From: Dehalococcoidia bacterium
GTDB taxonomy: Bacteria; Chloroflexota; Dehalococcoidia; Lucifugimonadales; UBA3495
Reading direction: 5' to 3'
Assembly (NCBI GenBank): GCA_963668505.2
Contig: CAXXWY010000022.1
Location: 86,613-150,612, forward strand
Length of the DNA stretch: 64,000 nucleotides
A model generated the notes under the pieces. The model searched no databases. It was not told where the DNA came from and saw only the letters and a program-made list of their open reading frames with translations. The position numbers were made by a program, and so were the translations under genes. Positions 1 to 64,000 of this stretch are shown here, piece by piece; positions within the stretch are counted from its first letter, which is position 1, and each line of letters opens with the position of its first letter.

Positions 1-1
1 G

Positions 2-1480
2 GTGGCGCAGACGGTTCGCAGGCTTTTGCGCGAAGTTGCCGGCGAGGTTGTCGCAGTCTTGGTCGGACCGGGCAACAACGGCGCCGATGGGTTGGTTACA
101 GCCCGACACCTTCGGCGATGGGGGGCTAGGGTGACAGCCTACGTCTTGGCCGGCCGGCCCGAAGTTGACCCCAAGATGGACCTGGCCTGGGAGTATGACG
201 TTGAGCTTGTCTATTTAGGCGACGACCCGGGCATGCACCGGCTTGACCAATTGCTGCGCCGCTCCCGCGTAGTGGTCGACGCCGTGTTGGGCACCGGGCG
301 CGCCCGTCCTTTGCAGGGCGGGTTCAAAGAAGCGATGCTCCGGCTGCAAGCCTGCCGCACCGGCCGGGGCAGCCCCCAAATCGTGGCTCTCGATTTGCCC
401 ACCGGTCTCAACGCCGAAACCGGCGAGGCCGACCCGGCGTGCCCACAGGTTGACGTCACGGTTGCCTTGGGACGCCCCAAGGCCGGACTCCTGGCGTTTC
501 CCGGCGCGGCCTTGGCCGGCAGGCTCGAAGTCGCCGATATTGGACTCACGCCGGACCTGGAAGAAGAGGAAGGCATAACCCTGGAGCTTTTGACCGCTCC
601 CTGGGTAGGACAGCGCCTGCCCTCCCGGCCCCTAGATTCTCACAAAGGCTCCTTTGGCCATGCCCTAGTAGTGGCAGGCTCCAGGAACTACGTTGGCGCT
701 GCCTGCCTGGCGTCCCTTGCTGGGGCAAGAGCCGGCGCCGGACTAGTCACCCTGGCGACGCCCGGCGGAGTCTACAAGATCGCCGCCGGCAGGCTGACCG
801 AGGTCATGCACCTCCCACTGCCGGAAGATGACGAAGGGCGGGTCCACCCCGACGGGGCAGGCGTCATTCTGCAGTCCCTACATCAATACGACGCCATGTT
901 GGTGGGATGCGGCCTAGGACGGTCTGACAATACAGTCGAATTCATCGACCGGCTGCTGTTGGCTGATGACGCAACTAAGCTGCCTACGGTGGTCGACGCC
1001 GATGGCCTCAACAGCATCTCTTCCCTGTCCCAATGGTGGCTGCGCCTCGGCGGCCTGGCCGCATTGACCCCGCATCCCGGTGAAATGGCGACTTTGGCCG
1101 GTGTCCCGGTCTCCCAGGTGCAAAAGGACCGGGTGGAAACAGCCCGGCGGTGGGCGGCCCACTGGAACTTAGACCTGGCACTGAAGGGGGCATTAACGGT
1201 AATAGCCCAGCCCGGTGGCATGGCCCGAATCTCCCCCTTCGCCAACCCGGCCTTGGCGTCGGGCGGTACGGGAGACGTCCTTTCCGGCATCATCGTAGGT
1301 TTGATGGCCCAGGGGCTGTCCCCCAACGACGCTTGCTGTTGTGGCGTGTATCTCCACGGCCTGTCTGGAGAGATTGTGCGCGAGAGGCAGGGCTTGTCCG
1401 GACTGTTGGCCTCGGACTTGATTGACCAACTTCCGGTCGTGATTGAACAACTCAGGGGACAGTCCGCAGGGAGCAGATAG
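2..1480 (+). CDS. nnr: Bifunctional NAD(P)H-hydrate repair enzyme (YjeF_N epimerase + ADP-dependent dehydratase); 5' end cut by window edge
   Basis: Open from position 2; GPGNNGADG (YjeF_N) followed by HKGSFGH ... GGTGDVLSG (ribokinase-like dehydratase) in the track translation. Confidence 0.85.
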   Translation: MAQTVRRLLREVAGEVVAVLVGPGNNGADGLVTARHLRRWGARVTAYVLAGRPEVDPKMDLAWEYDVELVYLGDDPGMHRLDQLLRRSRVVVDAVLGTGRARPLQGGFKEAMLRLQACRTGRGSPQIVALDLPTGLNAETGEADPACPQVDVTVALGRPKAGLLAFPGAALAGRLEVADIGLTPDLEEEEGITLELLTAPWVGQRLPSRPLDSHKGSFGHALVVAGSRNYVGAACLASLAGARAGAGLVTLATPGGVYKIAAGRLTEVMHLPLPEDDEGRVHPDGAGVILQSLHQYDAMLVGCGLGRSDNTVEFIDRLLLADDATKLPTVVDADGLNSISSLSQWWLRLGGLAALTPHPGEMATLAGVPVSQVQKDRVETARRWAAHWNLDLALKGALTVIAQPGGMARISPFANPALASGGTGDVLSGIIVGLMAQGLSPNDACCCGVYLHGLSGEIVRERQGLSGLLASDLIDQLPVVIEQLRGQSAGSR

Positions 1481-1579
1481 CCTTATTGCGTTCTCTATAT
1501 TGACGGCCAATCATCGGGGCATTCAGTGCTATGCTATACTATCGCCACTTAACCAAACTCGCCATCGGGCCTGGTCCCG

Positions 1580-2548
1580 ATGCACCGAGCCGCCCCAAAT
1601 GAAGCCTTCGAGCTTAGGCATGACATGACGTCGCAAAGCTTCTTGGAATCATTGGCGGACACGTCCTCGAACGTTCCCGCTTCCGGCTTCATCGAACTCT
1701 CGGATATGTCTCCCGATGAATTGGGCGCGTTCGCCCGCACCTGGGCCAGCATTGGCTTGGAGCGGCAACGCTGGATAATCTCCAAGCTGGTGGACCTGGC
1801 CGACGACAATCCCGAGTTGGACTTTGGAGCTATCTTCAAGCTTTGCCTGAAAGGAGAGGACGAGGTGGTGCTGGAGAAGGCGATGGAGGGGTTGTGGGAG
1901 CAGGAGGATCGATCGATCATTCCCAGCCTGCTGGCGACCCTGCGTTCTGACAAGAGCCCCCGCGTGCGCTCCGCCGCGGCCACCGCCCTTGGCAAGTTCA
2001 GCCTCTTGTGCCAGGAAGGCAAACTGCTGCCAAAAGATAGGGTTTCCGTCCACGATTGCTTGATGGAAACCCTCAACGACTCCGCCCAGCCCCTGGATGT
2101 CCGTCGCCGAAGCCTAGAGGCCGTAGCTCCTTTCAACACCGACGCCATCAGAGACATGGTTTCTTGGGCCTACAAGAGCACGAACCTTGGCCTTAAGTCA
2201 AGCTCGATCTTCGCCATGGGCCGCACCGGTGAGAGCCATTGGCTGCCCCTGCTGATCAAAGAGATCAAGAGCGCAGAACCCACCATTCGTTACGAGACGG
2301 CAAATGCCTGCGGAGAACTGGGCGAAGAAGACGCAGTACCCCATCTTGCCTCATTGCTGGAGGATGAAGACTATCAGGTGCAGATGGCAGGTATAAACGC
2401 CCTGGGTAAAATCGGCAGTCCACTGGCTAAGAAGGTCCTCTTGCACTGCATCAAAGAAGGCGACGCCGCTTTGGAAGAGGCCGCTCGCATCGAACTGCAG
2501 AATATCGAGGCGCTGGAAGACCCCATGGCCTTCTCGTCCGACCTGTAG
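1580..2548 (+). CDS. HEAT/PBS-lyase-like repeat protein
   Basis: 322-aa ORF with repeated HEAT-like units (PRVRSAAATALGKF, EPTIRYETANACGELG, YQVQMAGINALGKIG); alternative ATG at 1625. Confidence 0.7.
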   Translation: MHRAAPNEAFELRHDMTSQSFLESLADTSSNVPASGFIELSDMSPDELGAFARTWASIGLERQRWIISKLVDLADDNPELDFGAIFKLCLKGEDEVVLEKAMEGLWEQEDRSIIPSLLATLRSDKSPRVRSAAATALGKFSLLCQEGKLLPKDRVSVHDCLMETLNDSAQPLDVRRRSLEAVAPFNTDAIRDMVSWAYKSTNLGLKSSSIFAMGRTGESHWLPLLIKEIKSAEPTIRYETANACGELGEEDAVPHLASLLEDEDYQVQMAGINALGKIGSPLAKKVLLHCIKEGDAALEEAARIELQNIEALEDPMAFSSDL

Positions 2549-2648
2549 CCATTCCGGAAACTCGCGATTGCCGTTTCTCCAACCTTAGACCCCGTACATC
2601 GCGCCGGATGCCCAAACCCGTGACTCAGTTCTTTGGGCTGCGAACGCC

Positions 2649-3095
2649 ATGAACCCGTTAGAGCAATTATCCCAGGACCATGCACAGTGGCTCGCTGCTG
2701 CGCCCACCGCTCACCTGGCCACGGCGGACGCCTCCGGCGCGCCTCACGTCATCCCGGTGTGTTACGCCTTCGATGGACAGGCCCTGTTCTCAGTGTTGGA
2801 CCAAAAGCCCAAGCGGGCACAGGTTACACGCCTGCGACGGGTGAAAAACATACAGGAAAATCCACGGGTCTCGTTGGTAGTGGACCACTATGAAGAAGAC
2901 TGGAGCCGCCTGGGGTACATCCTGGTCATGGGTACAACTGAGCTTTTGTTTGACGGGACGGAGCATGACGAGGCAGTGAAATTGCTCCGCGAAAAGTACT
3001 CGCAGTACCGGTCAATGGGCCTGGATGCCAACCCGGTGATAAAGATAACTCCCCATCGCTTCGTCTGCTGGGGCGCAGTGCCGACTGCTCCGTAA
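2649..3095 (+). CDS. PPOX-class (pyridoxamine 5'-phosphate oxidase-like) probable F420-dependent enzyme
   Basis: 148-aa ORF; split-barrel pattern DQKPK...NIQENPRVSLVVDHYEEDWSRLGYILV, recalled as typical of the F420-dependent PPOX subgroup (not searched). Confidence 0.6.
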   Translation: MNPLEQLSQDHAQWLAAAPTAHLATADASGAPHVIPVCYAFDGQALFSVLDQKPKRAQVTRLRRVKNIQENPRVSLVVDHYEEDWSRLGYILVMGTTELLFDGTEHDEAVKLLREKYSQYRSMGLDANPVIKITPHRFVCWGAVPTAP

Positions 3096-3138
3096 GGCCC
3101 CAACTTACTGCGCTCCCTGGGAGCAATAGCGGCAGGGT

Positions 3139-4286
3139 TTATTGCCCGCGGTTGGCCCCTGCCGAGAAATGCTTGCTCAAAATCAGGCCCTGGCCTTGGT
3201 AGGATGACCCGATTTCCGCGCCGTACAACTTTTCAGGGGCTTGCAGCATTCTCTCGAACGTCAGCGTGCATAGCTTTTGGCAATGCTCGATCATGAACGG
3301 GACGTCGTGGGCCCTGACTTCCAGCACCGGTTGCACGCCCTTGATGTACTCCCCTGAGCCGTAGCCGAATCCGGGGTCGAAGAACCCGGCGTAATGTGTC
3401 CTAAGTTCCCCGCTTGAAGGGTCGTAAGCGGTCATTTCCGCTCCATATTCCGGGCGCACCCTTACGGTTTCGGCTGATGTGAGCAAATAGAACTCTTCCG
3501 GCTCCAGGATGAGCCTGCGTGCCCGGTCAGCGTAGACCGGCTCCCAATAATCGCCCGGATCATAATACGATTGCCGGCCCAAATCCAAGAGGCTGCTGTT
3601 CTTTTTGGCCCTGTATCCCACGCCGCTCATCTCCCCGGCCAGGTTTGCGCTCAGGGCCACAGTGTTGTCTTCCGCCGGCGCCAGCAATGAATTGGTCTGC
3701 CCGTCCGGGTACAGGAGAACGGGTTCCTCATGGTGCGAGTGGAGTAGTTCCCCCCTGCCACAGGCAGGGCTGCCCTTGATTAACCTTAGCTGGTTGAGGG
3801 ACAGGGCGGTCTGCACCTTGATGGTAAAGGAACGAGACACCACTTCCAAGTAAAGCTGGCCGTCATATCCCTCGCCGACCTCGTCAAACTTATGGCTCCG
3901 GTCTGAAATGACCCTGGTGAAAATGTCCAGCCGGCCGTAGAACTCTTCGGATTGGTCTTGGCTCGTATGCCTTCCGGCAAGCGAAGTTGTTCGATCAGGG
4001 GGATAAGATATGGCCGGTTCTTCTCCAAAATCGCGCCGTCTCGAAGGTCGATGCTTTCCATCGCCAACTCGGGCAGTTTTTCCTCCACAGTGCTGGCGTC
4101 GGGAAGAAAGCTGCAACGCAGGCGGTAAGCTAGTTCTCCTAGTCTAAGATCGAGGCTGGCCGGCTGAAAATTCGTTTCGGGGATCTTGTATTTCTCGGAG
4201 AAGATTACGTCGTCGCTGGCCGCTTCCTGCAGCCAGCGGGTAGGCAATATCCCCTCTGATTCCAGTTCGTTTATGTCGGAAAACAT
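3139..4286 (-). pseudogene. dcd: Long-form dCTP deaminase (2'-deoxycytidine 5'-triphosphate deaminase) with one apparent -1 frameshift
   Basis: ORFs 3786..4286 (N-terminal part) and 3139..4116 (C-terminal part) join as ...RAKTNPKSST|GRLDIFTRVISDRSHKF...; frames rejoin if one G is added in ACGG(G)CCGG at 3931-3938. Confidence 0.75.
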
Positions 4287-4488
4287 CGGTATCCCAATGC
4301 AAGTGCTCGCGTAAGGGGTTCAAGCCAGATTCTCCGAGATACGGCAGGGGGTGTCAAGGGAGAATTTTCATGCAGAGATAGGTGCCCTGTTCGAGTTACT
4401 GTCACACAGCCCCTTTCCAAGTTGGATGGCATTCATTAACATTCGACGGTAGTGGTCCATAGCTGAAGAGGCAAGGGATGGTTATCCG

Positions 4489-5202
4489 ATGAATGCCGAG
4501 ACGAACGGGCGATACCAGCCGATGATTAAGGACCTTCCCCAAGGGGAGCGCCCCCGGGAAAGGCTCAAGCAGCATGGCGTCAAGCATCTGAGCAACACCG
4601 AGCTCATCGCTATCCTGCTGCGCACCGGAATGCAAGGTGAGAACGTCGTGTCGCTATCGTCTAGAGTGCTGACCTCGTTGGGCGGACTGGCGGGGCTGGG
4701 GCGCAGCAGCTTCACCGAGCTTTGCTCCCAACGGGGTTTGAGCGAGGCCAAGGCTTGTCAACTGCTGGCGGCAATCGAACTTGGCCGGCGCTTTGTTTCA
4801 TTGGCACCGGAAGAGCGGGTGGTGATTAACTCCCCCCAGGATGTAGCCAACCTGCTGATGGCCGAGATGGCCGTGCTGGACCAGGAGCACTTGAAAGCCT
4901 TGCTGTTGAACACCAAGAACGAAGTGCTGGGAATCCGGGAGATATACGTGGGCAACGTAAACAGCTCGGTGGTCCGGCCCGCCGAGGTCTTTCGGCCTGC
5001 AGTCCGGGAGAACGCCACTTCGGTGATCGTCGTCCATAACCACCCATCGGGCGACCCCACGCCAAGCGCTGAAGACGTGTCGATAACCAGGAACTTGGTG
5101 GAAGCTGGGAAAATGATGGCTGTCGAAGTGCTGGACCATCTGGTCATCGGAAGCGGCAATCGTTTCATCAGTCTAAAGGAGTCGGGAATAGGCTTCAGAT
5201 AG
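4489..5202 (+). CDS. radC: RadC-like JAB/MPN-domain protein
   Basis: 237-aa ORF; HhH-like N-terminus (ELIAILLRTG) and HNHPSGDPTPSAED JAMM-like motif. Confidence 0.85.
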   Translation: MNAETNGRYQPMIKDLPQGERPRERLKQHGVKHLSNTELIAILLRTGMQGENVVSLSSRVLTSLGGLAGLGRSSFTELCSQRGLSEAKACQLLAAIELGRRFVSLAPEERVVINSPQDVANLLMAEMAVLDQEHLKALLLNTKNEVLGIREIYVGNVNSSVVRPAEVFRPAVRENATSVIVVHNHPSGDPTPSAEDVSITRNLVEAGKMMAVEVLDHLVIGSGNRFISLKESGIGFR

Positions 5203-5412
5203 GCTCCACCCATCGGCGCTCGCCTTCCGCCCGCCGGTAAGCGCACCGTCGCCAGATGGCTACGCCGACTCACGCCCCCGGACTCCTTCCGGTTCAAGGG
5301 GCCGCGATGCTCAATCTCCCTTCCCCCAAGCTGGCCCTTTTTGTTATACTCCCCGATGGTTTGCGCCCCGCTTGCCAAGGGTGGCGCGAGCGCGAGGGAA
5401 TAAGGGGTTCAC

Positions 5413-6702
5413 ATGCCGGCTTATGGCGTAATCGGCGGCCAGTGGGGCGACGAAGGCAAGGGAAAGGTTATAGATTTTCTTGCCGGCGAGGTTGACTGCG
5501 TTGTGCGCTACGCCGGCGGCAACAATGCCGGCCACACTGTCGTCAACGACCAAGGCAATTTCAGCCTTCACCTTGTCCCTTCGGGTATTTGCTGGCCCCA
5601 GGTCTACGGCATCATCGGCAGCGGCGTGGTAGTCGACGCCGATGCCTTTCTGGCCGAGCTGACCAATCTGGAATCCCGGGGCATCGACACCAGCAGGCTT
5701 TTTGTCAGCGAGCGCGCTCACCTAATAATGCCTTACCACGTCCTCTTAGATAAACTGGAGGAGCAGGCGCGGGGCGCCGACGCCATCGGCACCACCGGCC
5801 GGGGAGTAGGACCCGCCTACGTGGATAAGACCGCCCGCGCCGGTATCCGCGTCAGCGATTTGCTTGACTCGGAGGCGCTGGCCCGGCGCCTCAAAGGAGC
5901 CTTGGAGGCCAAGAATGCCCTCATCACCAAGATCTACGGCGGCGAGCCCCTCTCTCTAAAGGATTTGTTGGACAAGTGCCGCCAGTGGGCCGACGCCCTG
6001 AGGCCCCACGTCTCCTCCACAGAGGAGATAATTCGGGACCTGTTGGCCCAGGACAAGAAAATCCTGCTTGAAGGGGCCCAAGGCACCCTTTTGGATGTTG
6101 ACCACGGGTCATATCCCTACGTCACCTCCTCCTCCCCGTCCATTGGGGGCGCTTGCACCGGCTTGGGCCTGGACCCCAGGGCAATCGCCGGAGTTTTGGG
6201 CGTGTTCAAGGCCTATTCCACCCGCGTCGGCGAAGGCCCAATGCCCTCTGAAATGCACGGCGAAGCGGCTGACTACCTGCGGGAAACGGCTCAGGAATAC
6301 GGGACGACTACCGGGCGGCCCCGCCGGGTGGGTTGGTTCGACGCCGTTGCCGGCAAGTACAGTCGAGAGTTGAACGGCCTTACCGGCATGGTCGTAACGC
6401 GGCTGGATATCCTCGACGAATTTCCTTCGGTCAAGGTCTGTGTCGGGTACCAGGTGGATGGACAGAAGCTGGACGGGTTCCCGGCCAATACCAATCTCCT
6501 GGCCAGGTGCGAGCCCGTGTACGAGGAATTACCGGGATGGGACCGTCCTACTGCGTCCGCCACCAGCCTGTCCCAACTGCCGGATAACGCTATGGCCTAT
6601 ATCAGGCGCATAGAAGAGTTGGTCGGGTGCCCCGCCCAGATTATCTCCACCGGCCCCCGCCGCGACGAGACCATCGTCGTCGGGCAGTTCATTCCCGCCT
6701 AG
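5413..6702 (+). CDS. purA: Adenylosuccinate synthetase
   Basis: 429-aa ORF; GGQWGDEGKGK P-loop, GTTGRGVGPAY, full-length colinearity with PurA. Confidence 0.95.
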   Translation: MPAYGVIGGQWGDEGKGKVIDFLAGEVDCVVRYAGGNNAGHTVVNDQGNFSLHLVPSGICWPQVYGIIGSGVVVDADAFLAELTNLESRGIDTSRLFVSERAHLIMPYHVLLDKLEEQARGADAIGTTGRGVGPAYVDKTARAGIRVSDLLDSEALARRLKGALEAKNALITKIYGGEPLSLKDLLDKCRQWADALRPHVSSTEEIIRDLLAQDKKILLEGAQGTLLDVDHGSYPYVTSSSPSIGGACTGLGLDPRAIAGVLGVFKAYSTRVGEGPMPSEMHGEAADYLRETAQEYGTTTGRPRRVGWFDAVAGKYSRELNGLTGMVVTRLDILDEFPSVKVCVGYQVDGQKLDGFPANTNLLARCEPVYEELPGWDRPTASATSLSQLPDNAMAYIRRIEELVGCPAQIISTGPRRDETIVVGQFIPA

Positions 6703-6739
6703 CTACGGGCAGGCAAAAGAGGCAACGGCCGTTCAGCCC

Positions 6740-7636
6740 TTAGGCCTGGACCGGGACGTCGATATCGTACTGCTGAAGCACCTCTTCGACCTGGGCGGCC
6801 GATTTGGCGTCCAGTGGCGCCAGCGGAAGCCTGGGTTGGCCCACGTCGAATCCCACCCGGTTCAACGAATGCCTGACCGGGATGGGGTTCGACACGAGGA
6901 ACAGCGCCTTGAACAGCGGCAACAGCCTGCGGTGCTCAGCCGCGGCTCCCTCTACGTCGCCCTCCAACAGGAGGCCCATCATCTGCTTTATCTGGTTCCC
7001 CACCAGGTGCGAGGCGACGCTCACCACGCCGTAGCCCCCGGTGGCCATAATGTAAAAGGTCTCGTTGTCGTTGCCGCTCCACACCAGGAATCCAGGCTTG
7101 GCCCCGTCTATGATGCGGGTAATCTGGTCCATGTCGCTGCCGGCCTCTTTTATACCAACGATGTTCTCTATCTCGCTCAGGCGGATGGTCGTATCGTCGG
7201 TCATGTTCAGGCTGGTGCGGCTGGTCACGTTGTACAAGATGCAGGGCAGGTCGACGCTCCCGGCAACGGCCTTGAAGTGCTGGTACAGCCCCTCCTGGGG
7301 CGGCTTGTTGTAGTAGGGCACCACCAGCAGAAGGCCGTCAACTCCCTGTCTCTCGGCTTGCTTGCTCAGTTCTATGCTTTCGGCGGTGTTGTAGGTGCCC
7401 GTGCCCGCGATGATCGCCCCCCTGTCGCCCACGGCGCCCTTCACCTCGGCGAACAAGCGCAACTTTTCATCAACACTCAATGTTGGCGATTCGCCAGTGG
7501 TGCCCGACAAGAGGACCCCGTCGCTGCCCGAGTCCAGCAGGGCCTTGGCCAGGCGCTTGGCCTGCTCGTAGTCCACCCGTCCCTGGTCATCGAACGGGGT
7601 GACCATTGCAGTGATTAGCCTGCCTAGCTCTTTCAT
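6740..7636 (-). CDS. dapA: 4-hydroxy-tetrahydrodipicolinate synthase
   Basis: Track ORF 6740..7708; DapA pattern ITAMVTPF...GTTGESPTLS...GIKEAG; started at ATG 7636 (MKELGRL), which is preceded by AGGAGGG. Confidence 0.9.
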   Translation of the reverse strand: MKELGRLITAMVTPFDDQGRVDYEQAKRLAKALLDSGSDGVLLSGTTGESPTLSVDEKLRLFAEVKGAVGDRGAIIAGTGTYNTAESIELSKQAERQGVDGLLLVVPYYNKPPQEGLYQHFKAVAGSVDLPCILYNVTSRTSLNMTDDTTIRLSEIENIVGIKEAGSDMDQITRIIDGAKPGFLVWSGNDNETFYIMATGGYGVVSVASHLVGNQIKQMMGLLLEGDVEGAAAEHRRLLPLFKALFLVSNPIPVRHSLNRVGFDVGQPRLPLAPLDAKSAAQVEEVLQQYDIDVPVQA

Positions 7637-7685
7637 GTCAACCCTCCTGGCGGGCAGCCGTTCGTCTCGCCGCAGGGATTGATTC

Positions 7686-8732
7686 TCAATCTGTGGCGCC
7701 GGTCTCAACCCTGGGATTGAGGATCCCCCGGGACACCAGTTCCTCGGCTATCTGGATCGAGTTGAGGGCCGCGCCTTTTCGGAGGTTGTCCGACACTATC
7801 CACATGGCCAGGCCCTTTGGATTGGACGAATCCTGGCGGATTCGCCCCACGAATACTTCATCGGTCCCGCTGGCAGCCCATGGCATCGGGTAGACGCTGT
7901 TCGCCGGGTCGTCCATGACGGTCACGCCTGGCATTGCCGACAGAAGACTGCGCGCCTCCTCAGCCGCCATGGGCTGCTCGAACTCCATGTGCACCGCCGC
8001 GCTGTGCGACACGTACACCGGCACCCGGACGCAAGTGGCGGAAATCTGGATGTCCGGAGCATGCATGATCTTGCGGGTCTCCTGGCGCACCTTTTGCTCT
8101 TCCATGGTGTACCCGTCATCCAGAAAGCTGTCGATGCGCGGTATCAGGTTGAAGGCGATCTGCTGTTCCAGGGCCTTTGGTTGCGCTTCCCTGCCCTCCA
8201 GCAAGTCCCGGCTCTGCTCCCGAAGTTCCTCCATGGGTGCTCCCCCGGCCCCGGAAACCGACTGATAGGTATCGGCGATGATCCTGACAATGGGGTTTAC
8301 CCGGTGCAACGGGTGCGCTGCCATGACCAGGGGGGTAGTAGAGCAATTGGGTATGGAAATGATCCCTTGATGCCATTCCACGTCCGCCCCGTTGACCTCG
8401 GGCGCAACCAACGGCACGTCGTCCCGCATACGGAATGCGGAGCCATCGTCGATGACCACGGCCCCGGCGGCTACGGCTGCGGGGGCGAAACGGCGGCTGA
8501 CCTCGCTGCTGACTGATATAAATGCGATGTCCACCCCGGCAAAGGACTCTTCTGTGGTCTCTTCTACAAGCAACTCCATGTTGCCCAGGGAAAGCCGCTT
8601 CCCCGCTGACTGACTGGAGGCCAACGCCTTAACGCGCGGCAACGCTGGATAACGTTGTTCCAATATGCGGAAAAACGTGGTTCCAACGGCGCCGGTGGCG
8701 CCGACTACCGCTATGTTTAGCCCTTCCAACAT
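7686..8732 (-). CDS. asd: Aspartate-semialdehyde dehydrogenase
   Basis: 348-aa ORF; NIAVVGATGAVG Rossmann motif and IPNCSTT active-site motif. Confidence 0.9.
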   Translation of the reverse strand: MLEGLNIAVVGATGAVGTTFFRILEQRYPALPRVKALASSQSAGKRLSLGNMELLVEETTEESFAGVDIAFISVSSEVSRRFAPAAVAAGAVVIDDGSAFRMRDDVPLVAPEVNGADVEWHQGIISIPNCSTTPLVMAAHPLHRVNPIVRIIADTYQSVSGAGGAPMEELREQSRDLLEGREAQPKALEQQIAFNLIPRIDSFLDDGYTMEEQKVRQETRKIMHAPDIQISATCVRVPVYVSHSAAVHMEFEQPMAAEEARSLLSAMPGVTVMDDPANSVYPMPWAASGTDEVFVGRIRQDSSNPKGLAMWIVSDNLRKGAALNSIQIAEELVSRGILNPRVETGATD

Positions 8733-8739
8733 CCGATTC

Positions 8740-9528
8740 CTACAAACCTAGGACGTTTTCCAAGCCTACCACGAGTCCGGGACGCTTCACAACCTCCCGG
8801 ACGCACTGCAGCACCCCCGGCATGTAGCAGTCCCGCCCCAAAGTATCGTGGCGCAGCGAAAGGGTCTGACCCGGAGCGCCCAGAATCACCTCATGGTGGG
8901 CGCTGCGACCCGGCATCCGTATGCTGTGGACCGTTACCCCGTTGTATTCCCCGCCTCTGGTGTTGGGCAGGTTCTCTCGCTCCGGATAGTTGCGGGTGAA
9001 CTGCTTCTGGTCGCCTATGGACCTGGCCAGGTCCATGGCGAAACCCGATGGCGAGTCGATCTTCATCTCATGGTGCGCTTCTACGACGTCTACGTACTCG
9101 AAATACTGGGCCGCCCTCTCCGCCAGGCGTTTGAGCACCACCGCTCCCAAAGCGAAATTTGGGGCCACAATAATGCCGATTTCCCTGTCCCCGGCCAGCG
9201 ATTCCAATTGCTTGAGGTCATCGGCGGTCAGCCCGCTGGCGCCCATGACCAGGTTGGCGGAATGAGCGGCTCCCGCCAACGCCGCTTCCATGCCGGCTGC
9301 GGCGTTGGTAAAGTCAACCAGCACGTCGGGCTTGGTCTGCTTTAGCAACTCACCCAAGTTGGTCGAGAGGGGCGCCTGGCCGCCGCCTGGCAGGCTCAGC
9401 GCCGGGCCTCTGTCCAGGCGGCAGGCCGCTCCCACCAGCGTCATGTCGTCCTGGCGACAGACGGCAGCGACCGTTTCGACGCCCATCTTGCCGGTGGCGC
9501 CGTTGACCAAAACTCCTATCTTCGCCAT
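8740..9528 (-). CDS. dapB: 4-hydroxy-tetrahydrodipicolinate reductase
   Basis: 262-aa ORF; KIGVLVNGATGKMG and EAHHEMKIDSPSG motifs. Confidence 0.9.
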   Translation of the reverse strand: MAKIGVLVNGATGKMGVETVAAVCRQDDMTLVGAACRLDRGPALSLPGGGQAPLSTNLGELLKQTKPDVLVDFTNAAAGMEAALAGAAHSANLVMGASGLTADDLKQLESLAGDREIGIIVAPNFALGAVVLKRLAERAAQYFEYVDVVEAHHEMKIDSPSGFAMDLARSIGDQKQFTRNYPERENLPNTRGGEYNGVTVHSIRMPGRSAHHEVILGAPGQTLSLRHDTLGRDCYMPGVLQCVREVVKRPGLVVGLENVLGL

Positions 9529-9614
9529 CGATGTCCTCTAACCGCTCCCGGCGGCCTTGAATAGGAATAGATACTATCACGGATATTTGGGCGGGGAAAG
9601 AAATCTCGGTGATG

Positions 9615-9650
9615 CGAAAAGGGGAGCGACAATTACCCGTCGCTCCCCTC
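9615..9650 (-). terminator. Rho-independent terminator downstream of pnp
   Basis: On minus strand GGGGAGCGAC-gggtaatt-GTCGCTCCCC followed by TTTTCG (stems at 9621-9630 and 9639-9648). Confidence 0.55.
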
Positions 9651-9715
9651 GTTTCTCGCCTGTCGGAGGCCGCTGCGTGCACCGGCAACAACTGATTGGC
9701 TGGGACTAAGGCCCC

Positions 9716-11980
9716 CTACCGCGTCCCGGATCTGCCGCCGCCCAGGAACCGCCTGTCGCCTCCGCCATTCCGTGGGCCGCCGCCGGGGCCGCCGGGCCGC
9801 CGCGACCGGTCTCCCGGGCCGCCGCGCCTTCCGCCGCCGGAATATCCTCCGCCACGCCTGCCGTCACGGTCGTTGAAAGGCGGCCTGGAATTCATGCGTG
9901 GAGCCGGAGCCCCTTCGCCGCCGAACAAGGCGCGGCGGGACAGGTTCAACCGGCCTTGGGAGTCGATTTCCTGGATCATCACGGTGACTTCCTGGCCTAT
10001 CTTGACCTCTTCTTCCATGTCTCCCATGTCGCCGGAGCGGACCAAGCCTTCGCGCCCGGCCACGAGTTCCACGAACGCCCCGAAATTGGTCAGCCGGGTC
10101 ACCTTGCCGGTGAATATGTCGCCTACCACCAGTTCCCGGGTCAGGCTGTCAGCTTTGGACCTGGCCAGCTCCATCATCGCCGCGTCGGTGCCGCCGATGG
10201 TGACTGAACCGTCATCCTGGACGTCCACCGAGCATCCGGTCTCCTCGATGATGCCCCGGATAACCCGGCCTCCCGGTCCGATGAGCGCTCCAATCTTGTC
10301 TACCGGGATCTTGAACCGCAGCATCTTGGGTGCGTAGGGGCTCATCTCGGTCCTGGGGGTGTCTATGGCCTCGTTCATCTTTGCCAGGATGTGCAGCCGC
10401 CCCTGCCGGGCCTGCTCCAGCGCCTGGCTTAGAATTTCGGGCGTCAGTCCCTTGGTCTTGATGTCCATCTGCAGGGCGTTTACCCCATTGGCTGTGCCTG
10501 CAACCTTGAAGTCCATGTCGCCCAGAAAGTCCTCTACTCCCTGTATGTCGCTCAGGATGGCGTAACGGCCGTCCTCAGCGGTGACCAGTCCCATGGCGAT
10601 TCCGGCCACGTTTTCCTTCAGCGGCACCCCGGCGTCCAGCAGCGCCAGGGTCGTGCCGCAAACGCTGCCCATCGACGTGCTTCCGTTGGAACTCACCACC
10701 TCCGAGACCACCCGGATGGCGTAGGGGAAATCGTCTTCCGAGGGCAGCGCGGGCAGTATAGCCCGTTCCGCCAGGGCCCCGTGGCCGATTTCCCGCCGGC
10801 CGGGAGATCCCACACGCCGCGCCTCTCCGGTGGAGAACGACGGGAAGTTGTAGTGGTGCATGAACCGCTTGGTCCCGTAGGGCCCAACCGTGTCCAGCGT
10901 CTGCTTCATCGACATCGATCCCAGCGTGACTACGGACAGCACCTGGGTCTGGCCCCGGGTGAACAGGCCCGAACCGTGAGTCCGGGGCAGCACCGCTACC
11001 TCGCAGGAGATGGGGCGTATTTCCTCAAGGGCCCGACCGTCGGGGCGTATCCCCTTGTCTAGGATGCGGCCCCTGACCTCCTCTTTCAACACATTCTTGA
11101 ACCCGCCGGAGATTTGGGTCGGCGAGTAGCTCTCCGCCAGCTTCTCGGCCACCTCCGACTTCAGTTGGGCCTCCCCGGCCTCCCGGGCAATCTTGTCCGC
11201 ATTCTCTTCCAGCAGGGCGGCCAGCCGGCTGTTCAGGATGCCCTTGATTTCGCTGTCCAGGGCCTCCGCGTCATCGTCGCTGGGGGCCTCAGCCTTGGGT
11301 TTCCCGGCCTGGCCGACCAGTTCCTGTATCAGCGAAATAGTGGCCAGGTTGGCTTCGTGGGCCCGCCTGATGGCCTCCAGGATGATTTCCTCCGATACTT
11401 CATCACTGCCCGCTTCCACCATCATGATGGCCTCGGAATTGCTGGCGACTACCAGGCTAAGCTGGCTTGTCTCGGACTCTTCGTAAGTGGGATTGACGAT
11501 GTATTCCCCGTCCTTGTACGACAGCCGGCAGGCGCCGATAGGGCCGCTGAAGGGAATCTGGGATATGGACAGGGCAGCCGATGCACCCACCATGCCCAGC
11601 ACGTCGGGGGGATGCTCTTGGTCCGCCGACAGCACGGTCAGGGTTATTTGAATATCGTTGTGGAGACTCTTGGGGAACAGGGGGCGAATGGACCTGTCGG
11701 TCAGCCTTGCCGACAGGATTGCATCCTGCCCCGGGCGGCCCTCCCTGCGGAAGAAGCTTCCCGGGATCTTCCCGGCCGAATAAAGGCGCTCTTCGAAGTC
11801 CACCGTCAGGGGCAGAAAGTCTATGTCGGCCGCCCTGGGCTTTTCCGACATGACCGCCGTGGCCAGGACTATGGTGTCGCCGTAACGGACCGTTACCGCG
11901 CCGTGGGCTTGTCCGGCCAACTTGCCGGTCTCCAGGGTCAGGTTCTCTCTTCCAATGGAATGTTCAATGGTTATGGGCAT
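9716..11980 (-). CDS. pnp: Polyribonucleotide nucleotidyltransferase (PNPase) with Arg/Gly-rich C-terminal tail
   Basis: 754-aa ORF; two RNase PH domains, KH (IGPGGRVIRGI), S1 (GDIFTGKVTRLTNFGAFVEL), then ~70 aa of RGG-type low complexity. Confidence 0.95.
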   Translation of the reverse strand: MPITIEHSIGRENLTLETGKLAGQAHGAVTVRYGDTIVLATAVMSEKPRAADIDFLPLTVDFEERLYSAGKIPGSFFRREGRPGQDAILSARLTDRSIRPLFPKSLHNDIQITLTVLSADQEHPPDVLGMVGASAALSISQIPFSGPIGACRLSYKDGEYIVNPTYEESETSQLSLVVASNSEAIMMVEAGSDEVSEEIILEAIRRAHEANLATISLIQELVGQAGKPKAEAPSDDDAEALDSEIKGILNSRLAALLEENADKIAREAGEAQLKSEVAEKLAESYSPTQISGGFKNVLKEEVRGRILDKGIRPDGRALEEIRPISCEVAVLPRTHGSGLFTRGQTQVLSVVTLGSMSMKQTLDTVGPYGTKRFMHHYNFPSFSTGEARRVGSPGRREIGHGALAERAILPALPSEDDFPYAIRVVSEVVSSNGSTSMGSVCGTTLALLDAGVPLKENVAGIAMGLVTAEDGRYAILSDIQGVEDFLGDMDFKVAGTANGVNALQMDIKTKGLTPEILSQALEQARQGRLHILAKMNEAIDTPRTEMSPYAPKMLRFKIPVDKIGALIGPGGRVIRGIIEETGCSVDVQDDGSVTIGGTDAAMMELARSKADSLTRELVVGDIFTGKVTRLTNFGAFVELVAGREGLVRSGDMGDMEEEVKIGQEVTVMIQEIDSQGRLNLSRRALFGGEGAPAPRMNSRPPFNDRDGRRGGGYSGGGRRGGPGDRSRRPGGPGGGPRNGGGDRRFLGGGRSGTR

Positions 11981-12036
11981 AGCAATACCTATGTAGCCTC
12001 TCTTAAATTAGAATCTTGGTAGGGGCTAGACGTGAA

Positions 12037-12063
12037 AACAACACCCTTGGGGAGGATGTTGTT
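12037..12063 (-). terminator. Imperfect hairpin between rpsO and pnp (attenuator/terminator or pnp-leader processing hairpin)
   Basis: AACAACA...TGTTGTT stem (12037-12043 with 12057-12063) followed by TTTC on the minus strand. Confidence 0.3.
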
Positions 12064-12076
12064 ACCGGGGGCGACG

Positions 12077-12343
12077 CTATCGACGCAATCCCAGGCGGGA
12101 AATCAGTGTCTGGTAACGGCCCACGTCCTCGTTGGTGAGGTACTTGAGGAGCCTCCGCCGCCTGGACACCATATTCACCAAGCCGCGACGTGAGTGTACG
12201 TCTTTCTTGTGCTCCCGGAGATGCTGGGTTAACTGCTTGATCTTCTCGGTGAGGATGGCTATCTGCAGTTCTGTGGAGCCGGTGTCCTTGGAGTGGAGGC
12301 GGAATTCCTTGGTAATACTCGCGCGAGTTTCGCCGTCTAGCAT
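12077..12343 (-). CDS. rpsO: 30S ribosomal protein S15
   Basis: 88-aa ORF; ...[32 protein letters not shown], immediately upstream of pnp as in many bacteria. Confidence 0.95.
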
Positions 12344-12490
12344 GTGTTGTATTAGTTTATCGATCCTCTTCTTAACATCCCGGCGATTATATCACAACGA
12401 TACCTTCACCACAACAACGCCTGCAACCCGAAGGAGAGTGCAACAGTCCCCCGCAGGCATAACAGCAGGCTGGGCGACGCCGGGGCCGCC

Positions 12491-14482
12491 CTAGCGAATG
12501 CTGGTCAGCCCCTCGCTGCCTGAAATCACGCCGCTAATGGTCTGCCCGTCGGCGGTTCCCAGCAGCATCAACGCATACCACTGCCCCGCCTTCACGTTAG
12601 CCCCTGCGCTCTGTCCAACCGGTATCCGGGCCGTCAGGTTCGCGCGGTTCTCTCCAAACCCGGCGGCCTCCTTAAGCCTCAAGTAAGCCTCTCCCTTCGG
12701 CGTGGTGTTGGCCACGGTCATGAATCCCGACTGATCCGCCCGGAAGTAGTATATTCGCCGGGCGGTGGCGTAGCCGATGGTGCATTCCGCCAACGCCGTG
12801 TCCGACATCGTCCACGGCAAGGTCTTAAGGCCGGAACCTAACTTGCATTCGACGACAGGAGTAGGGGTGGGCGTGGGCGTGGGCGCCGGGCTGCCCTGGC
12901 GGATGCGCAGCATCAGCTTGTCTCCGGCCTTCCAAGGCTGGGTCGCTACGCTCCAGGTCAAAGTACTGCCAGAAACCGCGGCCGCTCCCCCGTCCAGGGA
13001 GTGGGCCACCGTCCCGTCCAGGGCGATGAAGTCCAGCGCGTGGCCCGACAGGGACACAGCGGCGCTGAGGCTCAAAGTCGTCGAGCCGCCCTGCCACTTC
13101 AGGGACTGGAGCGACGCTCCCACTTGACCAACAGTAAATGCCTTGGGTTCCAGCACGCCGTTGGATGCGTCGGCGCCCACGGCGGAGCCGATGGCCACCG
13201 GGTCGAAGAACGCCTCGTGCACCGTGCTGGTGGGTGCGGTGACCGTCACCGTCCAGTCAAGGTAAGCATCGTCCGGCTTGAAGTTGCACGGCATGTAGTC
13301 GTGGTGCTGGAGGAAATAGTGGACGCGGTACTCTCCGGCGGGCAAAGGCCGCGCGGTGGAGAGCATATAAGTGTACCCGTTCGTTGGGGATGAATCATCA
13401 TCGACGTTCAGGGTTTGGAACAGACTCCCATCTGGGCCGCCGAGCCAGTTATTATTGTACTTCGGTTCGCGATAGGTGTTCTCGTAGCTGTAGACCTCAG
13501 CACCCGCCGCTGCACTTGAAGAGAGGGTCTTTCTTTCCTGGAGGCCCCCCCCCGGCTGTGCGCGGTAGACCCTCTCGTGCATGATCCTGTCTCTAACGCA
13601 CTCCTTGAACCCCGCAATGTCCGCACCCCCGGAAAGCTCGGCCTTCAGCGACGCTATCTTGGCCTTCAGGTCTGCCAGGGCGATCGTCGGGGGCGGCGCC
13701 TTTGCCCCGTCTGTAATGAACTCGGGGGCGGAAGACTGGCCGGTTGCGCCGTCGACAGCCAGGGCCGGCAGCCAGGCCCGGCTCAGGTGGTCCACCGTAT
13801 AGTCCCAGGCCGACTCCAGCGGGTTGTCATTTGCGAACTCAGCAGTCCTGGCGGAGGAGCTCCCGTCCGCGCCCGAAGCCCCGGACGACGCCGGGCCCAA
13901 CTCGACGAAAAGCACGGCCTGCTGATTGTCCCAGGATTTGTTGCGCTGTTCGCGTTCATAGTCCGCCTTTCTGCGCGCCAACGACGCCGTCCGAAAAGTT
14001 CGGTCGCCCTTTACCACCACCACAATCTCGTTTGGTCCGCTGCCTTCCAGGTATTCGTGGACATTGAATCTCAGTTCCTGTACAGGCCGATAGGTGGTCG
14101 GTGTCCCCGATACGGTCTCCGAACTCGTCGATATGGACTGTAGCGATGCCCGCACGACGACCATCGAAGTCGAGTCCAATGCGTCGTATATCTGCTCCTC
14201 CAACGAGGGAGCAACCAACCACCTGGGATTATCCAGGCCAGCGTGTATCTCCGAATCTGAACTGAACTGCCCGGACTCCGAGTTGGGTTGCACCGCCCTT
14301 ATCTCTGTAGGTTGACGGCCGGGATGCACCGCCGTTATCTCAGTGGGCTTTGGATCAGGCTGCGACTCCGTCTCCGGTGTTGGCCGGTCTCCGTCGCAGC
14401 CCGCGAGGAAGACGGCGGCGAGGACCAGGCACAACACCAGAAGGACGGGTGTCCGTCCTAGCACGACGCTAATTGCTGTCAT
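12491..14482 (-). CDS. Secreted lipoprotein of unknown function with short PT linker
   Basis: 663-aa ORF; signal peptide with lipobox (VFLAGCDG); PAPTPTPTPTP linker; no catalytic motif recognised. Confidence 0.6.
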   Translation of the reverse strand: MTAISVVLGRTPVLLVLCLVLAAVFLAGCDGDRPTPETESQPDPKPTEITAVHPGRQPTEIRAVQPNSESGQFSSDSEIHAGLDNPRWLVAPSLEEQIYDALDSTSMVVVRASLQSISTSSETVSGTPTTYRPVQELRFNVHEYLEGSGPNEIVVVVKGDRTFRTASLARRKADYEREQRNKSWDNQQAVLFVELGPASSGASGADGSSSARTAEFANDNPLESAWDYTVDHLSRAWLPALAVDGATGQSSAPEFITDGAKAPPPTIALADLKAKIASLKAELSGGADIAGFKECVRDRIMHERVYRAQPGGGLQERKTLSSSAAAGAEVYSYENTYREPKYNNNWLGGPDGSLFQTLNVDDDSSPTNGYTYMLSTARPLPAGEYRVHYFLQHHDYMPCNFKPDDAYLDWTVTVTAPTSTVHEAFFDPVAIGSAVGADASNGVLEPKAFTVGQVGASLQSLKWQGGSTTLSLSAAVSLSGHALDFIALDGTVAHSLDGGAAAVSGSTLTWSVATQPWKAGDKLMLRIRQGSPAPTPTPTPTPVVECKLGSGLKTLPWTMSDTALAECTIGYATARRIYYFRADQSGFMTVANTTPKGEAYLRLKEAAGFGENRANLTARIPVGQSAGANVKAGQWYALMLLGTADGQTISGVISGSEGLTSIR

Positions 14483-14493
14483 TTCCTTCCTCG

Positions 14494-16401
14494 CTAGTGG
14501 GCCGTATGGCCTCTGTAGATTTCCTTGAGCGCATTCTTGTCGTTAGTGCTGAGGCCGCAGAATGCGGAGACAGATTGGGGGGGAGTGCCACATTCCTGTA
14601 CGCCGCCGCTCATCACATCGCCTCTGGGACTGTGCCCAAGGCCAAGCGCGTGCCCGAACTCGTGCATTAACGTTTTGGGCAGGTACGCGTACTTGTTCGT
14701 ATCGCGGTGCCACTCTCTGAAGTCATTAGTCCATATCCTCGCATCGTCATCGCCTCCCCAATGGGGCGGGTCCTCGATGTACATCACACGGCCCGACGCT
14801 AGATGGGGATAGGTGTTTCCCTCTTGGATGCAAGCAACAGATTCGCCGCAGTGATGCCCTGTCCCTTTTCCGACCTGCGTATCCCAGAAGCCTTGGATTA
14901 TCACGTCGGCTCCATCCCTCGTGTTTGTTCTACTGATGGTTGCGCCACTTCCAACGTTGTTCCAAGGTAGAGTCGGTGCCGAGTAGGTCAGCGGATCCAA
15001 CAGAATGGCGTTGGGAGCGGGATCAGGCGTACCCTGCCCAAGTGAGTCGAACAAACCCTCAAGTGTTCCTGTCGAAACTCCCCGAATGCTCACTTCGATT
15101 TTACCCTGCTTGTTGGTAAGGGTTGTACCCCGGATGTAGTAGGTGACGTTGTTGTCGGCATAGTGCTCTGCCCTGTCCACCGTTACGTTGCGGATAGAGA
15201 ACGAGGAACCATCGCCGGTCTCAGACTGCTTCTTGATCTTGATGTCGATGTTGAAAGCGTTGTCCGAACCCTGCCCGCACCGGACCAAATCGAATTCCTG
15301 GATGTCCAGAGGAATCCAATCCGTCGATACCACCTTTGCTGACGAGTCGCAAACATCGCCCATCCTTATCCCGGTGGTGGACGGGATGACAATCTTAACC
15401 TCCCAGTTATCCGCACGGGCAATCGAGTCGGTGATAAACGCCTCTTTCCGCCATGGGATTCCCCACCTAACCCTATTCAGGTCTTTTACACGGGCTGTGT
15501 CGCTTGGGCCCTTGACCATCACCGATAAGTCGAAGATGGTTACTTTCATGTCCAAGCTGGCAGTAGCCCCGTTGGAGTCGGTGGCTTTGTATGTGTATTT
15601 CGCTTCACTCGCGGCTGCTTTGGGCTCGCCTGAGAGCCTGCGGGTCGTTGGGTTGAAATTAAGTCCATCGGGCAGAGACGGGTCGAAGCTGTACGTCAAC
15701 GAGCCGCTTCCGCCATTGGCCGCCGGCAGAGTCAACGCCGTAATTGCATCATCCTTGTGGTATCTCTGCGGCTTGATTTTCGCCGTCCCAAAGGTGGGGC
15801 TGTTGTCCGGAGGCGTAGGCGTGGCCGTGGGCCGCATTGTGGGCGTGGGCGTGGGCGTAGGCGTGGGCGTAGGCGTGGGCGTGGGCGTGGGCGTAGGCGT
15901 GGGCGTAGGAGTAGGAGTAGGTGTGGGTGTGGGCGTAGGCGTGGGCGTCGGAGTAGGCGTGGGTGTCGGAGTAGGCGTGGGCGTGGGCGTCGGAGTAGGT
16001 GTGGCCGTGGGTGTGGGTGTCGCCGTGGGTGTGGGTGTCGCCGTGGGTGTGGGTGTCGGAGGTATCTGCGTTATCCACCTATACTGGACTCTGCCGCACT
16101 TGGATGTCCGCTTTTGTTGTTTTGAGAGTTCCCAAGGAGGCGCGCCGGGCGGCCCTTTAATAACTCCCGTGTCAACCCACGAACCCCAAGGCTCCAACTT
16201 CGGTACTGCTATCCACCGGTATTGTGTGCCCCCCGCCCAAGGAGGGTTGTACCGGACCTGCTCCTTTTGGTAGCTAGTGCCCACACAGCGGTCTTTCCCA
16301 GTGTATTGCCACGGTGCATCGGCCGGAACGCCCTCATCCTCGGAAGTGTTGGGCGGGGTCGTCTGCGCCAATACAGCGGGCAAGAGCAGCAGCGTCAGCA
16401 A
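14494..16401 (-). CDS. Secreted multidomain protein: long (PT)n linker, cadherin/Ig-like segment, C-terminal zinc metalloprotease (HExxHxxGxxH)
   Basis: 635-aa ORF; ~100 aa of PT repeats; LTYSFDPSLPDGLNFNPTTRRLSGEP (dystroglycan-type Ig-like); HEFGHALGLGHS near the C-terminus. Start uncertain: track start is TTG 16401; in-frame CTG at 16470 lies 6 nt after AGGAGG (16477-16482). Confidence 0.7.
   Translation of the reverse strand: MLTLLLLPAVLAQTTPPNTSEDEGVPADAPWQYTGKDRCVGTSYQKEQVRYNPPWAGGTQYRWIAVPKLEPWGSWVDTGVIKGPPGAPPWELSKQQKRTSKCGRVQYRWITQIPPTPTPTATPTPTATPTPTATPTPTPTPTPTPTPTPTPTPTPTPTPTPTPTPTPTPTPTPTPTPTPTPTPTPTPTMRPTATPTPPDNSPTFGTAKIKPQRYHKDDAITALTLPAANGGSGSLTYSFDPSLPDGLNFNPTTRRLSGEPKAAASEAKYTYKATDSNGATASLDMKVTIFDLSVMVKGPSDTARVKDLNRVRWGIPWRKEAFITDSIARADNWEVKIVIPSTTGIRMGDVCDSSAKVVSTDWIPLDIQEFDLVRCGQGSDNAFNIDIKIKKQSETGDGSSFSIRNVTVDRAEHYADNNVTYYIRGTTLTNKQGKIEVSIRGVSTGTLEGLFDSLGQGTPDPAPNAILLDPLTYSAPTLPWNNVGSGATISRTNTRDGADVIIQGFWDTQVGKGTGHHCGESVACIQEGNTYPHLASGRVMYIEDPPHWGGDDDARIWTNDFREWHRDTNKYAYLPKTLMHEFGHALGLGHSPRGDVMSGGVQECGTPPQSVSAFCGLSTNDKNALKEIYRGHTAH
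15810..16062. repeat. 6-bp-period tandem repeat encoding (PT)n / TATPTP linker
   Basis: ggcgtgggcgtaggcgtgggc... run read directly; lies inside CDS 14494..16401. Confidence 0.9.
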
Positions 16402-16647
16402 GGCCGCCCCCAGGATGGCAGCGAACGTTATCCGGCGCCTGATAGCCCCTGATTCAAAAGATTTCTCCAGGATTCTCCTCCTGTCGTCATCTTATAATCA
16501 GTTATTAGTCCGTTATCGTTATTTGCCAGCGTAGCAGATTCATAATGGCTTATCAAGTAATCGATGCGTCATCGGAAATCGCACACAGAACGCCGCCAAT
16601 CTCCACCGCCGCCCGGGATTGCGATTCAGCCCGTGTTGCAGCGAAGC

Positions 16648-17610
16648 CTACTTGAGCAGGCCCTCGAAATAGGCGTCCACCCGCCCGGCGTATTCGTCCG
16701 GATAGGTGTTGAAGGACTCGATGTGCCCAGGGGCATCGGTTCTCCAGAATTCTGTGCGGCTGTGACCGCTGGCCTCCGCCACCCTCTCACCGTGGTCTAC
16801 GCTCACTCGTTCGTCGCGCGCCCCGTGAATAATCAAGACCGGGTAGTCCAGTTGGGTGACCGCTTTTACCGGCGTCAACGCTCCGATGTCTATACCGTAG
16901 ATTGCCCTGGCCATGAATATCGTCGTTGGCATAAATGCCGGCATCGCCCATTCGGGAAGGACGGTCCTCCGGGCCGCCTCCTGCGCAACCAGCTCAGAGG
17001 CCGCCGCGTATGGACTGTCCGCCGCCACCGCCCGGATTCCCGGCTCTTCCACAGCCGCCAGAATCGCCGTTGACCCGCCCATGGAAAATCCCATTAATCC
17101 AATCTCGCCGGCCTCAGCCCCCCGCTGGTCCACCAGGTAGTCGTAGGCTCCCAGCACGTCCCAACGCTCGTAGTATCCGCCTGAAACCCGTCCGCCTTCC
17201 GACGAGCCATGCCCCCGCAAATCGAACATCAATATGCTATATCCCCGGTCTGCCAGCCGGTCTGCCAGTTCCACTGCTTCATTCCCGGAACGGACGTTGC
17301 CCAGGCCGTGGACGAATATCAGGTGCGGCGCATCCCCGCCGTTTTGCCCCTCCCCCTGGATGTACCACCCGCTCAATCTTAGGTCTCCGTCCCGCGGGTG
17401 GAACTCCACGTCGTCCGCCTGCAACCCGTAGTTGCTGGGATGGTCTTCCTGGGGGTTCCGCTCCGCGGTGGTCACGCCTCGGGCCATGTAAAAGGAGATG
17501 AGGCCGTAGAGAACGACCAGCGCCGCCAGAATCACTATGAGGGCGATTCTCAGCCGGGGCCGTCTCCACAGGGAGCGTATGTTGGCTATCAGGCCCAGAT
17601 ACTTTGCCAT
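16648..17610 (-). CDS. Membrane-anchored alpha/beta hydrolase
   Basis: 320-aa ORF; N-terminal TM helix, HGLGN oxyanion region, GFSMGG nucleophile elbow, IIHGARDE. Confidence 0.8.
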   Translation of the reverse strand: MAKYLGLIANIRSLWRRPRLRIALIVILAALVVLYGLISFYMARGVTTAERNPQEDHPSNYGLQADDVEFHPRDGDLRLSGWYIQGEGQNGGDAPHLIFVHGLGNVRSGNEAVELADRLADRGYSILMFDLRGHGSSEGGRVSGGYYERWDVLGAYDYLVDQRGAEAGEIGLMGFSMGGSTAILAAVEEPGIRAVAADSPYAAASELVAQEAARRTVLPEWAMPAFMPTTIFMARAIYGIDIGALTPVKAVTQLDYPVLIIHGARDERVSVDHGERVAEASGHSRTEFWRTDAPGHIESFNTYPDEYAGRVDAYFEGLLK

Positions 17611-17706
17611 AGGCTGCCATTATGGTAGAGTACGCCCGTCGCGACAACACTTGGCGCAACGGTCGCCGCCGCGACTCCGTCCCAGTGAGCTAGGAGGACA
17701 AGGGAG

Positions 17707-18276
17707 ATGACCAGCCCGCTCGAACAGGCCGGCCCGTCCAGCGTCACCGGCCAGACTTTGCTCGAAGCCCGGTTCGACACCAACATCATACCCTACGGCA
17801 GGTGGTGGGTGTCGCTTTTGCTGGTGATTACCGTGGCCGGGATTCCGCTTATTCCCTTCTGGTGGCTGTTCAGTCTCTGGTACGGCCCGGAGTATTACCG
17901 GCGCGCCTCGGCCAGGCTGACCACCAACGCCCTGGAAATCAGGAAGGGCGTATTTGCCCGCTCCGAGGCGACTATTCCCCTCAATCGCATCACCGACCTG
18001 CGCCTGCACGACGGGCCGTTGATGCGCCGCTACGGGCTGCGCGGGTTGAAGGTGGAGACCGCAGGACAGTCCGGCGGGACCACGGCCGGCGACAGCGACC
18101 TCTTGGGCGTTATTGACGCCGTCGAGTTCCGCGATGCAGTGCTCCGGCAGAGGCAGAAGCTGCTGGACTCCGATGCTACGGGAGCGGCCTCCCCCGCCAC
18201 CGGCGGCGTCGCCGATATCCTGACCGAAATCCGCGACATCCTGGCCCGCATAGAAGCCGGGCAGAAGAACGGTTAA
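17707..18276 (+). CDS. Bacterial PH-domain (bPH_2/YdbS-like) membrane protein
   Basis: 189-aa ORF; two TM helices then IPLNRITDLRLHDGPLMRRYGLRGLKVETAG pattern. Confidence 0.65.
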   Translation: MTSPLEQAGPSSVTGQTLLEARFDTNIIPYGRWWVSLLLVITVAGIPLIPFWWLFSLWYGPEYYRRASARLTTNALEIRKGVFARSEATIPLNRITDLRLHDGPLMRRYGLRGLKVETAGQSGGTTAGDSDLLGVIDAVEFRDAVLRQRQKLLDSDATGAASPATGGVADILTEIRDILARIEAGQKNG

Positions 18277-18552
18277 CCGTCACCCCCGTGGGGTCCAGCC
18301 CCCTGGCCTACCAAGGGCCCACGCTCAAGCAACCGGCCGGCCGCTCATCGTACGCAGCACCGCTGCCTGCTCTTGGCATTCGGCTCCCTTGCCGCAACCA
18401 ATACCCCCTTTGTGTTGCCCTCAACCTGTGCGTTCCGAAACGTGATTTGGCAAGAGTGCAGGTGGTAGGATAATTCGAGGCTGGCGGCCTGCTTGCCGGC
18501 CGAGAGGCCGTCAGGCATCGGCGTAGCGAACCAATCTGGAGTCCCCAACAGG

Positions 18553-19134
18553 ATGCGAAAACACACGCGAGTCAGGATTATCCGTCGCCTTATTTTCTTT
18601 GCTCTGTACCTGCACCGCCACTACGCGCCGCAGACCCGGCTCCTGGACCCCCAGTTCCACCGTTCTCGCAAGAATTACCTGATACAGGTCGCCCTGGCCA
18701 CCGGCGCCTTGTTTGCCATCCTTTTGCTGGTCGACTCCCTCTCCGACGCGGCCCTGGCTGTTGGCCTGGGCTCCAGCGCCATCATCATATTCCTGAGCCC
18801 TTCTTATCGGTCTGCGTCGCCCCGGGCCCTGGTCGGCGGCCATTTCCTGGGGGTGCTGATCGGCCTGGGATGCACACTACTGTTGTTTTCAAGCCCCCTC
18901 GAAGAATTCTTCACCGACTCCACCCTGCGGGCCGCGATCATGGCTGCTTCCCTGGGACTCCTCATGCTGATCATGTCCACCTCCGACACCGAACACCCGC
19001 CGGCGGCCGGGACCGTGCTGGGGATAGCCACCAAGCCCTGGGACCCCCTCACCCTGGCGATCATCATCGGAGCGGTCCTGTTGTTGGCCCTCATCAAGTT
19101 CCTCCTCCACCGGTACCTCCACGATCTCATCTAG
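18553..19134 (+). CDS. HPP-family membrane protein
   Basis: Track ORF from TTG 18493; I prefer ATG 18553; multi-TM with conserved HPPAAGT motif. Confidence 0.7.
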   Translation: MRKHTRVRIIRRLIFFALYLHRHYAPQTRLLDPQFHRSRKNYLIQVALATGALFAILLLVDSLSDAALAVGLGSSAIIIFLSPSYRSASPRALVGGHFLGVLIGLGCTLLLFSSPLEEFFTDSTLRAAIMAASLGLLMLIMSTSDTEHPPAAGTVLGIATKPWDPLTLAIIIGAVLLLALIKFLLHRYLHDLI

Positions 19135-19311
19135 TCCCCGTCTCCTTTGACCAAGGCGCATGCCCATCCTTGCCAGCAGGAATTGGGGTGGGTAAGATGT
19201 TGGATGGTCGGCTAAGTCCGGGGAGCGCTCCGGCCGGTTGACCACCGATTACGGGTTCCTGATATTGGAGCTGCATACACCCTGACGGAGCGTCGTTCCA
19301 AGGAGACGGGC

Positions 19312-21630
19312 ATGCCAGGCACCCTAGACGGCATCCGCGTCGTCGATTTCGGACAATACATTGCCGGTCCCCTAGCCGGCATGCTGCTGGCAGACCAGGG
19401 GGCGGACGTCATCAAGGTAGACCCGCCGGGAGGACCCCGCTGGGAAACCCCGGGCAACGCCACCTGGAACCGGGGCAAACGCAGCATCGTCCTCGACCTG
19501 AAATGTGCAGACGGCCTGGCCGCCGCACGGGGGCTGGTCGAATCCGCCGACGTTGTGGTGGAAAACTTTCGACCCGGCGTGATGAACCGCCTGGGCCTGG
19601 GGCCGGCGGACATAACCATGGCCAACCCACGGCTGGTGTACTGCTCCCTGCCCGGATTCGCATCCGATGACCCCCGCGCCGGCGTTCCCGCTTACGAAGG
19701 CGTGGTTGCCGCCGCCGCCGCAACGTTCCTGGTGGAGTCGGGTAACAACGAAAGCGACCGCCCGGTCTATGCCGCCCTCCCTATAGCCTCGACCTTTGCG
19801 GCCTTCCAGGGCGTCGTCGGCATCGTCATGGCCCTCAACGCCCGAGAGCGGGATGGGACGGGGCAGCACGTCGAAGTGCCCCTATTCGACGCCATGTTCA
19901 CCACCAACGCCTACCGGGCTATGAGTCATCACGACCCTTCCAACGGCGTGACTTATCCGTACAGCAATGGCAGGTTTGGCGAACCCCGGCATTATGGCCC
20001 ATGGAACGGCTTTTATCGGTGCCAGGATGGCCGCTGGTTCTACTTCAATGGCTCGTCGAACCGGAACTGGAGAGAGGTCGTGGCGGCGGCGGGGATCACT
20101 TCCTGGGACGCCGAGGGCCTGACCGATTTCACTGTTTTGGACAGAGATCAGTCAGTGGCCGCGGAGGCCATCCGGCGCGCGGAGGAGCTATTCATAACCC
20201 GCACGGCCCAGGAGTGGGAGGAACTGGTGGCCGAGGCGGGCGGAGAAGGAGCCCTCTGCCGCACCAGCGAGGAGTGGATCAGGCATCCACACACCCGGGA
20301 ATCCGGGATGATGGTGCAAATAGACGACCCGGTCTACGGCAAGATGCTGCAACCCAACGTCAACGTCCGCATGTCGCGGACGCCGGGCAACGTGAGGGGC
20401 CCGGCGCCCGTCCCGGACCAGCACCGCGAGGAGATTCTCTCGGGGCTGGCTTCCCGCCGGCCGGACCATGGCCGCCCGGCAGCAGAGGCGGGCGTGCGAG
20501 CCGCCGTGGATGGGGTGCGGGTGCTGGACCTGTGCATTGAGCTGGCTGGACCCACCTTGGGGCGCACCATGGCCGAGTTCGGGGCCGACGTAATCAAGAT
20601 CAACCACCCCGGACGTGAAGAAGTGGTGGTCCTGCACAACGACATCAACCAGGGCAAGCGCAGCATTCTCCTGGACCTGCAGGCGGAGGAAGGCCGTGAG
20701 GTGTTCTGGAGGCTGCTCGAGGACGCAGACGTGGTGGTCGAGAACTACAGGGCCGGCAAGCTTGAGAAGCTGGGCTTGGACTACGAAGCGGTGCGCAAGC
20801 GCAAGCCGGACATCATTTACGCTTCTCTGAAGGCCTACGGTCATGCGGGACCCTGGGCCGGACGCCCCGGCCACGACCCCTTCGTGCAGGCGGTCACGGG
20901 TATGGCCGTGCGGTTCGGCGGCAGCGGAGTCCCGGTGCAACAGCCCAGTCCGATAAACGACTACGGCACTGGCTTCATGGGCGCATATGGCGTGGCCTTG
21001 GCCCTGCTGCACCGGCGGCGTACCGGCGAGGGACAATTGGTGGATGCCTCGCTGGCCTATACGGCCCTAACCTTCCAGTCTCCCTTCATGCAGTCCTACC
21101 AGGGCAAGATCTGGGACGAGCCTAAGGGCCAGGATGTCCTGGGGGACGGTCCTCTGCACCGCGCCTACCGGGCCCGGGACGCCTGGCTGTTCCTGGGCGC
21201 CCGGACCGGGGACCTGCCGCGTATAGCGGACGTCGGCGGACTGGAGGGCATAGATTTGTTGCGGGGCGAGGCGCTGGCGCGTGCTTTGGAGGCCCGCTTC
21301 CCGGCCAAGTTGGTCAAAGCCTGGGTCAAGGAACTCAACGCCGCCGGCATCGGCGCCCACCAGGTGGTGGGAGACTTTGCCGATTTGATGTTCGACCCCT
21401 GGGTGCAAGCCCACGGCCTGAGCCTTACCCGGGAGCACGAAGAAATCGGGCTGTTGACCACCTGTGGCCCGGCGTTCCGACTGTCCCGAACCCCGGTCCG
21501 CGCCGGACATCCGGCGCCAAAGCCGGGCTGGCACGCTCGTGAAATCCTGGAGGATCACGGCCTGGGCGGGCAGTATCAGAGTTTGGTGGACGCCGGCGTG
21601 ATCGTGGTCGACGGCGTCAAAGCCGGCTGA
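19312..21630 (+). CDS. Tandem fusion of two family-III (CaiB/BaiF) CoA-transferase modules
   Basis: 772-aa ORF; GIRVVDFGQYIAGPLAGMLLADQGADVIKVDPPGG at the N-terminus and a second GVRVLDLCIELAGPTLGRTMAEFGADVIKINHPG about 395 aa later. Confidence 0.85.
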   Translation: MPGTLDGIRVVDFGQYIAGPLAGMLLADQGADVIKVDPPGGPRWETPGNATWNRGKRSIVLDLKCADGLAAARGLVESADVVVENFRPGVMNRLGLGPADITMANPRLVYCSLPGFASDDPRAGVPAYEGVVAAAAATFLVESGNNESDRPVYAALPIASTFAAFQGVVGIVMALNARERDGTGQHVEVPLFDAMFTTNAYRAMSHHDPSNGVTYPYSNGRFGEPRHYGPWNGFYRCQDGRWFYFNGSSNRNWREVVAAAGITSWDAEGLTDFTVLDRDQSVAAEAIRRAEELFITRTAQEWEELVAEAGGEGALCRTSEEWIRHPHTRESGMMVQIDDPVYGKMLQPNVNVRMSRTPGNVRGPAPVPDQHREEILSGLASRRPDHGRPAAEAGVRAAVDGVRVLDLCIELAGPTLGRTMAEFGADVIKINHPGREEVVVLHNDINQGKRSILLDLQAEEGREVFWRLLEDADVVVENYRAGKLEKLGLDYEAVRKRKPDIIYASLKAYGHAGPWAGRPGHDPFVQAVTGMAVRFGGSGVPVQQPSPINDYGTGFMGAYGVALALLHRRRTGEGQLVDASLAYTALTFQSPFMQSYQGKIWDEPKGQDVLGDGPLHRAYRARDAWLFLGARTGDLPRIADVGGLEGIDLLRGEALARALEARFPAKLVKAWVKELNAAGIGAHQVVGDFADLMFDPWVQAHGLSLTREHEEIGLLTTCGPAFRLSRTPVRAGHPAPKPGWHAREILEDHGLGGQYQSLVDAGVIVVDGVKAG

Positions 21631-21732
21631 ATCGGGCGGCGCCGTGCACGCAGTGGGCTAGCGCCTTCCAGGAATACTCTCCGGCGGGGGCGGTTAGCCG
21701 CGCCCCTTCGCCGGCCCTGACCTACTCGCCGC

Positions 21733-22449
21733 CTATGCCGCGCAGCAGGCCCCTCGGCACCGGCGCAGGGCAAAGAAACAACGGGAACAGAAGCAGACCA
21801 GGGCGGCATAATATTCGTGTGCTTTCGAGCGCTGATCATGATGTTCCGCGTGGCCATAGAAGTTCTCCCTGCCCTCCTTTAATAAGAAGGGAATCAGCAA
21901 CAAGGCTGACACCGGGTCGGCCCACCACCAGGAAAACAAGGTGTTGAAGCCCAAGCCAATCAGAATGGTCATGTCCTGCATGTCGCAGAACAGGCTTTCC
22001 ATCGCCTCCGCTCTCAAGGACCGGGACTGCATCCGTGCGGCAATGCGCATCTTGCCCACGTAAAGCGCTCCCATCACCACGGCGCTGGCCACCATTATTC
22101 CAACGCCCGCCAGGCTGGGCTCCGGCTCGGGCAGCCACCCGAGCAGGCTGGCCCCGGAGTGCAAGGCAATGTATGCCGCCAGCAGGAAGAAGCTTAGCCC
22201 CACCAGCCTCTGCGCCCTGCGCTCCGCAGCCGCTTCGTCCACTCCATCACGCTCTTGCCGCAGCCGCATTACCAGGACGCCGCCGGCGAATAGCTCGACC
22301 AAGCTGTCCAGGCTGAAAGCCAGGAGCGCCACGCTCCCCGCTTGTACTCCCGCCCACAAAGCGACCCCGGCCTCCACCAAATTCCAAACAAGGCCGGCAA
22401 TAACCAGAACAAGGGCCGTCCGCCGAAGGCTATCCGGTTGAAGCGTCAA
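21733..22449 (-). CDS. Cation-efflux (CDF-like) transmembrane-domain protein with Cys-rich tail
   Basis: 238-aa ORF (TTG start); 5-6 TM helices, SLDSLVE and LLKEGRE patterns, C-terminal CFCSRC...CRGACC. Confidence 0.5.
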   Translation of the reverse strand: MTLQPDSLRRTALVLVIAGLVWNLVEAGVALWAGVQAGSVALLAFSLDSLVELFAGGVLVMRLRQERDGVDEAAAERRAQRLVGLSFFLLAAYIALHSGASLLGWLPEPEPSLAGVGIMVASAVVMGALYVGKMRIAARMQSRSLRAEAMESLFCDMQDMTILIGLGFNTLFSWWWADPVSALLLIPFLLKEGRENFYGHAEHHDQRSKAHEYYAALVCFCSRCFFALRRCRGACCAA

Positions 22450-22538
22450 AGACAGGTCCTCCTTTTTCCGCCTAACCGTGTCTGAAATCGATAGTCCTGG
22501 CCTGGGACAACTCCACAGCCCGCCTCAAGCAGGCACTA

Positions 22539-23629
22539 CTATTGTAATAGAAGCCAGTCTAACAGGGCATCCACAAAGCCGTCGCCGTAGCCCGGTGCGT
22601 GGCCGCTGCCTTCGCCCACCCAGATCTCGATGTTGATGTCCGCGGCGCAGCCCGACTCCAGGCGAAATGTTCCGGTCTCGGGACCCGGTACAAATTCGTC
22701 TAGATCAAGGGTAGCATAAGGCTCCGGAGCTTCGGGCCATTCGCACCCGGCCAAGCGGCTCCAGCGCATGACCATGTCCCAGGCGCCCAAGTAAAAATCA
22801 CGCTGTCCGCGGTGCCGTGCACGTGCAGGACCGACACTGGTGGAGCGTCGGCGCAACTGGAGTTCTCCACGTAGCTGGTGCCGGCCAGGCCCGCCACTGC
22901 CCGCAGGTCGGGCAGGCCCTTGCAGGCCATGTGGTGCGCCATGAACCCGCCGTTGGAGTAACCGAAGAAGTAGACCGGCCCGAAGCGCTTGACCTTGTTC
23001 GCCCCCGCCACCAGCTCGGTCAGATAGGCCACGTCGTTCTCGCCCGACTTACCTCCGTCACAGCAATGGTCGGTGGGGTTCCAGAAGCGGTTCCCTTCGG
23101 CGTCCAGGGTCCCGTTGGGCAGCAGAAAAGCGAACCCGCGGGCGTTCACCCGCTGGTGAAGCGGTACGTAGCTCAGGAGGTCTGCGGAATCACTCCCGTA
23201 GCCGTGAAGAGAGACGATGAGGGGAGTCCCCCCGTCAATAAAATCCACCGGCGTCACCAGGACTGTTCGGGTTTCCCGTCCGGGATGGTCGACCAAGTGG
23301 ACCTCGCCTCCGGAATCCGCCGGCAGCGACGATTTGCCGGGCTTGGCCTGGTCCCATTGCTCTTTTCCTGGGGAGACCGGCTTTGCTACAGGGGCGGCGT
23401 CTTTGTCGACGCCTTGGGTCCCGGCGTTCGTTTCATCGGTCTTCCCACCAGGAACGGCAATATCGCCCTGTAAGTCATCGTTCTCGTCTGCAAGGAGTTG
23501 AGGGGACTGCTCCAATGGGGTGGCCTGGGTATCGGGCTCGCCTCCGGCGAAATCTCGGCTTTCGCCGCCGCACGCCGTCAAGCCGGCGGCCAGCAGCAGG
23601 TAGGCTGCCGCTGCGACAAACCACAGCAT
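22539..23629 (-). pseudogene. PHB-depolymerase-family esterase (LpqC-like) lipoprotein with one apparent frameshift
   Basis: ORF 22700..23758 (lipobox LTACGG; VSLHGYGSD; GYSNGG; HVHGTADSVI) continues in ORF 22539..22856 (FYLGAWDMVMRW...GC); frames rejoin if the A5 run at 22793-22797 (T5 in the coding sense) is T6. Confidence 0.7.
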
Positions 23630-23854
23630 AGAGCCGGCCCGTATGCGCTGCCGGGGCAGCCGTCGTGAGGGCGAGCGCTGTAGGTCGGCGCTCCCTGAAC
23701 ATGTCCTTTGCAAGGGCATCATTCCTTTGCGGCAGGGTTTTCCGCCCGGCCAATCCATTGTGTTAACGCAGAAAATACATCAGCCCTACGCCGTGGTGCA
23801 ACGACATGCCGGGAGTCGGCGACAGCCGGGGCTGCGCCGTAATATGATAAATGC

Positions 23855-25039
23855 ATGCACCCAACGCGTCAGATACGCCCCGTCGCCCTTTTGGTCACAG
23901 CCGCGCTATTGGTCTTCATCCTGGGGTCGTGCGGCGACGGAACTGGTGAATCACCGGTCTCCTCGCCGGCGGCAACCCCGTCACCTACTCCCACCGTCGC
24001 CGCAACCCCTCCGCCCTCACCGGTTCCCGCGGGTTCACCCGATCCGACCCTTGCCCCGGCGGCAATTGACGGCGTCGTGCGGCTCCCACACGACGAAGGC
24101 GTCCACCTTTCGCCCCTTGAATGGTGGTACTTCAACGGCCACTTGGCTACCGAAGACGGGCAAAGTTTCAGCTACCATTTCGTCACCTTCCAGTCGGCGC
24201 TGACCTCCGGTCTGACGCCCCGCGTGGTCCAGTTAAGCTGGGCCGACCACGCCGAGGGCCTGCACTTGACCGGAGAGCAGGCCGCCGTGACTACGTCCGA
24301 AACTTCGTCGGGGCGGTTTGACCTCTCCACCAACGCCTGGCGCATGAGCGGGGACGGCGAAACTTATCATCTCTCTTTCCAGTTAGATGACTACGTAGTC
24401 GAGCTTGAAGCGAATTTACAAAAGCCGGCGGTTCTACATCACGGCGGCGGGCTTGTGGACCTGGGTATAGCTGGCAAGACTTATTACTACTCCCGCACCG
24501 ACCTCACCACGTCGGGCTCTGTGTCGGTATCCGGCGTCTCCCACCCCGTCGCCGGGACCTCTTGGATGGACCACCAGTGGGGCGACTTCACCATTGTAGA
24601 CATCGGCTGGAACTGGCTCAGCCTCAACTTGGACGACGGTTCCGACCTCATGGTCTCGGTGGTCTGGGAGCAGGACGGCGGCGGGCACATTGCGACCTAC
24701 GGAACCTACGTCCCGCCCGGCTCCCCTCCGGTGCACTTGCCCGGTGGGGATATTTCCCTCGACCCCACCGGGACCTGGACAAGTCCCAACACCGGCGGAA
24801 CCTATCCCATGGGTTGGAACCTGAGCATACACTCCCTGGGCCTTGATCTTGCTCTAGATCCGGCAATCGAAGAGTCCGAGTTCTACGACAGCGAATTTAT
24901 ACCAGTGGTGTATTGGGAAGGAGCAGTTGCAGCCACGGGGAGCAAACACGGCCGCGCCGTGTCCGGCAACGGCTTCGTGGAGATGGTTGGCTACGTGCCC
25001 TCCGACCTGAGGGCCTTGCCAACTCCGCCGGCGCAGTAA
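23855..25039 (+). CDS. Secreted lipocalin-like (AttH/CrtC-N-like) domain protein
   Basis: 394-aa ORF; lipobox ILGSCGDG; PHDEGVHLSPLEWWYFNGHL...SFSYHFVTF typical of AttH-like predicted secreted hydrolases. Confidence 0.6.
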   Translation: MHPTRQIRPVALLVTAALLVFILGSCGDGTGESPVSSPAATPSPTPTVAATPPPSPVPAGSPDPTLAPAAIDGVVRLPHDEGVHLSPLEWWYFNGHLATEDGQSFSYHFVTFQSALTSGLTPRVVQLSWADHAEGLHLTGEQAAVTTSETSSGRFDLSTNAWRMSGDGETYHLSFQLDDYVVELEANLQKPAVLHHGGGLVDLGIAGKTYYYSRTDLTTSGSVSVSGVSHPVAGTSWMDHQWGDFTIVDIGWNWLSLNLDDGSDLMVSVVWEQDGGGHIATYGTYVPPGSPPVHLPGGDISLDPTGTWTSPNTGGTYPMGWNLSIHSLGLDLALDPAIEESEFYDSEFIPVVYWEGAVAATGSKHGRAVSGNGFVEMVGYVPSDLRALPTPPAQ

Positions 25040-25116
25040 TAGGTTGGCGATTCTCGTTGGCCGTCTCTCTGCCCTCTCCGGCGCTGCGGCCGGCTCCGTT
25101 TATCTACAGGCCGGGG

Positions 25117-26391
25117 CTACTGCGCCACGAAGGTCTGGGCGTGGACCGAGTTCACCCTAACGGTGTATTCCGCCCCGGACTCGAAGTCGGATCCCAGCGG
25201 TACGATGGTTTCTACTATGGGATAGTCCGCGGTGCAGACGCCCTCTTGGTCGGCTACCTCGTGGTGGGTGATGGCCACCTCTATGACGTTGGACCGGCGG
25301 CTGATTTCGTACCCGTTGAACTGCGAGCAGATGCTGCCCCTGGGCATCCCCGATACGACTAGCAGTTGGTACTGGGCCGGATAAATCTCCAGAATCAACA
25401 TCTCTACGCTTTCCACCGGTGATTCTGCGATTACCGTGGGCCCCATGGCGGGATCCGGTATGCTGAAAGTGGTGGGCTCCACCCCGTTTACCATCACCCG
25501 GTACGTCTGCCCCGGTTCCAGGGGCGTTCCCACGGCCAGAACGGTGTCCAGTTCCACCACTTCTTCGTCGCAGGAATTCGCCCCCGCAGTCGCCGGCTGC
25601 ATCAACGTTACCCTGGCAATGATGTCGTAGCCCGCCACTTCCAGTCCTTGGCTGCCGGGACGGGCGCAGTTTTCTATGGCGGACTGGTGATAGGCGACCC
25701 GCAGCAACGGTTCCGGCTCGCCTGGTATTAGGTTGGCCCAAACAACGGGCGCCAGGACCTCCATCCAGGAAATCCCGTCCTCCCCGTTTTCGTCGTCTTC
25801 CACCGGTTCCGGCGTAGGCTCCACCGTTTCCGGTGTGGGCTCCACTGGCTCTGGCGTAGGCTCCACCGTTTCCGGTGTGGGCTCCACTGGCTCTGGCGTG
25901 GGCTCCACCGTTTCGGGCGTGGGTTCCTGCGTAGGCTCCACCTGCGTCAACACCATGTCCACCTTGTCGGGGTTGCCCTGGGTTATCACTTCATGCGCCG
26001 TATCGTTGATAAAGGCGACGCTGCCGTCGGATTCGACGATGCTGGCGCTTATCGCATAGCGATTCTCCGGGTCAATGTCTTCACGGTCATATTCGAGGGT
26101 AAATTCGATAGGCCCTTGACCTGGGTCGGAGATGGTCTGCTGGGCAATGGGAGTGGCCGGAGAATCGGCATGCGAAACGTCTCGCAACTCTACTATGAGG
26201 GTTGCGCTGCCGGTATTCCCTGGCGGTTCCCGGTAGGTGACCGTACCGGCAACCGATGCGTTGGTGGGCTGGTTAGATGCCGCGTCCGGCTTCGTCTCTG
26301 GCGAATCGGCTGCTCCCTGGCATGCGGCCCCCATAACCAAAGCCCAGATCCCGATGAACGATACCAAGGCGGTCTTGACTTTTATCTTCAC
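25117..26391 (-). CDS. Secreted protein with YbaY-like lipoprotein domain and EPTPETV repeats
   Basis: 424-aa ORF; signal peptide; GTVTYRE...LIVELRDVSHADSPATPIAQQTI...RYAISASIVESDGSVAFIND resembles YbaY. Confidence 0.55.
   Translation of the reverse strand: MKIKVKTALVSFIGIWALVMGAACQGAADSPETKPDAASNQPTNASVAGTVTYREPPGNTGSATLIVELRDVSHADSPATPIAQQTISDPGQGPIEFTLEYDREDIDPENRYAISASIVESDGSVAFINDTAHEVITQGNPDKVDMVLTQVEPTQEPTPETVEPTPEPVEPTPETVEPTPEPVEPTPETVEPTPEPVEDDENGEDGISWMEVLAPVVWANLIPGEPEPLLRVAYHQSAIENCARPGSQGLEVAGYDIIARVTLMQPATAGANSCDEEVVELDTVLAVGTPLEPGQTYRVMVNGVEPTTFSIPDPAMGPTVIAESPVESVEMLILEIYPAQYQLLVVSGMPRGSICSQFNGYEISRRSNVIEVAITHHEVADQEGVCTADYPIVETIVPLGSDFESGAEYTVRVNSVHAQTFVAQ
25801..25950. repeat. 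42-bp tandem repeat (about 3 units) encoding EPTPETVEPTPEPV
   Basis: ctccaccgtttccggtgtgggctccactggctctggcgtagg at 25819-25860 and 25861-25902, with partial units either side. Confidence 0.85.
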
Positions 26392-26510
26392 TGGTAAACC
26401 TCGGCCACGACTACAAGATTTGGTCTATCCATATAGACGCCGACCGAAGCAAATTGGTTCCCGCCAGGCCCAATTCCCTTGTCGAAGCGCGCCGGCTGCC
26501 GGAGGCCCGA

Positions 26511-27698
26511 TTACCTTGGGTGCACCTCCAGGTAGCCAACGTCGTACTCGTCCTCCGCTGCGTGAGCCTCTCCGCCGTCCTGTTCCGTTGCGCCGTGGTG
26601 GTGCGCCTCGGCTTCCTCTTCCTCCGCCGGGGCATGGATCGTAATAGACCCCGCCACCTCGTCGCCCTGCCAGTGGTAGGTCTTCCCCCGGTTGCCGACC
26701 AGAGACACGGTGATTTCATGCATCCCCGGTTCCAGGCCGGGCAGCTTCAGCCAGGGGGAATAAAGCCTGGCGTGGAACTCGCCGTCGATGAACACGTACC
26801 CGAACCCTTCCCCGGAAACGTGGTCACCGCCCGCGTTCTGGGGCGTGAATTCGAATCCGGTAGGTATTGCCTGCAGGTTGTACCCCCCCAGGGGGTCTGG
26901 ATTGGCCATGACTTCCACCGACATGGCGTCGCCGGTATCCACTGGCGACTGGTCAGGTTCGCCTACACCGCTGCTCTCTTTGATGGCGATCATCGTCGAG
27001 GCTTCCAACTTCTGGCCGTTATAGGTCAGTTCGTTGTGGCTGTTGGTGTTGAGAGTAACCTGGATTTCCCGCGTTCCCGGCTCCAAGCCGGTCAGGTGGT
27101 GATAAGGGCCGTAGACCCGGTTGATTTTGACGCCGTCCACGTAAACGTGGGCGTGGCCCGCTCCCGGAGCATTGGCCATGTTGACCTCTTCCGGGGCCCA
27201 CCGCCAGCCGTCGGTGTCAATGCGCACGTTTACGCCGCCGGCTCCGTCCTGTTCTGCCGTGACTGAAATGCTGATGGGATTTTCAGACTCCAGGACGTCG
27301 TGGCTCCCATGCTGGTGGGAGCTGGCTGAACCGGCATGCCCGTGGCCGCCGCCGGACGCCGGGTGGAAGGCGATGCGATAGCGCCCTGTGGCGTTGGCGA
27401 CGAATACCAAGTCCGCAACCGTCCCCGGCGTCACTTCCGCTTCGTGGTCATACCCGTGAAGATGCAGAGCGCCGGGCGCGTCGCTCTCGATTTTCAGGGT
27501 TACCGTGTCGTCCTGGTTTACCCGGATAGTTTCGGGGACCAACTGCTTGTCCCGCAACGAAACGTCAACCTCGACGTTCTGGGGATCGCCTGCCCCGCAG
27601 GCCGCGGCAAGGAAGCCAATCACGGCCATCAATAAGGCCGGCCCGGCGAAATAAACCATCGTCTTTAGATGCAAGGACAATCCCAATCTAGCCTCCAT
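26511..27698 (-). CDS. Secreted protein with cupredoxin-like N-domain, two related beta-sandwich repeats and a His/Glu-rich tail
   Basis: 395-aa ORF; signal peptide with AACGAG; VTLKIESDAPGALHLHGYDHE; repeats HAHVYVDGVKINRVYGPYHHLTGLEPG and GYVFIDGEFHARLYSPWLKLPGLEPG; tail EAEAHHHGATEQDGGEAH. Confidence 0.45.
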   Translation of the reverse strand: MEARLGLSLHLKTMVYFAGPALLMAVIGFLAAACGAGDPQNVEVDVSLRDKQLVPETIRVNQDDTVTLKIESDAPGALHLHGYDHEAEVTPGTVADLVFVANATGRYRIAFHPASGGGHGHAGSASSHQHGSHDVLESENPISISVTAEQDGAGGVNVRIDTDGWRWAPEEVNMANAPGAGHAHVYVDGVKINRVYGPYHHLTGLEPGTREIQVTLNTNSHNELTYNGQKLEASTMIAIKESSGVGEPDQSPVDTGDAMSVEVMANPDPLGGYNLQAIPTGFEFTPQNAGGDHVSGEGFGYVFIDGEFHARLYSPWLKLPGLEPGMHEITVSLVGNRGKTYHWQGDEVAGSITIHAPAEEEEAEAHHHGATEQDGGEAHAAEDEYDVGYLEVHPR

Positions 27699-27890
27699 TT
27701 CTAAACATGCTGCCCGCAGGTATGAGACCTTTGCATAACTTCACCAAAGAGCATAACCTGCGGAGAGCGGACGGCATTTTCTAACCTGGCCCCCATCCCT
27801 GGATTCCGGGTCGGGGGCCGGGATGACGGTTGCCTAAAGGTCTCCATTCATCAAGAACCCTCGGAGCGCCGGCCATTAGGCAATGCAGAG

Positions 27891-28388
27891 TCAGCCCCGG
27901 TCAACTTCGTTCAGCCGCCCGGTGGCGCAGTCGTATATGAATCCCCGGATCTGGTCCTTGTTGGGAATGAACGGGCTGGCCTTAATGCGGCCTATGGACT
28001 GCCGCACGTCCTGTTCCAGGTTTCCGAACGCCTCCAGCGCAAAGGCGGGCCGCAGGCCGGTGTCCGCTTCTATCGCGTCTTTCAGGTCGTCGTCCCGGAA
28101 GGTCGTCATCCCGCACTCCGTGTGGTGTACCAGCATAATCTCCCGGGTGCCCAGCAGGCGTTGGGAAATGACCAGCGAACGGATAACGTCGTCCGTGACC
28201 ACCCCTCCGGCATTGCGGATCACGTGGGCGTCGCCTTCCTGCAGACCCAGGAGCTTGTGGGTGTCCAGGCGGGCGTCCATGCAGGCGACGACAGCCACTT
28301 TGCGGGCCGGGGGCGCCGCCAAATTACCCTTGTCAAAGCGGGCGGCGTACTGCGCATTGTTGCTCAGAAGTTCGTCTACTGCTGTCAC
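27891..28388 (-). CDS. Beta-class carbonic anhydrase
   Basis: 165-aa ORF; CMDARLD and HHTECGM zinc-ligand motifs. Confidence 0.85.
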   Translation of the reverse strand: MTAVDELLSNNAQYAARFDKGNLAAPPARKVAVVACMDARLDTHKLLGLQEGDAHVIRNAGGVVTDDVIRSLVISQRLLGTREIMLVHHTECGMTTFRDDDLKDAIEADTGLRPAFALEAFGNLEQDVRQSIGRIKASPFIPNKDQIRGFIYDCATGRLNEVDRG

Positions 28389-28623
28389 CTGAAGCTCCGC
28401 GCAGAGGAAATCGGATGTCTTGGCAAGTATCCAACAGGGTTACTCGCTTTTCAAGCATATCAGACCTTGCGTCTACCCTCTCGGGGGCCTTGTAGGCGGC
28501 GGCTCAGGTTGACGGCAGTCCAGGCAACGATTAAGATACCTTGCGTTACGTTATGAAAGTCCACCGGTCCGTCATCGGCCTGCGATGGGGCGGTCCTGGC
28601 AAAGATAAACAGCCGGAGGGCGT

Positions 28624-29982
28624 ATGTTACTGTCCAAGTCCTGGAAAATAGCAGTCTTGCTTGGCCTGCTGGTTTTTGCCGCGCTGGCCTGCGACTCAAG
28701 TTCAACAACTACGCCTGTCGCTTCTCCAGTCGCGACGGAGACGCCCTCGGCCCCCGCGTCTACCCCTGTCGTCACTCCCGCCGCCACGGAGCAGCCTTCA
28801 GCACCCACATCGACTCCTGTCGTCACGCAGGTTGCCACGGAGCAGCCTTCAGTCGCCACGTCTACCCCTGTCGTCACTCCGTCCGTCTCAGATGAGCCCT
28901 ACGTCATCGGCGCCATGGACGCCCTCACCGGTGTAGCCGAGTCATACGGCAACCCGTTGCACCAGGCCAAGCTTCTGGCCGTGGAGGAAATCAACGTCGC
29001 CGGCGGCATCAACGGCCGGATGTTGGAACTCAAAGTAGAAGACTCCAAGTGCGCGGCCCAGGACGCCATCACAGCCTACAGAAAATTGACCGACGTGGAC
29101 GGCGTCAAGATTATCCTGGGCACCACGTGCAGCGGCGCCATGCTCGGCGCGGCTCCCCTGGCCGAAAAGGACGGCGTTGTCATGCTGTCCGCATCCGCCA
29201 CCAGCCCCGACATCGCCACTGCCGGCGACTATATCTTCCGCACGGCCATCAACGACCAGCAACTGGGCATAGACATCGGCAACACCCTCTGGGTCGACGG
29301 AGCGCGTACCATCGCCACTATCAACGAGTCCACCGACTACGCCGAAGGGGCTCGCAGCACCGCTGTCGCCCGGTTCGAGGAACTTGGCGGCTCGGTAGTA
29401 GGGTCGGAACGCTATTCGTCCGAGGCCATCGACTTCCGAAGTCAATTGACCAAGCTGCTCGGCGAGAATCCCGATGCCATTCTCCTGGCTGCACAGGGCG
29501 AGGTTTCCGGGGGCACCATCGTCAAGCAGGCCCGGGAGTTGGGGTACGATGGCCCGATTTACTCGGAAATCGTGCCCACCGGCCAGGAGGCCCTGAACAT
29601 AGCCGGCGAAGCCGCCACGGGCCTGAAAGCCCTCGTCCCCAACCCCGACCTGACCACCTCGGCCGGCAAAGAGTTCCTCGAAAAATTCAAGGACCGGTAC
29701 GGCGAGGTCGCCACGCTGCCCTGGTTCCAGGGTTCCGCCTACGACGACGTGTACATCGCCGCCGAGTGCCTGGAGCAGACAGGGGACGACCAGGACTCCG
29801 ACGGCTTCCGGGACTGCCTGAACAACCTCACTTGGAGCGGCGCCATCGGCGATAACTACAGCTTCGACGAAAACGGCGACGTGGTGGGGCTGTCCAACGT
29901 GCTTATCCAGGTGCTGCCGGTTGACGAACGGACCGACGAGAACCTGGGCTACGAGGTCTTGGGCCCGGCTGCCTCGCCCTAG
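28624..29982 (+). CDS. ABC-transporter substrate-binding lipoprotein (LivK/Peripla_BP_6-like), orphan
   Basis: 452-aa ORF; lipobox ALACDS; T/P/S-rich linker with ~51-bp repeats; GVKIILGTTCSGA and later colinearity with branched-chain amino-acid binding proteins. Confidence 0.8.
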   Translation: MLLSKSWKIAVLLGLLVFAALACDSSSTTTPVASPVATETPSAPASTPVVTPAATEQPSAPTSTPVVTQVATEQPSVATSTPVVTPSVSDEPYVIGAMDALTGVAESYGNPLHQAKLLAVEEINVAGGINGRMLELKVEDSKCAAQDAITAYRKLTDVDGVKIILGTTCSGAMLGAAPLAEKDGVVMLSASATSPDIATAGDYIFRTAINDQQLGIDIGNTLWVDGARTIATINESTDYAEGARSTAVARFEELGGSVVGSERYSSEAIDFRSQLTKLLGENPDAILLAAQGEVSGGTIVKQARELGYDGPIYSEIVPTGQEALNIAGEAATGLKALVPNPDLTTSAGKEFLEKFKDRYGEVATLPWFQGSAYDDVYIAAECLEQTGDDQDSDGFRDCLNNLTWSGAIGDNYSFDENGDVVGLSNVLIQVLPVDERTDENLGYEVLGPAASP

Positions 29983-30058
29983 CCCTGCCAACCAGCCGCG
30001 ACCCGTTGCACACAGGGCGGAGACCTCCGCCTCCGCAAACTTTCCTGTAACCGTCATT

Positions 30059-31263
30059 TGTATGTTGCAGATGTCCCCTGGATGGGTCAATCTGTGGGGG
30101 CATGGGTGAGGGGCGCGTCGACCGTCATTGGGCGGACGAGGCTGTTGCCCCGTGGCGCCGGGCCGGAGTATGACACCCCTCACCCTAACCGGAACCTCCG
30201 AACGGATACCGGGGTCATAGGACCCGCATCAGCAAGTGGGGAGGCCGGCGATGCAATCATACGGGAAGGGGAGGCGCCAATGGAAGAGGGAAAGGTAGCC
30301 GGTATAGACGTAGGCAAGGCCAGCTTGGATGTATGGGTTGGTTTCGGGGCCGGTGCAACGCTTCGACAACACTGAAGAAGGCATCACAGCCCTTAAGGAA
30401 TGGCTGGAAGGTCAGGGAGTGGAGTTGGCAGTGTGTGAACCCACCGGGGGATACGAGAGGCAGTTGGTCAAGGGGCTGAAAGAAGCCGGGTTGGGGGTTC
30501 ACCTGGCCCATCCCAACAGGGTGCGGGCCTTCGCCAAGGCTTGCGGGTATGAGGCCAAGACCGACGTCATAGACGCCCTGGTGCTGAGCCGGTTCGGGCA
30601 GGCCTTTGCGCTGGAGCAATCGCCCCAGAGGGAGATGGAGCCGGAACGGGCTGAGCTAAAGGAGTTGCTGCGGCGCCGGCGTCAGTTGGTCGAACAGCGG
30701 GTGCAGGAACTGAACCGGCTGGACAAGGGTCTGAGCGAGGCGGCCCGGGCCTCGACCCAAAGGCACATCCACTGGCTGGATGAGGAGATATCCCGGCTGG
30801 ATCGGGAGTACCAGAAGGCGCTGCAAAGCAGTCGGGAGCTGTCACAGCAGGCGGAGTTGTACCGCAGCGTAAGGGGCATCGGGGAACTCACCGCAGCGGT
30901 CCTGGTGGCGGACTTGCCGGAGTTGGGGCAAGGGGACGCTAAGGGGTTGGCTTCACTGGTGGGCCTAGCCCCCTGGTCCCGGGACAGCGGGCGGCAGCGG
31001 GGCTACCGGGCTATCAGGGGTGGGCGCGGGTCAGTGCGACGGGCCCTGTATCTGGCTGCCTTGGCGGCGGTCCGCCGCCAAGACAGCGCTATTGGACGCT
31101 TCTACCGCCAACTGCGCCAGCGAGGCAAGCCGGGCAAAGTAGCCATGGTGGCGGTGACGCGCAAACTGCTGCTGCAACTGCATGCGGTAGCCCGAAGGGG
31201 AACACCCTGGGTGGAGAACTATGCCCCAGCCGCCTAAACCCTTGACATTCAACACAGATACTC
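30059..31263 (+). mobile_element. IS110-family insertion sequence inserted in a REP hairpin (ends +/- 2 nt)
   Basis: Flanks aaccgtcatt (30049-30058) and ccggccccccgagccggaatc (31264-31284) join into a REP unit seen uninterrupted at 43164-43182 and, in related form, at 57717-57746 and 27801-27829. Confidence 0.7.
30280..31237 (+). pseudogene. IS110-family (DEDD) transposase with one apparent +1 frameshift
   Basis: MEEGKVAGIDVGKASLDVW (frame of ORF 30058..30375) continues as VSGPVQRFDNTEEGITALKEWL... (ORF 30329..31237); removing one G from TGGG at 30334-30337 restores the frame. Confidence 0.85.
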
Positions 31264-31453
31264 CGGCCCCCCGAGCCGGAATCTAGGGGGCGTGGGGCGG
31301 GATAGAAAATACCGTCCGTTCCCCCTGGTCATGTCACCTCGCCGCGACCCCGTTGCCCGCAGGGCGAAGACCCCCGCCTGCGCGGGGGTGACGGGTTCAG
31401 GGCTGGGGTTGCGACATTCCCGCCTACGGAGACACTTGCGCGGGTTCGGCGGT

Positions 31454-31910
31454 TCAGCCGCTGGAGGCCTTGCGCCACAGCCGGTAGCCGGTTGCCCCAC
31501 ATCACCAGCGGCAGCAGCGTGTCTACCACGGCCCAGATTACCCAGGCTTGATCGTTGTTATCCAGGCTGTCCCCGCCCAGGGCCAGCAGGGAAAACCAGT
31601 TGTGCAGGAACAGGATCGTCACGCCCGCGGTCAGATAGAAGGCTACCTTGGCTTCCAGGTGGGGGGCGTCCCGAGGCTCCGTCCGCCGCCTCCCGTTCCG
31701 ACTCCAGCTTACGGGCGAAATTGAACACCAGCGCCAGCCCCAGCGCTATGACCATCAACACGTCCAGCACGTACCAGACCTTCAGATCGTCGAAGCCCTC
31801 GCTGATGAACGGGTTGATGATGAAGTACGCCGCCCACCGCCGTTCCCACGCCTACCAGGTAAACCGCCGCCAATCTATTCAGCATTGCCGCCATAACCAT
31901 CCCTCCATAG
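31454..31910 (-). pseudogene. Small multi-TM membrane protein, about 3 frameshifts
   Basis: Hand translation joins fragments of ORFs 31709..31900, 31558..31770 and 31329..31622 (…AAYFIINPFISEGFDDLKVWYVLDVLMVIALGLALVFNF… / …KVAFYLTAGVTILFLHNWFSLLALGG…); RBS GGAGGG before ATG 31910. Confidence 0.35.
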
Positions 31911-31925
31911 TCTTGTTATGTTGCC

Positions 31926-33585
31926 AGCAGCCTTAGCGCGGTTTCCCGCGCCCCGTCCCAGTCGTCTACTATCTGGTCTTCCGGGACGCGCTTGAGGACG
32001 TTCAGCGCGTGCAGGCTGCGGGCGGGTATGCCCCGACAGTCCCATCACGATGCAGTGAGTGTCCTGGGTTACAGCCGCCTCCACCAGCCGCTCCACCACC
32101 AGCGCTGCGCTGTCGTCCACGTAGACCGTGTCGGAAAAGTCCAGGATAACCACCTCATGGTCCCGGATATCAGCCCCGATGGTGTCGATGAGCTTGCTGG
32201 ACGATGCCACGGTGAAGGTGCCCCTTCAGCGCCACCAGGCCGACCCTGGCGGAAAGCATGTCCGTCTCTTCCCCATTTATCTCTGGGCCGAAGAAAGTCC
32301 GGTCCAGCAGGGGCGTGGAGATAACGCTGTCCATCTCCAGGCGCTCGAACTGCCGTGCGCTGGTTACTGCGGCGGCAATCATCCCTACGGCCACGGCGGC
32401 CACCAGGTCCAGGAACACCGTCAGGCCCAAGGTCAGCAGCATCACCACCATGTGCTCGCGTTGAACGTGGTGGATGCGGGTCAAAAACCGCCAGTCTATC
32501 GTGTCTATCGCCACCTTCACCAGGATGCCGGCCAGCACCGCGTTGGGTATTTGCGCAACGAAGTCGCCCAGCGCCAGCACCAGCACCACCAGGATGGCTA
32601 CGGAAAACACCCCTGCGACAATGGTGCTGCCGCCCGCCCGGATGTTGGCTATGGTGCTGGGAGTGGCCCCTGAGCCGGGCAGGCCCCGGATAAACCCGGT
32701 GAACACGTTGCCGATGCCCTGGGCCAGCAACTCTTTGCTGGGGTCGTGGCGCGCCCGGGTCCATCGAGTCTCCCACCAGCGCCGTAAGCAGGGTGTCCAC
32801 GGATCCCACCAACGCAATGATCATGGCCGGCTCGATGGAGCGCACTATTACATTGGGGGAAATGTCAGGCAGGTGGAAGGAAGGCAGGGCGGTGGGCCAC
32901 CGCGCCGATGGCCGGCGCGTCGGTGAGCCACAGCACGCTCATGACGGTCCCGACGGCCAGCGCCACCAGTGTCGCCGGCAGGTACTTGTCGAATTTCGTG
33001 GGCCAAATCAGGGCGGCGGCAAGAGTCGCCGCGGCTATGGCCACGGCGTTGGTCTCGAAGTGCTCGACCACGTCCGAGAAGTTGCGCAGGGTGCCGATGG
33101 GTCCGCCGGCGGCGACGGGGGGCCCCCAGGAAGGGCAGAATCTGCACCAGTATGATTATCACTCCCACCCCGGACATGAACCCGGATATGACCGAGTAGG
33201 GGGTGTAGGTCACGTAGCGGCCGATTCTCAGCAGGCCGAACAGCATCTGCATCAGCCCGGCCATGATGACAATGGTGAATGCCTCGGCGATGTTGTCGGC
33301 GTGGCTGGCGACGATTACCGCCATGGCGACGGTCATCGAACCGGTCGGACCGGAAATGAGAGCGCGGGTGCCGCCGAACACCGCGGCGAAGAAACCCACG
33401 GAGATTGCGCCGTACATTCCCGCCGCCGGGCCTTCCTCCGGGCCGAAGACGGCCAATCCGAAAGCCAAGGCCACCGGCAGGCTCACCACCGCCGCCGTTA
33501 TCCCGCCGAGGATGTCCCCCCGCAGGGTTGCCAGATCGTATTGCGTATCGCCGAGGGAAAGGCGGCTCAGCAAGCGGAACCCCAA
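31926..33585 (-). pseudogene. SulP-family anion permease with C-terminal STAS domain, at least 5 frameshifts
   Basis: Colinear SulP segments spread over ORFs 32848..33585, 32865..33071, 32069..32845, 32170..32817 and 31875..32210 (…ISGPTGSMTVAM…, …GLPGSGATPSTIANIRAGG…, STAS: VVILDFSDTVYVDDSAALVV). Confidence 0.8.
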
Positions 33586-33918
33586 AGGCGGCAGCGGCTG
33601 TCATCGCCTGGAGAAACTAGAGGTCGCCGGCCCATGGTCTTTTCAAACATGTCCTAAGTCGTCTCGGTCCCACCACCGCTTCAACCCAATCTGACCAATG
33701 GGCGCGGCTGACGGGCCGCTGGGGCAACGCGCCTTGGCCGGATGCGCCTGCAACGCAACTGCTGCGGGCGGTGCGACCAACCGTCGGAGTCGCCTTCGGG
33801 AAAGACGTCCGCCCCCTGTCGGCGGGGCGGCGAGGCCGGTCACGGGCTATCTGCAATAATCCCCAAAAGCCTTGCCGTGAGCCAGTGGCTTTCCCGGCGA
33901 TAGCCCTTGGTCGAGGAT

Positions 33919-33995
33919 TGGTGGGCCCGGATAGACTCGAACTATCGACCTCGGTCTTATCAGGACCGCGCTCTAACCGCCTGAGCTACGGGCCC
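33919..33995 (-). tRNA. tRNA-Ile (anticodon GAU), CCA encoded
   Basis: Minus strand reads gggcccgtagctcaggcggttagagcgcggtcctGATaagaccgaggtcgatagttcgagtctatccgggcccacca; 7-bp acceptor stem, D, anticodon and T arms fold by eye; 77 nt. Confidence 0.9.
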
Positions 33996-34012
33996 ATGCT
34001 GCTGCCCGCGAG

Positions 34013-34041
34013 ATTATATCAATGCTCCGATAAGCGCACAA
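34013..34041 (-). promoter_or_regulatory. Sigma-70-like promoter for tRNA-Ile
   Basis: Minus strand TTGTGC (34036-34041), 17-nt spacer, TATAAT (34013-34018), 17 nt before the mature tRNA 5' end. Confidence 0.45.
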
Positions 34042-34126
34042 CCCGCCGCCCGTTCGTCCCCGTATCAGGTACGGGGCAAGCTCTGAGGCTCTCGCCCTTC
34101 GTCTGGCTCAGGGGACACGAACGGAG

Positions 34127-34378
34127 GCGGGGAAATTTTAGATACCGTCCCATTTCCTCCCATTCTCTCCCATTTTGCCCCCCGCCTCCGCGGGCGTGAC
34201 GCTGCCGGGGTTGGACCTTGTTCTGCCCCCGCCTCCGCGGGGGTGACGATGCCTGGGGCCCCTTCTCTTTCCCGGGGGCCGGACTGGGTTTTTGTGTGGC
34301 GGCTGGGCCGCGGTTGCCTGCTGTTATGGTAGGGCAGCGGGCGGGGGTTTGGGAAGGGGCAAGTTGTCAGTATCTGGG
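34127..34378. repeat. Left arm of an inverted-repeat pair (partner 43443..43655)
   Basis: 34298-34378 matches the reverse complement of 43443-43524 with about 4 mismatches in about 80 nt; 34127-34180 matches the reverse complement of 43598-43655. Confidence 0.8.
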
Positions 34379-34531
34379 GGGGCGTTCGGGCGGGGGTTGT
34401 CGAAGGGCCGGCGTGTCACCAACCCGTCGCCCGTTAGACCCCCGCCTGCGCGGGGGTGACGGTAGGGAGTGTGCGGGGGTGACGGTGCTGTTGAGCGAGT
34501 ACTGGCAAGGACGCGCTGCCGCGCCCGGAGG

Positions 34532-35020
34532 CTACTGGCCGTTGTTCCCGTTTTCCATCAGGCGCCGCAGGATTGTAGAGAGAGTTTGCATGGCGACCTG
34601 CATGGCCTGCTGGGACTCTTCGTGGCGCTGCTGGGACTCTTCGTGGCGCTGGAGGGACTCTTCGTGACGCTGTTGGGCTTCTTCGTGGCGCTGGAGGTCG
34701 GTCGTGTGCGCCTGTTGGATTTCGGCCAGACGTTCCACGACGGTGAACATCCGGTCCTGTATATCGACCAGCCGGTTGATGGCCTCTTTGTTCTCTTGGA
34801 TGTCGGCGGCTTGGTCCCGTTGAAGCGCCTGAAGCATCTCCAGCATCACATCGTGCTTCAGGGCGGCGGCTTTCAGTTCCCGCTGTGTCTCCGCCTGCTG
34901 CTGCTGGATCTCTTTCAGTTCCCGCTGGGTTTCGGCCATTTCCCGCTGCGTCGCCTCCATGCTTAGGATGGCGTCTTCCAGGCGGTCGTGGCGGGCGTTG
35001 TGGTCGTTGTTGGTGGACAT
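34532..35020 (-). CDS. Coiled-coil protein of unknown function (copy 1)
   Basis: 162 aa from ATG 35020 (MSTNNDHNARHDRLED...); heptad-like Q/E/R-rich sequence with 7-aa QRHEES(L/Q) repeats; no known motif. Confidence 0.5.
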   Translation of the reverse strand: MSTNNDHNARHDRLEDAILSMEATQREMAETQRELKEIQQQQAETQRELKAAALKHDVMLEMLQALQRDQAADIQENKEAINRLVDIQDRMFTVVERLAEIQQAHTTDLQRHEEAQQRHEESLQRHEESQQRHEESQQAMQVAMQTLSTILRRLMENGNNGQ

Positions 35021-35130
35021 GGGGTGTCTCTCTTGATGGTAGTGTAGGCGATGGCGGTTGGGGTTTGCAAGCGGGCCGGTTGCGCCCCCAACCCGCCGCC
35101 CGTTCGCCCAACCCGTCATTCCCGCGCAGG

Positions 35131-35528
35131 GAGACCTTTGCGTAAACTCCCTCTCCCTTGATGGGAGAGGGGTTGGGGTGAGGGAGAGCTAAGAAACCAG
35201 TCCACCGATGCGGAGCGACTTCTCTGGTCGAGACTTCGCGATCGGAGGCTGCTGGGCCTTAAGTTCAGGAGGCAATCCCCTATCGGAAGATACATCGTCG
35301 ATTTCGTTTGTCCAGAGAAGAGACTCGTCATAGAGATCGATGGGGACCACCACCAGGAACAACGAACGCCCGACGCATCCAGGACGGCATGGCTAAGCTC
35401 CCTTGGATTCAGAGTGATTCGGTATTGGAACAATGAAGTACTGGAGTCGATTCGGATGACGTTGGACGGCGAAACGGCGCCCTCACCCCAACCCTCTCCC
35501 TTCAAGGGAGAGGGGGTTTTGCAAAGGT
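35131..35528 (+). mobile_element. ~400-bp TIR-bounded element carrying only a DUF559 ORF, flanked by a 10-bp duplication (copy 1)
   Basis: Ends gagACCTTTGCgtaaactCCCTCTCCC / GGGAGAGGGggttttGCAAAGGT; CCCGCGCAGG at 35121-35130 and 35529-35538; unoccupied site at 43894-43931. Confidence 0.65.
35161..35475 (+). pseudogene. DUF559 (Vsr-like/PD-(D/E)XK) endonuclease-domain ORF, copy 1, start out of frame
   Basis: ...[85 protein letters not shown]; relative to copy 2 an extra G (GGGG at 35169-35172) puts ATG 35161 out of frame. Confidence 0.6.
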
Positions 35529-35667
35529 CCCGCGCAGGCGGGAATCTCGCGCCTTGGGGCCGCGGGCCGTTAGACCCCCGCCTGCGCGGGGGTGACGGTA
35601 GGGAGTGTGCGGGGGTGACGGTGCTGTTGAGCGAGTACTGGCAAGGACGCGCTGCCGCGCCCGGAGG

Positions 35668-36156
35668 CTACTGGCCGTTGTTCCCGTTTTCCATCAGGCG
35701 CCGCAGGATTGTAGAGAGAGTTTGCATGGCGACCTGCATGGCCTGCTGGGACTCTTCGTGGCGCTGGAGGGACTCTTGGTGGCGCTGGAGGGACTCTTCG
35801 TGACGCTGTTGGGCTTCTTCGTGGCGCTGGAGGTCGGTCGTGTGCGCCTGTTGGATTTCGGCCAGACGTTCCACGACGGTGAACATCCGGTCCTGTATAT
35901 CGACCAGCCGGTTGATGGCCTCTATGTTCTCTTGGATGTCGGCGGCATGGTCCCGTTGAAGCGCCTGAAGCATCTCCAGCATCACATCGTGCTTTAGGGC
36001 GGCGGCTTTCAGTTCCCGCTGTGTCTCCGCCTGCTGCTGCTGGATCTCTTTCAGTTCCCGCTGGGTTTCGGCCATTTCCCGCTGCGTCGCCTCCATGCTT
36101 AGGATGGCGTCTTCCAGGCGGTCGTGGCGGGCGTTGTGGTCGTTGTTGGTGGACAT
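35668..36156 (-). CDS. Coiled-coil protein of unknown function (copy 2)
   Basis: Same as copy 1 with a few substitutions (RDHAADIQENIEAINR; HQESLQRHEESQQ); ATG at 36156. Confidence 0.5.
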   Translation of the reverse strand: MSTNNDHNARHDRLEDAILSMEATQREMAETQRELKEIQQQQAETQRELKAAALKHDVMLEMLQALQRDHAADIQENIEAINRLVDIQDRMFTVVERLAEIQQAHTTDLQRHEEAQQRHEESLQRHQESLQRHEESQQAMQVAMQTLSTILRRLMENGNNGQ

Positions 36157-36266
36157 GGGGTGTCTCTCTTGATGGTAGTGTAGGCGATGGCGGTTGGGGT
36201 TTGCAAGCGGGCCGGTTGCGCCCCCAACCCGCCGCCCGTTCGCCCAACCCGTCATTCCCGCGCAGG

Positions 36267-36691
36267 GAGACCTTTGCGTAACTCCCTCTCCCTTGATGGG
36301 AGAGGGTTGGGGTGAGGGAGAGCTAAGAAACCAGTCCACCGATGCGGAGCGACTTCTCTGGTCGAGACTTCGCGATCGGAGGCTGCTGGGCCTTAAGTTC
36401 AGGAGGCAATCCCCTATCGGAAGATACATCGTCGATTTCGTTTGTCCAGAGAAGAGACTCGTCATAGAGGTCGATGGGGCCACCACCAGAAACAACGAAC
36501 GCCCGACGCATCCAGGACGGCATGGCTAAGCTCCCTTGGATTCAGAGTGATTCGGTATTGGAACAATGAAGTACTGGAGTCGATTCGGATGACGTTGGAC
36601 GGCGAAACGGCACCCTCACCCCAACCCTCTCCCATCACGGCACCCTCACCCCAACCCTCTCCCTTCAAGGGAGAGGGGGTTTTGCAAAGGT
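36267..36691 (+). mobile_element. DUF559 TIR element (copy 2, part of the tandem duplication)
   Basis: Same termini and CCCGCGCAGG flanks (36257-36266, 36692-36701); carries a 30-bp internal tandem duplication at 36608-36667. Confidence 0.6.
36296..36605 (+). pseudogene. DUF559 endonuclease-domain ORF, copy 2, internal frameshift
   Basis: ATG 36296 ([22 protein letters not shown]...VIEVDG) then frame change at the G-run near 36476-36480; continues as [33 protein letters not shown] in ORF 36442..36777. Confidence 0.6.
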
Positions 36692-36731
36692 CCCGCGCAG
36701 GCGGGAATCTCGCGCCTTGGGGCCGCGGGCT

Positions 36732-37356
36732 GTTAGACCCCCGCCTTCGCGGGGGTGACGGTGGTAGTGTGCCGTGAGTGACGGTGGTAATGTGCCGGGG
36801 GTGACGTGCCCCCCCCCACCCGCTCACCCTGAGCTTGTCGAAGGGCTGTTGCGCCTCCAACTCGTCGCCCGTTCGTGTCCTTCGAGAGCCTCAGGACGAA
36901 CGGGCTGGCCCTCCGCCTCCGCGGGGGTGACGGTGGTGTTGCGCGGGGGTGACGGGTGGGGGAGTATTGTCATTCCGAGCGGAGCCGAGGAATCCCCCCC
37001 GGACGTGCAACCATCCTTGGCGGCCGAGATTCTTCGTCGCAGGCTCCTCAGAATGACAGGGGGGCAGGCTGGTGTCCCCGGCCCACCCGCTCTCCCTGAG
37101 CTTGTCGAAGGGCTGTTGCGCCTCCAACTCGTCGCCCGGCCGTGTCCTTCGAGAGCCTCAGAGCTTGCCCCGTACCTGATACGGGGACGAACGGGCTGGC
37201 ACTCTCCTAATGCTGCAACTCCGGGAGGCCGTATTCCCAGGCATGGTCCCGGTAATGCGGCAACTCCGGAAGGCCGTACTCCCGGGCATGGTCTTGGTGA
37301 TGACGGAGAATCAGGACGCCTACTCCGCCCATTCTCCGGTCACAACTGCACGCACG
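36732..37356. repeat. Array of GC-rich REP/MITE-like palindromic elements (several families)
   Basis: cccccgc-N4-gcggggg hairpins; two units cccacccgctc(a/t)ccctgagcttgtcgaagggctg... (36815-36912, 37083-37200); 91-bp palindromic element tgtcattccgag...ctcagaatgaca at 36968-37058. Confidence 0.8.
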
Positions 37357-40300
37357 CTACTGGATTCGGTGCCAGCCGCTCCAGGAGCCCCAGATGACGT
37401 TGAACGCCCGCACCCGGAAGAAGGTGCCGTGGTTCGAGAAGTTCCTGCAATGCTGATTGCCGCCCACGTACTTGCTGGTCGTTGTGCTCTCGCCCGCGCT
37501 GCTGGTGTTGATCGACCGCTTACACTCTATCCCGTACTTGCTGATCCCGGTATGGCCGGTGCCCGTGTTGCTGGGCGCTGTCCAGCTTGCATTCCAGTTG
37601 CTCGTGTTGATGCTAAGGCCCGTCGGCGTGCCCGGCGCTTGGAGCGCGGCTAGCGACGACGACTGCGCCCACGCGCTGGCCGCGTTGCCGCTGCCCGTGG
37701 CGCGCAGGCGAATGACGTAGGCGTTGCCCTTGTCCAGCCCGGTGACGCTGTGGCTGGTGGCCGACGATCCTATCGTGCCGCCGCAGGCCGACCATGTGGA
37801 GCCGCTGTCGGTGCTGCACTCCGCCGCGTAGCCCGTGCGCCCCGTGCTCGACGACGGCGCAGGCCAAGAGAGCGCGACGCTGTCGCTGTTGGCCGTCGCG
37901 CTGTAGGTGCGCGTCGCGGAGAGGCCCGTGGGCGGGCTGAGCGGCGTGTGTGAACGCCGCCGACGCTATCTCCGTCGCGCAGGCGGAGTCGCTGTACGCC
38001 CTGAAGGTGTAGTCCGTGTTGACCGCCAGGCTGCTCAGCGCATGGGAGTAGTCCGACTCGCCCGCCGTGCACGTTCCGGTGTTCGGCGAGGTCTCCTTCA
38101 GCCACCAGCCGCCCGCCTTGCCCGTCAGCGTCAGCGTGGCGGTCGTGCTGGTGACGTCGCTCACCACGAGCGACTGCCCCGGCGGCACCGCCGCCACCTC
38201 GAGCTTCAGCGGCACGCCGCTGTTGTCCCAGACGTTTCCGGGGCGATGCCTGCCGTTGTCCGCAAGCGACCAGCCGTTGGCCGAGGGGACCCTCGTCTCG
38301 CCGGTCGAGCCCGTCCTGGCGATGTCGTAGTAGTTGGAGCCGCCGGGGGCGTTGGGCGCGCTCAGCCAGATGTAGTAGGTCGTGTTCCTCGACAACGAGC
38401 AGTTGTTTGTGCTGCTGGGCGTGCAGGCGTAAGTGTAGTTCCCGTTCCCGGTGGGGTCGCTGCCGCTCAGCGTGGCCAGCGCCGGTCCGATGTTCACCCC
38501 CGAAGCCGAGTGCAGCTTCACCGTGAACTCGCCCGGGCTGCCCGTCTTCCCGTTGACGCGGATGGTGATGCTCGACAGCGTGTAGCCGCTCGTGTTCGAG
38601 CCGGTGGTGAAGCCTTGCGCCGCGACCGAGCCCTGCTGGTAATGGCCGACTTTGTAGGAGCCCGACCCCGTCGCGCCTATGTTGCTCACCGTCACCGCCG
38701 TTGTGAACGTCACGCTGCGGAGCGCCGTCGTGCAGGTGGCGTCGCCGTACGCCGCGTAGGCGTAAGTACTGCCCGCCGTGAGGCTGCTCAGCGCGTGGGA
38801 GAAGTCGGCCTCGCCCGCCTCGCAGGTCCCGGCGGGCGCGGGCGATGTCCGCTTCAGCCACCAACTGCCCGTGTGCCCCGTCAGCGTCAGCGTCGCCGTG
38901 GTCGTGTGGATGCCGCTCACGGCGATCCAGTTCGCCTCCGTGGTGAACGACGTCCTGCCGATAACCGTCGTGCAGGACGAATCGCTGTACGCCTCGTAGG
39001 TGTACGCCGTGCCGCGATTGAGGTTCGATAGGTCAAGGGCGGCGCCGTAGCCCACGCCGGACGAGCACGTCCCGCCGCTGGGCGTCGTGTACTTCGCGTA
39101 CCAGTTGCCCGTGCCGCTGCCGGAGAGCGTGAGCGTCGCCGTCGTGTCCGTGACGCTGCTCGCCGTCATCGTGCGCAGCGTGGTGAACGTCCCGCTGGCG
39201 ACCACCTGCTTGCAGGCGGAATCCCGGTAAGCCGCGTAGGTGTACCCCGTGTTCTGTTGCAGGCCCGTGAGGGCGAGCGTCGAGCCATTGGCAATGGCGG
39301 ACGAGCACGCCCCGCCGGCGGGGGTGATCCGCTTCGTGTGCCAGGCGCTCTCGCCGCCCTCGTTGGCCAGCGTCAGCGTTGCCGTCGACGTGGCGATGTC
39401 GCTGGCGGTGAGCGACGGCGCGTCATGGCCGTACTCCACGCTGAACATGACCGCGCGCACCAGGCGCGTCCACGTCGAGCCGCCGTCGTCCGTGTGCCGG
39501 ATCTCGTTGGCGATGCTGAACCCGCTGTCGGCGGGCGACGCCGTCTCGTTGTTCGTGCCCGACCGCTGCCAGTAGTAGGCCCGCCCCGTGGTGCCGCTGC
39601 AGTCCTGCACTCCCTCGACGGTGCGGCATTGCGGCACGGGGACGCTGAGCACGACGTAGTAGGTCTCGCCGGAGTCAAGGGCGCAGCCGTCGCCGGAGCA
39701 GGTGTATATCCCTTGGGAGTTCTCCGGCGGCCGCGCCGGGCCGCTGAGCGCGGCGTTGGCAATCGCCGTCCCAGGGTTGCCGTCGCTCCCCGCGCTGAAG
39801 AGACGCACGTTCAGGTCATACTCGGGGGCCGGCATTCCGATGCCGCTGTCCCCGAACAGGAGCGTTACGCGATTGAGGGTGAAGCTGTCCGCGCCCGTTC
39901 CCGTGGTGAAGGAGCTCGCCGTCCAGTCGTTGGCCGACCAGCCCACGGGCATGGTGGAGCCTACCTGCCGCTGGCCCAGGTTGCTCACGCTCGCCTTTGC
40001 GGTCGTGAACGTCACGTCCGTGTCGAATGCCGGGGAGCAGGGCGCGGCCTCAGTGGACATGTACGCCTTGAAGGTGTATTCCGTGCCGGGTGTGAGGCCG
40101 GTGACGGGCGCGCTCGCGACCCCTTGGCTGCCGAAGCCGTCGAAGTGGCCCACGCAGGCGGCGCCGGTCTCGGTCGATTTGTACCCCCAGGTGCTGTTGG
40201 ACCCCACGTTGTAGGCGAGGAAGGTCGCGGTCGTCGCGGTCACGTTCTCGACACCTCCCCTGGACGAGGATGCGGGGAAGAGGTGCTTGCTCGCGATTGC

Positions 40301-42817
40301 GTCCGCGGCGTCGCAGCCGTCCTTGCTGTACGCCTCGAAGGCGTACTGGTTCCTGTTGGTGTGGTCGAAGGTGAAGCCGGTCAGCGTCACCGACGAGGTC
40401 CCTTCAGCGACGGACGTGCAGGTCCCGGCGGTGGGGGCGGTCTGCTGGTACCACCACGCCGCCGTCGTCGTCCCATCCGCCTTCGTCCAGTTGACGATGT
40501 TGATCGTCAAGGTGTCCGCGCTCGTGTCCGCGCTGCCGTCCAGGCGGACGGTCTTGAAGGAGACGGCTCCGACCGCGGCGGCGCAGCCGGAATCGACGTA
40601 TGCGGTGTAGGTGTAGCTCTCCCCCGGGGTCAGGCTGAGCGCCACGCTCTTCTGCCCGTAGCCCACGGCATAGCAGGTGTCGTCGCCGCTGGGCGCGGTG
40701 CGCTTGTACCACCAGTTGGTCAGCAGGCCGGAGCCCTCGATGACGAGCGTCGCCGAGTTGTCCGTGACCCCGTCCGCGCGCAGCCCGTACAGCGTTGTGA
40801 AGGTGGCCGTGGTGACGGCGTCGCCGAGGCACTGCCGGTTGTCGTAGGCGGCGTAGGTGTAGGCCCGCCCCGGCAGCAAGCCGGTGATGTTCACCGATGC
40901 GCCGCCCGCCGACGTGCAGAGGCTGTCGTTGGGCGAGGTCTGCGCGTACCACCAGTCGCCTGTGGACGTAACTGTGAGCGTCGCCCCCTCTGTCGTCTCG
41001 GCGCTGGCGCTCATCTGGACCGCTGCGTTGGCGTTGGCCGCGACGATGCTCACCATGCCGACCCTGTCCGACTGCCAGCGGAGCTGACCATTGTTGTTCG
41101 TTAGACCGCTGTTGGCGATGGACCAGCCGTTGCCGGCGGGAGTGTTGACCTCGCTGCCCGAGTTCGTCGTCCGCAGCCTATGGCCCTGGATGCTGACCCC
41201 CCCGGCTGCGGTGCTCATGACGATGAAGTAGGTGGTGTTGGGGTCGAGCGCACAGTCCGTCCCGGAGCAGTTCCAGGTGTTATTGGCGCCGGTGCCCGGT
41301 TGGCCGGGGCCGTCGCTCAGCGTGACCTTGGCCGTCGCCGCGGGGTGGTTCGAGTTGTTGGCGTCCGGCGCGTGGATGGCCACCACGATGTCCGGAGGAT
41401 TGCTTTGTTTCTGGTGGAAGAAACCGCTGACGCTGCTGAGGGTGTAGCCGCCAAGCCTGCCGCCCGTGGTGAAGGCGACGGCGCACTTGGAGCCGCCGGT
41501 GCGGTCGCCCACCGAGCAGGTGTAGTTCCACTGCTGGCCGATGTTGCTGACGGAGACGTTGCCGGGGGACAGGTTGGCCTGGGTCTGCGCCGTTGCCGAG
41601 GCGATCTCCGCGCCGCCGCACTGGCCGTTGCCGTAGGCGGTGATGGTGTAGCCGGTGTCCGAGTCGAGGCCGGTAACCGTCGCCTCCGAGCCGTTGACCG
41701 GCCCGGTGCAGGTCACGGACTGGGCGGATGCGATGCCCGCGCCGCCTGTGTTCGCCCCGCCGCCGGAGGTCTGGCTGGTGGTGTAGTACCACTCGCCGCT
41801 GTAGTTGTCCATGGTGAGAGTGGCGCCGGTCGGCGTCGGGTCGGTGACGGTCAGCGTGGGCGGCGGCGTGTACGGCCCGATGGACGGCGAGTTGCGCCAG
41901 TTGCTGCCGCCGGCGCTGTTCTTGGCGCGCACACCGACGATGTAGGTGGAGTCGTTGTCAGCGTCGATTTCGATGCTAGTCTCGGCGTGATCGAGGGCGG
42001 CGAGCTGCCAGCTCTGCGCGCCGTCGTCGGTGTAGGTGACGTGGTAGCCGGTCGCGCCGCTCGGAGCATCCCAAGACGCCGTCAGCGTCCCGTCGGAGCG
42101 GGTTACGGTGACGGATGCGACCGCGCCGGGCGGCGTGGGCCCGGGCGTGTAGGGACCGACAGCGGGCGAGTTGACCCAGTTGCTGCCGCCGCTGCTGTTC
42201 TTGGCTCGCACGCCGACGATGTAGGTCTTGGCGTTGTCCGCGCTGAACGTGATGCTCGTTCCGGTGTGGCTGAGGGCGGCGAGTTGCCAGCTCTGCGCGC
42301 CGTCGTCGGTGTAGGTTACGTGGTAGCTGGTCGCGCCCGCGGGGGCTGTCCAGCTTGCGGCGAGTGAGCCGTCGGCGCGGGTTACGGTGACGGATGCGAC
42401 CGCATCGGGCGGGGTTGGCGTAGGCGTGGGCGTGTACGGGCCGCTGGACGGCGAGTTGACCCAGCCGCTTCCGCCGTTGTCGTTCTTGGCGCGTACGCCG
42501 ACGATGTAGGTCTTGGCGTTGTCGGCGGAGATGGCGATGCTGTTCGAGGCGTGGGCCAGGGCGGCCAAGTCCCAGCTTGCGCCGCCGGTGGAGCTATAGG
42601 TTACGTGGTAGGAGGTTGCGCCGCTGGGGGCGTCCCAGGTTGCGGTGAGTTGGCCGTCGGAGCGGGTGACGTTTACTGAGGACACCGCATCGGGAGCGTC
42701 CAGCGAACCCTGGGCCGAGGCGGTGGCGGCCCAAGCCGATGCGGCGACTACGGCCGCCAGCAATGCCGCAAACAGCCAGATGGATGGAGATTGTGAAAGT
42801 CTATGCCGTATACCCAT
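37357..42817 (-). CDS. Giant secreted protein (~1,820 aa) made of FN3-like and other beta-sandwich repeats; one apparent frameshift near 37945
   Basis: Track ORF 37613..42817 (signal peptide AASAWAATASAQG; three FN3-like units ...TATWDAPSGATSYHVTY...; many TTG..GYTLSS modules). Its last ~110 aa are low-complexity Arg/Gln-rich sequence unlike the rest of the protein. Hand translation of the frame starting at 37944 gives two more FN3-like units (PLSPPTGLSATRTYSATANSDSVALSW...RLRATGSGNAASAW...; ...NASWTAPSNTG...FFRVRAFN) ending at TAG 37357-37359. Confidence 0.75.
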
Positions 42818-42972
42818 GCCAGGCCCCCGGTCGCTATCTCGTTAAGATAACTTCTTGCTGATATTCAGAAGTGATTTACAGGATATTTTTATTAAGAACT
42901 GATTGACACTGATTCATCGGGGTATTTCATCAGGATATGCTGCTTAAATCAGCGTGACGTTGCCTGCGAGAG

Positions 42973-43001
42973 ATTGTATAGCCTTTTGCCGAGATTTACA
43001 A
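42973..43001 (-). promoter_or_regulatory. Candidate sigma-70-like promoter of the giant gene
   Basis: Minus strand TTGTAA (42996-43001), 17 nt, TACAAT (42973-42978); about 150-nt AT-rich leader to ATG 42817. Confidence 0.35.
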
Positions 43002-43980
43002 TCAAAGCGGGCCGGGGGTTTGAGATTCCTCGGCTACCCCTCGGAATGACAATACTCCACCACCGTCACCCCCGCGCACCCTACCGTCACCCCTGCGGAG
43101 GCGGGGGTCTAACGCCCGACGGCTCCCAGGGCGCGAGATTCCCGCCTGCGGAGACCTTTGCGTAACCGTCATTCCGGCCCCCACTGTCATTCTGAGGAGC
43201 CTGCGACGAAGAATCTTGGCCGCCGGGGGATGGTTGCGCGTCCGGGGGGAGATTCCTCGGCTACGCTCGGAATGACATGGTTGGGGCGCGGGGCGGCCCT
43301 TCGACAAGCTCAGGGAGAGCGGAGGTCCCGTTCGTGGTGAGGCCAAGCGCGCCAGCCCGTTCGTGGTGAGCCTGTCCTGAGCTCGTCGAAGGGGCCTGTC
43401 GAACCAAACCGAACGGGCGGCGGGTTGGAGGCGCAACAGCCGCCCCAGCTACTGACAACTTGCCCCTTCCCAAACCCCCGCCCGCTGTCTTACCATAACA
43501 ACAGGCAACCGCGGCCCAGCCGCCGCCCCCAAAAAACCAATCGGCCACTGAGGCCCCAGGCACCCGATGTCAGAACAGAGTCAAACCCCGGCCCACCCGC
43601 CAAAATGGGAGAGAATGGGAGGAAATGGGAGGGGATCTAAAATTTTCCCCGCCCCAGATTCCTCGGCTGTGCTCGGAATGAAAGTGGGCCTGGTAGCCCG
43701 TTCGTGGTGAGCGTGGGGAGCGCCAGCCCGTTCGTGGTGAGCCTGTCGAACCAAACCGAACGGGCGACGGGTTGGAGGCGCGGCAGCCCTTCGACAAGCT
43801 CAGGGAGAGCGGGGGTGGGGGGTTACACGTCACCCCCGCACATTGCCACCGTCACCCCCGCGGAGGCGGGGGTCTAACGGGCGGCGGCTCCCAGGCGCGA
43901 GATTCCCGCCTGCGCGGGAATGACGGGTTGGGGGGAGGGATAAGTCAGATGGGAGCAGGGCTAAGCCGGTTGGGGCTGGG
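43002..43980. repeat. Array of REP/MITE-like elements, largely the same families as 36732-37356 but in opposite orientation
   Basis: 93-bp element at 43185-43277 is the reverse complement of 36968-37058; cagcccttcgacaagctcagggagagcgg units at 43283-43440 and 43690-43815; intact REP hairpin gagattcccgcctgcgcgggaatgac at 43899-43924. Confidence 0.8.
43443..43655. repeat. Right arm of the inverted-repeat pair (partner 34127..34378)
   Basis: See left arm; contains AATGGGA x3 at 43604, 43614 and 43624. Confidence 0.8.
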
Positions 43981-45190
43981 CTAGGTCGGTTGGGGGCCGA
44001 TTACGCCCCTCTGTCTCAAGTCGGCAATTTGGGCCTGGCTGTAGCCGGATTCGGCGAGTATCTCTTCGTTGTGCTCGCCCAGGCAGGGGCGGGTAGCGCC
44101 GGACGGATGGCGGAGTGGCGGTCAGCTTCAGAGGAGACCCGGGGACCTTTAGGCCGGGGGACTTCCGGATGGGGGGCTTCCACCACCATGTTCCGGTGCT
44201 GCACCTGGTGGGTCGCCAATCACCTGGGAGACGCTGTTGATGGGTCCGCAGGGCACCCCGGCATCGGAAATCAATCTTACCCAGTGGGCCACCGGCTTCT
44301 CCCGGAACACCTGGCTAAGGGCCTCCACGCATTCGACGCGGTGGGTCACGCGGTCGGTGTTGGTGACGAACCTGGGGTCGTCGATAAATTCAGGCCGTCC
44401 AATAACCCGGCACATACGTTCCCACAAGCCTTGGTTGCCGCATCCCAGGATGAAAAAGCCATCGGAGGCCGGGAAGCTCTGGTAAGGCGTCAAGCTGGGG
44501 TGGGCGGAACCCATGCGCTGGGGGTCCTTGCCGTCGGCCAAGTAAGCGGTGCCATGGTAGCTCATGGCCGCCACCTGGCCGTCCAGTAGGGAAGTGTCAA
44601 TCCACTGTCCCTCGCCAGTCCGTTCGCGGTGGGTAGAGGGCGGTCATGATGCTGCCGTAGGCCAGCATGCCGGTGAAGAGGTCCACCATCGAGAACCCCA
44701 CTCTCACCGGCGGGCCGTCGGGTTCTCCGGTCAGGTACATCAACCCGCTGTAGGCTTGGATTATCAGGTCATAGCCCGGCTTATCGGCCATGGGGCCGGT
44801 GCGGCCGTAGCCCGAGATAGAGCAATAGACGATTCCGGGGTTTACTTTTCGCACCGCTTCGTAACCCAAGCCCATGCGGTCCAATGCGCCGGTGCGAAAG
44901 CTCTCTATCATGACGTCGGCCTTGGCCGCCAAGCCCAGCACCAAGTCTACGCCTTCCTTTTCCTTGAGATTTACCGACAGGCTGCGCTTGCTGCGGTTGA
45001 AGGAAGCGAACTGGGTGCTGAGGTTGTCCCAGAAGGGGACCCAATGGCGGGTCTCGTCTCCCAGCGACGGCTCTTCGACCTTGACCACTTCGGCCCCCAT
45101 GTCACCCATCATCTGGGTGCAAAAAGGCCCGGCGAGAGTGCGAGTCAGGTCCACCACCTTGACGTTTTCAAGCGCCGAAGCCATCGTCAC
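43981..45190 (-). pseudogene. Family-III CoA-transferase (CaiB/BaiF-like), at least 4 frameshifts
   Basis: ORF 44597..45190 (VKVVDLTRTLAGPFCTQMMGDMGAEVVKVEEP), ORF 44149..44574, ORF 44016..44219 and two further hand-translated frames (…HRERTGEGQWIDTSLLDGQVAAM…, …EHNEEILAESGYSQAQIADLRQRGVI*) are colinear pieces of one gene. Confidence 0.8.
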
Positions 45191-45236
45191 CTCTCAAGAA
45201 CTGTGGAAATTCACGCGTCCGGCAGGCCAACGGGGA

Positions 45237-45860
45237 TTATAGCATGGGAGCCGGCTGGAAAGTGGGCAGCGAGCCTAAGGGGCCGCCGGCGGGCGGGTCG
45301 GGGGACTGGGCGGGAGGCTGACGCCCCGGAGCGGCGGCGACTGGGCCGCAGATGACTTGGGCCATGATCAACAGAACCACCGCCCACCAGAAGGCGGAGT
45401 CTCGTATCTCGGCGATGATGGCAAGGGCGGTCAAGAACAACACCAAGGCGGCCACGGCGAGAGCGGCGTATTGAGCGACTTGGGCCGCCAACCTTTGTGC
45501 GGTAAACAGCAGTATCCAGCAGCAGTAAGCAGCGGAGCCGGCAGCGATGGATGCAATAGCTGCGGCCTTCCAGAAAGCGTCGGAATCAGGCGTGCCCACA
45601 GACCGACAACCATCAAGAGGAAGCCTACGGCGGAGGCCAATACGCCGGCAGCGGTCAATACGGAATATCTGCTGCGGGTCGCCAGAAATGCCGGGGCCAG
45701 GGCCAGCAGGCAGAACCCGGACAGGGACAAGGCAGTAAGCAGCAACCGGCCCCGGGTCTTGGTGTATTCACCCAGGACGGCCCATGGCCAGCACTATCAG
45801 CACTGCAGCGGCCAAAGAGGCCACTATTCCGGCCAGGAATACCTTGGGGTTTATGCGGTT
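45237..45860 (-). pseudogene. Multi-TM membrane protein, at least 2 frameshifts, unknown family
   Basis: Hydrophobic segments in ORFs 45768..45971, 45431..45745 and 45237..45599 join by hand translation (…LIVLAMG|AVLGEYTKTRGRLLLTALSLSG… ; …VVGLWA|…DSDAFWKAAAIASIAAG…). Confidence 0.3.
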
Positions 45861-45933
45861 CGTGAGGGTAACAAGCACTGCTCTATGCCGTAGTGTGGGA
45901 CATGATAGCCCATCGTGGTATCCTGTGAAAGCC

Positions 45934-46434
45934 ATGCCGCCAGACAGCAAATACTGCGCCGTTTGCGCCACCGTGTTGGAAGTCCGGGAAGTTGCCGGCC
46001 GCCAGCGGCCAGTCTGCCCGGCGTGCGGGCACGTTGTCTACGACGACCCCAAAGTCGCGGCGATATGCATCGTGGAACGGGACTTGCGGGTATTGATGGT
46101 GAAGCGAGGTAACCAGCCGGGCGCGGGCCTTTGGAGCATGCCCGGCGGATACGTGGACCGAGGGGAAGTCGTGGAGGAAGCGGCGGTGCGGGAGGTCTTG
46201 GAGGAGACGGGCCTGCAAGTGAAGGTAGAGCGGCTGGTGGGGTTGTTCTCGAAGCCGGAGCATCCGGTCATCGTAGCTGCCTACGCCGCCCGGGAAGTGG
46301 GCGGGGTACTGAAGGCCGGTCCGGAAGCCCTGGACGTGGGGTTCTTCCCTCTTGACGACCTGCCGCCTCTGGCGTTTGCCGGGGACCTATCGATCCTCGA
46401 CGGGTGGAAGAGCCGCCGATACGGCGGAGATTGA
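45934..46434 (+). CDS. NUDIX hydrolase with N-terminal zinc-ribbon
   Basis: Start at ATG 45934 (MPPDSKYCAVC...CPACGH); Nudix box GGYVDRGEVVEEAAVREVLEETGL. Confidence 0.85.
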   Translation: MPPDSKYCAVCATVLEVREVAGRQRPVCPACGHVVYDDPKVAAICIVERDLRVLMVKRGNQPGAGLWSMPGGYVDRGEVVEEAAVREVLEETGLQVKVERLVGLFSKPEHPVIVAAYAAREVGGVLKAGPEALDVGFFPLDDLPPLAFAGDLSILDGWKSRRYGGD

Positions 46435-46448
46435 GCCGCGAGGTGAAG

Positions 46449-47149
46449 ATGGCGGCAATCCATGGCCTGCTGGCCAAGCTGGGCAAAGAGGCCGTGGACC
46501 TTCTGTTTCCGATGTACTGCGCCGGCTGTGGGGGCCCGGGCGGCATCCTGTGTGAAACCTGCCAGCCCGGACTGGCCAAGCTGACGCCGCCGTTCTGCCG
46601 CATTTGCGCTTCTCCCGACGGCCAGTCCCCGTGCCACTGGTGTGAAGAAAGCCCTCTGTCGGTCGATGGAGTCCGGGCGCCGTTTTTGATGGCGGGAGCG
46701 GTGCGGGAGTCGATATACAGCCTGAAGTTCAGGGGGATACGGGCTGCGGCCCCGGACTTGGCCCGGCTGTTGGCTCAATACCTGGCCAGCCGTGATGTGC
46801 CGGGGGAGGTAATCGTGCCGGTGCCGCTGCACCGGCGGCGGCCTCAGGAACCGGGGCTATAACCAGTCGGAGTTGCTGTCCAAGGAACTGTCGAAATTTA
46901 CGGGCCTGCCGATGGAGAAGGGCCTGTTGACCCGGGTCAAGGATACCCTGCCCCAGGCGCGAACCACTAGCCGGTCTCAACGCCGGACCAACGTAGATGG
47001 AAGTTTCCAAGCCGCCGGAGACCTGGCAGGGTTGAAAGCGCTTCTAATCGACGACGTGGTGACCACCGGGGCCACTATGTCGTCATGCGCCGAGGCGTTG
47101 AAGAGAGGCGGGAGCGGCGTCTGTGTGGGGGTTGGCCCTGGCGCGGTAG
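46449..47149 (+). pseudogene. comF: ComF-family phosphoribosyltransferase-like protein, 2 apparent frameshifts
   Basis: MAAIHGLL...LFPMYCAGCG...CETC (zinc finger), ...VPLHRRR|LRNRGYNQSELLSKEL..., LLIDDVVTTGATM (PRT motif), and hand-translated terminus EAGAASVWGLALAR* (TAG 47147-47149); frame changes near 46841-46845 and 47100-47106. Confidence 0.75.
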
Positions 47150-47216
47150 GGCTAGGAGCAATTTCAAAACTCTCGCCCTTCGACAAGCTCAGGGTGAACG
47201 GGGGTTGGGGGCGGGT

Positions 47217-47805
47217 CTAGGTGGCTTTTACCCAGGTTTCGGACCAGGCCAGGCAGGCGGTGCTGGTGGGGTTTGTCTCCGCGCATTTCCCGGTACACGT
47301 TGCCTTCGACGACCTCGTTGTTGAGGGTTATTTGGGCCCTTAGAGCGGGGATGAAGCAGGAGTAGACGCCGAGGGGCCGGCCACCGGAGCCGGGAGGATT
47401 GACCAGCATGAAGGGGTCGATGAAGTCGTACCAAGTCAGGGAGATGACGTCCTCGTCGGCCTCGACAGTTTCGGTCCAAAAGGAGGCGGGCGTCGCCGGA
47501 CTTGCTGAACTCGGCCTCGATGACGGGGAGGGACTCGTCGGCGAACTCGGGGAACAGCATGGTCTCGATTTCGGCTTGGAGCCAGCGGGTCAGGGCGATG
47601 TTGTCGGAGTAGACCCGAATTTCATCGTCTATGATGGTCGCTCTTGAGAAAGAGGACGTGTCCGGCGCCGCCGGGGGAATAGAGGACCCGCCAGTGGCTG
47701 ACCCTGGTGGTGTGGGGTCCCGCCTTCTTCCTGGGCCAAGCGGATAAATGAGTTTTCGCCGGTGAGTTGGACTTGGGTGGGCCTGATAGTATTCGACGCC
47801 GTCAT
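47217..47805 (-). pseudogene. Degraded ORF of unknown function (at least 3 frame changes)
   Basis: ATG 47805; colinear readable pieces …IDDEIRVYSDNIALTRWLQAEIETMLFPEFADESLPVIEAEFSKSGDA… / …SFWTETVEADEDVISLTWYDFIDPFMLVNPPGSGGRPLGVYSCFIPALRAQITLNNEVVEGNVY… lie in different frames. Confidence 0.3.
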
Positions 47806-47974
47806 GGGATGTGGCTCTCCGTTTTATTAAAGTTGGCTAAAGTTCGCTAGTTAGGAATCTCTGAATAGGCTATTATGCCCGCTATCTGGCCTCTATTCTA
47901 GCGAAAGCCACCATCTACGCTCCAGGATTTCTGGATTCCGGCTTGCGCCGGAATGACGTTTTTCAGAGTTTTTC

Positions 47975-48012
47975 AAAATTCGGAGCCACTCATGCGATGT
48001 AGAGCGGCTCCG
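47975..48012 (-). terminator. Rho-independent terminator after the HMGL-like gene
   Basis: Minus strand CGGAGCCGCT-N12-AGTGGCTCCG followed by AATTTTG (stems 48003-48012 and 47981-47990). Confidence 0.45.
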
Positions 48013-48045
48013 CGCTGGGTCAATATCCAGCAGACGCCGAGGCGG

Positions 48046-49230
48046 CTACTCTTCGGAAGGGAACCAGTCTTGCTTCCAGGGGAAGTCGCCGTTGCCCGGA
48101 TCGTAGGCGGGCAATCCCTGTTCGACGCGCTCCCGGTAGGGGCTGGCGATGGGCTCTTTGTAGGGATAGATACCGCCTTCGTAGACCTCCGGGCCCTTCT
48201 TGAAGTGCTTGGCCTGCTCCAAGGTCTCGATGAAGGGGGCGTTGATTTCGTAAAGCTGCTCCACCTTGTTGGGCCTGGGGCCGGCCTTGGAGACGTGGCC
48301 GTAGAGGTCGCGGCCGATGATGCTCTCGGCCATCCAGACGCTGTCGATGACCTTATCGATGTCGACGCCGGTCTCGACGCCCATGTCTTGCATCATGTGA
48401 AGGATGTCCTCAGTGGGGGCCATGCCGGTGGCCCTGCCGTTGCCGCAGTAGGGGCAGCCGCCGAAGCCGCCGATGGAGCCGTCTAGCTCCAGGGTGTCGT
48501 CGGATGTGAGGGTGCGCATGGCGGCGTAAGCGGAAGCGATGGCCATGTTGCGGCCGTTGTGGAGATGGAGGCGGACGTGGTCGATTTCAGGCCAGCGTTC
48601 CTTGACGCGGTAGACGCTCTCCTCGACCTTGGCCGGGGTGCAGTGGCTCATGGGGTCACCCATAGAGACGCTACGCACGGGGATGCCGACCGAGTCCCAC
48701 ATGGCGTGCTGCTTTTCGAACATATTCATCAAGTAGTCGACGGGGAACTCGCCGAGGAAGTTGGAGCCCCAACTGGCGTTGGTGCCGATGCCGGCGGCCT
48801 GGACGTTCAACTCCTGGGCCTGGGCGACAACCTGGGGCCAACGCTCCATTTCCTGCATCTGGGAGCGGTTGGCGTTGCGGCGGACAAAGACGTCGCACAT
48901 GTGGACGTTGAGCCTGGGGTAGGGGTCTCGTTCGATGGTGAGCGGCGGGGAGAACTGCTTGGCGCGCTCGATGCCGCGGGCGTTCAACGCCAGGGCGGTG
49001 TAGGTGACGCTGGGATTGGGGGTGAACCTGGTGACGATCTCGTCGACGCGGGCCATTTGGGGCGTCCACTTGGGGCTGACAAAGGAGCCGACGACGATGT
49101 TCTTGAGGCCGGTATCGGACAGGGAGTCCAGCAAGGCCACTTTATCGTCCACAGAAATCTCGGCGTCTTCAATCTGCATGCCCTCGCGCATGCCTTCTTC
49201 TTTGTACTTCAATTTCGGCCAGTCAGCCAT
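48046..49230 (-). CDS. HMG-CoA-lyase-like (DRE-TIM metallolyase family) enzyme
   Basis: 394-aa ORF; EEGMREGMQ, HLHNGRNMAIASAYAAM, LDGSIGGFGGCPY motifs. Confidence 0.75.
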   Translation of the reverse strand: MADWPKLKYKEEGMREGMQIEDAEISVDDKVALLDSLSDTGLKNIVVGSFVSPKWTPQMARVDEIVTRFTPNPSVTYTALALNARGIERAKQFSPPLTIERDPYPRLNVHMCDVFVRRNANRSQMQEMERWPQVVAQAQELNVQAAGIGTNASWGSNFLGEFPVDYLMNMFEKQHAMWDSVGIPVRSVSMGDPMSHCTPAKVEESVYRVKERWPEIDHVRLHLHNGRNMAIASAYAAMRTLTSDDTLELDGSIGGFGGCPYCGNGRATGMAPTEDILHMMQDMGVETGVDIDKVIDSVWMAESIIGRDLYGHVSKAGPRPNKVEQLYEINAPFIETLEQAKHFKKGPEVYEGGIYPYKEPIASPYRERVEQGLPAYDPGNGDFPWKQDWFPSEE

Positions 49231-49324
49231 TGCTTCCTCCTTGCAGGGAGCGGTCGGGGCGCTTCACCGGCGTCGGTCTGGGTTATGACATTCTTGCGTT
49301 GGCGTAGTCACGGTGAATGGGCCG

Positions 49325-49354
49325 ATTGTAGGGTGCGGTCGAAGACATTGTCAA
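49325..49354 (-). promoter_or_regulatory. Near-consensus sigma-70-like promoter for the HMGL-like gene
   Basis: Minus strand TTGACA (49349-49354), 18 nt, TACAAT (49325-49330); about 90 nt upstream of ATG 49230. Confidence 0.4.
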
Positions 49355-49390
49355 GAAATTTGGCGGCCCGGCGAGGGGCGTTGCGAGAGG

Positions 49391-49435
49391 GCGGCAAATT
49401 TTTAGTTCCCCTTCCATTATCTCCCATTTGGCGGG
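49391..49435. repeat. Third copy of the phased TCCCATT-type motif block
   Basis: gcggcaaatttttagttccccTTCCATTatcTCCCATTtggcggg resembles 34127-34180; a degenerate second copy follows at 49450-49498. Confidence 0.55.
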
Positions 49436-49790
49436 AGTGAGGCCCCGTTGGGAAATTTTCATTTTCTGGGCCATATTGAGCCATTTGGCGACATTCCCTA
49501 GCTGAGAGACACTGGCAGGCGGTGCAGCAATATCTCGATGTTTGTAGCTGGGGCATCCAGAATGTCCCATGAAGGGGCTGAATACGGCGGAAATTGGCGC
49601 AGACGGTTCGCGCCGCCTCGGGGCGGAAGGCTGCGCCGCGGGCAGTCGGCTTGGTGACAACATGGTTTGAGTTTAGGCATTGGGGTTGGGGCGCGTCAAT
49701 GGGGTTTTGTCAGTAGGGGGTGGGGTGTTGGGGGGCAAGGCGGCAACGCCCCTGGGACAAGCCGTCGCCTTCTAGGGGGTATCACAATAG

Positions 49791-50967
49791 TCACAGTGCC
49801 TTTTTGACCATGTCGACATCAATCGTCCCACCCGGCTTTAGGGCACCCGAAAGCACTGACTTCTCCAAGACTCTCCGACACGCTCTGAACAATTCCGACG
49901 AGGTCTTGATCTGTGTCCCCTCTGCGATGGCAAACAGGGCGTTTCCTTCGAAAGGATACTCATCTGGGTCCTCTGCATCATAACGATAGCCCTTCAAAAC
50001 CTGCCTGAGGAACTCCACCGCCTCGTCTGAGGTGAGCGGCTCTATTTCTAGTGGCTCGCGAGACATTCGCCTGATGACGGCTTGGGTTAGCAGTCCGTAT
50101 ATGCTCCTTACATCCCCAGTCATCCCGAAAATGAAACAGCAATTCTCTGGACAAGCGTTGATGAGATCACGGATGCCTTGGTTCATACTCAAAGCTTCCT
50201 GTGGCCGAAAGTCATTTGCGATCTCAAGCTCATCAAAGAAAAAATAGGAACGCTCTGTTGCGTCCGATGACATCCCCCTCACTAAGAATACTAGTACCCC
50301 TCGTGCACAAGTTAACGTATGCACCCAGACACCTGGTTGCATCGTATTCAGATTCGATTGCACTAGTCATGTTGTACTTGGCGTATTTGCTCATCGCACC
50401 CGCCCCGGGAAGCTTCCCGCCGAGTAGGAGCGCGAGTGCTTCGCTAGATTCGCCCTTGATGCCTCTCAAGAGAAGTCCAAGCGGAGGATAGCTTGGCGTC
50501 AGCCCAGGATCATTGTAGATTCCGTCCATGGCTTTTTGCTGTTCTTGTAAAGTGCCATTCGGGTTCTGTCTCTTAGCAGTTTCTTCAACAGCAAGATCAA
50601 GCCACTCAGAGGTTTCCTTTATGTGGGGCACCAAGAGATCCATGATCTTGTTGTATAGGGCAACAAAGTTCATGTTTGCGGCGACTTTCAAAGTCTCAAG
50701 GTAGACACAAGGCGAAGCAAATTCCTCTTTTCGTTCCTCTGTAATCAAATAGCTGAGGTATCTGAGAGCATGAGATTTGCCAGTCCCCAGTTCGCCGTGA
50801 AGTATTGCAAACTCCGACAGACCGACTTGATCTGATCTACACGATTGCACTATGTCCAAAAGTTGCGACCTAAGCTGGCTATATCCTGCCCAAATCGTAA
50901 CTTTCTCACCCGGAACCAAAGTGAACGGGTTATTGGTTAACTTCGCAATCTCCAGGGTAGTATTCAT
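49791..50967 (-). pseudogene. ORC/Cdc6-like AAA+ P-loop ATPase (island gene 5) with one frame disruption
   Basis: ORF 50233..50967 (NPFTLVPG...FAILHGELGTGKSHALRYL, Walker A) and ORF 49791..50363 (SYFFFDELE Walker B, ...CCFIFGMTGD...) overlap; frames rejoin at either the A6 run 50239-50244 or the C5 run 50274-50278. Confidence 0.7.
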
Positions 50968-51558
50968 CTACTGTGCCCCCTTCGCGTCTGCGATCGCAGA
51001 ACGATTGTTTGAAGCCCAGGTGGCAAAGGTCTGGGTGCCGGGATTGCCGATTAGGTCAGTTTCAATGAGTTTCGCTGTGGATGAGTACACGAGTCGATCC
51101 CCGGTCAACAAGGCCAACTCAAGAAGAGCCGGTGCGGTTGAACTCTTAGTGCCAAAGCCTCTGCTTGTGAGATTCGGTGATCCAACGATTACCATCTCTG
51201 AATCGTGGCTATCCTGGAATAGATATGCCTTAGCATGAAGATCAGGGTGGAGATAGACCTCGGCCCCCTTTTGGTCCAAATCCTCCAGCAATTGTAATTT
51301 CATTCTAAAGCGTTGATTCTTGCCACTACTTCCTGGGGGAGGCGTTGTCATTACAGTTATTTTTGCCCCGTAAGCAAGTTGTCTGACAAGCAAATCAGAC
51401 AGAACCCCATTTCCCCAGAAATCATAGTCTTGCATGTTGAAGGAAATAATTGTCGCCTTGGTCAAGAGTCTAAACGCCCCTATCCACTGGAGAACCTCTT
51501 GGGCTACATCGTCTCCTAGGGCAGGGATGACAACTGGCGTGTTGCTCTGGGCTTGCAT
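50968..51558 (-). CDS. Single-HKD phospholipase-D-family nuclease (island gene 4)
   Basis: 196-aa ORF; LHPDLHAKAYLFQDSHDSEMVIVGSPNLTSRG matches the HxK...GSxN PLD/Nuc signature; its stop abuts the next start (TAG-ATG at 50968/50967). Confidence 0.75.
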   Translation of the reverse strand: MQAQSNTPVVIPALGDDVAQEVLQWIGAFRLLTKATIISFNMQDYDFWGNGVLSDLLVRQLAYGAKITVMTTPPPGSSGKNQRFRMKLQLLEDLDQKGAEVYLHPDLHAKAYLFQDSHDSEMVIVGSPNLTSRGFGTKSSTAPALLELALLTGDRLVYSSTAKLIETDLIGNPGTQTFATWASNNRSAIADAKGAQ

Positions 51559-51567
51559 CGCAGCAAT

Positions 51568-52743
51568 CTACGGGACAAAGCCCTTCATGGCAATGTAGCC
51601 ACTGCGGCCGTGCCTTTGACGCATCCTATATATCTTATCTGGAAACTCTTGGAATGTAGATTCCATAAGATCACTGAATGAACTCCGGTCGAGATACTTA
51701 CCGTCAGCCGCTAGTTGGGCGGCCATTGCATCATATATGGATTCGATGGCCGCCTCATTGAAAACATGGAATTTTACATGAGGGTAAATCGCCTCGATAA
51801 ATCGAAAGTACTCGTCAAGCGATAAATGAGCTGGCGATGCTGACCCTAGGAATGATGATGATATCGCCTGCCAACACAAGTCCTTCGGGTCGTCTGAAGG
51901 CGCAAGGCCGAGCAATTGGGTGACTTCGGCGGAAAAGGGCAGGACAAGTGCTGATCCTGAACAGCAGCCCTCCTCCTTGAATGCCGACAATAGCCGGCGT
52001 CCTGACTCAGTTACGCGATAATCTTCCCCACTCTGTTGCCGAATGTAGCCGAGATCCTTCAGCCACCCTCTTCTAGGATTTACGGTGTGTGAATAAAACC
52101 TCTCTACCTTCTGCTCTGGGGTGAAGCTTCGGTCTTCCCTGTAGGCCGACCAAGACTGGGTCTGTTTGCGGTCCATGTCCACAGCGGTCGTAAGCCGCCG
52201 CTTTGAATCGGAAAGTTCCTGCAAGATGATATCCCTGACCAACTTCGATTCGATATTTTGGTTTGCCCAAGACTCGCGAAGCGTCAAGATGCTCAGTAAA
52301 CGGCCTACTAGCAGTTCACCGAGTGAAGTTGATATGTCGGCATTGGCGAGGATGTCAAGAAGGTTTAGAGTTGCTTCTCCATCGGATTCGAGCACCGCAT
52401 GCAACAGCAACGCCCCGATAGATTCATTAGAGGCATTTGTCTGCTGAATGGCGTACAGCGCGTACCCTTTGTCCGATAGCATAAGTTTGTTCCCGGCTTT
52501 ATGAAGGAATCCAAGAGCTCTACCGACGTCAATAACCCCGTCAGCGTATTTAGGCCCGTTTACGGCTTCCCGTTCTAGTATCACAGAGCGAAGAGAGGTA
52601 ACGGAAGCAGGTCCAATATTGTGAAGATAGGTCACCAGTCTGGCGAATCGAAAGATGTCGTGCAAGCCGTTGGTGTAACCGATCCTGCGAGAAAGTTCCC
52701 CCCTGACTCGAGCACGCTGCTGAACTAACCCAAGCATAGCCAT
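51568..52743 (-). CDS. Hypothetical protein, 391 aa (island gene 3)
   Basis: Intact ORF, 4-nt gap from the upstream gene and 9-nt gap to the downstream gene; no catalytic motif recognised; possible winged-helix-like segments. Confidence 0.6.
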   Translation of the reverse strand: MAMLGLVQQRARVRGELSRRIGYTNGLHDIFRFARLVTYLHNIGPASVTSLRSVILEREAVNGPKYADGVIDVGRALGFLHKAGNKLMLSDKGYALYAIQQTNASNESIGALLLHAVLESDGEATLNLLDILANADISTSLGELLVGRLLSILTLRESWANQNIESKLVRDIILQELSDSKRRLTTAVDMDRKQTQSWSAYREDRSFTPEQKVERFYSHTVNPRRGWLKDLGYIRQQSGEDYRVTESGRRLLSAFKEEGCCSGSALVLPFSAEVTQLLGLAPSDDPKDLCWQAISSSFLGSASPAHLSLDEYFRFIEAIYPHVKFHVFNEAAIESIYDAMAAQLAADGKYLDRSSFSDLMESTFQEFPDKIYRMRQRHGRSGYIAMKGFVP

Positions 52744-52747
52744 GAGC

Positions 52748-54208
52748 CTATACTACCTTTGGCTCATCGCCACCGTGCGCTGTAACCCTCGGCCTCATGG
52801 CTACCAAGATGGCTCGATTCGTTTCTGCATCTGCAATCCATGCTTCTCCTGTTTCTAGCGCTCTGATGAGTGCCAGACGATCGGAAATTCTCGCAGTGCC
52901 GAAGGAAACATCCCTGGGGAAGTCCGCGGGCACTCGCGCAAGAGCAGCCGAAATATCCGCATCTACCACCAGTCGATGAGCAATGAGCAAGTCAACTTGG
53001 CTAACGACTCGCGAGTCCACGGCAGAGGGCTGCTGGGTTGCAAGTACCAACGAAAGACCCGCATCACGTCCACGTTTGACGTATTCGATAAGGATCGGTT
53101 TCGCCGCGGTCTGACTGTCGGAAGGACAAATGAGGTGTGCCTCATCTATAAGGGTCCAGACACCGAGAGGCAGTGAAGCGTGTTCTTTTGGTAGAGGCCT
53201 TTTTGAGCGTTCAGCAGCTTTCCGTTCCGTGTGGTACCTTCCCATAATGCGGAAGACTTTTTTGGCAATTACACTTACCACCAAAGACTTAGTGGCATCG
53301 TCCAGATTCCGCAGAAGGAAGATGCTCAATTGGCCCGGTCTAAGCACCTCAAGAACATCCCAACTACGCTTTTGGAATACCTTACTGTCCCGCAAGGCTT
53401 CAAGTTTCCAAAGGATAGCGTCACGTGTTTGTCGCTGTGAGTGTTCGTTGAGCTCGACATCCTCTTGCAAACAAGCAATCAGGTCGCCAAGGTCGTACTC
53501 TTCCTGAGCCGCGACCTTTCGATGTCCTTGTCTACCAATTCCCTCGGGTACAGTATAGCCAGCTTCGGAAACCTTCCTTAGAAGATTTCTGATAACTTGA
53601 CCTTGAGGAGAATAGATTTCCAATCTGAAAAGACCACACCAATCCTCAAGGTCAAGTTCCGCAGGGTCAATAGAAAACTCGACGGCTTCAGGGTGAACGG
53701 ATTGGTCACCATAGGGAGCAAAGAGCTTTGCCGAGGGCACTTGTTTAGCAGGAATGCCCCACTGCTGAAGCTGGATAAGCTGCTCTTTGTCCTCCTCGAG
53801 GCCTTCGTCTGGTGCATTTAGGAGTGCCCAAAACTGGCTTTGAGTATCGAAAAAGAGGGTTGTTATTGCCGAATCTTTAGTAGCGATGCTGGAGTCATAA
53901 CCCAACGTTAACCCTTCGGCCAAAATGCCTAGGTCATAACTTTTTCCGGTGCCACGGCGACCGCAGACGAAGACCACATGTGGAGTATGGACATCAAGCC
54001 AGACGTTTGAATCAAATTTATTGGAAACGCGAGCTTGCTCTATACATTTCCCTAGTAATATTAAGGCACTAGTGTCACCGCGATTTCGGCGCTGACCCAT
54101 AAGGAGATGCCGTCCGTTGGAGATGTATGCAGCCCGTTCGATAGGCTCAGATACTTCAACCTTTCGGACTCCTGTTATGTGCCCGAGAGATGGCATGCTA
54201 GATGGCAT
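52748..54208 (-). CDS. HerA/FtsK-superfamily (DUF87-like) ATPase (island gene 2)
   Basis: 486-aa ORF; Walker A VFVCGRRGTGKSYD, Walker B VWTLIDEAHLI, SLVLATQQPSAVD...LLIAHRL; start overlaps the upstream stop (alternative ATG at 54196). Confidence 0.8.
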   Translation of the reverse strand: MPSSMPSLGHITGVRKVEVSEPIERAAYISNGRHLLMGQRRNRGDTSALILLGKCIEQARVSNKFDSNVWLDVHTPHVVFVCGRRGTGKSYDLGILAEGLTLGYDSSIATKDSAITTLFFDTQSQFWALLNAPDEGLEEDKEQLIQLQQWGIPAKQVPSAKLFAPYGDQSVHPEAVEFSIDPAELDLEDWCGLFRLEIYSPQGQVIRNLLRKVSEAGYTVPEGIGRQGHRKVAAQEEYDLGDLIACLQEDVELNEHSQRQTRDAILWKLEALRDSKVFQKRSWDVLEVLRPGQLSIFLLRNLDDATKSLVVSVIAKKVFRIMGRYHTERKAAERSKRPLPKEHASLPLGVWTLIDEAHLICPSDSQTAAKPILIEYVKRGRDAGLSLVLATQQPSAVDSRVVSQVDLLIAHRLVVDADISAALARVPADFPRDVSFGTARISDRLALIRALETGEAWIADAETNRAILVAMRPRVTAHGGDEPKVV

Positions 54209-56378
54209 CTGCTAATTCTCCATCAAGATGCACAAAGTCCACAATCGTAACGAAGCTATCTTCTTTCAGACTTGGGTCGGTTCTTTGGAGGAAGCCTTTA
54301 AGCTCAGATATATCTGAGAATCCATCGAGAGTTGTATCGCCGCAATATAGGCTGCGAAGATGCATCTGTGTGCAACGGGTGACGCGTACCAGCTTTTGTT
54401 GATCGTCATCATGTAGCAACGTTAGCCCTCGCTGAAGACGCTTGCGGCCTCTGTATATCGCCGTATGTTTTGATCCGTCTTGTGCAGAAAACAAAGATCT
54501 GCCGTTATCAGTGAAGCTTTGCAACCTGGAGCCGCGACGTTTCTGAATTCCCAATAATTGAATATATTCGGTCCCGGTCGACACTGAATTGTGCGCTGAA
54601 CTGCTAAGTCTAACAACGAGGTCCGGCTGGAGGGAATGTATGAACGGCCGGGGATTAGAGGCGGCAGCGATAACCGTGACTCCATACTTCTTCGAAGTGC
54701 GTTGAACATTGTAGGCAACTAGGTTGGCAGTAATCTCATCTAGATTGGAACAAAACTCGTCAACTATCCACACATTGCTTCCCGACGCCAGCATTCGTGC
54801 AAGCAATGTCCTGTACTGTTGACCCTTGCTCAATTCCTCAAACCGCTTAAGGTAAAGGAATGGTTCTGAAAGACCGGCCAGCCCTAGATAATGTAGGCCC
54901 TCCCTAACGCCGTCGTCCGCAAAGAGCTCTATTAGTGACTTTTGGGATCGTATCGGGCGAAAGGATGATGAGCGAAAGCCATCCGGTAAGGCGATACAAC
55001 CGTCAACCTCGACCTTGGTGGAATCCACTTGGCCCACCAATGATTCTAGCAGCGTCGTCTTGCCAGAGCCTGATGGCCCTTCAACCAACACTATGTCGCC
55101 TGGCGAAATGTCACAGTTTAGGTCGTGCAACACGGTAGTGCGAATGTCAGTCGGCGATATGTCGAATGCCTGCTGTATTGCATGGGTAGCTAAAGTCCTG
55201 CGAACTCGGCTCCGGTAGGTGATGCTCAATCCCGATATATGTATAGGGCCCTCAACGGGCTTAGTGTGAGTCTTTGGATTGTAGGCTGGTTCCTCTGGTG
55301 CCAAGGTAGCTAGGCGATTCTTCAAGAACTGACTCGAATACTCATTCAGGCCCATCATGTAAGTAGGTTTGGGTAGCGAGACGATACCACGAAAAAGGTC
55401 GAAGTCCTTAAGCACGGAGTGAACTGACAATCGTTGGAGCCTCGTCGTGAGGTCGCTTGCCTTTATGTTTTGTTCCTTCATCAAGGCCACGGACCTTTTC
55501 ATTCGAGCTACTTGTTGGTCGAGGATGCCAGATATTTGCTCAAATTGAGTTGTATCCTCTTCTCCTTCTCCAAAACGCTGAATGAGGTAACTCATATCTT
55601 TAGCGACACGGTTCAGATTTCCATCAGTTTCTCCAACGTAATCCATTCCCGCACGACGCACGAACGGAACAAACTTCAGCATGTCGGCGGAGATTTCGAG
55701 GAAGAACGGCATTTTGCCTGCCACTTGCCATCGGTGACGTGCGAAGATCGCAGCTTGCTCCACCAATAACCTGCCAATGCCGAATCCCCTAAATTCGGGA
55801 GAGATCACCGTCCTAGAAATTCTGACTAACCTATGTATGTTCTTTCTGAGAGTTTGGATATCCCAGGCGTCCCAACGAACCCCGTCCAGGTCGAAGGGGG
55901 CGTCGAGTATCCTTGCCCTTGGTTTGTTCATGAAGAACGGGGTTGCGAGCTCGATAAAGCCTATGACCATTGGGTAAGCAGGGTCAAACGTCCGGACAAT
56001 TAGTCTCGCAGTGCGGCCGTGTACCGTACTGCCCCTGTAGTGGAGATCAGACAAGTGCTCATATGCGGAGTGCTCATGTGCGTCGGTTATCTCCTTTATA
56101 AGCACATCCAGCCGTAACCCTCCCAACGTGAGGCTAATCGGCGACGCAAAGCTAGGAAGTATCTGACACCTACCAGTGTCGCAAGGGACCCAGGCCTTAG
56201 TGCCTTCTTGCAAAATAAGGTCGTCGGTGGTGAGACAAGCTGACCGTGGCACATCTAGCCAAACTGGGCCAGGTTCGAGACGGAGCCTCTTTACGTGCCC
56301 TCTCCATGTAACTGAGGCGACCGACATCTCGCGTCTTGCCTGACTGTGGAGCGGCGTTCTGTCTCGAGTCTCTGCCAT
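54198..56378 (-). CDS. GNAT acetyltransferase - ABC-type ATPase - C-terminal ASCH/PUA-like fusion protein (island gene 1)
   Basis: Track ORF to TTG 56411; ATGs at 56378 and 56327. GNAT motif A SPEFRGFGIGRLLVEQAA; ABC motifs GPSGSGKTT, LSKGQQYR, VWIVDEFCSNLD; tail ...HTAIYRGRKRLQRG...KLVRVTRC...TTLDGFSDISELKGFLQR...FVTIVDFVHL resembles ASCH. Confidence 0.75.
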   Translation of the reverse strand: MAETRDRTPLHSQARREMSVASVTWRGHVKRLRLEPGPVWLDVPRSACLTTDDLILQEGTKAWVPCDTGRCQILPSFASPISLTLGGLRLDVLIKEITDAHEHSAYEHLSDLHYRGSTVHGRTARLIVRTFDPAYPMVIGFIELATPFFMNKPRARILDAPFDLDGVRWDAWDIQTLRKNIHRLVRISRTVISPEFRGFGIGRLLVEQAAIFARHRWQVAGKMPFFLEISADMLKFVPFVRRAGMDYVGETDGNLNRVAKDMSYLIQRFGEGEEDTTQFEQISGILDQQVARMKRSVALMKEQNIKASDLTTRLQRLSVHSVLKDFDLFRGIVSLPKPTYMMGLNEYSSQFLKNRLATLAPEEPAYNPKTHTKPVEGPIHISGLSITYRSRVRRTLATHAIQQAFDISPTDIRTTVLHDLNCDISPGDIVLVEGPSGSGKTTLLESLVGQVDSTKVEVDGCIALPDGFRSSSFRPIRSQKSLIELFADDGVREGLHYLGLAGLSEPFLYLKRFEELSKGQQYRTLLARMLASGSNVWIVDEFCSNLDEITANLVAYNVQRTSKKYGVTVIAAASNPRPFIHSLQPDLVVRLSSSAHNSVSTGTEYIQLLGIQKRRGSRLQSFTDNGRSLFSAQDGSKHTAIYRGRKRLQRGLTLLHDDDQQKLVRVTRCTQMHLRSLYCGDTTLDGFSDISELKGFLQRTDPSLKEDSFVTIVDFVHLDGELADAI

Positions 56379-56677
56379 TCGGCTCCCGTCACTTATTTGG
56401 TAGGGTGCCAAGAGATTATGCGCTAGTCTAGGCTCGAACTGTATTCTACTTTGGTACCCTGAGACAGTCTACTACCGTGAGGAGAGTTCACAGAGTTTCT
56501 CGGACGAGGGCACGCATGCGGGTTTGTGCAATGGGTGAATGCCCCCTATCCCTCTGGCGTTGGTACGGCTATTGCAAAAAGAACAATGGCTCTGGACGAG
56601 GCATGCCATAGGTTGACTGTACAAGCATGGGGGCGGCATACTGGCGTCGTCTTGAGCCTCTATCCTGCGGGAGACGC

Positions 56678-57505
56678 ATGCCTACAGTTACGATCAACGG
56701 GGTCAATATTTACTACGAGAGTCACGGAGAGGGGTTTCCGCTGGCGCTGGCCTATGGGTTGGGCGGCAGCACGGCGCAGTGGAAGCCGCAGGTTGCCGCT
56801 TTCTCGCAGCGGTACCGGCTGATTCTCTGGGACCCCAAGGGCCACGGCGGTTCGGACTCTCCCCCGGAGGCCAGCGACTACGGGCAGGATATTTCGGCCA
56901 ACGACCTGAAGGGGCTGCTGGATCACCTGGGTATCCAGCAGGCCTACGTCGGGGGCCTGTCGATGGGCGCAGGCATTGCCGTGCGGTTCGCCGCGCTGCA
57001 TCCGCGGCGGATGGCGGCGCTGTTAATCTTCGACTCAGCAACAGCGTCAGGGAGGGGGCCTACCGCGGAGTCACGGAGCGTCCGGGAGGAGATTATCCGC
57101 CTGGCGGATACGGAAGGGATGGCGGCGGTGGCGGATTATTCGATCAAACACAACCCAAACGTGACGAGCAGCCCGGTGAGGGGCAAGAACCTGGAAGAGC
57201 GGATCCGGCGGATGTACATGTCGTTGAATCCCGTGGGGTATGCTCACACCTGCCGGATGCTGCTCAGGGACGCTTTCGATAGTAGCTTGCTGGAGGGGAT
57301 TGAAACGCCGACTTTTGTGCTGGCGGGGGACCAAGACCCGGCTTTGTCCGCCTGCCGCTGGATTCATGGGAAAATCAGGGGGTCCCGGCTGGTGGTAATA
57401 CCCGATGCGGGACATCTTTCCAACAGGGACCAGCCGGAGGCGTTTAACGCGGCGACGCTGGACTTTTTGGCGGGCGTGGATGCGGCGCGGGAGGCCTCTG
57501 CATAA
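56678..57505 (+). CDS. Alpha/beta hydrolase (enol-lactonase-like)
   Basis: Start at ATG 56678 (MPTVTINGVNIYYESHGEG); GLSMGAG nucleophile elbow; PDAGHLSN. Confidence 0.8.
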   Translation: MPTVTINGVNIYYESHGEGFPLALAYGLGGSTAQWKPQVAAFSQRYRLILWDPKGHGGSDSPPEASDYGQDISANDLKGLLDHLGIQQAYVGGLSMGAGIAVRFAALHPRRMAALLIFDSATASGRGPTAESRSVREEIIRLADTEGMAAVADYSIKHNPNVTSSPVRGKNLEERIRRMYMSLNPVGYAHTCRMLLRDAFDSSLLEGIETPTFVLAGDQDPALSACRWIHGKIRGSRLVVIPDAGHLSNRDQPEAFNAATLDFLAGVDAAREASA

Positions 57506-58060
57506 CTCCGGTTGTCCGTTCTCCCTTCGAGAGCCTCAGGACAGAGTCAGGCCGAACGGACGGGCTGCCGCCCTGCCCCCCACCTGTCATTCCGGCGGAA
57601 GCCGGAATCCAGAGAGTCTCAAATGAAACAACCCTGCAGGTACATCGATGTCAGGGGCTGGGATGACGGGGGGGCTCGCCGGAGGGAATGCTACGATGTT
57701 GGTGTACAGGCGCTCTGGATTCCGGCTCGGGGGCCGGAATAACGGGTTGGGGGTGATGGGGCGCCGGGGGCGCCGCGGCGTACCCCACCCCCGCCCGGCA
57801 GTACCCCCTTCGAGAGCCTCAGGACGAACGGACAGCCTGTGCTCCGGGTAGGCTATGGCTTGGTGCGTGGGGATTGGTGAGGTAGGGAGCGAGATTCCCG
57901 CCTGAGCTTGCCGTACCATTCAAAGCGTAGCGGAGGGCAGCGGGGAATCGGAGGGGCGGTCGTGGCTGGCAATCCGGGACTTGAGATTCCTCGGCTTCGC
58001 TCGGAATGACAAGTTGGAGGGGGGTCGCGGGCTGGGGCGGCAATGCCGGCTGGGCGAGGT
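57506..58060. repeat. Array of REP/MITE-like palindromes
   Basis: tgtcattccggcggaagccggaatcc (57586-57611), ggattccggctcgggggccggaataacggg (57717-57746), cccttcgagagcctcaggacgaacgg units, gagattcctcggcttcgctcggaatgaca (57985-58013). Confidence 0.8.
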
Positions 58061-58107
58061 TCTATAACGGGGGTATGGTTTTAGATTGCGGCATATAGGG
58101 GGTTGGG

Positions 58108-58881
58108 TTGGCCCTTTTAGAGGTTGAAGAGCTTTCGATCCGGTTTGGTGGCATATTGGCCCTGGACGGGGTCGGGTTCTCGGTGGACGATGCGGAGATT
58201 GTGTCGATTATTGGGCCCAACGGGGCGGGAAAGACGACGGTCTTTAACTGCATCACCCGAATCTACGACCCCATGAATGGGTCAATCCGGTTCATGGGAC
58301 GGGACCTGCTGAAGATGCGCCCCCACGAGTTGGCATCGAACGGCGTGGCGCGGACGTTCCAGAACCTGGAGCTGTTCTCGTCGATGTCCGTGCTGGAGAA
58401 CCTGCTGGTGGGGCAACACTCGAACGTACGGTACAACGCGCTGGACGCGGTGTTTCGCCTGCCACGACAGAGACGCCAGGAGCGAGAGGCCCGCGCGAGG
58501 GCCGAGGATACCCTGGGGCTGCTGGACCTGGAGCAGGTGCGGGACACACCCATTCACGCACTGCCCTATGACGTAAAGAAGAGGGCGGAGATAGCACGGG
58601 CCCTGGTGTCCCGGCCTAGGCTGGTGCTGCTGGACGAGCCGGCGGGCGGGCTGACACACCAGCAAGTGGACTCGATAGCGGGCATCATCCGGGAGATACG
58701 GGACGAACTGGGAGTGGCAGTGCTGCTGGTGGAGCACCGGATGGGGCTGGTGATGGGGGTATCGGACCGGGTGTGCGTGCTGAATTTCGGCCGGAAGATC
58801 GCGGATGGGACGCCGGTAGAGATACGTAATGACCCGGAAGTAATCCAGACATATCTTGGGGCGTCGAATGCTGAAGATTAA
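58108..58881 (+). CDS. livG: Branched-chain amino-acid ABC transporter ATP-binding protein
   Basis: 257-aa ORF (TTG start); GPNGAGKTT, LPYDVKKRAEIARAL, LLDEPAGG. Confidence 0.85.
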   Translation: MALLEVEELSIRFGGILALDGVGFSVDDAEIVSIIGPNGAGKTTVFNCITRIYDPMNGSIRFMGRDLLKMRPHELASNGVARTFQNLELFSSMSVLENLLVGQHSNVRYNALDAVFRLPRQRRQEREARARAEDTLGLLDLEQVRDTPIHALPYDVKKRAEIARALVSRPRLVLLDEPAGGLTHQQVDSIAGIIREIRDELGVAVLLVEHRMGLVMGVSDRVCVLNFGRKIADGTPVEIRNDPEVIQTYLGASNAED

Positions 58882-59575
58882 GGACATTCACGTCTCTTAC
58901 GGGCAGGCGCCCGCCCTGCACGGCGTTTCGCTGGAAGCGCCGGAAGGGCAAATCGTGACAATTCTGGGGGCCAACGGGGCGGGGAAGAGCACGACAATCA
59001 GGGCGGCGGCGGGGCTCATACCGGTCATGGCGGGAGGTATTGAGTTCGCGGGCAAGGAAATCACCGGGCTGTCTACCGAGGCCATCGTGAGGCTGGGCAT
59101 CTGCGCGGTCCCGGAAGGACGGCAGTTATTCGGCGAGATGACGGTGTTGGAAAACCTGCGTCTTGGAGCCTATACCCGGGGCGAGGGAAGGGACTTCCGC
59201 CGACAGTTGGATATGGCGCTTTCGTACTTCCCCGCGTTGGAAGAGCGGCTGTCCATAACGTCTCACCTGCTTAGCGGCGGGGAGCAGCAGATGCTGGCCA
59301 TCGGGCGGGCGCTCATGGCGCGGCCGCGACTGCTGATGCTGGACGAACCGTCGCTGGGGCTGGCGCCGCTGCTGGCCCAGGATATGTTTTCCAGAATCAA
59401 GGACCTGAGCGAGGGCGAGGGCATAACGGTGCTGCTGGCCGAGCAGGCGGCGAACCTGGCGGTGGGCATTGCCGGGTACGGCTACGTGTTGGAAGGAGGC
59501 AAGGTGGCGCTGGGGGACACTGCCGAGAACCTGCTGGACAACGAAGGGGTGCGCAGCGCCTATTTGGGGCTATAA
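58868..59575 (+). CDS. livF: Branched-chain amino-acid ABC transporter ATP-binding protein
   Basis: ATG 58868 (MLKIKDIHVSYG), overlaps livG by 14 nt; GANGAGKST, LSGGEQQMLAIGRAL, LMLDEPSLGLAP. Confidence 0.85.
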   Translation: MLKIKDIHVSYGQAPALHGVSLEAPEGQIVTILGANGAGKSTTIRAAAGLIPVMAGGIEFAGKEITGLSTEAIVRLGICAVPEGRQLFGEMTVLENLRLGAYTRGEGRDFRRQLDMALSYFPALEERLSITSHLLSGGEQQMLAIGRALMARPRLLMLDEPSLGLAPLLAQDMFSRIKDLSEGEGITVLLAEQAANLAVGIAGYGYVLEGGKVALGDTAENLLDNEGVRSAYLGL

Positions 59576-59614
59576 GCGGGGCCTGGGAACGCAGCCTGAG
59601 AAACGCCGGGGATT

Positions 59615-60502
59615 ATGGACCTTTTTCTGCAACAGCTAATCAGCGGCATCGCCAGCGGCAGCCTGTTCGCCATCTTGGCGCTGGGCATGGTGTTGATTTA
59701 CCGTTCCACGAGGACGTTCAACTTCGCCCAAGGCCAGATGGCCATGTTCTCGACGTTCGTTGCATGGTCGGCGTTGAGCACGGCCATGGGCTTCTGGCCG
59801 GCGTTCTTCCTGACATTGTTGTCGGCCCTGGCTATGGGAGCGTTGGTGGAGTGGCTAATCGTGAGACGGGTGGAGGGGACAACGGAACTGAACAGCCTGA
59901 TAGTGGCCCTGGGGCTGTTCCTGGTATTCGACGGTCTGGCCCTGTATATATGGGGGCCGCTGCCCAGGGGGTTCGGCCCGTTCAGCGTGTTCAGCGGCGG
60001 AGCGACCTGCGCCGGAGACGTCTGCATCGGGCGGTTGAACCTGGGAATCCTGGCGGCGTCGGGCATCATCGTGGCCCTGTTGTACCTGCTGTTCCAGCGC
60101 ACCAAGTTTGGCCTGGCGATGCGTGCGACGGCGCAAAACCGGCTGGCCAGCCGGCTGGTGGGCATACCGGTGGGCCGGATGTTGAGCACCGGCTGGGCGC
60201 TGGGGACGGCGGTGGGAGCGATAGCCGGGATACTGGCGGCGCAAAGCCTGGGGCTGGACATCAACACCATGTTTTCCGTTTTGCTTTTCGCCCTAGCGGC
60301 GGCGGTGCTGGGAGGCCTGGACAGCCCGGCGGGGGCCGTGGCCGGCGGACTGGTAATCGGAGTGGTCAAGAACATGGCGGGCACATACGCGCCCTCAAGC
60401 ATAGGGGGCATCGACTTGACCGTGGCTTTCCTAGTGATAGTGTTGGTGCTGATGGTGCGACCGACTGGCATATTCGGGCGGACCAGCCAGAGGCGGGTGT
60501 AG
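59615..60502 (+). CDS. livH: Branched-chain amino-acid ABC transporter permease
   Basis: 295-aa multi-TM ORF; MDLFLQQLISGIASGSLFAILALGMVLIY is a typical LivH N-terminus. Confidence 0.85.
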   Translation: MDLFLQQLISGIASGSLFAILALGMVLIYRSTRTFNFAQGQMAMFSTFVAWSALSTAMGFWPAFFLTLLSALAMGALVEWLIVRRVEGTTELNSLIVALGLFLVFDGLALYIWGPLPRGFGPFSVFSGGATCAGDVCIGRLNLGILAASGIIVALLYLLFQRTKFGLAMRATAQNRLASRLVGIPVGRMLSTGWALGTAVGAIAGILAAQSLGLDINTMFSVLLFALAAAVLGGLDSPAGAVAGGLVIGVVKNMAGTYAPSSIGGIDLTVAFLVIVLVLMVRPTGIFGRTSQRRV

Positions 60503-60504
60503 CC

Positions 60505-61575
60505 ATGCGAGCCGCCCTGCTGAGACCGAAAGCGGCCGGGTTGCTGCTGCTGGCCGTGCTGCTGGCGGTGTTCCCGTTCCTTCACGAGTGGCCTTTCTTC
60601 GGGATGTTCCTGGGGGAATTCCGGACGTTCAACGCGACGATGTTCGCCGTCTGGCTGCTGATTCTCCTTGGCATGAACCTGCTGACCGGGTACAGCGGAC
60701 AGGTCTCGCTGGGACACGCGGCGCTGGTGCTGGTGAGCGCCTACATGACGGCGGTGCTCTCGCAGCAATACGGGTTTCCGCTGTGGGGGGCCATCGTCAC
60801 AGCGACGGCGGCGACGGCCGTCGCGGGCTGGGTGGTGATAGGGATCCCCGCGGTGCGGCTGAGGGGCCCCTACCTGGCAATCGCCACTTTCGGGCTGATG
60901 CTGGCCTTGCCCCAGATTCTCAAGCTGCAGGCATTGACACAGTGGACCAACGGCGCATTGGGCATTGGAGGCGGCATCGTGGAGCCGCCCGGCGTATTGG
61001 CGTCTGCTCTGGACAGCCGGGAGTGGCTGTACTACGCAGCAATAGCGGCGGCAGCGGTGATGACGGTGGTGTTTGTAAACCTTACGCGGAGCCGTATAGG
61101 CCGTGCCCTTATAGCCTTGCGGGACAGCGAGATAGGCGCGGAGCAGATGGGGGTGGACGTGCGCAAACACAAGGCGATGGCCTTTGGCATCAGTTCGCTG
61201 TATGCGGGCCTGGGGGGAGGCCTGTTTTTTGCAGTGCAGGGATTTGTGTCGCCCGACAGCCTTAGTTTCATAGATTCGATATTCTTCCTGGTGGCGATCG
61301 TCATTGGAGGATTGGGCAGCGTATTGGGGTCGATAATAGCGGCGCTGTTCTTGACGTTTCAGTCTGAAGCAGTCAGCGAATTATCGAAAGTAATTCCAGG
61401 GGCAGACAACCTGCGGAACGTGATATTCGGGGGGGCGCTGATAGGGGCCGTAATCTTGTTCCCTCGGGGCATTGCGGGATTTATCCAAAGACCAAGATGG
61501 CCGAGGCTGAGGGGTTGGATCCTTGGCGATATACGGGCGTCGCGTCCGTGGCGGTGGGTTTCGCGGCTGGGGTAA
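60505..61575 (+). CDS. livM: Branched-chain amino-acid ABC transporter permease
   Basis: C-terminal 356 aa of track ORF 59764..61575, starting at ATG 60505 just after the livH stop; LLTGYSGQVSLGHAA motif. Confidence 0.8.
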   Translation: MRAALLRPKAAGLLLLAVLLAVFPFLHEWPFFGMFLGEFRTFNATMFAVWLLILLGMNLLTGYSGQVSLGHAALVLVSAYMTAVLSQQYGFPLWGAIVTATAATAVAGWVVIGIPAVRLRGPYLAIATFGLMLALPQILKLQALTQWTNGALGIGGGIVEPPGVLASALDSREWLYYAAIAAAAVMTVVFVNLTRSRIGRALIALRDSEIGAEQMGVDVRKHKAMAFGISSLYAGLGGGLFFAVQGFVSPDSLSFIDSIFFLVAIVIGGLGSVLGSIIAALFLTFQSEAVSELSKVIPGADNLRNVIFGGALIGAVILFPRGIAGFIQRPRWPRLRGWILGDIRASRPWRWVSRLG

Positions 61576-61724
61576 AAGGGCCATGCAGCCTTTGCCGACC
61601 AGGCAAAGCGATGAAGCTGCGAAGGTCCTCCGAAGGATACCGAAGCGTGTGGTATAATCCGCCGTTGATGCACTGGGTAGGACTCTGAATTCATGGAAAT
61701 ACACCAGTTGAAAAGGATGAAGGC

Positions 61725-63158
61725 ATGAGGTTCTCGATCAGATATTGGGCCTTGTTTCTTGCCGCGTTAATGACCGCGCTGTTCCTGTTGGCAGCTTGCG
61801 GAGACGGCAACGGGGGAGCGCCGACAGCCACCGAGGAAGTTACGGCGCTGCCCGCGACCGAGGAAGCGGAGACACCGGCAGTCACCGAGGAAGCCACGGC
61901 TCCGCCCGCGACCGAGGAAGCGGAGACGCCGGTAGCCACAGCGGAAGCTACGGCTCCGCCTGCGACCGAAGAAGCGGAGACACCGATGCCCGGCGAGGAT
62001 GCGATGGTCCCCGGGGTTACTGATGATGAGATAGTGCTGGGGACGCACACCGCGCTGACGGGACCTGTAGCCGTGTACGCCCAGATCGCCGGCGCAATGA
62101 AGGCCTACTTCGACTACGTCAACGACACCAAGGGAGGAGTCAACGGCCGGACAATCAAGCTCATAATAGAGGACGACGCCTACTCTCCACCCAAGACGGT
62201 GGAACTGGTCCGCAAGCTGGTGGAGCAGGACCAGATATTCGCCCTGGTCAACGGCTTCGGCACGCCTACCCATCTGCAAGTCGTCGACTACCTGCAGGAG
62301 AGGGGCGTGCCCGACCTCTTCGTGGCGACCGGCGCCATCGAGTGGGTAAAGGACCCAGAGGCCAGGCCAACGGTGTTTGGCTCGATCCCCAACTACGTCG
62401 CCGAGGGGGTCATACTGGGGCAATATATCGCAGAGACTTATCCCGGACAGAAGTTGGGGTTGATGCGGCAGAACGACGATTTCGGCGTGGACGGAATGGA
62501 AGGCATCCGGCGGGGAGTGGGCGACGCACTGGAGATCGTGGGCGAGGAGATCCACGAGGTGCTGGACGTGGACCTGTCCTCTCAGGTAGACCGGCTCCGG
62601 GCGTCGGGGGCCGACGTAATCGCCATCTGGGCTACTCCCAACCATTTCGCCTCGGCGGTCAAACACGCCCGGTTGAACCTAAACTGGGACGTTCCCTTTG
62701 TATTGAGCATAGTCAGTTCCAACGAATTAACCGTGTTATTGAGCGGGCCAGAGGTCATGGAAGGCACAGTGTCCCTGGCATATCTCGCCTCGCCTTATGA
62801 ACTCGAAAACCCCAATGTCGCTAAACACCATCAACTGGTCATAGAGTCTATGGGCGTGGAAGGCGGCAACACCTTGACCCTGTACGGCCAGTACATCGGC
62901 GAGTTGGTGGAGGAGGCCCTCAATAGGGCTGGCAGAGACCTCACTCGCGAGGGCTTGATTGAGGCCGTAGAGTCAATATCCGATTTCTGGTGCTCTATCT
63001 GCCTGGGGCCGGTCAACATGAGCCCCACGGACCACGACCCCCTCCAAGGAGCATTTCTGGTACGCGCCGAGGGGGGAAGGTGGGTGCGTTTCGGCGGCCT
63101 AATTTCCTACGAGGGAGTCCTGCCGGGCGACATGACGGTAGAGGACTTGGAGAAGTAG
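61725..63158 (+). CDS. ABC-transporter substrate-binding lipoprotein (LivK/Peripla_BP_6-like) with acidic TEEAET repeats
   Basis: 477-aa ORF; lipobox LLAACGDG; 54-bp tandem repeat 61851-61985 encoding ATEEAETP(A/V)...; GVNGRTIKLIIEDDAYSPPK. Confidence 0.85.
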   Translation: MRFSIRYWALFLAALMTALFLLAACGDGNGGAPTATEEVTALPATEEAETPAVTEEATAPPATEEAETPVATAEATAPPATEEAETPMPGEDAMVPGVTDDEIVLGTHTALTGPVAVYAQIAGAMKAYFDYVNDTKGGVNGRTIKLIIEDDAYSPPKTVELVRKLVEQDQIFALVNGFGTPTHLQVVDYLQERGVPDLFVATGAIEWVKDPEARPTVFGSIPNYVAEGVILGQYIAETYPGQKLGLMRQNDDFGVDGMEGIRRGVGDALEIVGEEIHEVLDVDLSSQVDRLRASGADVIAIWATPNHFASAVKHARLNLNWDVPFVLSIVSSNELTVLLSGPEVMEGTVSLAYLASPYELENPNVAKHHQLVIESMGVEGGNTLTLYGQYIGELVEEALNRAGRDLTREGLIEAVESISDFWCSICLGPVNMSPTDHDPLQGAFLVRAEGGRWVRFGGLISYEGVLPGDMTVEDLEK

Positions 63159-63268
63159 CCAGGCATGGCCTGAGATAGATTCGTGATGCCCCCGCTGCTG
63201 TCTGCCGGCTTGGGAACGCCGACCCAGGGGATGACCGTGAGGCCGGGGCGGGCCCGGAGGTACTTGGG

Positions 63269-64000
63269 ATGAACGGGCCGGCCAACCCGGACGAATGGGC
63301 AGCGTTCGTCGAACTGGCCAGCCGGCGGGATGAAGAGGTCGACCCGGCCACGGCGGCCCTGCTGATTGCATCGACGGAGTACCATGAGCTGGATATAAGC
63401 CGTCAGCTAGAGGTGTTGGACTCTCTGTCCGCTGGAGCGGCCCGGCGCCTAACCCCAGACCGGGAACCCTTGCACCAACTCAACACGCTGAGCGAGCACC
63501 TGTTCGACGACATGGGGTTCCGGGGCAATACGGAAGGCTACTACGATCCCCGGAACAGCTTCCTGAACGAGGTATTGAGCCGCCGGTTGGGCATTCCCAT
63601 CACGCTGGCGCTGGTGTTCATCGAGGTGGGCAAGCGCCTGGGAATACCCCTGTCGGGCGTGGGAATGCCGGGGCATCTGCTGGTAACGCACCCGGAGGTG
63701 GAGGGATGGTACATAGACCCATTCCACCGGGGTGTTTTGCTTTCGGAAGAGGAATGCGCGGAGAGGATGAGGCAGGCGACGGGGGCGAACATAGCATGGG
63801 ACTCGAGGTTCTTGACCCCGCTAAACAACCGGCAGTACGTTGCGCGGATATTGCGCAACTTGAAGGGCATTTACTGGCAATCCCAAGACCACCAGCGGGG
63901 CCTTGGGATGAGCGAACACCTGGTGGCGCTATACCCGGATTCGGCCCAGGAAAGGCGGGACCGGGGGTTGATGCGCTTGCGGTTGGGACAACGCCAGGAA
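63269..64000 (+). CDS. SirB1-like (transglutaminase-like/TPR, UPF0162) protein, 3' end cut by window edge
   Basis: Not in the ORF track; hand translation from ATG 63269 is open to position 64000: ...YYDPRNSFLNEVLSRRLGIPITLALVFIEVGKRLGIPLSGVGMPGHLLV... Confidence 0.65.
   Translation, partial: MNGPANPDEWAAFVELASRRDEEVDPATAALLIASTEYHELDISRQLEVLDSLSAGAARRLTPDREPLHQLNTLSEHLFDDMGFRGNTEGYYDPRNSFLNEVLSRRLGIPITLALVFIEVGKRLGIPLSGVGMPGHLLVTHPEVEGWYIDPFHRGVLLSEEECAERMRQATGANIAWDSRFLTPLNNRQYVARILRNLKGIYWQSQDHQRGLGMSEHLVALYPDSAQERRDRGLMRLRLGQRQE

Follow-up and report, generated by a model that had tools for sequence, protein, structure and literature searches.

Inverted arms of a 9.5-kb segment beside tRNA-Ile in a Dehalococcoidia bacterium: probable copies of a dispersed, promoter-like module at accessory-DNA edges

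A 9.5-kb segment next to a tRNA-Ile(GAU) gene, in the 64,000-nucleotide stretch of Dehalococcoidia DNA analysed here (the window), is bracketed by two inverted arms. These arms are probably (we put it at roughly 0.6) diverged copies of a lineage-specific, outward-reading promoter/leader or control module that sits at the edges of accessory DNA. The module family is previously undescribed and is found in sponge-associated Dehalococcoidia. On this reading the arm pair would be neither a dedicated inversion switch nor a tRNA-att island; two modules face outward, and the inverted-repeat look would therefore be a by-product. Sequence comparison establishes the family, its anatomy, a rule of orientation, and presence or absence together with variable cargo at one locus. 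Table 1 lists the features.

Table 1. Features of the 9.5-kb segment, its flanks and the HMGL locus, in window coordinates
Feature	Position	Strand	Basis and remarks
tRNA-Ile(GAU)	33919-33995	minus	ARAGORN; Rfam RF00005, 68 bits; 5' end faces left arm
Predicted extended -10 promoter of tRNA-Ile (TGATATAAT)	34016-34024	minus	motif only, sequence reading
Left arm (module copy 1)	34122-34383	minus	repeat search, alignment, profile search
Left-arm TACTGACA; -35-like TTCCCA; -10-like TACCAT; three-heptamer box	34372-34365; 34355-34350; 34331-34326; 34177-34129	minus	18-nt spacer between hexamers; variable stretch before box
REP insertions in left-arm variable stretch	about 34179-34201; about 34226-34248
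Tandem cassette, 1136 bp	34424-35559; 35560-36692		direct repeats D2, D4, D6, D13; copies 97-100%
162-aa coiled-coil ORF, one per cassette	34532-35022; 35668-36158	minus	translation
DUF559 endonuclease-like ORF, one per cassette	about 35162-35480; about 36296-36640 (frame-broken)	plus	Pfam, 1e-37 and 1e-22
Left REP mosaic beside giant gene	36691-37200		inverted repeats I2, I4, I13, I14, I19, I23; REP counts
Giant gene, secreted repeat protein, 1734 aa	37613-42817	minus	fn3 domain, Pfam 1.8e-15
Promoter-like TTGTAA-17-TACAAT in AT-rich stretch upstream of giant gene	42973-43001	minus	consensus scan only
REP mosaic between giant-gene promoter and right arm	43002-43438		repeat search, REP counts
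Right arm (module copy 2)	43439-43660	plus	repeat search, alignment, profile search
Right-arm TACTGACA; TTCCCA; TACCAT; three-heptamer box	43450-43457; 43467-43472; 43491-43496; 43601-43649	plus	18-nt spacer between hexamers
REP mosaic outside right arm	43661-43967		REP reading
CoA-transferase family III gene	43990-45190	minus	Pfam 5e-75; frame-broken in window assembly
Predicted HMGL promoter, TTGACA-18-TACAAT	49354-49325	minus	follows copy 3
Module copy 3	49340-49738	minus	profile search; 91% identical to L082 5439-5822
Copy 3 TACTGACA; TTGACG; TAAACT; two-heptamer box	49715-49708; 49699-49694; 49675-49670; 49435-49389	minus	18-nt spacer between hexamers; about 260 nt variable before box
Insertion relative to L081, 7.25 kb	49359-56612		module copy 3 and five-gene low-GC defence operon

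An earlier note on this DNA had described inverted arms of about 250 bp, and repeat search, alignment and shuffling bear this out. The arms (262 and 222 nt) are colinear inverted copies, 84% identical over aligned columns (182 matches, 34 mismatches, 52 gap columns), with longest exact runs of 38, 30 and 23 nt. The repeat search gives two inverted blocks, I1 (34289-34383 versus 43439-43533, 95 nt, 91%) and I8 (34129-34177 versus 43601-43649, 49 nt, 94%), which are colinear and which the alignment merges into a single arm pair rather than scattered REP matches. The gaps represent two REP-unit insertions and a 12-nt indel, all three in the left arm. Within 33-45 kb the top inverted BLAST match reaches 196 bits, where 10 shuffles gave 0-31 bits, and outside REP units no further full arm copy occurs elsewhere in the 64-kb window. 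Could the arms have arisen in assembly? A contig of run X1 also has the left arm, with 0 mismatches over 34108-34304, and one of run X2 carries the right arm plus inner flank (43362-43649) at 94%. These Illumina-derived Logan contigs, short and of low coverage, come independently from two sponge metagenomes, which excludes an assembly artefact. The other placements in the earlier note also hold: the left arm lies 127-132 nt from the tRNA 5' end (about 130 bp had been given), and the duplicated cassette (34424-36692) and the giant gene both lie between the arms.

The arms belong to a family of seven copies in 1.78 Mb of related Dehalococcoidia DNA. An nhmmer profile of the copies matches the window at 34100-34395, 43425-43687 and 49341-49738 and the relatives at L082 5431-5825, L002 7642-7953 and L081 20078-20286, with no further places in the 1.78 Mb searched; a mini-copy lies at L082 1160-1201. 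The earlier note overlooked this membership in a dispersed promoter-like family, with a third copy in the same window. Modules are about 150-400 bp long, and their build is the same throughout. TACTGACA comes first, then, 8-9 nt past it, a -35/-10-like pair with a spacer of 17-18 nt, then a variable stretch of 90-260 nt, often invaded by REP units. Last comes a box in which AATGGGAG heptamers, two or three in number and at exactly 10-bp spacing, are followed by CTAAAATTT, the box ending in GGGRAWCTAAAAWTTT. There are no terminal inverted repeats in the module, as the ends, TACTGACA... and ...CTAAAATTTCCCC, are not mutual inverted copies.

The promoter of the module is a prediction from motifs. 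The pattern TACTGWCA, 8-9 nt, TTSMCN, 17-18 nt, TAMMMT has five matches in 1.78 Mb, all of them module copies, and the L082 copy, read by eye, has the same layout with CACTGACA; the pair is at a fixed position in these six. The hexamers differ at equal spacing, TTGACG/TAAACT in the HMGL copies versus TTCCCA/TACCAT in the arms, whose weak -35 falls below the threshold of a generic sigma-70 scan, so that the pair is not called there. The head of the box and TTGTCAGT co-occur within 400 nt at family members in five of five cases and nowhere else.

What do the modules face? In six of the seven cases the module is aimed at the 5' end of whichever gene follows, and the genes are non-homologous: tRNA-Ile, an HMGL-like gene, a T-box ilvB operon, an abhydrolase gene and an unknown ORF. 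The HMGL promoter receives a module in the window and in L082, whose second copy reads into the abhydrolase gene. The L002 module stands alone, with no cargo, and faces the promoter of the T-box-led ilvB-ilvC-leuA operon; the L081 copy reads into a ribosome-binding site and ATG just 30 nt past the box. The left arm is directed into the tRNA-Ile promoter, a motif within a block (33918-34028) that is 94% identical to L002 by BLAST. Both tRNA-Ile and HMGL appear from motifs to have good promoters of their own, so the module would not be needed for expression of either. The exception to the rule is the right arm, ahead of which come a REP mosaic and then the convergent CoA-transferase gene, 3' end first. 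It thus has no downstream gene; an ARAGORN/Rfam search found no tRNA or Rfam match downstream of it.

The HMGL locus links the module with accessory DNA. L081 represents an empty site, where abhydrolase and HMGL promoters stand back to back, and the BLAST boundaries set L081 4762 and 4774 against window 56613 and 49358. The insert in L082 is about 4.7 kb with a DarT/Macro cargo, and that of the window carries the five-gene defence operon. The cargos differ, yet the module is common to both (91%), and similarity ends exactly at the TACTGACA end. In L081 and L083 the module is absent upstream of HMGL, jointly with the cargo, and the HMGL promoter is kept. The L082 cargo is bracketed by inverted modules with box ends outward, as in the 9.5-kb segment. 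This bracket and the empty L081 site support the designation of the modules as ends of accessory DNA.

By BLAST, the window ceases to match relatives at 34028 towards the tRNA and at 43968 towards the CoA-transferase gene, and the arms lie within 100-310 nt of both break points. Right-hand homology to L081 and L082 resumes at 43968-43982 with the CoA-transferase gene, which opens a conserved block (orthologues 84-92%, synteny kept in L081-L083); the relatives carry a luciferase-like/DLH operon where the downstream partner of the right arm would be. The synteny comparison thus shows breaks near the arms, but in none of L001, L002 and L081-L083 are the flanks of the segment adjacent, so a rearrangement junction is equally possible and origin of the segment as one simple insertion is unproven. 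The proposal that the arms mark the ends of a composite island stands in part: module-bracketed cargo in L082, the empty L081 site and the nearby break points favour it, and the simple insertion does not follow.

The earlier note had spoken of an island inserted beside the tRNA, but insertion targeted to the tRNA finds no support. The segment adjoins tRNA-Ile at its 5' end, further upstream than the tRNA promoter, and no partial tRNA copy occurs in the window, where a tRNA BLAST gives only chance matches of <=11 nt. Pfam scans found no tyrosine or serine recombinase or other recombinase domain in any segment ORF, in agreement with the absence of an integrase noted before, and among ORFs of at least 80 aa at 33.8-44.6 kb nothing besides fn3 and DUF559 was above cut-off. 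A tRNA-att island is rejected. The closest gene of a mobile element codes for an IS110 transposase (30329-31237) and sits within its own insertion sequence; IS110 in the window and the module have no similarity.

Within the segment, the coiled-coil cassette was absent in this context from all 86 related loci searched. Homologues of the giant gene (74-79% amino-acid identity) are found in unrelated contexts without modules, and the gene may continue beyond its present 3' end across a frame break. The mirror-image mosaics described on either side of it consist of real inverted units (I2, I4, I13, I19, I23), the left mosaic having mirror copies at 43179-43277 and 43717-43919, but arms and mosaics do not line up colinearly: the succession is arm, M1, M2 on the left and M1, arm, M2 on the right when reversed. 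REP counts show that they are built of units concentrated in this region. The mosaics are REP clusters, separate from any single large inverted duplication.

Might the 9.5-kb unit move as a whole? The arms could be terminal inverted repeats of a non-autonomous, transposon-like composite, similar to a MITE-flanked composite transposon, with the heptamers as subterminal transposase or recombinase sites and the enzyme elsewhere. In this segment and around the L082 cargo alike, the box ends face out and the TACTGACA ends face in, L081 offers an empty site, and one end module accompanies different cargos. Lying about 30-75 nt away from the junction, the three repeats in 10-bp phase might also be likened to multi-site transposon ends such as those of Tn7 and Mu. 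Such a composite is nevertheless unlikely. The outer flanks of the arms differ (GACACGAACGGA versus CCAGATTCC), with no target-site duplication, and no clear one was seen at the L082, window or L081 junctions; Pfam found no transposase in any of the three cargos. The defence insertion of the window has only one convincing module, a second not being found at its abhydrolase end, the arms are just 84% identical with indels, and the segment flanks are not contiguous in relatives.

A still less probable origin is that of ordinary operator arrays for one transcription factor, belonging to a divergent promoter pair that unrelated insertions later split, with the pairing and the accessory link coincidental. 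The box would then mark a regulon, perhaps of branched-chain amino acids (ilvB-leuA operon, HMGL-like gene, tRNA-Ile). Direct heptamers in 10-bp phase, about 45-110 nt upstream of the HMGL and tRNA-Ile -35 boxes, have the look of operators, the downstream genes share a loose theme, and the solo L002 copy lacks cargo. An operator does not readily account for the joint absence of module and cargo in L081 and L083 despite a conserved HMGL promoter, for a box inside the 5' leader of L081 just 30 nt from the start codon, for a copy without a gene, or for a conserved block of about 150-400 nt with a promoter-like pair, which is far beyond an operator.

Inversion of the segment, for which the earlier note had seen scope, would flip the giant gene and cassettes as a phase-variation switch through homologous or site-specific recombination of the arms, and inverted repeats of ~220-260 nt with exact runs of 38, 30 and 23 nt should in principle suffice for rare RecA-type exchange, but it is very improbable: actively recombining inverted repeats stay near-identical and the arms do not (84%, 52 gap columns); Pfam gives no adjacent invertase or recombinase gene; a flip would leave promoter-gene pairing unchanged because the predicted AT-rich promoter of the giant gene lies inside the segment; the sole cross-arm contig, from a related strain in run X2, spanning inner flank, core and arm-specific middle, has the reference orientation; and family members elsewhere are single. 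A false lead is removed: the segment is not a tRNA-att island, and it does not qualify as a demonstrated inversion switch.

The preferred reading is that of outward-reading modules at accessory-DNA edges. The module would act as a promoter/leader or upstream control module and occupy the outer edge of accessory DNA placed directly upstream of core-gene promoters. The left arm would face the tRNA-Ile promoter; the right arm might be an orphan whose downstream partner is missing. Between the TACTGACA ends of the arms, the putative cargo would consist of the coiled-coil/DUF559 cassettes, the REP mosaics and the fn3 giant gene. Presence and absence among relatives suggest that modules either travel with cargo or attract it. 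If true, a control module that reads outward and can be used repeatedly would give variable cargo a docking place just upstream of core promoters, and this would account for the shuffling of defence operons and giant adhesin-like genes between strains of streamlined, integrase-poor symbionts. The succession TACTGACA ... AATGGGAG x3 ... CTAAAATTT offers a practical marker for conserved/variable boundaries in uncultured Dehalococcoidia.

Could the module also be the recognition end of a hitherto undescribed, trans-acting cargo-exchange system of sponge-associated Dehalococcoidia? This is a speculative extension and rather unlikely. The phased heptamers would be the binding sites of an enzyme whose gene lies elsewhere; at the TACTGACA end, immediately upstream of strong core promoters, this enzyme would insert accessory cassettes that have no promoter, or exchange one for another. 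The outward promoter would keep the neighbour expressed, and the 9.5-kb segment would be a cargo bay with both ends intact. Candidate cassettes are defence operons, toxin-antitoxin pairs and giant surface proteins.

How does the module compare with known systems? REP units surround the arms and break into them, which recalls REP/BIME clusters, but arm sequence is not REP and its non-REP parts occur just twice in the window. Hin/Gin and fimS are site-specific invertible segments, and here too inverted repeats surround a surface/secreted-protein gene; the repeats, however, are long and diverged, the promoter is inside the segment, there is no recombinase gene, and only the reference orientation was seen (one contig). 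With tRNA-targeting integrative islands the segment shares accessory DNA adjoining tRNA-Ile(GAU), and in L002 the tRNA is separated by 1.15 kb of inserted DNA from a 71-nt copy of its 3' part; the segment differs in lying on the 5' side, with no tRNA-fragment repeat and no integrase. A 439-bp MITE pair surrounds a Tn402-like integron in Acinetobacter (PMC3934969). There, as here, two non-coding copies bracket cargo without its own transposase, and one empty site is on hand (L081 versus L082 and the window). The modules differ from such MITEs in having no terminal inverted repeats or target-site duplication, in copies that are diverged (84%) and of unequal length, and in one instance with a single clear copy.

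The Correia elements of Neisseria are promoter-bearing dispersed repeats. Putative mobile promoters and promoter reuse have been described in prokaryotes (PMC3575422). The modules resemble both in that similar non-coding sequences with -35/-10-like motifs stand before unrelated genes and are present or absent between close relatives. They differ in that no IS association or target duplication was seen, and in being long (150-400 bp), ending in a phased three-heptamer box and residing preferentially at the edge of variable cargo, sometimes as outward-facing inverted pairs.

The two arms, which flank a 9.5-kb segment beside tRNA-Ile(GAU) in opposite orientation, are read here, at a probability of roughly 60%, as two members, facing outwards, of a promoter-like module family not previously described, which in sponge-associated Dehalococcoidia marks the borders of accessory DNA that has docked upstream of core promoters. 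The left arm would serve, or at minimum face, the tRNA-Ile, and the right arm would be an orphan.

That the arms exist as inverted repeats, as the earlier note claimed, is clear. A repeat search of the window yields two colinear inverted block pairs, 34289-34383 with 43439-43533 (95 nt, 91%) and 34129-34177 with 43601-43649 (49 nt, 94%). When the left arm is aligned globally with the reverse complement of the right, 182 columns match, 34 mismatch and 52 contain gaps (84% identity over aligned columns), and stretches of 38, 30 and 23 nt are identical; the gaps correspond to two inserted REP units and a 12-nt indel, all in the left arm. The top inverted match within 33-45 kb scores 196 bits vs at most 31 in shuffled sequences, and embedded REP units aside, the window has no further full-length arm match. 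Illumina-derived contigs from two sponge metagenomes carry the left arm as an exact match, independent of the window assembly, and the right arm with its inner flank at 94%, from a related strain. Exact-pattern scans of the arm core against genome contigs, and of the box (the phased heptamers of the module) and core end against metagenome contigs, gave no match. The contents of the region were also correctly described: the tRNA-Ile adjoins the segment, and between the arms lie a duplicated cassette (a 1136-bp tandem unit with a coiled-coil ORF and DUF559) and the giant gene of a 1734-aa fn3 protein; as the note stated, no integrase was found in the segment.

Seven module copies are known, and a profile search of 1.78 Mb of related DNA added none. 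Other contigs of the sponge runs match the box alone, and thus more copies exist beyond the DNA searched. All full copies share elements in a fixed order (by pattern search; L082, a related locus, by eye): TACTGWCA, 8-9 nt, a -35-like hexamer (TTCCCA, TTGCCA, TTGACG or TTGCCT), a spacer of 17-18 nt, a -10-like hexamer (TACCAT, TAAACT or TACCCT), a variable stretch of 90-260 nt and the box, with two or three AATGGGAG heptamers in exact 10-bp phase followed by GGGRAWCTAAAAWTTT. The box head and TTGTCAGT lie within 400 nt of each other only at family members. The hexamers vary between subfamilies and the spacing is constant, which would be the look expected of a maintained promoter; a generic sigma-70 scan did not call the hexamer pair of the arms.

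Read in module direction, six of the seven copies lead into the 5' end of whichever gene follows. Downstream of the box, tRNA-Ile and the HMGL-like gene have good promoters of their own by motif (TGATATAAT and TTGACA-18-TACAAT, respectively); the L002 copy faces a T-box-led ilvB-ilvC-leuA operon and runs into its promoter, and the next gene in L081 appears to have the module as its sole promoter. The right arm points into a REP mosaic and the tail of a convergent CoA-transferase gene, and its partner is missing. In four copies the box can be read as an 11-codon ORF (MGENGRKWEGI, MGENGRKWDGI, MGGNERKWEGN, VGGNGGKWKGN) ending at the TAA of CTAAAA. It was rejected as a gene: no Shine-Dalgarno sequence precedes it and its conservation is accounted for by the DNA repeat, of which it is probably a by-product.

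Locations of the arms, module copies and neighbouring features
Feature	Position	Context
Left arm	window 34122-34383 (-)	
Right arm	window 43439-43660 (+)	
Module copy 3	window 49340-49738	upstream of HMGL-like gene
L082 full copy		orthologous to window copy 3, 91% identity
L082 mini-copy (42 nt)		at abhydrolase junction
L002 copy	283 nt from its tRNA-Ile	facing other way
L081 copy	end of BREX-type defence cluster	box 30 nt from next gene's start codon
11-codon box ORF	window 43605-43640 (+), 34129-34173 (-); L082 5725-5760; L081 about 20205-20240	
HMGL-locus docking point	L081 4755-4782; window 49349-49354 and about 56600-56625	
tRNA-Ile(GAU)	window 33919-33995 (-)	
Giant gene	window 37613-42817 (-)	
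SulP gene	window 31450-33585	frame-broken
CoA-transferase gene	window 43990-45190	frame-broken
IS110-family element	window 30059-31267	polymorphic
tRNA-Ile(GAU), insert and tRNA copy	L002 8212-9512	before SulP
T-box leader	L002 7357-7604 (-)	before ilvB operon
Coiled-coil tandem pair	L084 10001-11026	unrelated context

How is the module linked to accessory DNA? A search seeded with the frame-corrected SulP permease adjoining the tRNA found 80 loci, every one from uncultured Dehalococcoidia MAGs; the runs in which the window occurs come from sponge metagenomes. On the left, the block from tRNA-Ile through SulP and the periplasmic binding protein onward has conserved synteny in L001 and L002; on the right, the block from CoA-transferase and NUDIX up to the HMGL-like gene has it in L081, L082 and L083. 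Homology with these relatives stops on the left at 34028, between the -10 and -35 regions of the tRNA promoter, and on the right at 43968, the 3' end of the CoA-transferase gene. In relatives, the CoA-transferase is followed by a luciferase-like and a DLH gene, neither of which the window has, and the genes upstream of tRNA-Ile in L002 differ from those of the window; thus, the two blocks are not adjacent in any relative found. The 9.9 kb between them is lineage-specific, though a single insertion cannot be shown.

The HMGL locus offers filled and empty sites. The abhydrolase and HMGL promoters of L081 diverge directly from each other, their -35 boxes about 14 nt apart, and L083 has neither module nor cargo. 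At the same point the window carries 7.25 kb, consisting of module copy 3 and a five-gene defence operon, and L082 about 4.7 kb, in which the same module accompanies two unknown genes, DarT and Macro; window and L082 cease to resemble each other precisely at the TACTGACA end of the module. On either side of the L082 cargo stand a mini-module and a full module, inverted with box ends outward, the same layout as in the 9.5-kb segment. This bracketing is the strongest support for the arms as ends of an island. Each insertion falls exactly into the gap that separates the -35 boxes of the two promoters (abhydrolase, TTGACG-17/18-CATACT; HMGL, TTGACA-18-TACAAT), a very precise and promoter-proximal docking point.

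Could the modules be transposon ends? Such ends would fit the bracketing, but there is no target duplication, a module has no inverted termini, no transposase or recombinase was found in any cargo, the defence insertion of the window has a single clear module and the L002 module is solo. The earlier interpretation is partly supported: the placement at the ends of accessory DNA has support, inversion and tRNA integration have none. The giant gene was rejected as a module partner because its homologues in L085 and L086 (74-79% at the amino-acid level) lie in unrelated contexts and lack modules. The nearest relative of the coiled-coil protein is P0121 (86%); L084, from another sponge-metagenome contig, has homologues (53% identity) as a tandem pair.

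A single large inverted duplication was rejected since the arm and two REP blocks are ordered differently on each side. The mirror-image REP mosaics noted earlier do exist, as REP units concentrated in this region, but are not colinear with the arms. Two REP types are nearly confined to 34029-37200 and 43002-43967 within the 64-kb window: CCCCCGCNNNCGCGGGGGTGACG, with 8 of 9 window copies there, and GTCATTCCGAG...GAGGAATC, with 6 of 7.

A structured-RNA reading was dropped, as folding of the arms in either direction is no better than in shuffles (z -2.7 to +1.3) and one small hairpin retains pairing via one-sided changes only; Rfam finds only the tRNA in 30-48 kb. Inversion of the segment, which the note had considered, finds no support: the arms are diverged and unequal, an invertase is absent and the giant gene's own putative promoter (consensus scan) lies inside the segment. 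One informative contig has the reference arrangement, and the contigs aligned to each arm, short Logan contigs from public runs with about 3-8x coverage of the organism, show no strand-switch joints. Insertion at the tRNA fails: the segment lies 5' of tRNA-Ile, which excludes classical tRNA integration, and the window has no tRNA-fragment repeat and no integrase.

L002 has an intact tRNA-Ile(GAU), a 1.15-kb insert with a single ORF and, just before SulP, a copy of tRNA positions 7-77. This 71-nt direct repeat of the tRNA 3' part, absent from the window, is the signature of site-specific integration. The T-box leader of L002 (Rfam RF00230, 111 bits) stands ahead of an operon of the type ilvB-(188-aa ORF)-ilvC-leuA, not a tRNA synthetase gene, and the operon is divergent from tRNA-Ile.

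Illumina-derived contigs from two sponge metagenome runs, X1 and X2, have no mismatches to the window and single-base indels at 30342, 32031, 34178, 45594 and 45781. The SulP gene shows at least five frame changes and the CoA-transferase gene at least three; the SulP break near 32031, at least, coincides with an indel. Long-read assembly errors, rather than decay, thus probably explain the clustered 'pseudogenes' of 30-48 kb, at least in part. In an X2 contig (likeness at least 98%), 30058 is joined to 31268 through CCGG and 1209 bp are missing, which is an empty site of the IS110-family element in a co-occurring strain.

Among known systems, the module family resembles mobile promoters (PMC3575422). 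There is also a resemblance to MITE-flanked composites (PMC3934969), but the modules lack features that define such composites.

Follow-up and report, generated by a model that had tools for sequence, protein, structure and literature searches.

Introduction

Short mobile units that lack a transposase gene are known as MITEs or mobile insertion cassettes (MICs), the latter concept deriving from IS231/MIC231. Examples are BrickBuilt of Porphyromonas gingivalis and the ISNme1-derived ATR of Neisseria. Both MITEs are bounded by the same IS5-type ends as the cassette described here, and in N. gonorrhoeae an element that contains an IS5-type transposase domain (PF05598) lies between such ends.

Several insertion sequences (ISs) target REP palindromes: IS1397 and ISKpn1 insert into PU loops, and members of IS110/IS1111 into REPs. 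In the groups of the IS5 family, as classified in ISfinder, target duplications are mostly 2–4, 8 or 9 bp long, and 7–11 bp are unusual.

BoxC repeats, also named PIT or TMECO, have been described since 1992 (Bergler 1992; Hoyne & Maher 2000). Hundreds of bacterial genomes contain them, they adopt triplex or G-quadruplex structures in vitro, and the loci that they mark are unstable. For the E. coli motif an intrastrand triplex was demonstrated in vitro (Holder 2015, PMC4666352), and Kaplan et al. (2016, PMC5100583) interpreted BoxC as a switch between G-quadruplex and hairpin. Neither an associated enzyme nor a common neighbouring gene is reported in the published BoxC work that we examined. 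Here we compare with these systems a small cassette that was found by sequence analysis in a 64-kb stretch of DNA, referred to as the window.

Results

A cassette with IS5-type ends

The cassette with its full ends extends from 35131 to 35531 (401 bp). It interrupts a REP hairpin and has the following features.

35115–35130, plus strand: left part of the split REP hairpin, GTCATTCCCGCGCAGG, with the 5′ arm, the loop GCAG and an additional G
35131–35145, plus strand: left IS5-type terminal inverted repeat, GAGACCTTTGCGTAA
35149–35184, plus strand: left BoxC/PIT/TMECO motif, CCCTCTCCC-TTGAT-GGGAGAGGG-GTTG-GGGTGAGGG
35186–35464, plus strand: remnant of a DUF559 domain (Vsr-like PD-(D/E)XK nuclease; Pfam PF04480)
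35480–35514, minus strand: right BoxC/TMECO motif, CCCTCTCCC-TTGAA-GGGAGAGGG-TTG-GGGTGAGGG
35517–35531, minus strand: right IS5-type terminal inverted repeat, GGGACCTTTGCAAAA
35532–35552, plus strand: right copy of the target duplication, GCGCAGG (35532–35538), then the remaining REP hairpin and flank

The outer 15 bp match the IS5-family ends of ISNme1 (GAGACCTTTGCAAAA and TTTTGCAAAGGTCTC) at 13 of 15 positions on the left and 14 of 15 on the right, and the two ends of the cassette differ from each other at 3 of 15 positions. The end pattern of the cassette can be written as GAGACCTTTGC(G/A)(T/A)AA. Allowing one mismatch, GAGACCTTTGCGTAA occurs four times in the window (expected 0.03), at 35131, 36267 and 43151 and, with the mismatch, at 27724; all these terminal-repeat matches belong to short units. 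The original prediction had described imperfect terminal inverted repeats around the DUF559 frame. The inverted ends are real, with arms of 34 nt (88% complementarity) in this copy and 50 nt (92%) in a second copy, but only their outer 15 bp are IS5-family repeats, while the inner parts belong to the BoxC/PIT/TMECO motifs. A BsaI-like reading of the terminal GAGACC/GGTCTC was abandoned, as the ends are IS5-type repeats.

The interior holds short open reading frames only, with DUF559 as the sole domain. A DDE transposase frame, as an IS5-family IS carries between its ends, is absent from the cassette. Neither an IS5-family transposase nor a full-length IS with these ends was found in the 64-kb window, and none of the ten window ORFs scanned contains a transposase domain. 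The following further features of the window are related to the cassette.

34424–36722, no strand assigned: tandem pair of units whose starts are 1136 bp apart
36267–36694, plus strand: second whole cassette copy, 428 bp, 96% identical to the first
27724–27837, plus strand: distinct 114-bp unit that shares the IS5-type ends (GAGACCTTTGCATAA ... TGCCTAAAGGTCTC), without BoxC and without DUF559
43151–43165, plus strand: solo left terminus GAGACCTTTGCGTAA, cut off after 15 nt and joined to a REP half
43894–43931, minus strand: intact paralogous (“empty”) REP site, flanked by homologous sequence on either side

Each tandem unit consists of a REP-A copy, a minus-strand gene for a 195-aa coiled-coil protein and the cassette-bearing REP hairpin, and three REP-A copies bound the two units. 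Copy 2 lies in the same REP site and shows the same duplication; its presence is due to the 1136-bp tandem duplication and not to another insertion. The window thus contains a single cassette insertion, duplicated in tandem, besides a solo end that is truncated and a further unit that shares the ends. The region as a whole is a patchwork of at least five REP-like families, which lie in both orientations, and mosaic inverted modules and the 1136-bp duplication are clear recombination products in it.

Insertion at the tip of a REP hairpin

The intact REP hairpin ATTCCCGC-GCAG-GCGGGAAT has an 8-bp stem and a predicted folding energy of −9.6 kcal/mol, and the target duplication spans its loop. Both sides of the cassette carry CCCGCGCAGG, and the identical stretch is actually 11 nt long (TCCCGCGCAGG). 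According to the placement chosen for the right end, the duplication is 7–11 bp long, the left copy being 35124–35130 in the 7-bp and 35120–35130 in the 11-bp reading. We prefer 7 bp (GCGCAGG), nearly centred on the hairpin tip, over the 10 bp proposed originally, since the 10-bp reading counts letters of the right terminal repeat (CCC and the T before it) as duplication, although a single event cannot decide between them. What stands of the earlier proposal is the duplicated target itself, with CCCGCGCAGG on both sides.

When the cassette and one duplicate are removed, the resulting 38-nt core is found exactly, as its reverse complement, at 43894–43931. The alignment of the filled with the empty site extends over 110 nt, and the inverted-repeat matches amount to 93% and 90%. 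The reconstituted empty site had been pointed out in the original prediction, as had the solo 15-nt end adjoining a half-REP at 43151–43165, and both were confirmed. Its claim of mobility likewise holds in that a discrete unit is inserted in a REP hairpin with a duplicated target, the paralogous empty site serving as evidence. This empty site is a paralogue at a distance of 8 kb and not an allele. Orthologous empty sites were sought as well, but the best relatives in the genome collection are only 72–73% identical at the protein level, and for three genes of the window no exact protein match was obtained.

The solo terminus lies at the same hairpin position (13 nt after the beginning of ATTCCC), with the loop in complementary orientation. 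An independent relative without an open reading frame (L106) has both IS5-type ends and a 5-bp duplication, CAGCG, made up exactly of the loop of an 8-bp hairpin and its closing pair; duplication length is therefore not constant. The two cassette copies in the window are not independent insertions, and independent evidence for hairpin targeting comes from the truncated solo end and one metagenomic relative. A search of viral contigs for the pattern of end plus hairpin gave no match.

The DUF559 gene is a remnant

The domain matches PF04480 with 129.5 bits (cut-off 20.6; E = 5.9e-38) over profile positions 9–101 of 109. The DUF559 endonuclease reading frame noted originally is thereby confirmed as a domain, but the gene is not intact. 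In copy 1 the frame is open, without ATG, GTG or TTG before 35414 and without a stop within the cassette. Intact homologues begin with MTQISRA.ELRKQ; comparison with the proteins P0001 and P0002 and the loci L081 and L082 indicates that copy 1 lacks about 25 nt (ATG and the codons for MTQISRAK) and 21 nt near the 3′ end. Copy 2 has a 1-nt deletion, which shifts the DUF559 frame, and a 30-bp internal duplication of the third block of the right BoxC motif. Both copies in the window are hence pseudogenes, one by the missing start and the other by the frameshift.

The nearest solved structure to the DUF559 family is 3HRL of N. gonorrhoeae (E = 1e-25). Fold and family clade are shared with Vsr and Vsr-like nucleases (E. 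coli Vsr and YcjD, 3HRL, Caulobacter VsrA, I-Bth0305I), whereas the cassette has no link to a cytosine methyltransferase and no intron or intein context, and its copies are pseudogenes. I-Bth0305I is a homing endonuclease, and the DUF559 clade includes a homing endonuclease of a group I intron. A PADLOC search for anti-phage defence systems yielded only a chance-level match to DpdF (E = 0.007). Rfam gave no family in 34000–37300 at E ≤ 1 and matched only tRNA in the window and the related loci, so that a reading as RNA element is unsupported.

BoxC motifs inside the cassette ends

Both motifs were detected by a generic triplex scan. The arrangement CCCTCTCCC-N5-GGGAGAGGG occurs four times in the 64 kb (0 expected) and is confined to the ends of the two cassette copies. 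The published BoxC consensus CCCTCNCCC-N3-6-GGGNGAGGG-N3-GGGNGAGGG (Holder et al. 2015, PMC4666352) is matched exactly at 36284–36318 and, on the minus strand, at 35480–35514 and 36643–36677, while the motif at 35149–35184 has a 4-nt second loop. For the hairpin part −10.7 kcal/mol was predicted with the left motif of copy 2 (36280–36322), which does not have the extra G of copy 1. These motifs are predicted triplex-forming elements of the known BoxC/PIT/TMECO class. The right one is read as PSPQPSP in the DUF559 frame.

Like four of five BoxC pairs of E. coli, the motifs of the cassette are inverted with the GGGTGAGGG blocks facing inward. The E. coli pairs lie 16–27 bp apart with no gene reported, whereas the cassette and most DUF559 loci have the DUF559 gene in between. 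Stem variants of BoxC are CCCTCTCCC, CCCCTCCCCC and CCTTCCCC. A G-quadruplex reading of GGGAGAGGGTTAGGGTGAGGG is already published and leaves the gene association unexplained. The CCCTCTCCC that follows the IS end in 103-bp MITEs of the Neisseria/Pasteurellaceae type was rejected as BoxC, as it is subterminal IS sequence.

DUF559 genes are paired with BoxC across phyla

In 67 of 80 DUF559 loci from many phyla a BoxC-type motif lies within 250 bp of the gene, which is a 27-fold enrichment; shuffled controls gave 0. Inverted BoxC motifs bracket the gene at 35–67 of the 80 loci, again across phyla. The geometry is fixed: the third block GGGTGAGGG is found 3–7 nt before the ATG, placed like a ribosome-binding site, and the right BoxC is translated in a single frame (PSPQPSP) in 72 of 101 DUF559 homologues. 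The original sense that DUF559 is tied to its flanking inverted repeats therefore holds for the family. As to whether other DUF559 genes have the same architecture, the inverted BoxC motifs are widespread, but IS ends were seen beside DUF559 at only 1 of 85 other loci (L081, whose protein P0002 is 82% identical and the second-closest relative found). In the loci compared, the IS ends on the DUF559 module are a lineage-specific trait. A literature search returned no report of a link between DUF559 and BoxC.

Related DUF559 cassettes are syntenic, with an identity about equal to that of the flanks and lower in several pairs. The E. coli representative ycjD is a single-copy gene found at one locus in 3378 of 5426 genomes, and DUF559 genes are rare on plasmids (36 in 72,556 records). 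BoxC is a multi-copy repeat: MG1655 has 23 copies, and the median for E. coli genomes is 17 places; TMECO number 9 adjoins ycjD. BoxC pairs of the same geometry as at DUF559 loci exist without an open reading frame. Relatives of the cassette that combine the same ends with a BoxC pair but have no open reading frame are present in other metagenomes (L105 with 133 bp, L091, L096 and L102), and L105 retains 10 nt of the ORF start beside its BoxC motif.

Two E. coli loci were considered for comparisons of filled and empty sites. Between fabI and sapF the strains without ycjD carry the eef operon, so that a simple empty site does not exist. At hrpB-mrcB some strains have the BoxC pair and others lack it, with blurred boundaries and without a visible duplication, and the locus was rejected as a test; a third allele there is a deletion between both GGGAGAGGG arms.

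From this pairing a tentative view of the whole family can be drawn, which is possible though short of probable and is compatible with a mobilised cassette in the window. DUF559 proteins, among them YcjD of E. coli and thousands of “endonuclease domain-containing proteins”, may provide the protein partner that BoxC has so far lacked, a vertically inherited, RAYT-like nuclease that acts in trans on single and paired BoxC copies; the window cassette would then be a gene-plus-repeats module captured by IS5 ends. The density of BoxC near DUF559, its fixed placement around the gene, the contrast between a single-copy, syntenic gene and a multi-copy repeat, and the position of TMECO number 9 all point in this direction. 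Against it, the association is one of sequence and not of biochemistry, BoxC loci remain in E. coli lineages without ycjD, and BoxC might be used by the gene in cis, for regulation or structure, instead of being acted on by the protein.

The likeness to the RAYT-REP/REPIN system, drawn from sequence alone on the DUF559 side, lies in a nuclease gene that is present once, is inherited for the most part vertically and stands between inverted copies of a short palindromic repeat dispersed in the genome. DUF559 is a PD-(D/E)XK (Vsr-like) nuclease and not a Y1 (HUH) transposase, so only the geometry of gene and inverted repeats is common to both. The BoxC sequence is nearly the same across phyla, in contrast to the species-specific REPs of RAYT systems.

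Discussion

The feature is probably a non-autonomous MITE or mobile insertion cassette in which IS5-type ends surround a BoxC-bracketed DUF559 gene. This identity follows from the match of the outer 15 bp to IS5-family terminal repeats; in addition a transposase gene is missing, the target is duplicated and an empty site exists. Most likely an IS5-family DDE transposase, acting in trans on the terminal repeats that it recognises, and not DUF559, catalysed the movement. The sequence shows the course of events: the cassette inserted at the apex of the REP hairpin, duplicating 7 bp (up to 11 bp). The DUF559 gene subsequently decayed by deletion of its start and first codons and by loss of 21 nt close to the 3′ end. 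By unequal recombination of REP-A copies the locus was duplicated in tandem together with the neighbouring coiled-coil gene, after which copy 2 gained its frameshift and the 30-bp duplication. The DUF559/BoxC module appears to be cargo captured in this lineage, whereas elsewhere it is mostly a stable single-copy module without IS ends.

Like other IS5-ended MITEs and MICs, the cassette is short, lacks a transposase, has GAGACCTTTGCAAAA-type ends and a target duplication, occurs as filled and empty sites and is nested among repeats. It differs from BrickBuilt and ATR in its cargo, the BoxC-bracketed DUF559 gene, and in its target, the tip of a REP hairpin, and from BrickBuilt also in its duplication of 7–11 bp compared to the 2–5 bp reported there. 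No cognate transposase was found in the 64-kb window. Like IS1397/ISKpn1 and IS110/IS1111 members, the cassette is inserted at a fixed point within the loop region of a REP palindrome. Unlike the cassette, these elements belong to other IS families and encode their own transposase.

That DUF559 itself drives the element, as a new transposable or homing unit, was suggested originally and is not upheld: the ends are of IS5 type, the MITE/MIC class and BoxC are both known, and the DUF559 gene of the cassette is dead. In this unlikely scenario the nuclease would mobilise the cassette by homing, in which empty sites are cut and their repair copies the cassette into them, or in the manner of a restriction enzyme, by staggered cuts at palindrome tips and subsequent insertion, and the present copies in the window would be dead derivatives. 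It draws on DUF559 being the only protein that the cassette ever encoded, on a Vsr-like PD-(D/E)XK fold whose clade includes the intron homing endonuclease, and on the inverted BoxC brackets across phyla. The ORF-less BoxC pairs and the ORF trace in L105 would also resemble the usual relationship of an autonomous element to its deletion derivatives, and duplications centred on the tip would suit symmetric cutting by a dimeric nuclease. However, the actual termini have a known class of cognate enzyme, homing does not yield target duplications such as the one present here, related cassettes are syntenic with an identity about that of their flanks or, in several pairs, lower, ycjD occupies a single locus, the genes are rare on plasmids, and both window copies are non-functional.

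An origin of the filled/empty pattern without any transposition, by recombination among REP modules (gene conversion, precise deletion between 10-bp direct repeats, or a DUF559 gene lying between two partial REPs), could draw on the REP-rich mosaic with its clear recombination products and on an empty site that is paralogous, but it is very improbable, as independent partial REPs must overlap by exactly 7–11 nt with matching flanks over the 110 nt aligned, the cassette ends exactly in a transposon-type inverted repeat, the same left end adjoins this hairpin position in a further REP copy, and a relative elsewhere has the same tip-of-hairpin duplication.

A trans-mobilised cassette with IS ends, no transposase and decayed cargo is an ordinary kind of element, and its value lies in pointing to a rule of the whole family, the pairing of DUF559 with BoxC, which we did not find described in the literature searched. 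The small Vsr-like nucleases of DUF559 form a very large family without an assigned role, and their genes are usually built into an inverted BoxC pair, whose repeats contain the ribosome-binding site and the C-terminal codons. The pairing offers both orphans, BoxC and DUF559, a concrete hypothesis that is testable in E. coli with ycjD. If it is true, DUF559 proteins would be nucleases specific for a structure or a sequence, each encoded between two inverted BoxC motifs, and their action on BoxC would explain the dispersal of these repeats, the inverted pairs without an open reading frame and the associated genomic instability. It would be a counterpart of RAYT-REPIN in which a Vsr-like PD-(D/E)XK fold forms the basis, and the element in the window would be a DUF559/BoxC module that additionally gained IS5 ends.

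Insertion of the cassette into a REP hairpin

The cassette is a discrete IS5-ended unit that has inserted, with target duplication, at the tip of a hairpin of REP, a short palindromic repeat family of the window. The 15-mer GAGACCTTTGCGTAA has three exact matches in the window (35131, 36267, 43151) and a fourth that differs at one position (27724), where 0.03 are expected; the hairpin CCCTCTCCC-N5-GGGAGAGGG was found at four places in the 64 kb, where none is expected. The unit beginning at 35131 ends in inverted repeats of 34 nt (88%) and has CCCGCGCAGG on each side. Deletion of the cassette and one duplicate in silico yields a 38-nt core that is found exactly, reverse-complemented, at 43894-43931, and filled and empty site can be aligned in their flanks over 110 nt. 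Re-reading of the region confirmed the inverted ends, flanking duplication and empty site of the original prediction. The 10-bp duplication described there is a real duplicate, but its length (11 bp with the preceding T) takes in CCC from the right end and is probably too great. Counting both 15-bp ends in full gives a cassette of 401 bp (35131-35531) and a 7-bp duplication, GCGCAGG. Its target is the REP hairpin ATTCCCGC-GCAG-GCGGGAAT (folding energy -9.6 kcal/mol); GCGCAGG covers the loop GCAG together with two bases on its 5′ side and one on its 3′ side, and is thus nearly centred on the hairpin tip.

The REP hairpin module ATTCCCGCGCAGGCGGGAATCTCGCGCCTTGGGGCCGCGG (~40 bp) itself resembles an insertion. 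At 34415-34440 CCAACCCGTC runs uninterrupted into GCCCGTTAGACC, and at the cassette site (35105-35570) the REP module lies exactly between CCAACCCGTC and GCCGTTAGACC. According to this, the cassette is nested within REP, and REP within another repeat.

Tandem duplication and decay of the DUF559 gene

The internal frame of the cassette matches Pfam DUF559 (E = 5.9e-38). A second copy, missed in the original prediction, lies at 36267-36694; it is 96% identical to the first, interrupts the REP site in the same way with an identical duplication, and has inverted repeats of 50 nt (92%). This copy is present because a 1136-bp segment, consisting of REP-A, a 195-aa coiled-coil gene and the REP hairpin with its cassette, has undergone tandem duplication, with three REP-A copies as its boundaries. 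Therefore, both cassette copies represent a single insertion event. The 195-aa gene has no Pfam or NCBIfam match; its product contains many QRHEES heptad-like repeats, and is predicted by its appearance to be a coiled coil.

34532-35119, minus strand: 195-aa gene, adjoining a cassette copy
about 35668-36255, minus strand: duplicate of the 195-aa gene, adjoining the other cassette copy

Neither cassette copy has protein-coding capacity. The DUF559 frame of copy 1 stays open between 35162 and 35803, with no ATG, GTG or TTG before 35414 and no stop within the unit. Copy 2 carries a 1-nt deletion that shifts the frame of the DUF559 domain, as well as a 30-bp internal duplication. In the intact homologues P0001 and P0002 (82-83% identical) the ATG is located a few bases past GGGTGAGGG; compared to these, a stretch of ~25 nt with the ATG and first codons is missing from the window copies, as are 21 nt close to the 3′ end. 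The insertion was followed by gene decay and then by the tandem duplication.

Repeats and genes around the cassettes

Two repeat-rich regions (34048-37200 and 43000-43940), together holding at least five REP-like families, lie on either side of an fn3-domain gene. They are mutually inverted and mosaic, and include 95-nt arms of 91% complementarity (34289-34383 and 43439-43533). Several of their repeats may resemble repeats present across phyla. A perfect inverted repeat encloses the entire 3-kb block of duplicated coiled-coil genes and both cassettes.

33919-33995, minus strand: tRNA-Ile, adjoining the 3-kb block
34048-34094 and 37150-37196: 47-nt perfectly complementary inverted repeat GCCCGTTCGTCCCCGTATCAGGTACGGGGCAAGCTCTGAGGCTCTCG
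37613-42817, minus strand: 1734-aa fn3-domain gene between the repeat-rich regions
38700-39420: 240-nt periodic repeats within the 1734-aa gene
41848-42690: three ~279-nt tandem repeats, 73-79% identical, within the 1734-aa gene

The repeats inside the 1734-aa gene are probably repeated Ig/fn3-like domains. The region 50000-56500 has a low GC content (~50% vs. ~62% elsewhere); its minus-strand genes have domains of a HerA-type helicase (DUF87) and of an ABC-type ATPase, as well as weak AAA/ORC-like matches. Possibly this region is a defence-type island acquired by horizontal transfer.

The inner repeats are BoxC elements

The inner motif of the cassette, CCCTCTCCC-loop-GGGAGAGGG-loop-GGGTGAGGG, is BoxC of E. 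coli (PIT element, TMECO). The terminal inverted repeats of the original prediction are thus real as inverted ends, but their inner part is this known element and their outer part an IS5-family end. Three of the four BoxC motifs in the window fit exactly the consensus CCCTCNCCC-N3-6-GGGNGAGGG-N3-GGGNGAGGG, which is described as forming an intrastrand triplex (Holder et al. 2015, PMC4666352) or, alternatively, as a G-quadruplex/hairpin switch (Kaplan et al. 2016). BoxC is found in >260 genomes, with 23 copies and five inverted pairs in MG1655; it has neither promoter nor terminator activity according to earlier work cited there, its loci show raised local instability, transposases and integrases were 'never found' nearby, and no shared flanking gene was seen (PMC4666352). 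The terms endonuclease and ycjD (the E. coli DUF559 gene) are absent from that article. The inverted pairs of E. coli have the same inward-facing geometry, 16-27 bp apart, and by sequence look like the cassette minus its gene. E. coli strains differ in their hrpB-mrcB intergenic region (L085-L087): some have a BoxC pair there, some have none, and in others the pair is reduced to one hybrid hairpin through a deletion between its two GGGAGAGGG arms.

DUF559 genes are paired with BoxC across the family

For 80 DUF559 loci from the genomes of 80 species of many phyla, a generic scan detected at least one triplex motif no more than 250 bp from the ORF at 67. Motif density was 3.95 per kb near DUF559 and 0.149 per kb over the remaining 390 kb; shuffled DUF559 loci gave no triplex motifs. 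Inverted repeats surrounded the ORF in 50 of 79 cases, compared to 20 of 79 for direct-repeat controls at the same score cut-off, and 35 of the 80 loci had one motif upstream on the coding strand and another downstream on the opposite strand. Stem variants retain complementarity (CCCCTCCCCC/GGGGGAGGGG, CCTTCCCC/GGGGAAGG), the third BoxC block GGGTGAGGG is located 3-7 nt 5′ of the DUF559 ATG, and the right BoxC is translated in a single frame into a ...PSPQPSP... tail (72 of the 101 top homologues).

E. coli conforms to this rule. Its ycjD ends in ...SPSP* within a BoxC-like hairpin; ~170 bp further on lies TMECO number 9. This is the fabI (envM) region, presumably where BoxC was first noticed. 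Between the stop-codon hairpin and TMECO number 9, downstream of ycjD in K-12 (L083, 1351040-1351830), lies a partial duplicate of the ycjD 3′ end (GAGACGGTGCTGGAGAATATTC...). The DUF559 gene of N. gonorrhoeae (homologue of PDB 3HRL) has a degenerate triplex motif at its flank. Two further loci, L114 and L115, show ~80-nt direct repeats (CCAACCCGTCA...GCTTATCCCCTCTCCCGTCGTGGGAGAGGG) in the ~100 bp on either side of the ORF besides inverted blocks, and the third block of their right BoxC is separated from the hairpin by ~45 nt.

A literature search on DUF559, ycjD, BoxC and triplex plus endonuclease, which covered few subscription journals, revealed no link between DUF559/YcjD and BoxC, and nowhere was DUF559 described as cargo of a mobile unit; a prior description may exist.

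The outer repeats are IS5-family ends

The left end of the cassette matches the end of ISNme1 at 13 of 15 positions, and the right end (35517-35531, minus strand, GGGACCTTTGCAAAA) at 14 of 15. ISNme1 has the ends GAGACCTTTGCAAAA and TTTTGCAAAGGTCTC (Klein et al. 2015, PMC4596501, Table 2), and ISPg1 and the MITEs BrickBuilt and ATR have similar ones (PMC4596501). A direct check of N. gonorrhoeae revealed a 662-bp element with these ends whose ORF has the IS5-type transposase domain PF05598. The window holds one further unit with such ends, without evident target duplication:

27724-27837, intergenic: 114-bp unit of unrelated content, without BoxC or DUF559

A metagenome scan in which CCCTCTCCC had to follow the left end yielded 25 loci in two sets. 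Set B consists of a palindromic MITE, 103 bp long, that derives from the Neisseria/Pasteurellaceae-type IS itself. Set A comprises ORF-less units of an IS5-type end and a BoxC pair:

L105: complete, 133 bp
L091, L096, L102: partial
L106: ~247 bp, both ends, 5-bp duplication CAGCG

In L106 CAGCG coincides exactly with the closing base pair and 3-nt loop of the 8-bp hairpin TCTCCCCC-AGC-GGGGGAGA; this is a second, unrelated instance of hairpin-tip insertion. At several other set A loci a C-rich arm plus 4 nt precedes the left end.

Among 85 other DUF559 loci an IS5-type end was found nearby only in L081, the contig of P0002 (82%, the second-closest intact homologue found), with GAGACCTTT(G/A)CAA upstream of the left BoxC. 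Its DUF559 units adjoin hicAB and a type I restriction-modification S-subunit gene:

L081, 1250-2100: DUF559 units in tandem, period ~630 bp
L081, 4617-4915: further DUF559 gene, 3 kb off

As to whether other DUF559 genes have the same terminal architecture, the inverted BoxC-type flanks are common, and the IS5-type ends are a lineage-specific addition; BoxC is the general partner.

Mobility of the cassette

With its IS5-type ends, its lack of a transposase and its decayed passenger, the cassette belongs to a known kind of element. It was probably moved in trans by an IS5-family DDE transposase, in the manner of MITEs and mobile insertion cassettes. The 64-kb window contains no IS5-family transposase and only one clean insertion. 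The length of the cassette's duplication is atypical for the IS5 family, and duplication length is not constant. Compatible with mobilisation in trans is the more tentative idea that the DUF559 family is the partner nuclease of BoxC.

That homing or cutting by DUF559 drives movement is unlikely: the IS ends, the target duplication, the dead ORFs in the window and the synteny of DUF559 loci count against it. Related cassettes in different species have the same neighbouring genes, and cassette identity is about that of the flanks, or lower in several pairs (87% vs. 93%, 71% vs. 90%); L114 and L115 are also syntenic. Of 5426 complete E. coli genomes, 3378 carry ycjD, as a single-copy gene at one locus; genomes without it carry the eef operon there, so that ycjD and eefRABCD alternate in the fabI-sapF interval. 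DUF559 genes are rare on plasmids. On present evidence they appear mostly not to be mobile themselves. Between L005 (Bacillota MAG) and L030 (Bipolaricaulota MAG) the DUF559 cassette is 93% identical in nucleotides and the flank 75% over 312 bp; of the 80 loci, this pair alone is a candidate for a recent horizontal transfer, although it may instead reflect a binning error. Recombination among REP modules, producing filled and empty sites without transposition, is very improbable.

DUF559 follows the RAYT-REP pattern, in which a nuclease gene is single-copy and vertically inherited and has inverted copies of a short, dispersed repeat on both sides, but differs in protein fold. The main interest of the cassette is the DUF559-BoxC pairing to which it led.

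Follow-up and report, generated by a model that had tools for sequence, protein, structure and literature searches.

A five-gene HerA-type cassette headed by a GNAT-ABC(-ASCH) fusion protein: a candidate anti-invader system sharing its first gene with methyltransferase-less DISARM cores

The 64,000-nt window analysed here, a stretch of a Dehalococcoidia contig, contains five tightly packed genes at 49791-56378, all on the minus strand. The first, g1 (54198-56378), encodes a GNAT-ABC-ASCH fusion of 726 aa and is followed by g2 (52748-54208), a HerA/FtsK-type (DUF87) translocase ATPase of 486 aa. The 391-aa product of g3 (51568-52743) is cassette-specific, has no Pfam family and is a probable wHTH DNA binder. 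A single-HKD phospholipase-D-family (PLD) nuclease of 196 aa is encoded by g4 (50968-51558), and a P-loop ATPase interrupted by a +1 frameshift by g5 (49791-50967). Genes g1 and g2 overlap by 11 nt, and the g2/g3, g3/g4 and g4/g5 gaps measure 4, 9 and 0 nt; this layout, given in an earlier sequence-only reading, agrees exactly with the ORFs.

The genes occupy a compositional island (49791-56420) of ~0.50 G+C in a genome of ~0.63. The island has a G+C content of 0.504, compared to 0.627 in the rest of the window, and lies ~6 sd under the mean, as the lowest other 6.6-kb stretch in the window reaches 0.593 (sd 0.02). Its GC3 is also lower (0.47-0.58 versus 0.65-0.87 in the flanking genes). The AT-richer block noticed earlier is thus a sharp break in windowed GC, and the four hand counts given for it (27, 27, 35 and 47 of 60) were exact on recount. 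Housekeeping genes (HMGL-like, alpha/beta hydrolase, Liv-type ABC transporter) flank the cassette in the window, and no integrase, transposase or bounding repeat was found with it. To judge from its sequence, the five-gene operon is horizontally acquired.

The longest ORF of g1 spans 54198-56411 on the minus strand; homologues begin at the ATG at 56378, as in the orthologues and in database protein P0001, which is identical to the 726-aa product. The protein consists of a beta-rich N-terminal part (~16-96), a GNAT acetyltransferase (~113-285) and a helical linker, followed in its C-terminal half by a transporter-type ABC nucleotide-binding domain (NBD, ~379-610) and an ASCH/PUA-like beta-barrel (~621-717). 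The ABC class proposed earlier is clear (Pfam ABC_tran, 52.8 bits for a cut-off of 25), and the Foldseek matches of the AF2 model (pLDDT 80.5) are ABC NBDs. The proposed GNAT and ASCH domains are evident in homologues and less so in the window copy itself: here GNAT is sub-threshold (Pfam 18.6 vs 20.7) while exceeding the threshold in homologues, and ASCH has no Pfam detection, although residues 621-717 are modelled as a beta-barrel. Among 688 homologues, many of the best 120 carry PF04266 ASCH and/or PF00583 GNAT, ASCH being recorded in many of the family. Across 34 homologues the Walker A (G434, S436-G437, G439-K440-T441), the signature motif (S517, G519, Q520), the Walker B D540 and the GNAT motif P194-E195-F196-R197-G198 are invariant. 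Cyanobacterial members have an extra N-terminal HTH_17 DNA-binding domain. Whole subclades of both genomic contexts of g1, HerA-type and DISARM-type (see below), lack ASCH, which therefore cannot be essential.

The HerA/FtsK class of g2 is borne out by Pfam DUF87 (E 3e-13) and NCBIfam HerA (E 3.8e-11). Among the PADLOC profiles mad8 fits it best (9.2e-16, over nearly the full length), with the HerA models ranking behind. It is the most conserved cassette gene (54-85% identity), and 32 orthologues show no variation in its Walker A (G83, R85-G86, G88-K89-S90) or Walker B (D355-E356). The assignment of g4 as a single-HKD PLD nuclease also holds, with PLDc_2 at 28.6 bits (cut-off 27) and H108, K110, G126, S127 and N129 invariant in 28 orthologues; its PADLOC profiles are ZacB (1.2e-7), DpdK (1.5e-6) and DrmC (3.5e-3).

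None of the 82 homologues found for g3 has a Pfam domain, and searching 1.84 billion representatives with a profile gave 117 matches. The AF2 model (pLDDT 86.7, pTM 0.89) predicts three winged-helix-like units, at about 32-89, 209-257 and 309-386. The best meaningful Foldseek match is the BpuJI DNA-recognition domain (2vla_A, probability 0.96 but E 0.03), followed by MukE/F, and HTH_45 matches weakly at 228-257 and more strongly in remote relatives. The g3 product, earlier described as having no recognisable motif, is probably a multi-wHTH DNA-binding protein, an assignment that rests on the weak Foldseek E-value and the secondary-structure pattern.

In the window, g5 is split into two ORFs (50233-50967 and 49791-50363). 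The frameshift suspected earlier is due to one C at 50247-50248 of the minus-strand gene that intact orthologues (389-392 aa) do not have, and tblastn with these places the frame switch at ~50246. The extra base lies shortly before the Walker B codons, and the stretch that encodes A-F-Y-F-F-F-D-E in orthologues has the minus-strand sequence GCGTTCCTATTTTTTC here. After repair, a 391-aa protein aligns end-to-end with 10 orthologues, sharing with them an invariant Walker A (G58, G61, G63-K64-S65) and Walker B (D245-E246). Among these 11 members, AAA_16 and AAA_22 match 11/11, NACHT and ORC-CDC6-like 8/11 and BrxC_BrxD 4/11, consistently, though each single Pfam model stays sub-threshold. The earlier label of ORC-like AAA+ is better worded as AAA_16/ORC-Cdc6/STAND/BrxC-D-like P-loop ATPase. 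The frameshift could be a true pseudogenising mutation or an assembly error; because of it, the cassette copy in the window is probably non-functional.

The order g1-g2-g3-g4-g5 is identical in all 10 genome loci long enough to judge, from Chloroflexota/Dehalococcoidia, Bacillota, Acidobacteriota and Alpha- and Betaproteobacteria. It is kept, within each contig's reach, in 27/27 metagenome contigs anchored on g3 and recurs in remote variants with a g1 of 33% identity, so that the five families grouped in the sequence-only reading do co-occur. The catalytic motifs are invariant in all four cassette enzymes. The flanks vary: some contain integrases, ArdC_N, Schlafen-like ATPases, TA modules or IS elements, while several complete genomes again have housekeeping genes there. 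Known defence genes are only occasionally found beside cassette copies, which counts against a defence reading. There was no match in 72,556 plasmids, and a single one in viral contigs, in a gene adjoining an integrase at the contig edge.

The g1 family occurs in two mutually exclusive contexts, the HerA cassette and the DISARM class-2 core. In ~25 genomes it heads DrmE-DrmA-DrmB-DrmC operons devoid of a methyltransferase; all ~25 other g1 homologues with enough flank lie directly upstream of DrmE/DrmA/DrmB/DrmC. These partners are matched by PADLOC (DrmA 5.6e-166, DrmB 1.9e-47, DrmC 9e-18, DrmE 5e-13) and by Pfam (DrmE_C, 2.4e-70), and g1 occupies the position that the methyltransferase has in DISARM class 2. 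No operonic methyltransferase was seen at 18 DISARM-type loci, whose 66 flanking ORFs contain any given methyltransferase family once at most. Two methyltransferase genes lie near such loci: one N6_N4_Mtase match, and an MmeI-type gene next to locus L002, on the opposite strand to the operon. In the g1 tree both contexts interleave, a clean HerA-type/DISARM-type split being recovered in 0/200 bootstraps; the DISARM-type L002 groups with the main HerA-type clade in 179/200, and a second HerA-type clade appears in 197/200. Thus, g1 is a portable module with swapped partners. Its role at the head of methyltransferase-less DISARM class-2 cores, the most informative point of the locus, had been missed by the earlier reading.

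PADLOC v2.0.0 assigned no named defence system to the window cassette, returning partial domain matches only, as the sequence-only reading had anticipated. DISARM class 2 (DrmE, DrmA, DrmB, DrmC, DrmMII) likewise has five genes, among them a small PLD nuclease, a DNA motor and proteins to which no role is assigned. However, DrmA, DrmB, DrmE and a methyltransferase are missing from the window, the motor is HerA instead of an SF2 helicase, and g4 matches the DrmC profiles weakly (3.5e-3). TmcA/NAT10 and the N4-acetylcytidine amidohydrolase YqfB offer a parallel in logic: in the former a P-loop ATPase in the same protein drives the GNAT, and in the latter acetylated cytosine is recognised by an ASCH domain. 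The g1 ATPase is an ABC NBD instead of a RecD-like helicase, and the PDB matches for both the GNAT and ASCH regions are weak. Two-gene SIR2-HerA and DUF4297-HerA systems also pair a defence HerA-family ATPase with an effector, whereas the cassette has five genes, other partners and neither SIR2 nor DUF4297, and their PADLOC HerA profiles match the C-terminal third of g2 only.

MADS of Pseudomonas aeruginosa (mad1-mad8; bioRxiv 10.1101/2023.03.30.534895), a multi-gene R-M-like system with several ATPases, resembles the cassette in mad8, matched by g2, and in mad3, matched by the ABC part of g1 (1.4e-11). Its detection needs MAD6, MAD7 and MAD8, of which the cassette has a mad8-like gene only, and its methylase, specificity subunit and kinase are all absent here. 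BREX-Related Capture (BRC) systems share the HerA/FtsK and ORC/Cdc6-type ATPases and the DNA-binding wHTH proteins; some of their loci also have a GNAT, proposed as a non-methyl DNA-modification enzyme (NAR 2026, PMC12839542). BRC is defined by PglZ, DUF6079, a STAND NTPase, DUF4007 and HerA, with GNAT and TGT optional (PMC12839542); no PglZ, TGT, DUF6079 or DUF4007 match was found in the cassette, whose GNAT shares a polypeptide with an ABC ATPase and ASCH and whose effector is a PLD. The closest parallel in kind is the HerA/FtsK 'capture' systems, predicted anti-invader neighbourhoods of HerA, ORC-like ATPase, wHTH and nuclease (Krishnan et al., NAR 2024, PMC10853773). Both are computationally predicted mobile operons with two ATPases, one of HerA/FtsK and one of ORC/Cdc6 type, a multi-wHTH protein that evolves fast and a nuclease, and with the same proposed logic: localise on invader DNA, pump, cut. 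The described capture cores rely on nucleases of the restriction-endonuclease fold, and their ORC protein carries an inserted inactive REase, while the cassette has a separate single-HKD PLD; its GNAT-ABC(-ASCH) fusion is not among the components listed in PMC10853773. The earlier proposal of an undescribed system thus stands for the unnamed five-gene cassette, of which no account turned up in full-text literature searches. The general kind is not new, since such systems were already predicted (PMC10853773).

On balance, we favour reading the locus as a HerA 'capture'-type DNA-restriction cassette joined to a portable ATP-dependent acetyltransferase module. A role in defence against phages or plasmids is likely. 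For g2-g5 a division of labour can be drawn up that has about an even chance of being right: the multi-wHTH g3 protein and the ORC/STAND/BrxC-D-like g5 ATPase would recognise and load DNA, the HerA hexamer of g2 would pump it, and the PLD nuclease of g4 would cut it. The g1 protein would be an ATP-dependent GNAT acetyltransferase, usually with a fused ASCH reader domain, serving either of two interchangeable restriction engines that each include a PLD nuclease, the HerA set or DrmE-DrmA-DrmB-DrmC.

Because neither setting has a methyltransferase, self/non-self discrimination is the most likely role of g1. Tentatively, it might mark nucleic acid by acetylation and read that mark, N4-acetylcytosine in DNA being a plausible form. 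Domains of the ASCH/PUA superfamily are readers of modified bases, the ASCH protein YqfB of E. coli hydrolyses N4-acetylcytidine, TmcA/NAT10 are ATPase-coupled GNATs making ac4C, and non-methyl self-marks exist in Dnd/Ssp, Dpd and type-4 BREX. Against this, we know of no bacterial DNA acetylation. Furthermore, the methylation dependence of DISARM restriction is not strict, so a methyltransferase-less DISARM need not have a substitute mark.

An abortive-infection or toxin-type system, in which the g1 ABC domain senses an infection cue, the GNAT halts growth by acetylating aminoacyl-tRNA or a protein of host or phage, and HerA/PLD degrade DNA in parallel with no self-mark, is the strongest competitor, although an unlikely one. 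Within bacterial conflict systems, GNAT domains frequently act as toxins that acetylate tRNA or proteins (TacT/AtaT/ItaT type), and defence ABC ATPases frequently as sensors; both are common there. ASCH domains also bind RNA, several subclades do without ASCH, and the g1 GNAT region has its best PDB sequence matches, weak ones (E 0.14 at best), among acetyltransferases of small molecules or proteins. This explanation fits poorly with a g1 found invariably at the head of operons with DNA motors and PLD DNases, in the methyltransferase's place in DISARM class 2, with a DNA-binding HTH on some members and no antitoxin-like partner seen.

The cassette as a mobile-element module, its FtsK/HerA pump, ORC-like initiator, wHTH proteins and nuclease serving replication, segregation or transfer, is improbable: its interior has no recombinase, relaxase, replication or coupling gene, the housekeeping flanks, the lack of a match in 72,556 plasmids and the single matching viral contig speak against it, and the g1 module is common to DISARM, an experimentally shown defence system. 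Yet segregation, conjugation and replication initiation all use HerA/FtsK pumps and ORC-like ATPases, some copies lie near integrases and ArdC_N, and such neighbourhoods have both mobile-element and defence-system features (PMC10853773). Least credible by far is a housekeeping role in DNA repair, in which the cassette proteins would form a HerA-NurA-like end-resection complex and the acetyltransferase would be an accessory. The NCBIfam models that match g2 are those of HerA double-strand-break repair, but g2 scores far under the equivalog cut-offs (42 bits vs 800), and NurA, Mre11 and Rad50 are all absent. The cassette is also patchy across phyla, foreign in composition and variable in location, and the g5 frameshift in the window copy is apparently tolerated.

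The candidate defence cassette forms a compact island of five co-directional genes (g1 to g5) on the minus strand, at 49791-56378. For g1, the GNAT-ABC(-ASCH) fusion, the longest ORF covers 54198-56411, and homologues back the ATG at 56378. The 726-aa product of the gene starting there (54198-56378) has the same sequence as P0001 in the database. It is followed by the ORFs of g2, a HerA/DUF87 ATPase (52748-54208), g3 (51568-52743), g4, a PLD nuclease (50968-51558), and g5, an ORC/STAND/BrxC-D-like ATPase found in two pieces (50233-50967 and 49791-50363). The junctions, an 11-nt overlap and then gaps of 4, 9 and 0 nt, agree with those of the sequence-only reading, which had proposed an AT-richer operon for an undescribed defence system. 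Its four single-line G+C counts are all exact on recount, and the compositional break holds over the complete island (0.504 G+C versus 0.627 in the remaining window). The lowest other 6.6-kb stretch of the window reaches 0.593 (sd 0.02). The GC3 values are 0.47-0.58 within the island and 0.65-0.87 for the flanking genes, which are involved in metabolism and transport (HMGL-like, alpha/beta hydrolase, Liv-type ABC transporter).

The island edges are free of integrases, transposases, tRNAs and bounding repeats. Att-like sites and bounding repeats were considered, and the short repeats found around the island are at chance level only. Promoter and terminator scans of the region gave counts no higher than the shuffle expectation; a single weak promoter-like site is located upstream of g1 (56443-56471). 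In the whole window, Rfam detects a tRNA-Ile and nothing else, and a cluster look-up of the window proteins returned neither name nor accession. No methyltransferase is encoded in the cassette or its flanks within the window.

Between the HMGL-like gene and the g5 end lies a spacer of ~560 nt (49231-49790) with an intermediate and uneven G+C content. Its sole ORF is doubtful (126 aa, 49283-49663, minus), and the region's top sigma-70-like match is found in it (49325-49354, 11/12). This spacer may have been left behind by the insertion event. Elsewhere in the window, a minus-strand ORF of 1734 aa (37613-42817) contains fibronectin type III repeats and shows a weak match to a phage tail-tip Ig-like domain. 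It falls in the most GC-rich stretch, with 0.67-0.70 G+C at 37-42 kb.

The g1 protein has 688 matches, the best of which show 45-100% identity over 94-100% of the query; several homologues were named 'ABC-type ATPase with predicted acetyltransferase domain' by JGI. It contains a transporter-type ABC nucleotide-binding domain (NBD; Pfam 52.8 bits), preceded by a GNAT domain that is sub-threshold for Pfam in the window copy and above threshold in homologues. In an alignment of 34 sequences including the window g1, the invariant columns cover Walker A, the signature and Walker B of the ABC domain, as well as P-E-F-R-G, the acetyl-CoA motif of the GNAT domain. Every Foldseek match of the whole model is an ABC NBD, and the search, swamped by transporter NBDs, is uninformative on the N-terminal, GNAT and ASCH domains. 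At the domain level, profile searches against PDB sequences returned weak generic matches only for the GNAT region and no match for the beta-rich N-terminal domain of ~80 residues. The AF2 model has a C-terminal beta-barrel at residues 621-717, and this ASCH region gives weak matches to ASC-1 and YqfB among PDB profiles (E 0.06-0.18). The proposed GNAT-ABC-ASCH architecture is upheld for ABC by the Pfam score and for GNAT by the invariant motif; the ASCH domain (PF04266) is recorded in many homologues and has no Pfam match in the window copy.

Cyanobacterial members of this fusion family (L030, 9791-12121; longer ORFs in L017 and L023) carry an additional N-terminal HTH_17 domain (E 9e-12). 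It is of the MerR/excisionase type and also matches the PADLOC profile mad1. In a Dehalogenimonas locus (L002), a separate small MarR-like gene upstream of g1 takes the place of the fused HTH.

The second gene encodes a HerA/DUF87 ATPase (DUF87 E 3e-13) with invariant Walker motifs, and its top PADLOC profile is mad8 of MADS. The product of g3, left as "unknown" by the first reading, indeed belongs to no Pfam family and has only 82 close homologues. Its AlphaFold model, which is confident (pLDDT 86.7, pTM 0.89), contains a helix-helix-helix-strand-strand unit three times. Among meaningful structural matches, the DNA-recognition domain of BpuJI with its two winged helices ranks first (prob 0.96, with a weak E of 0.03), and a weak HTH_45 match is also present. 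Based on this model, g3 is probably a multi-wHTH DNA binder, an assignment made with moderate confidence. The prediction of a single-HKD PLD nuclease for g4 was correct: H108, K110 and G126-S127-x-N129 do not vary among 28 orthologues. Among PADLOC profiles, DrmC matches g4 at 3.5e-3 only, and ZacB and DpdK score higher.

The g5 gene is disrupted by one extra C at 50247-50248, directly ahead of the Walker B codons. Once this base is removed, the protein has 391 aa and is collinear with intact orthologues of 389-392 aa. Its family signals (AAA_16, AAA_22, NACHT, ORC-CDC6-like, BrxC_BrxD) are consistent over 11 orthologues and singly near or below the cut-offs. AAA_16 matches all 11 orthologues and ORC-CDC6-like eight of them (best E 3.4e-5), in each case below or near the Pfam cut-offs. 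The PDB profile search finds DnaA alone (E 0.15), BrxC matches at E 0.021 only, and the protein includes an insert of ~180 aa. Because of the frameshift, the cassette is probably inactive in this genome, unless the extra base is an assembly error.

The cassette is a real, horizontally acquired and strongly conserved five-gene unit. One genome per GTDB species was scanned with the g1 alignment as a query, and the five proteins then served as tblastn queries. Ten loci have the full cassette in an unchanged gene order (L007-L014, L036 and the distant L044, in which g3 is undetected); they belong to Chloroflexota/Dehalococcoidia and to one MAG each of Bacillota, Blastocatellia, Rhodobacter and Rhodocyclaceae. 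One intact example, L007, lies at about 2,922,414-2,944,582 of OZ242329.1. A metagenome scan anchored on g3 yielded 27 contigs. In all 27, the neighbours present are the expected genes in the expected order, and cassette genes are absent only where the contig ends. The co-occurrence of the five families extends beyond this genome, as far as the contigs reach. A profile search of 1.84 billion representatives identified 117 relatives of g3, a family of ~117 representatives at 50% clustering in at least six phyla. Three remote relatives were inspected, and each adjoins cassette genes. L083 has the full set (GNAT-ABC, HerA, g3-like, PLD and a BrxC/D-like ATPase), with a g1 just 33% identical and an additional HARE-HTH gene between the g3-like gene and the PLD gene (7294-7977). 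The L084 contig starts within an upstream gene ending in an ABC domain, followed by HerA, the g3-like gene, PLD and an AAA_16 ATPase. On the 1.9-kb contig L082, a g3-like gene and then PLD are visible, and nothing more. The same order in genomes, metagenomes and remote variants indicates a deeply conserved unit, moving as a block into varied locations.

The flanks at 14 loci contain integrases (4), ArdC_N (2) and Schlafen-like ATPases (2), the remainder being unrelated housekeeping genes. IS elements and TA modules occur near some copies. A tblastn search of g3 against 72,556 plasmids gave no match. Viral contigs provided one match only, a g1 homologue at the end of contig L081 (700-12115). 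Directly upstream of this homologue are phage-type genes (AAA_24, DUF669, DUF3310) and a large serine recombinase with DUF2924, so that it abuts a prophage integration module. In one Dehalococcoidia genome (L009/L004, 14800-20200), the operon is split by an insert of ~5.4 kb between g3 and g4, containing an IS1595-family transposase and several unknown ORFs. In another (L013, 10001-16570), identity to the window proteins is 50% for g1, 28% for g3, 39% for g4 and 42% for g5; these values suggest that cassette members diverge at very different rates or were reassorted.

In line with the proposal, the gene set corresponds to no system named in PADLOC-DB v2.0.0 (2023), although a more recent name may exist. 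The partial domain matches there are mad3/mad8, the C-terminal part of HerA profiles and, at the HKD motif, ZacB, DpdK and DrmC. Full-text literature searches found no description of the gene set or of a GNAT-headed DISARM. MADS, suggested by the mad3 and mad8 profiles, is excluded: it requires MAD6, MAD7 and MAD8 in its authors' model, plus a methylase. The window shares with it only the mad8-like g2 and a partial mad3-like match in the ABC part of g1, and no window protein matches mad6, mad7, mad5 or mad2. The cassette is not a DISARM system either, as the helicase DrmA, DrmB (DUF1998), DrmE and a DrmMI/DrmMII-type methyltransferase are lacking. The neighbours of g2 are g1 and g3, with no match to SIR2 or DUF4297, which excludes SIR2-HerA and DUF4297-HerA. 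For Azaca, Dpd and Mokosh, raised by the PLD matches of g4, the similarity is confined to the HKD motif region. BREX-Related Capture (BRC) combines HerA with an ORC-type ATPase and, in some loci, with a GNAT, and is defined by PglZ and other proteins (PMC12839542). The window cassette has the HerA ATPase and possibly the ORC-type ATPase in common with BRC, and the GNAT with some BRC loci. BRC is excluded nevertheless; matches to PglZ, DUF6079 (BrxC-like), STAND NTPase and DUF4007 are absent in Pfam and PADLOC.

The closest kind of system is formed by the HerA/FtsK 'capture' systems, whose HerA component is clearly present in g2. Those systems use REase-fold nucleases, carry a second, inactive REase within their ORC protein, and do not count a GNAT-ABC fusion among their components (PMC10853773). 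No REase-family match was found in any of the five window proteins with Pfam or PADLOC, and the nuclease is a PLD. Judged from its gene content, the cassette is a new form of a computationally predicted type of defence system.

A different set of partners is associated with the other g1 homologues (37-47% identity), found in Cyanobacteria, Acidobacteriota, Bacteroidota, Gemmatimonadota, Alphaproteobacteria, Planctomycetota and Dehalogenimonas. At ~25 loci, wherever the flank suffices, they lie directly upstream of DrmE-DrmA-DrmB-DrmC (L015, L017-L019, L021-L028, L030-L034, L037, L038, L040-L042 and L045; e.g., L030, 9791-20934). Altericista sp. CCNU0014, whose genome is complete, has this operon at about 5,557,315-5,579,405 of NZ_CP137338.1. 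There it is bordered by housekeeping genes, and its products match DrmA (5.6e-166), DrmB (1.9e-47), DrmC (9e-18) and DrmE (5e-13) in PADLOC and DrmE_C (2.4e-70) in Pfam. This is the core of DISARM class 2 without its methyltransferase, and looks like an unremarked DISARM variant. A methyltransferase hidden nearby was searched for: in a Pfam scan of 66 ORFs flanking 18 such loci, each methyltransferase family is limited to one ORF at most, and a motif screen flagged a single ORF, on the strand opposite to the operon. The only other methyltransferase seen is an MmeI-type gene adjoining L002, also on the opposite strand, making two in all.

The HerA-type context (g1 heading g2-g5) and the DISARM-type context never occur together, and tblastn of DrmA/B/E in HerA-type loci found nothing. 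Both contexts are interleaved in the g1 tree (NJ, 200 bootstraps). A single ancient split can be rejected, since a clean split appears in 0/200 bootstraps. The ASCH-less HerA-type clade is separate in 197/200, and the DISARM-type Dehalogenimonas g1 groups with the main HerA-type clade in 179/200. This interleaving marks g1 as a portable module that has switched between partner sets on at least two or three occasions. Each of the two sets includes a DNA motor together with a small PLD nuclease.

The cassette probably functions in defence. By analogy, g3 and g5 would locate the DNA and load onto it, HerA would translocate it and the PLD would cut it, as in the scheme put forward for HerA/FtsK 'capture' systems (PMC10853773). 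A DNA-processing module of a mobile element, or a repair machine, is a less likely reading of the same genes. The position of g1 is exactly that of the methyltransferase in DISARM class 2, and this position-for-position replacement is the main clue to a role in self/non-self discrimination by an acetyl mark. Other arguments are that neither cassette encodes a further modification enzyme, that the GNAT and ABC motifs are strictly retained, that ASCH is often fused to g1 and that some members have a DNA-binding HTH at the N-terminus. In addition, ASCH is part of a superfamily of modified-base readers. An acetyl self-mark is put forward tentatively. N4-acetylcytosine would be the obvious candidate, by analogy with TmcA/NAT10 and YqfB.

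The main rival explanation is that g1 acts as a sensor or toxin, in an abortive-infection style. ASCH is dispensable in several subclades and many GNAT toxins are known, both of which favour such a role. In its most complete form, the acetyl-mark proposal remains doubtful: GNAT-ABC-ASCH would be a writer-reader that uses acetyl-CoA and ATP to acetylate host DNA, most plausibly to N4-acetylcytosine, replacing methylation as the self-signal for two unrelated engines, HerA/wHTH/ORC-like/PLD and DrmE-A-B-C. If true, a restriction-modification system based on acetylation would be described for the first time, and so would a functional acetylation of DNA bases in bacteria.

An active cassette would be a further multi-gene immune system, rare though widely scattered, and would open the HerA 'capture' systems to genetic study; to our knowledge, these have so far been computational predictions only. 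The portable GNAT-ABC(-ASCH) module is the more important point. As g1 is shared with a methyltransferase-less DISARM, an acetylation-based self-mark becomes a concrete, testable hypothesis. It raises the question of nucleic-acid acetylation as a bacterial self/non-self signal, in place of methylation, phosphorothioation or deazaguanine. Whether g1 is a self-mark writer or a sensor/toxin, either outcome informs on the recombination of defence modules.

Some loci depart from the DISARM-type arrangement. In a Chitinophagaceae MAG (L024, 20053-21930), DrmB is followed by a class-II prokaryotic Argonaute (PADLOC pAgo_II, E 5e-195) and not by the PLD protein DrmC; L025 has an unidentified 442-aa gene at this position. 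L046 (4614-6433) looks like a decayed DISARM-type locus: the first ~250 residues of the GNAT-ABC gene directly adjoin the last third of DrmB, with DrmC next, pointing to an internal deletion. Loci L043, L047 and L048 contain g1 fragments only.
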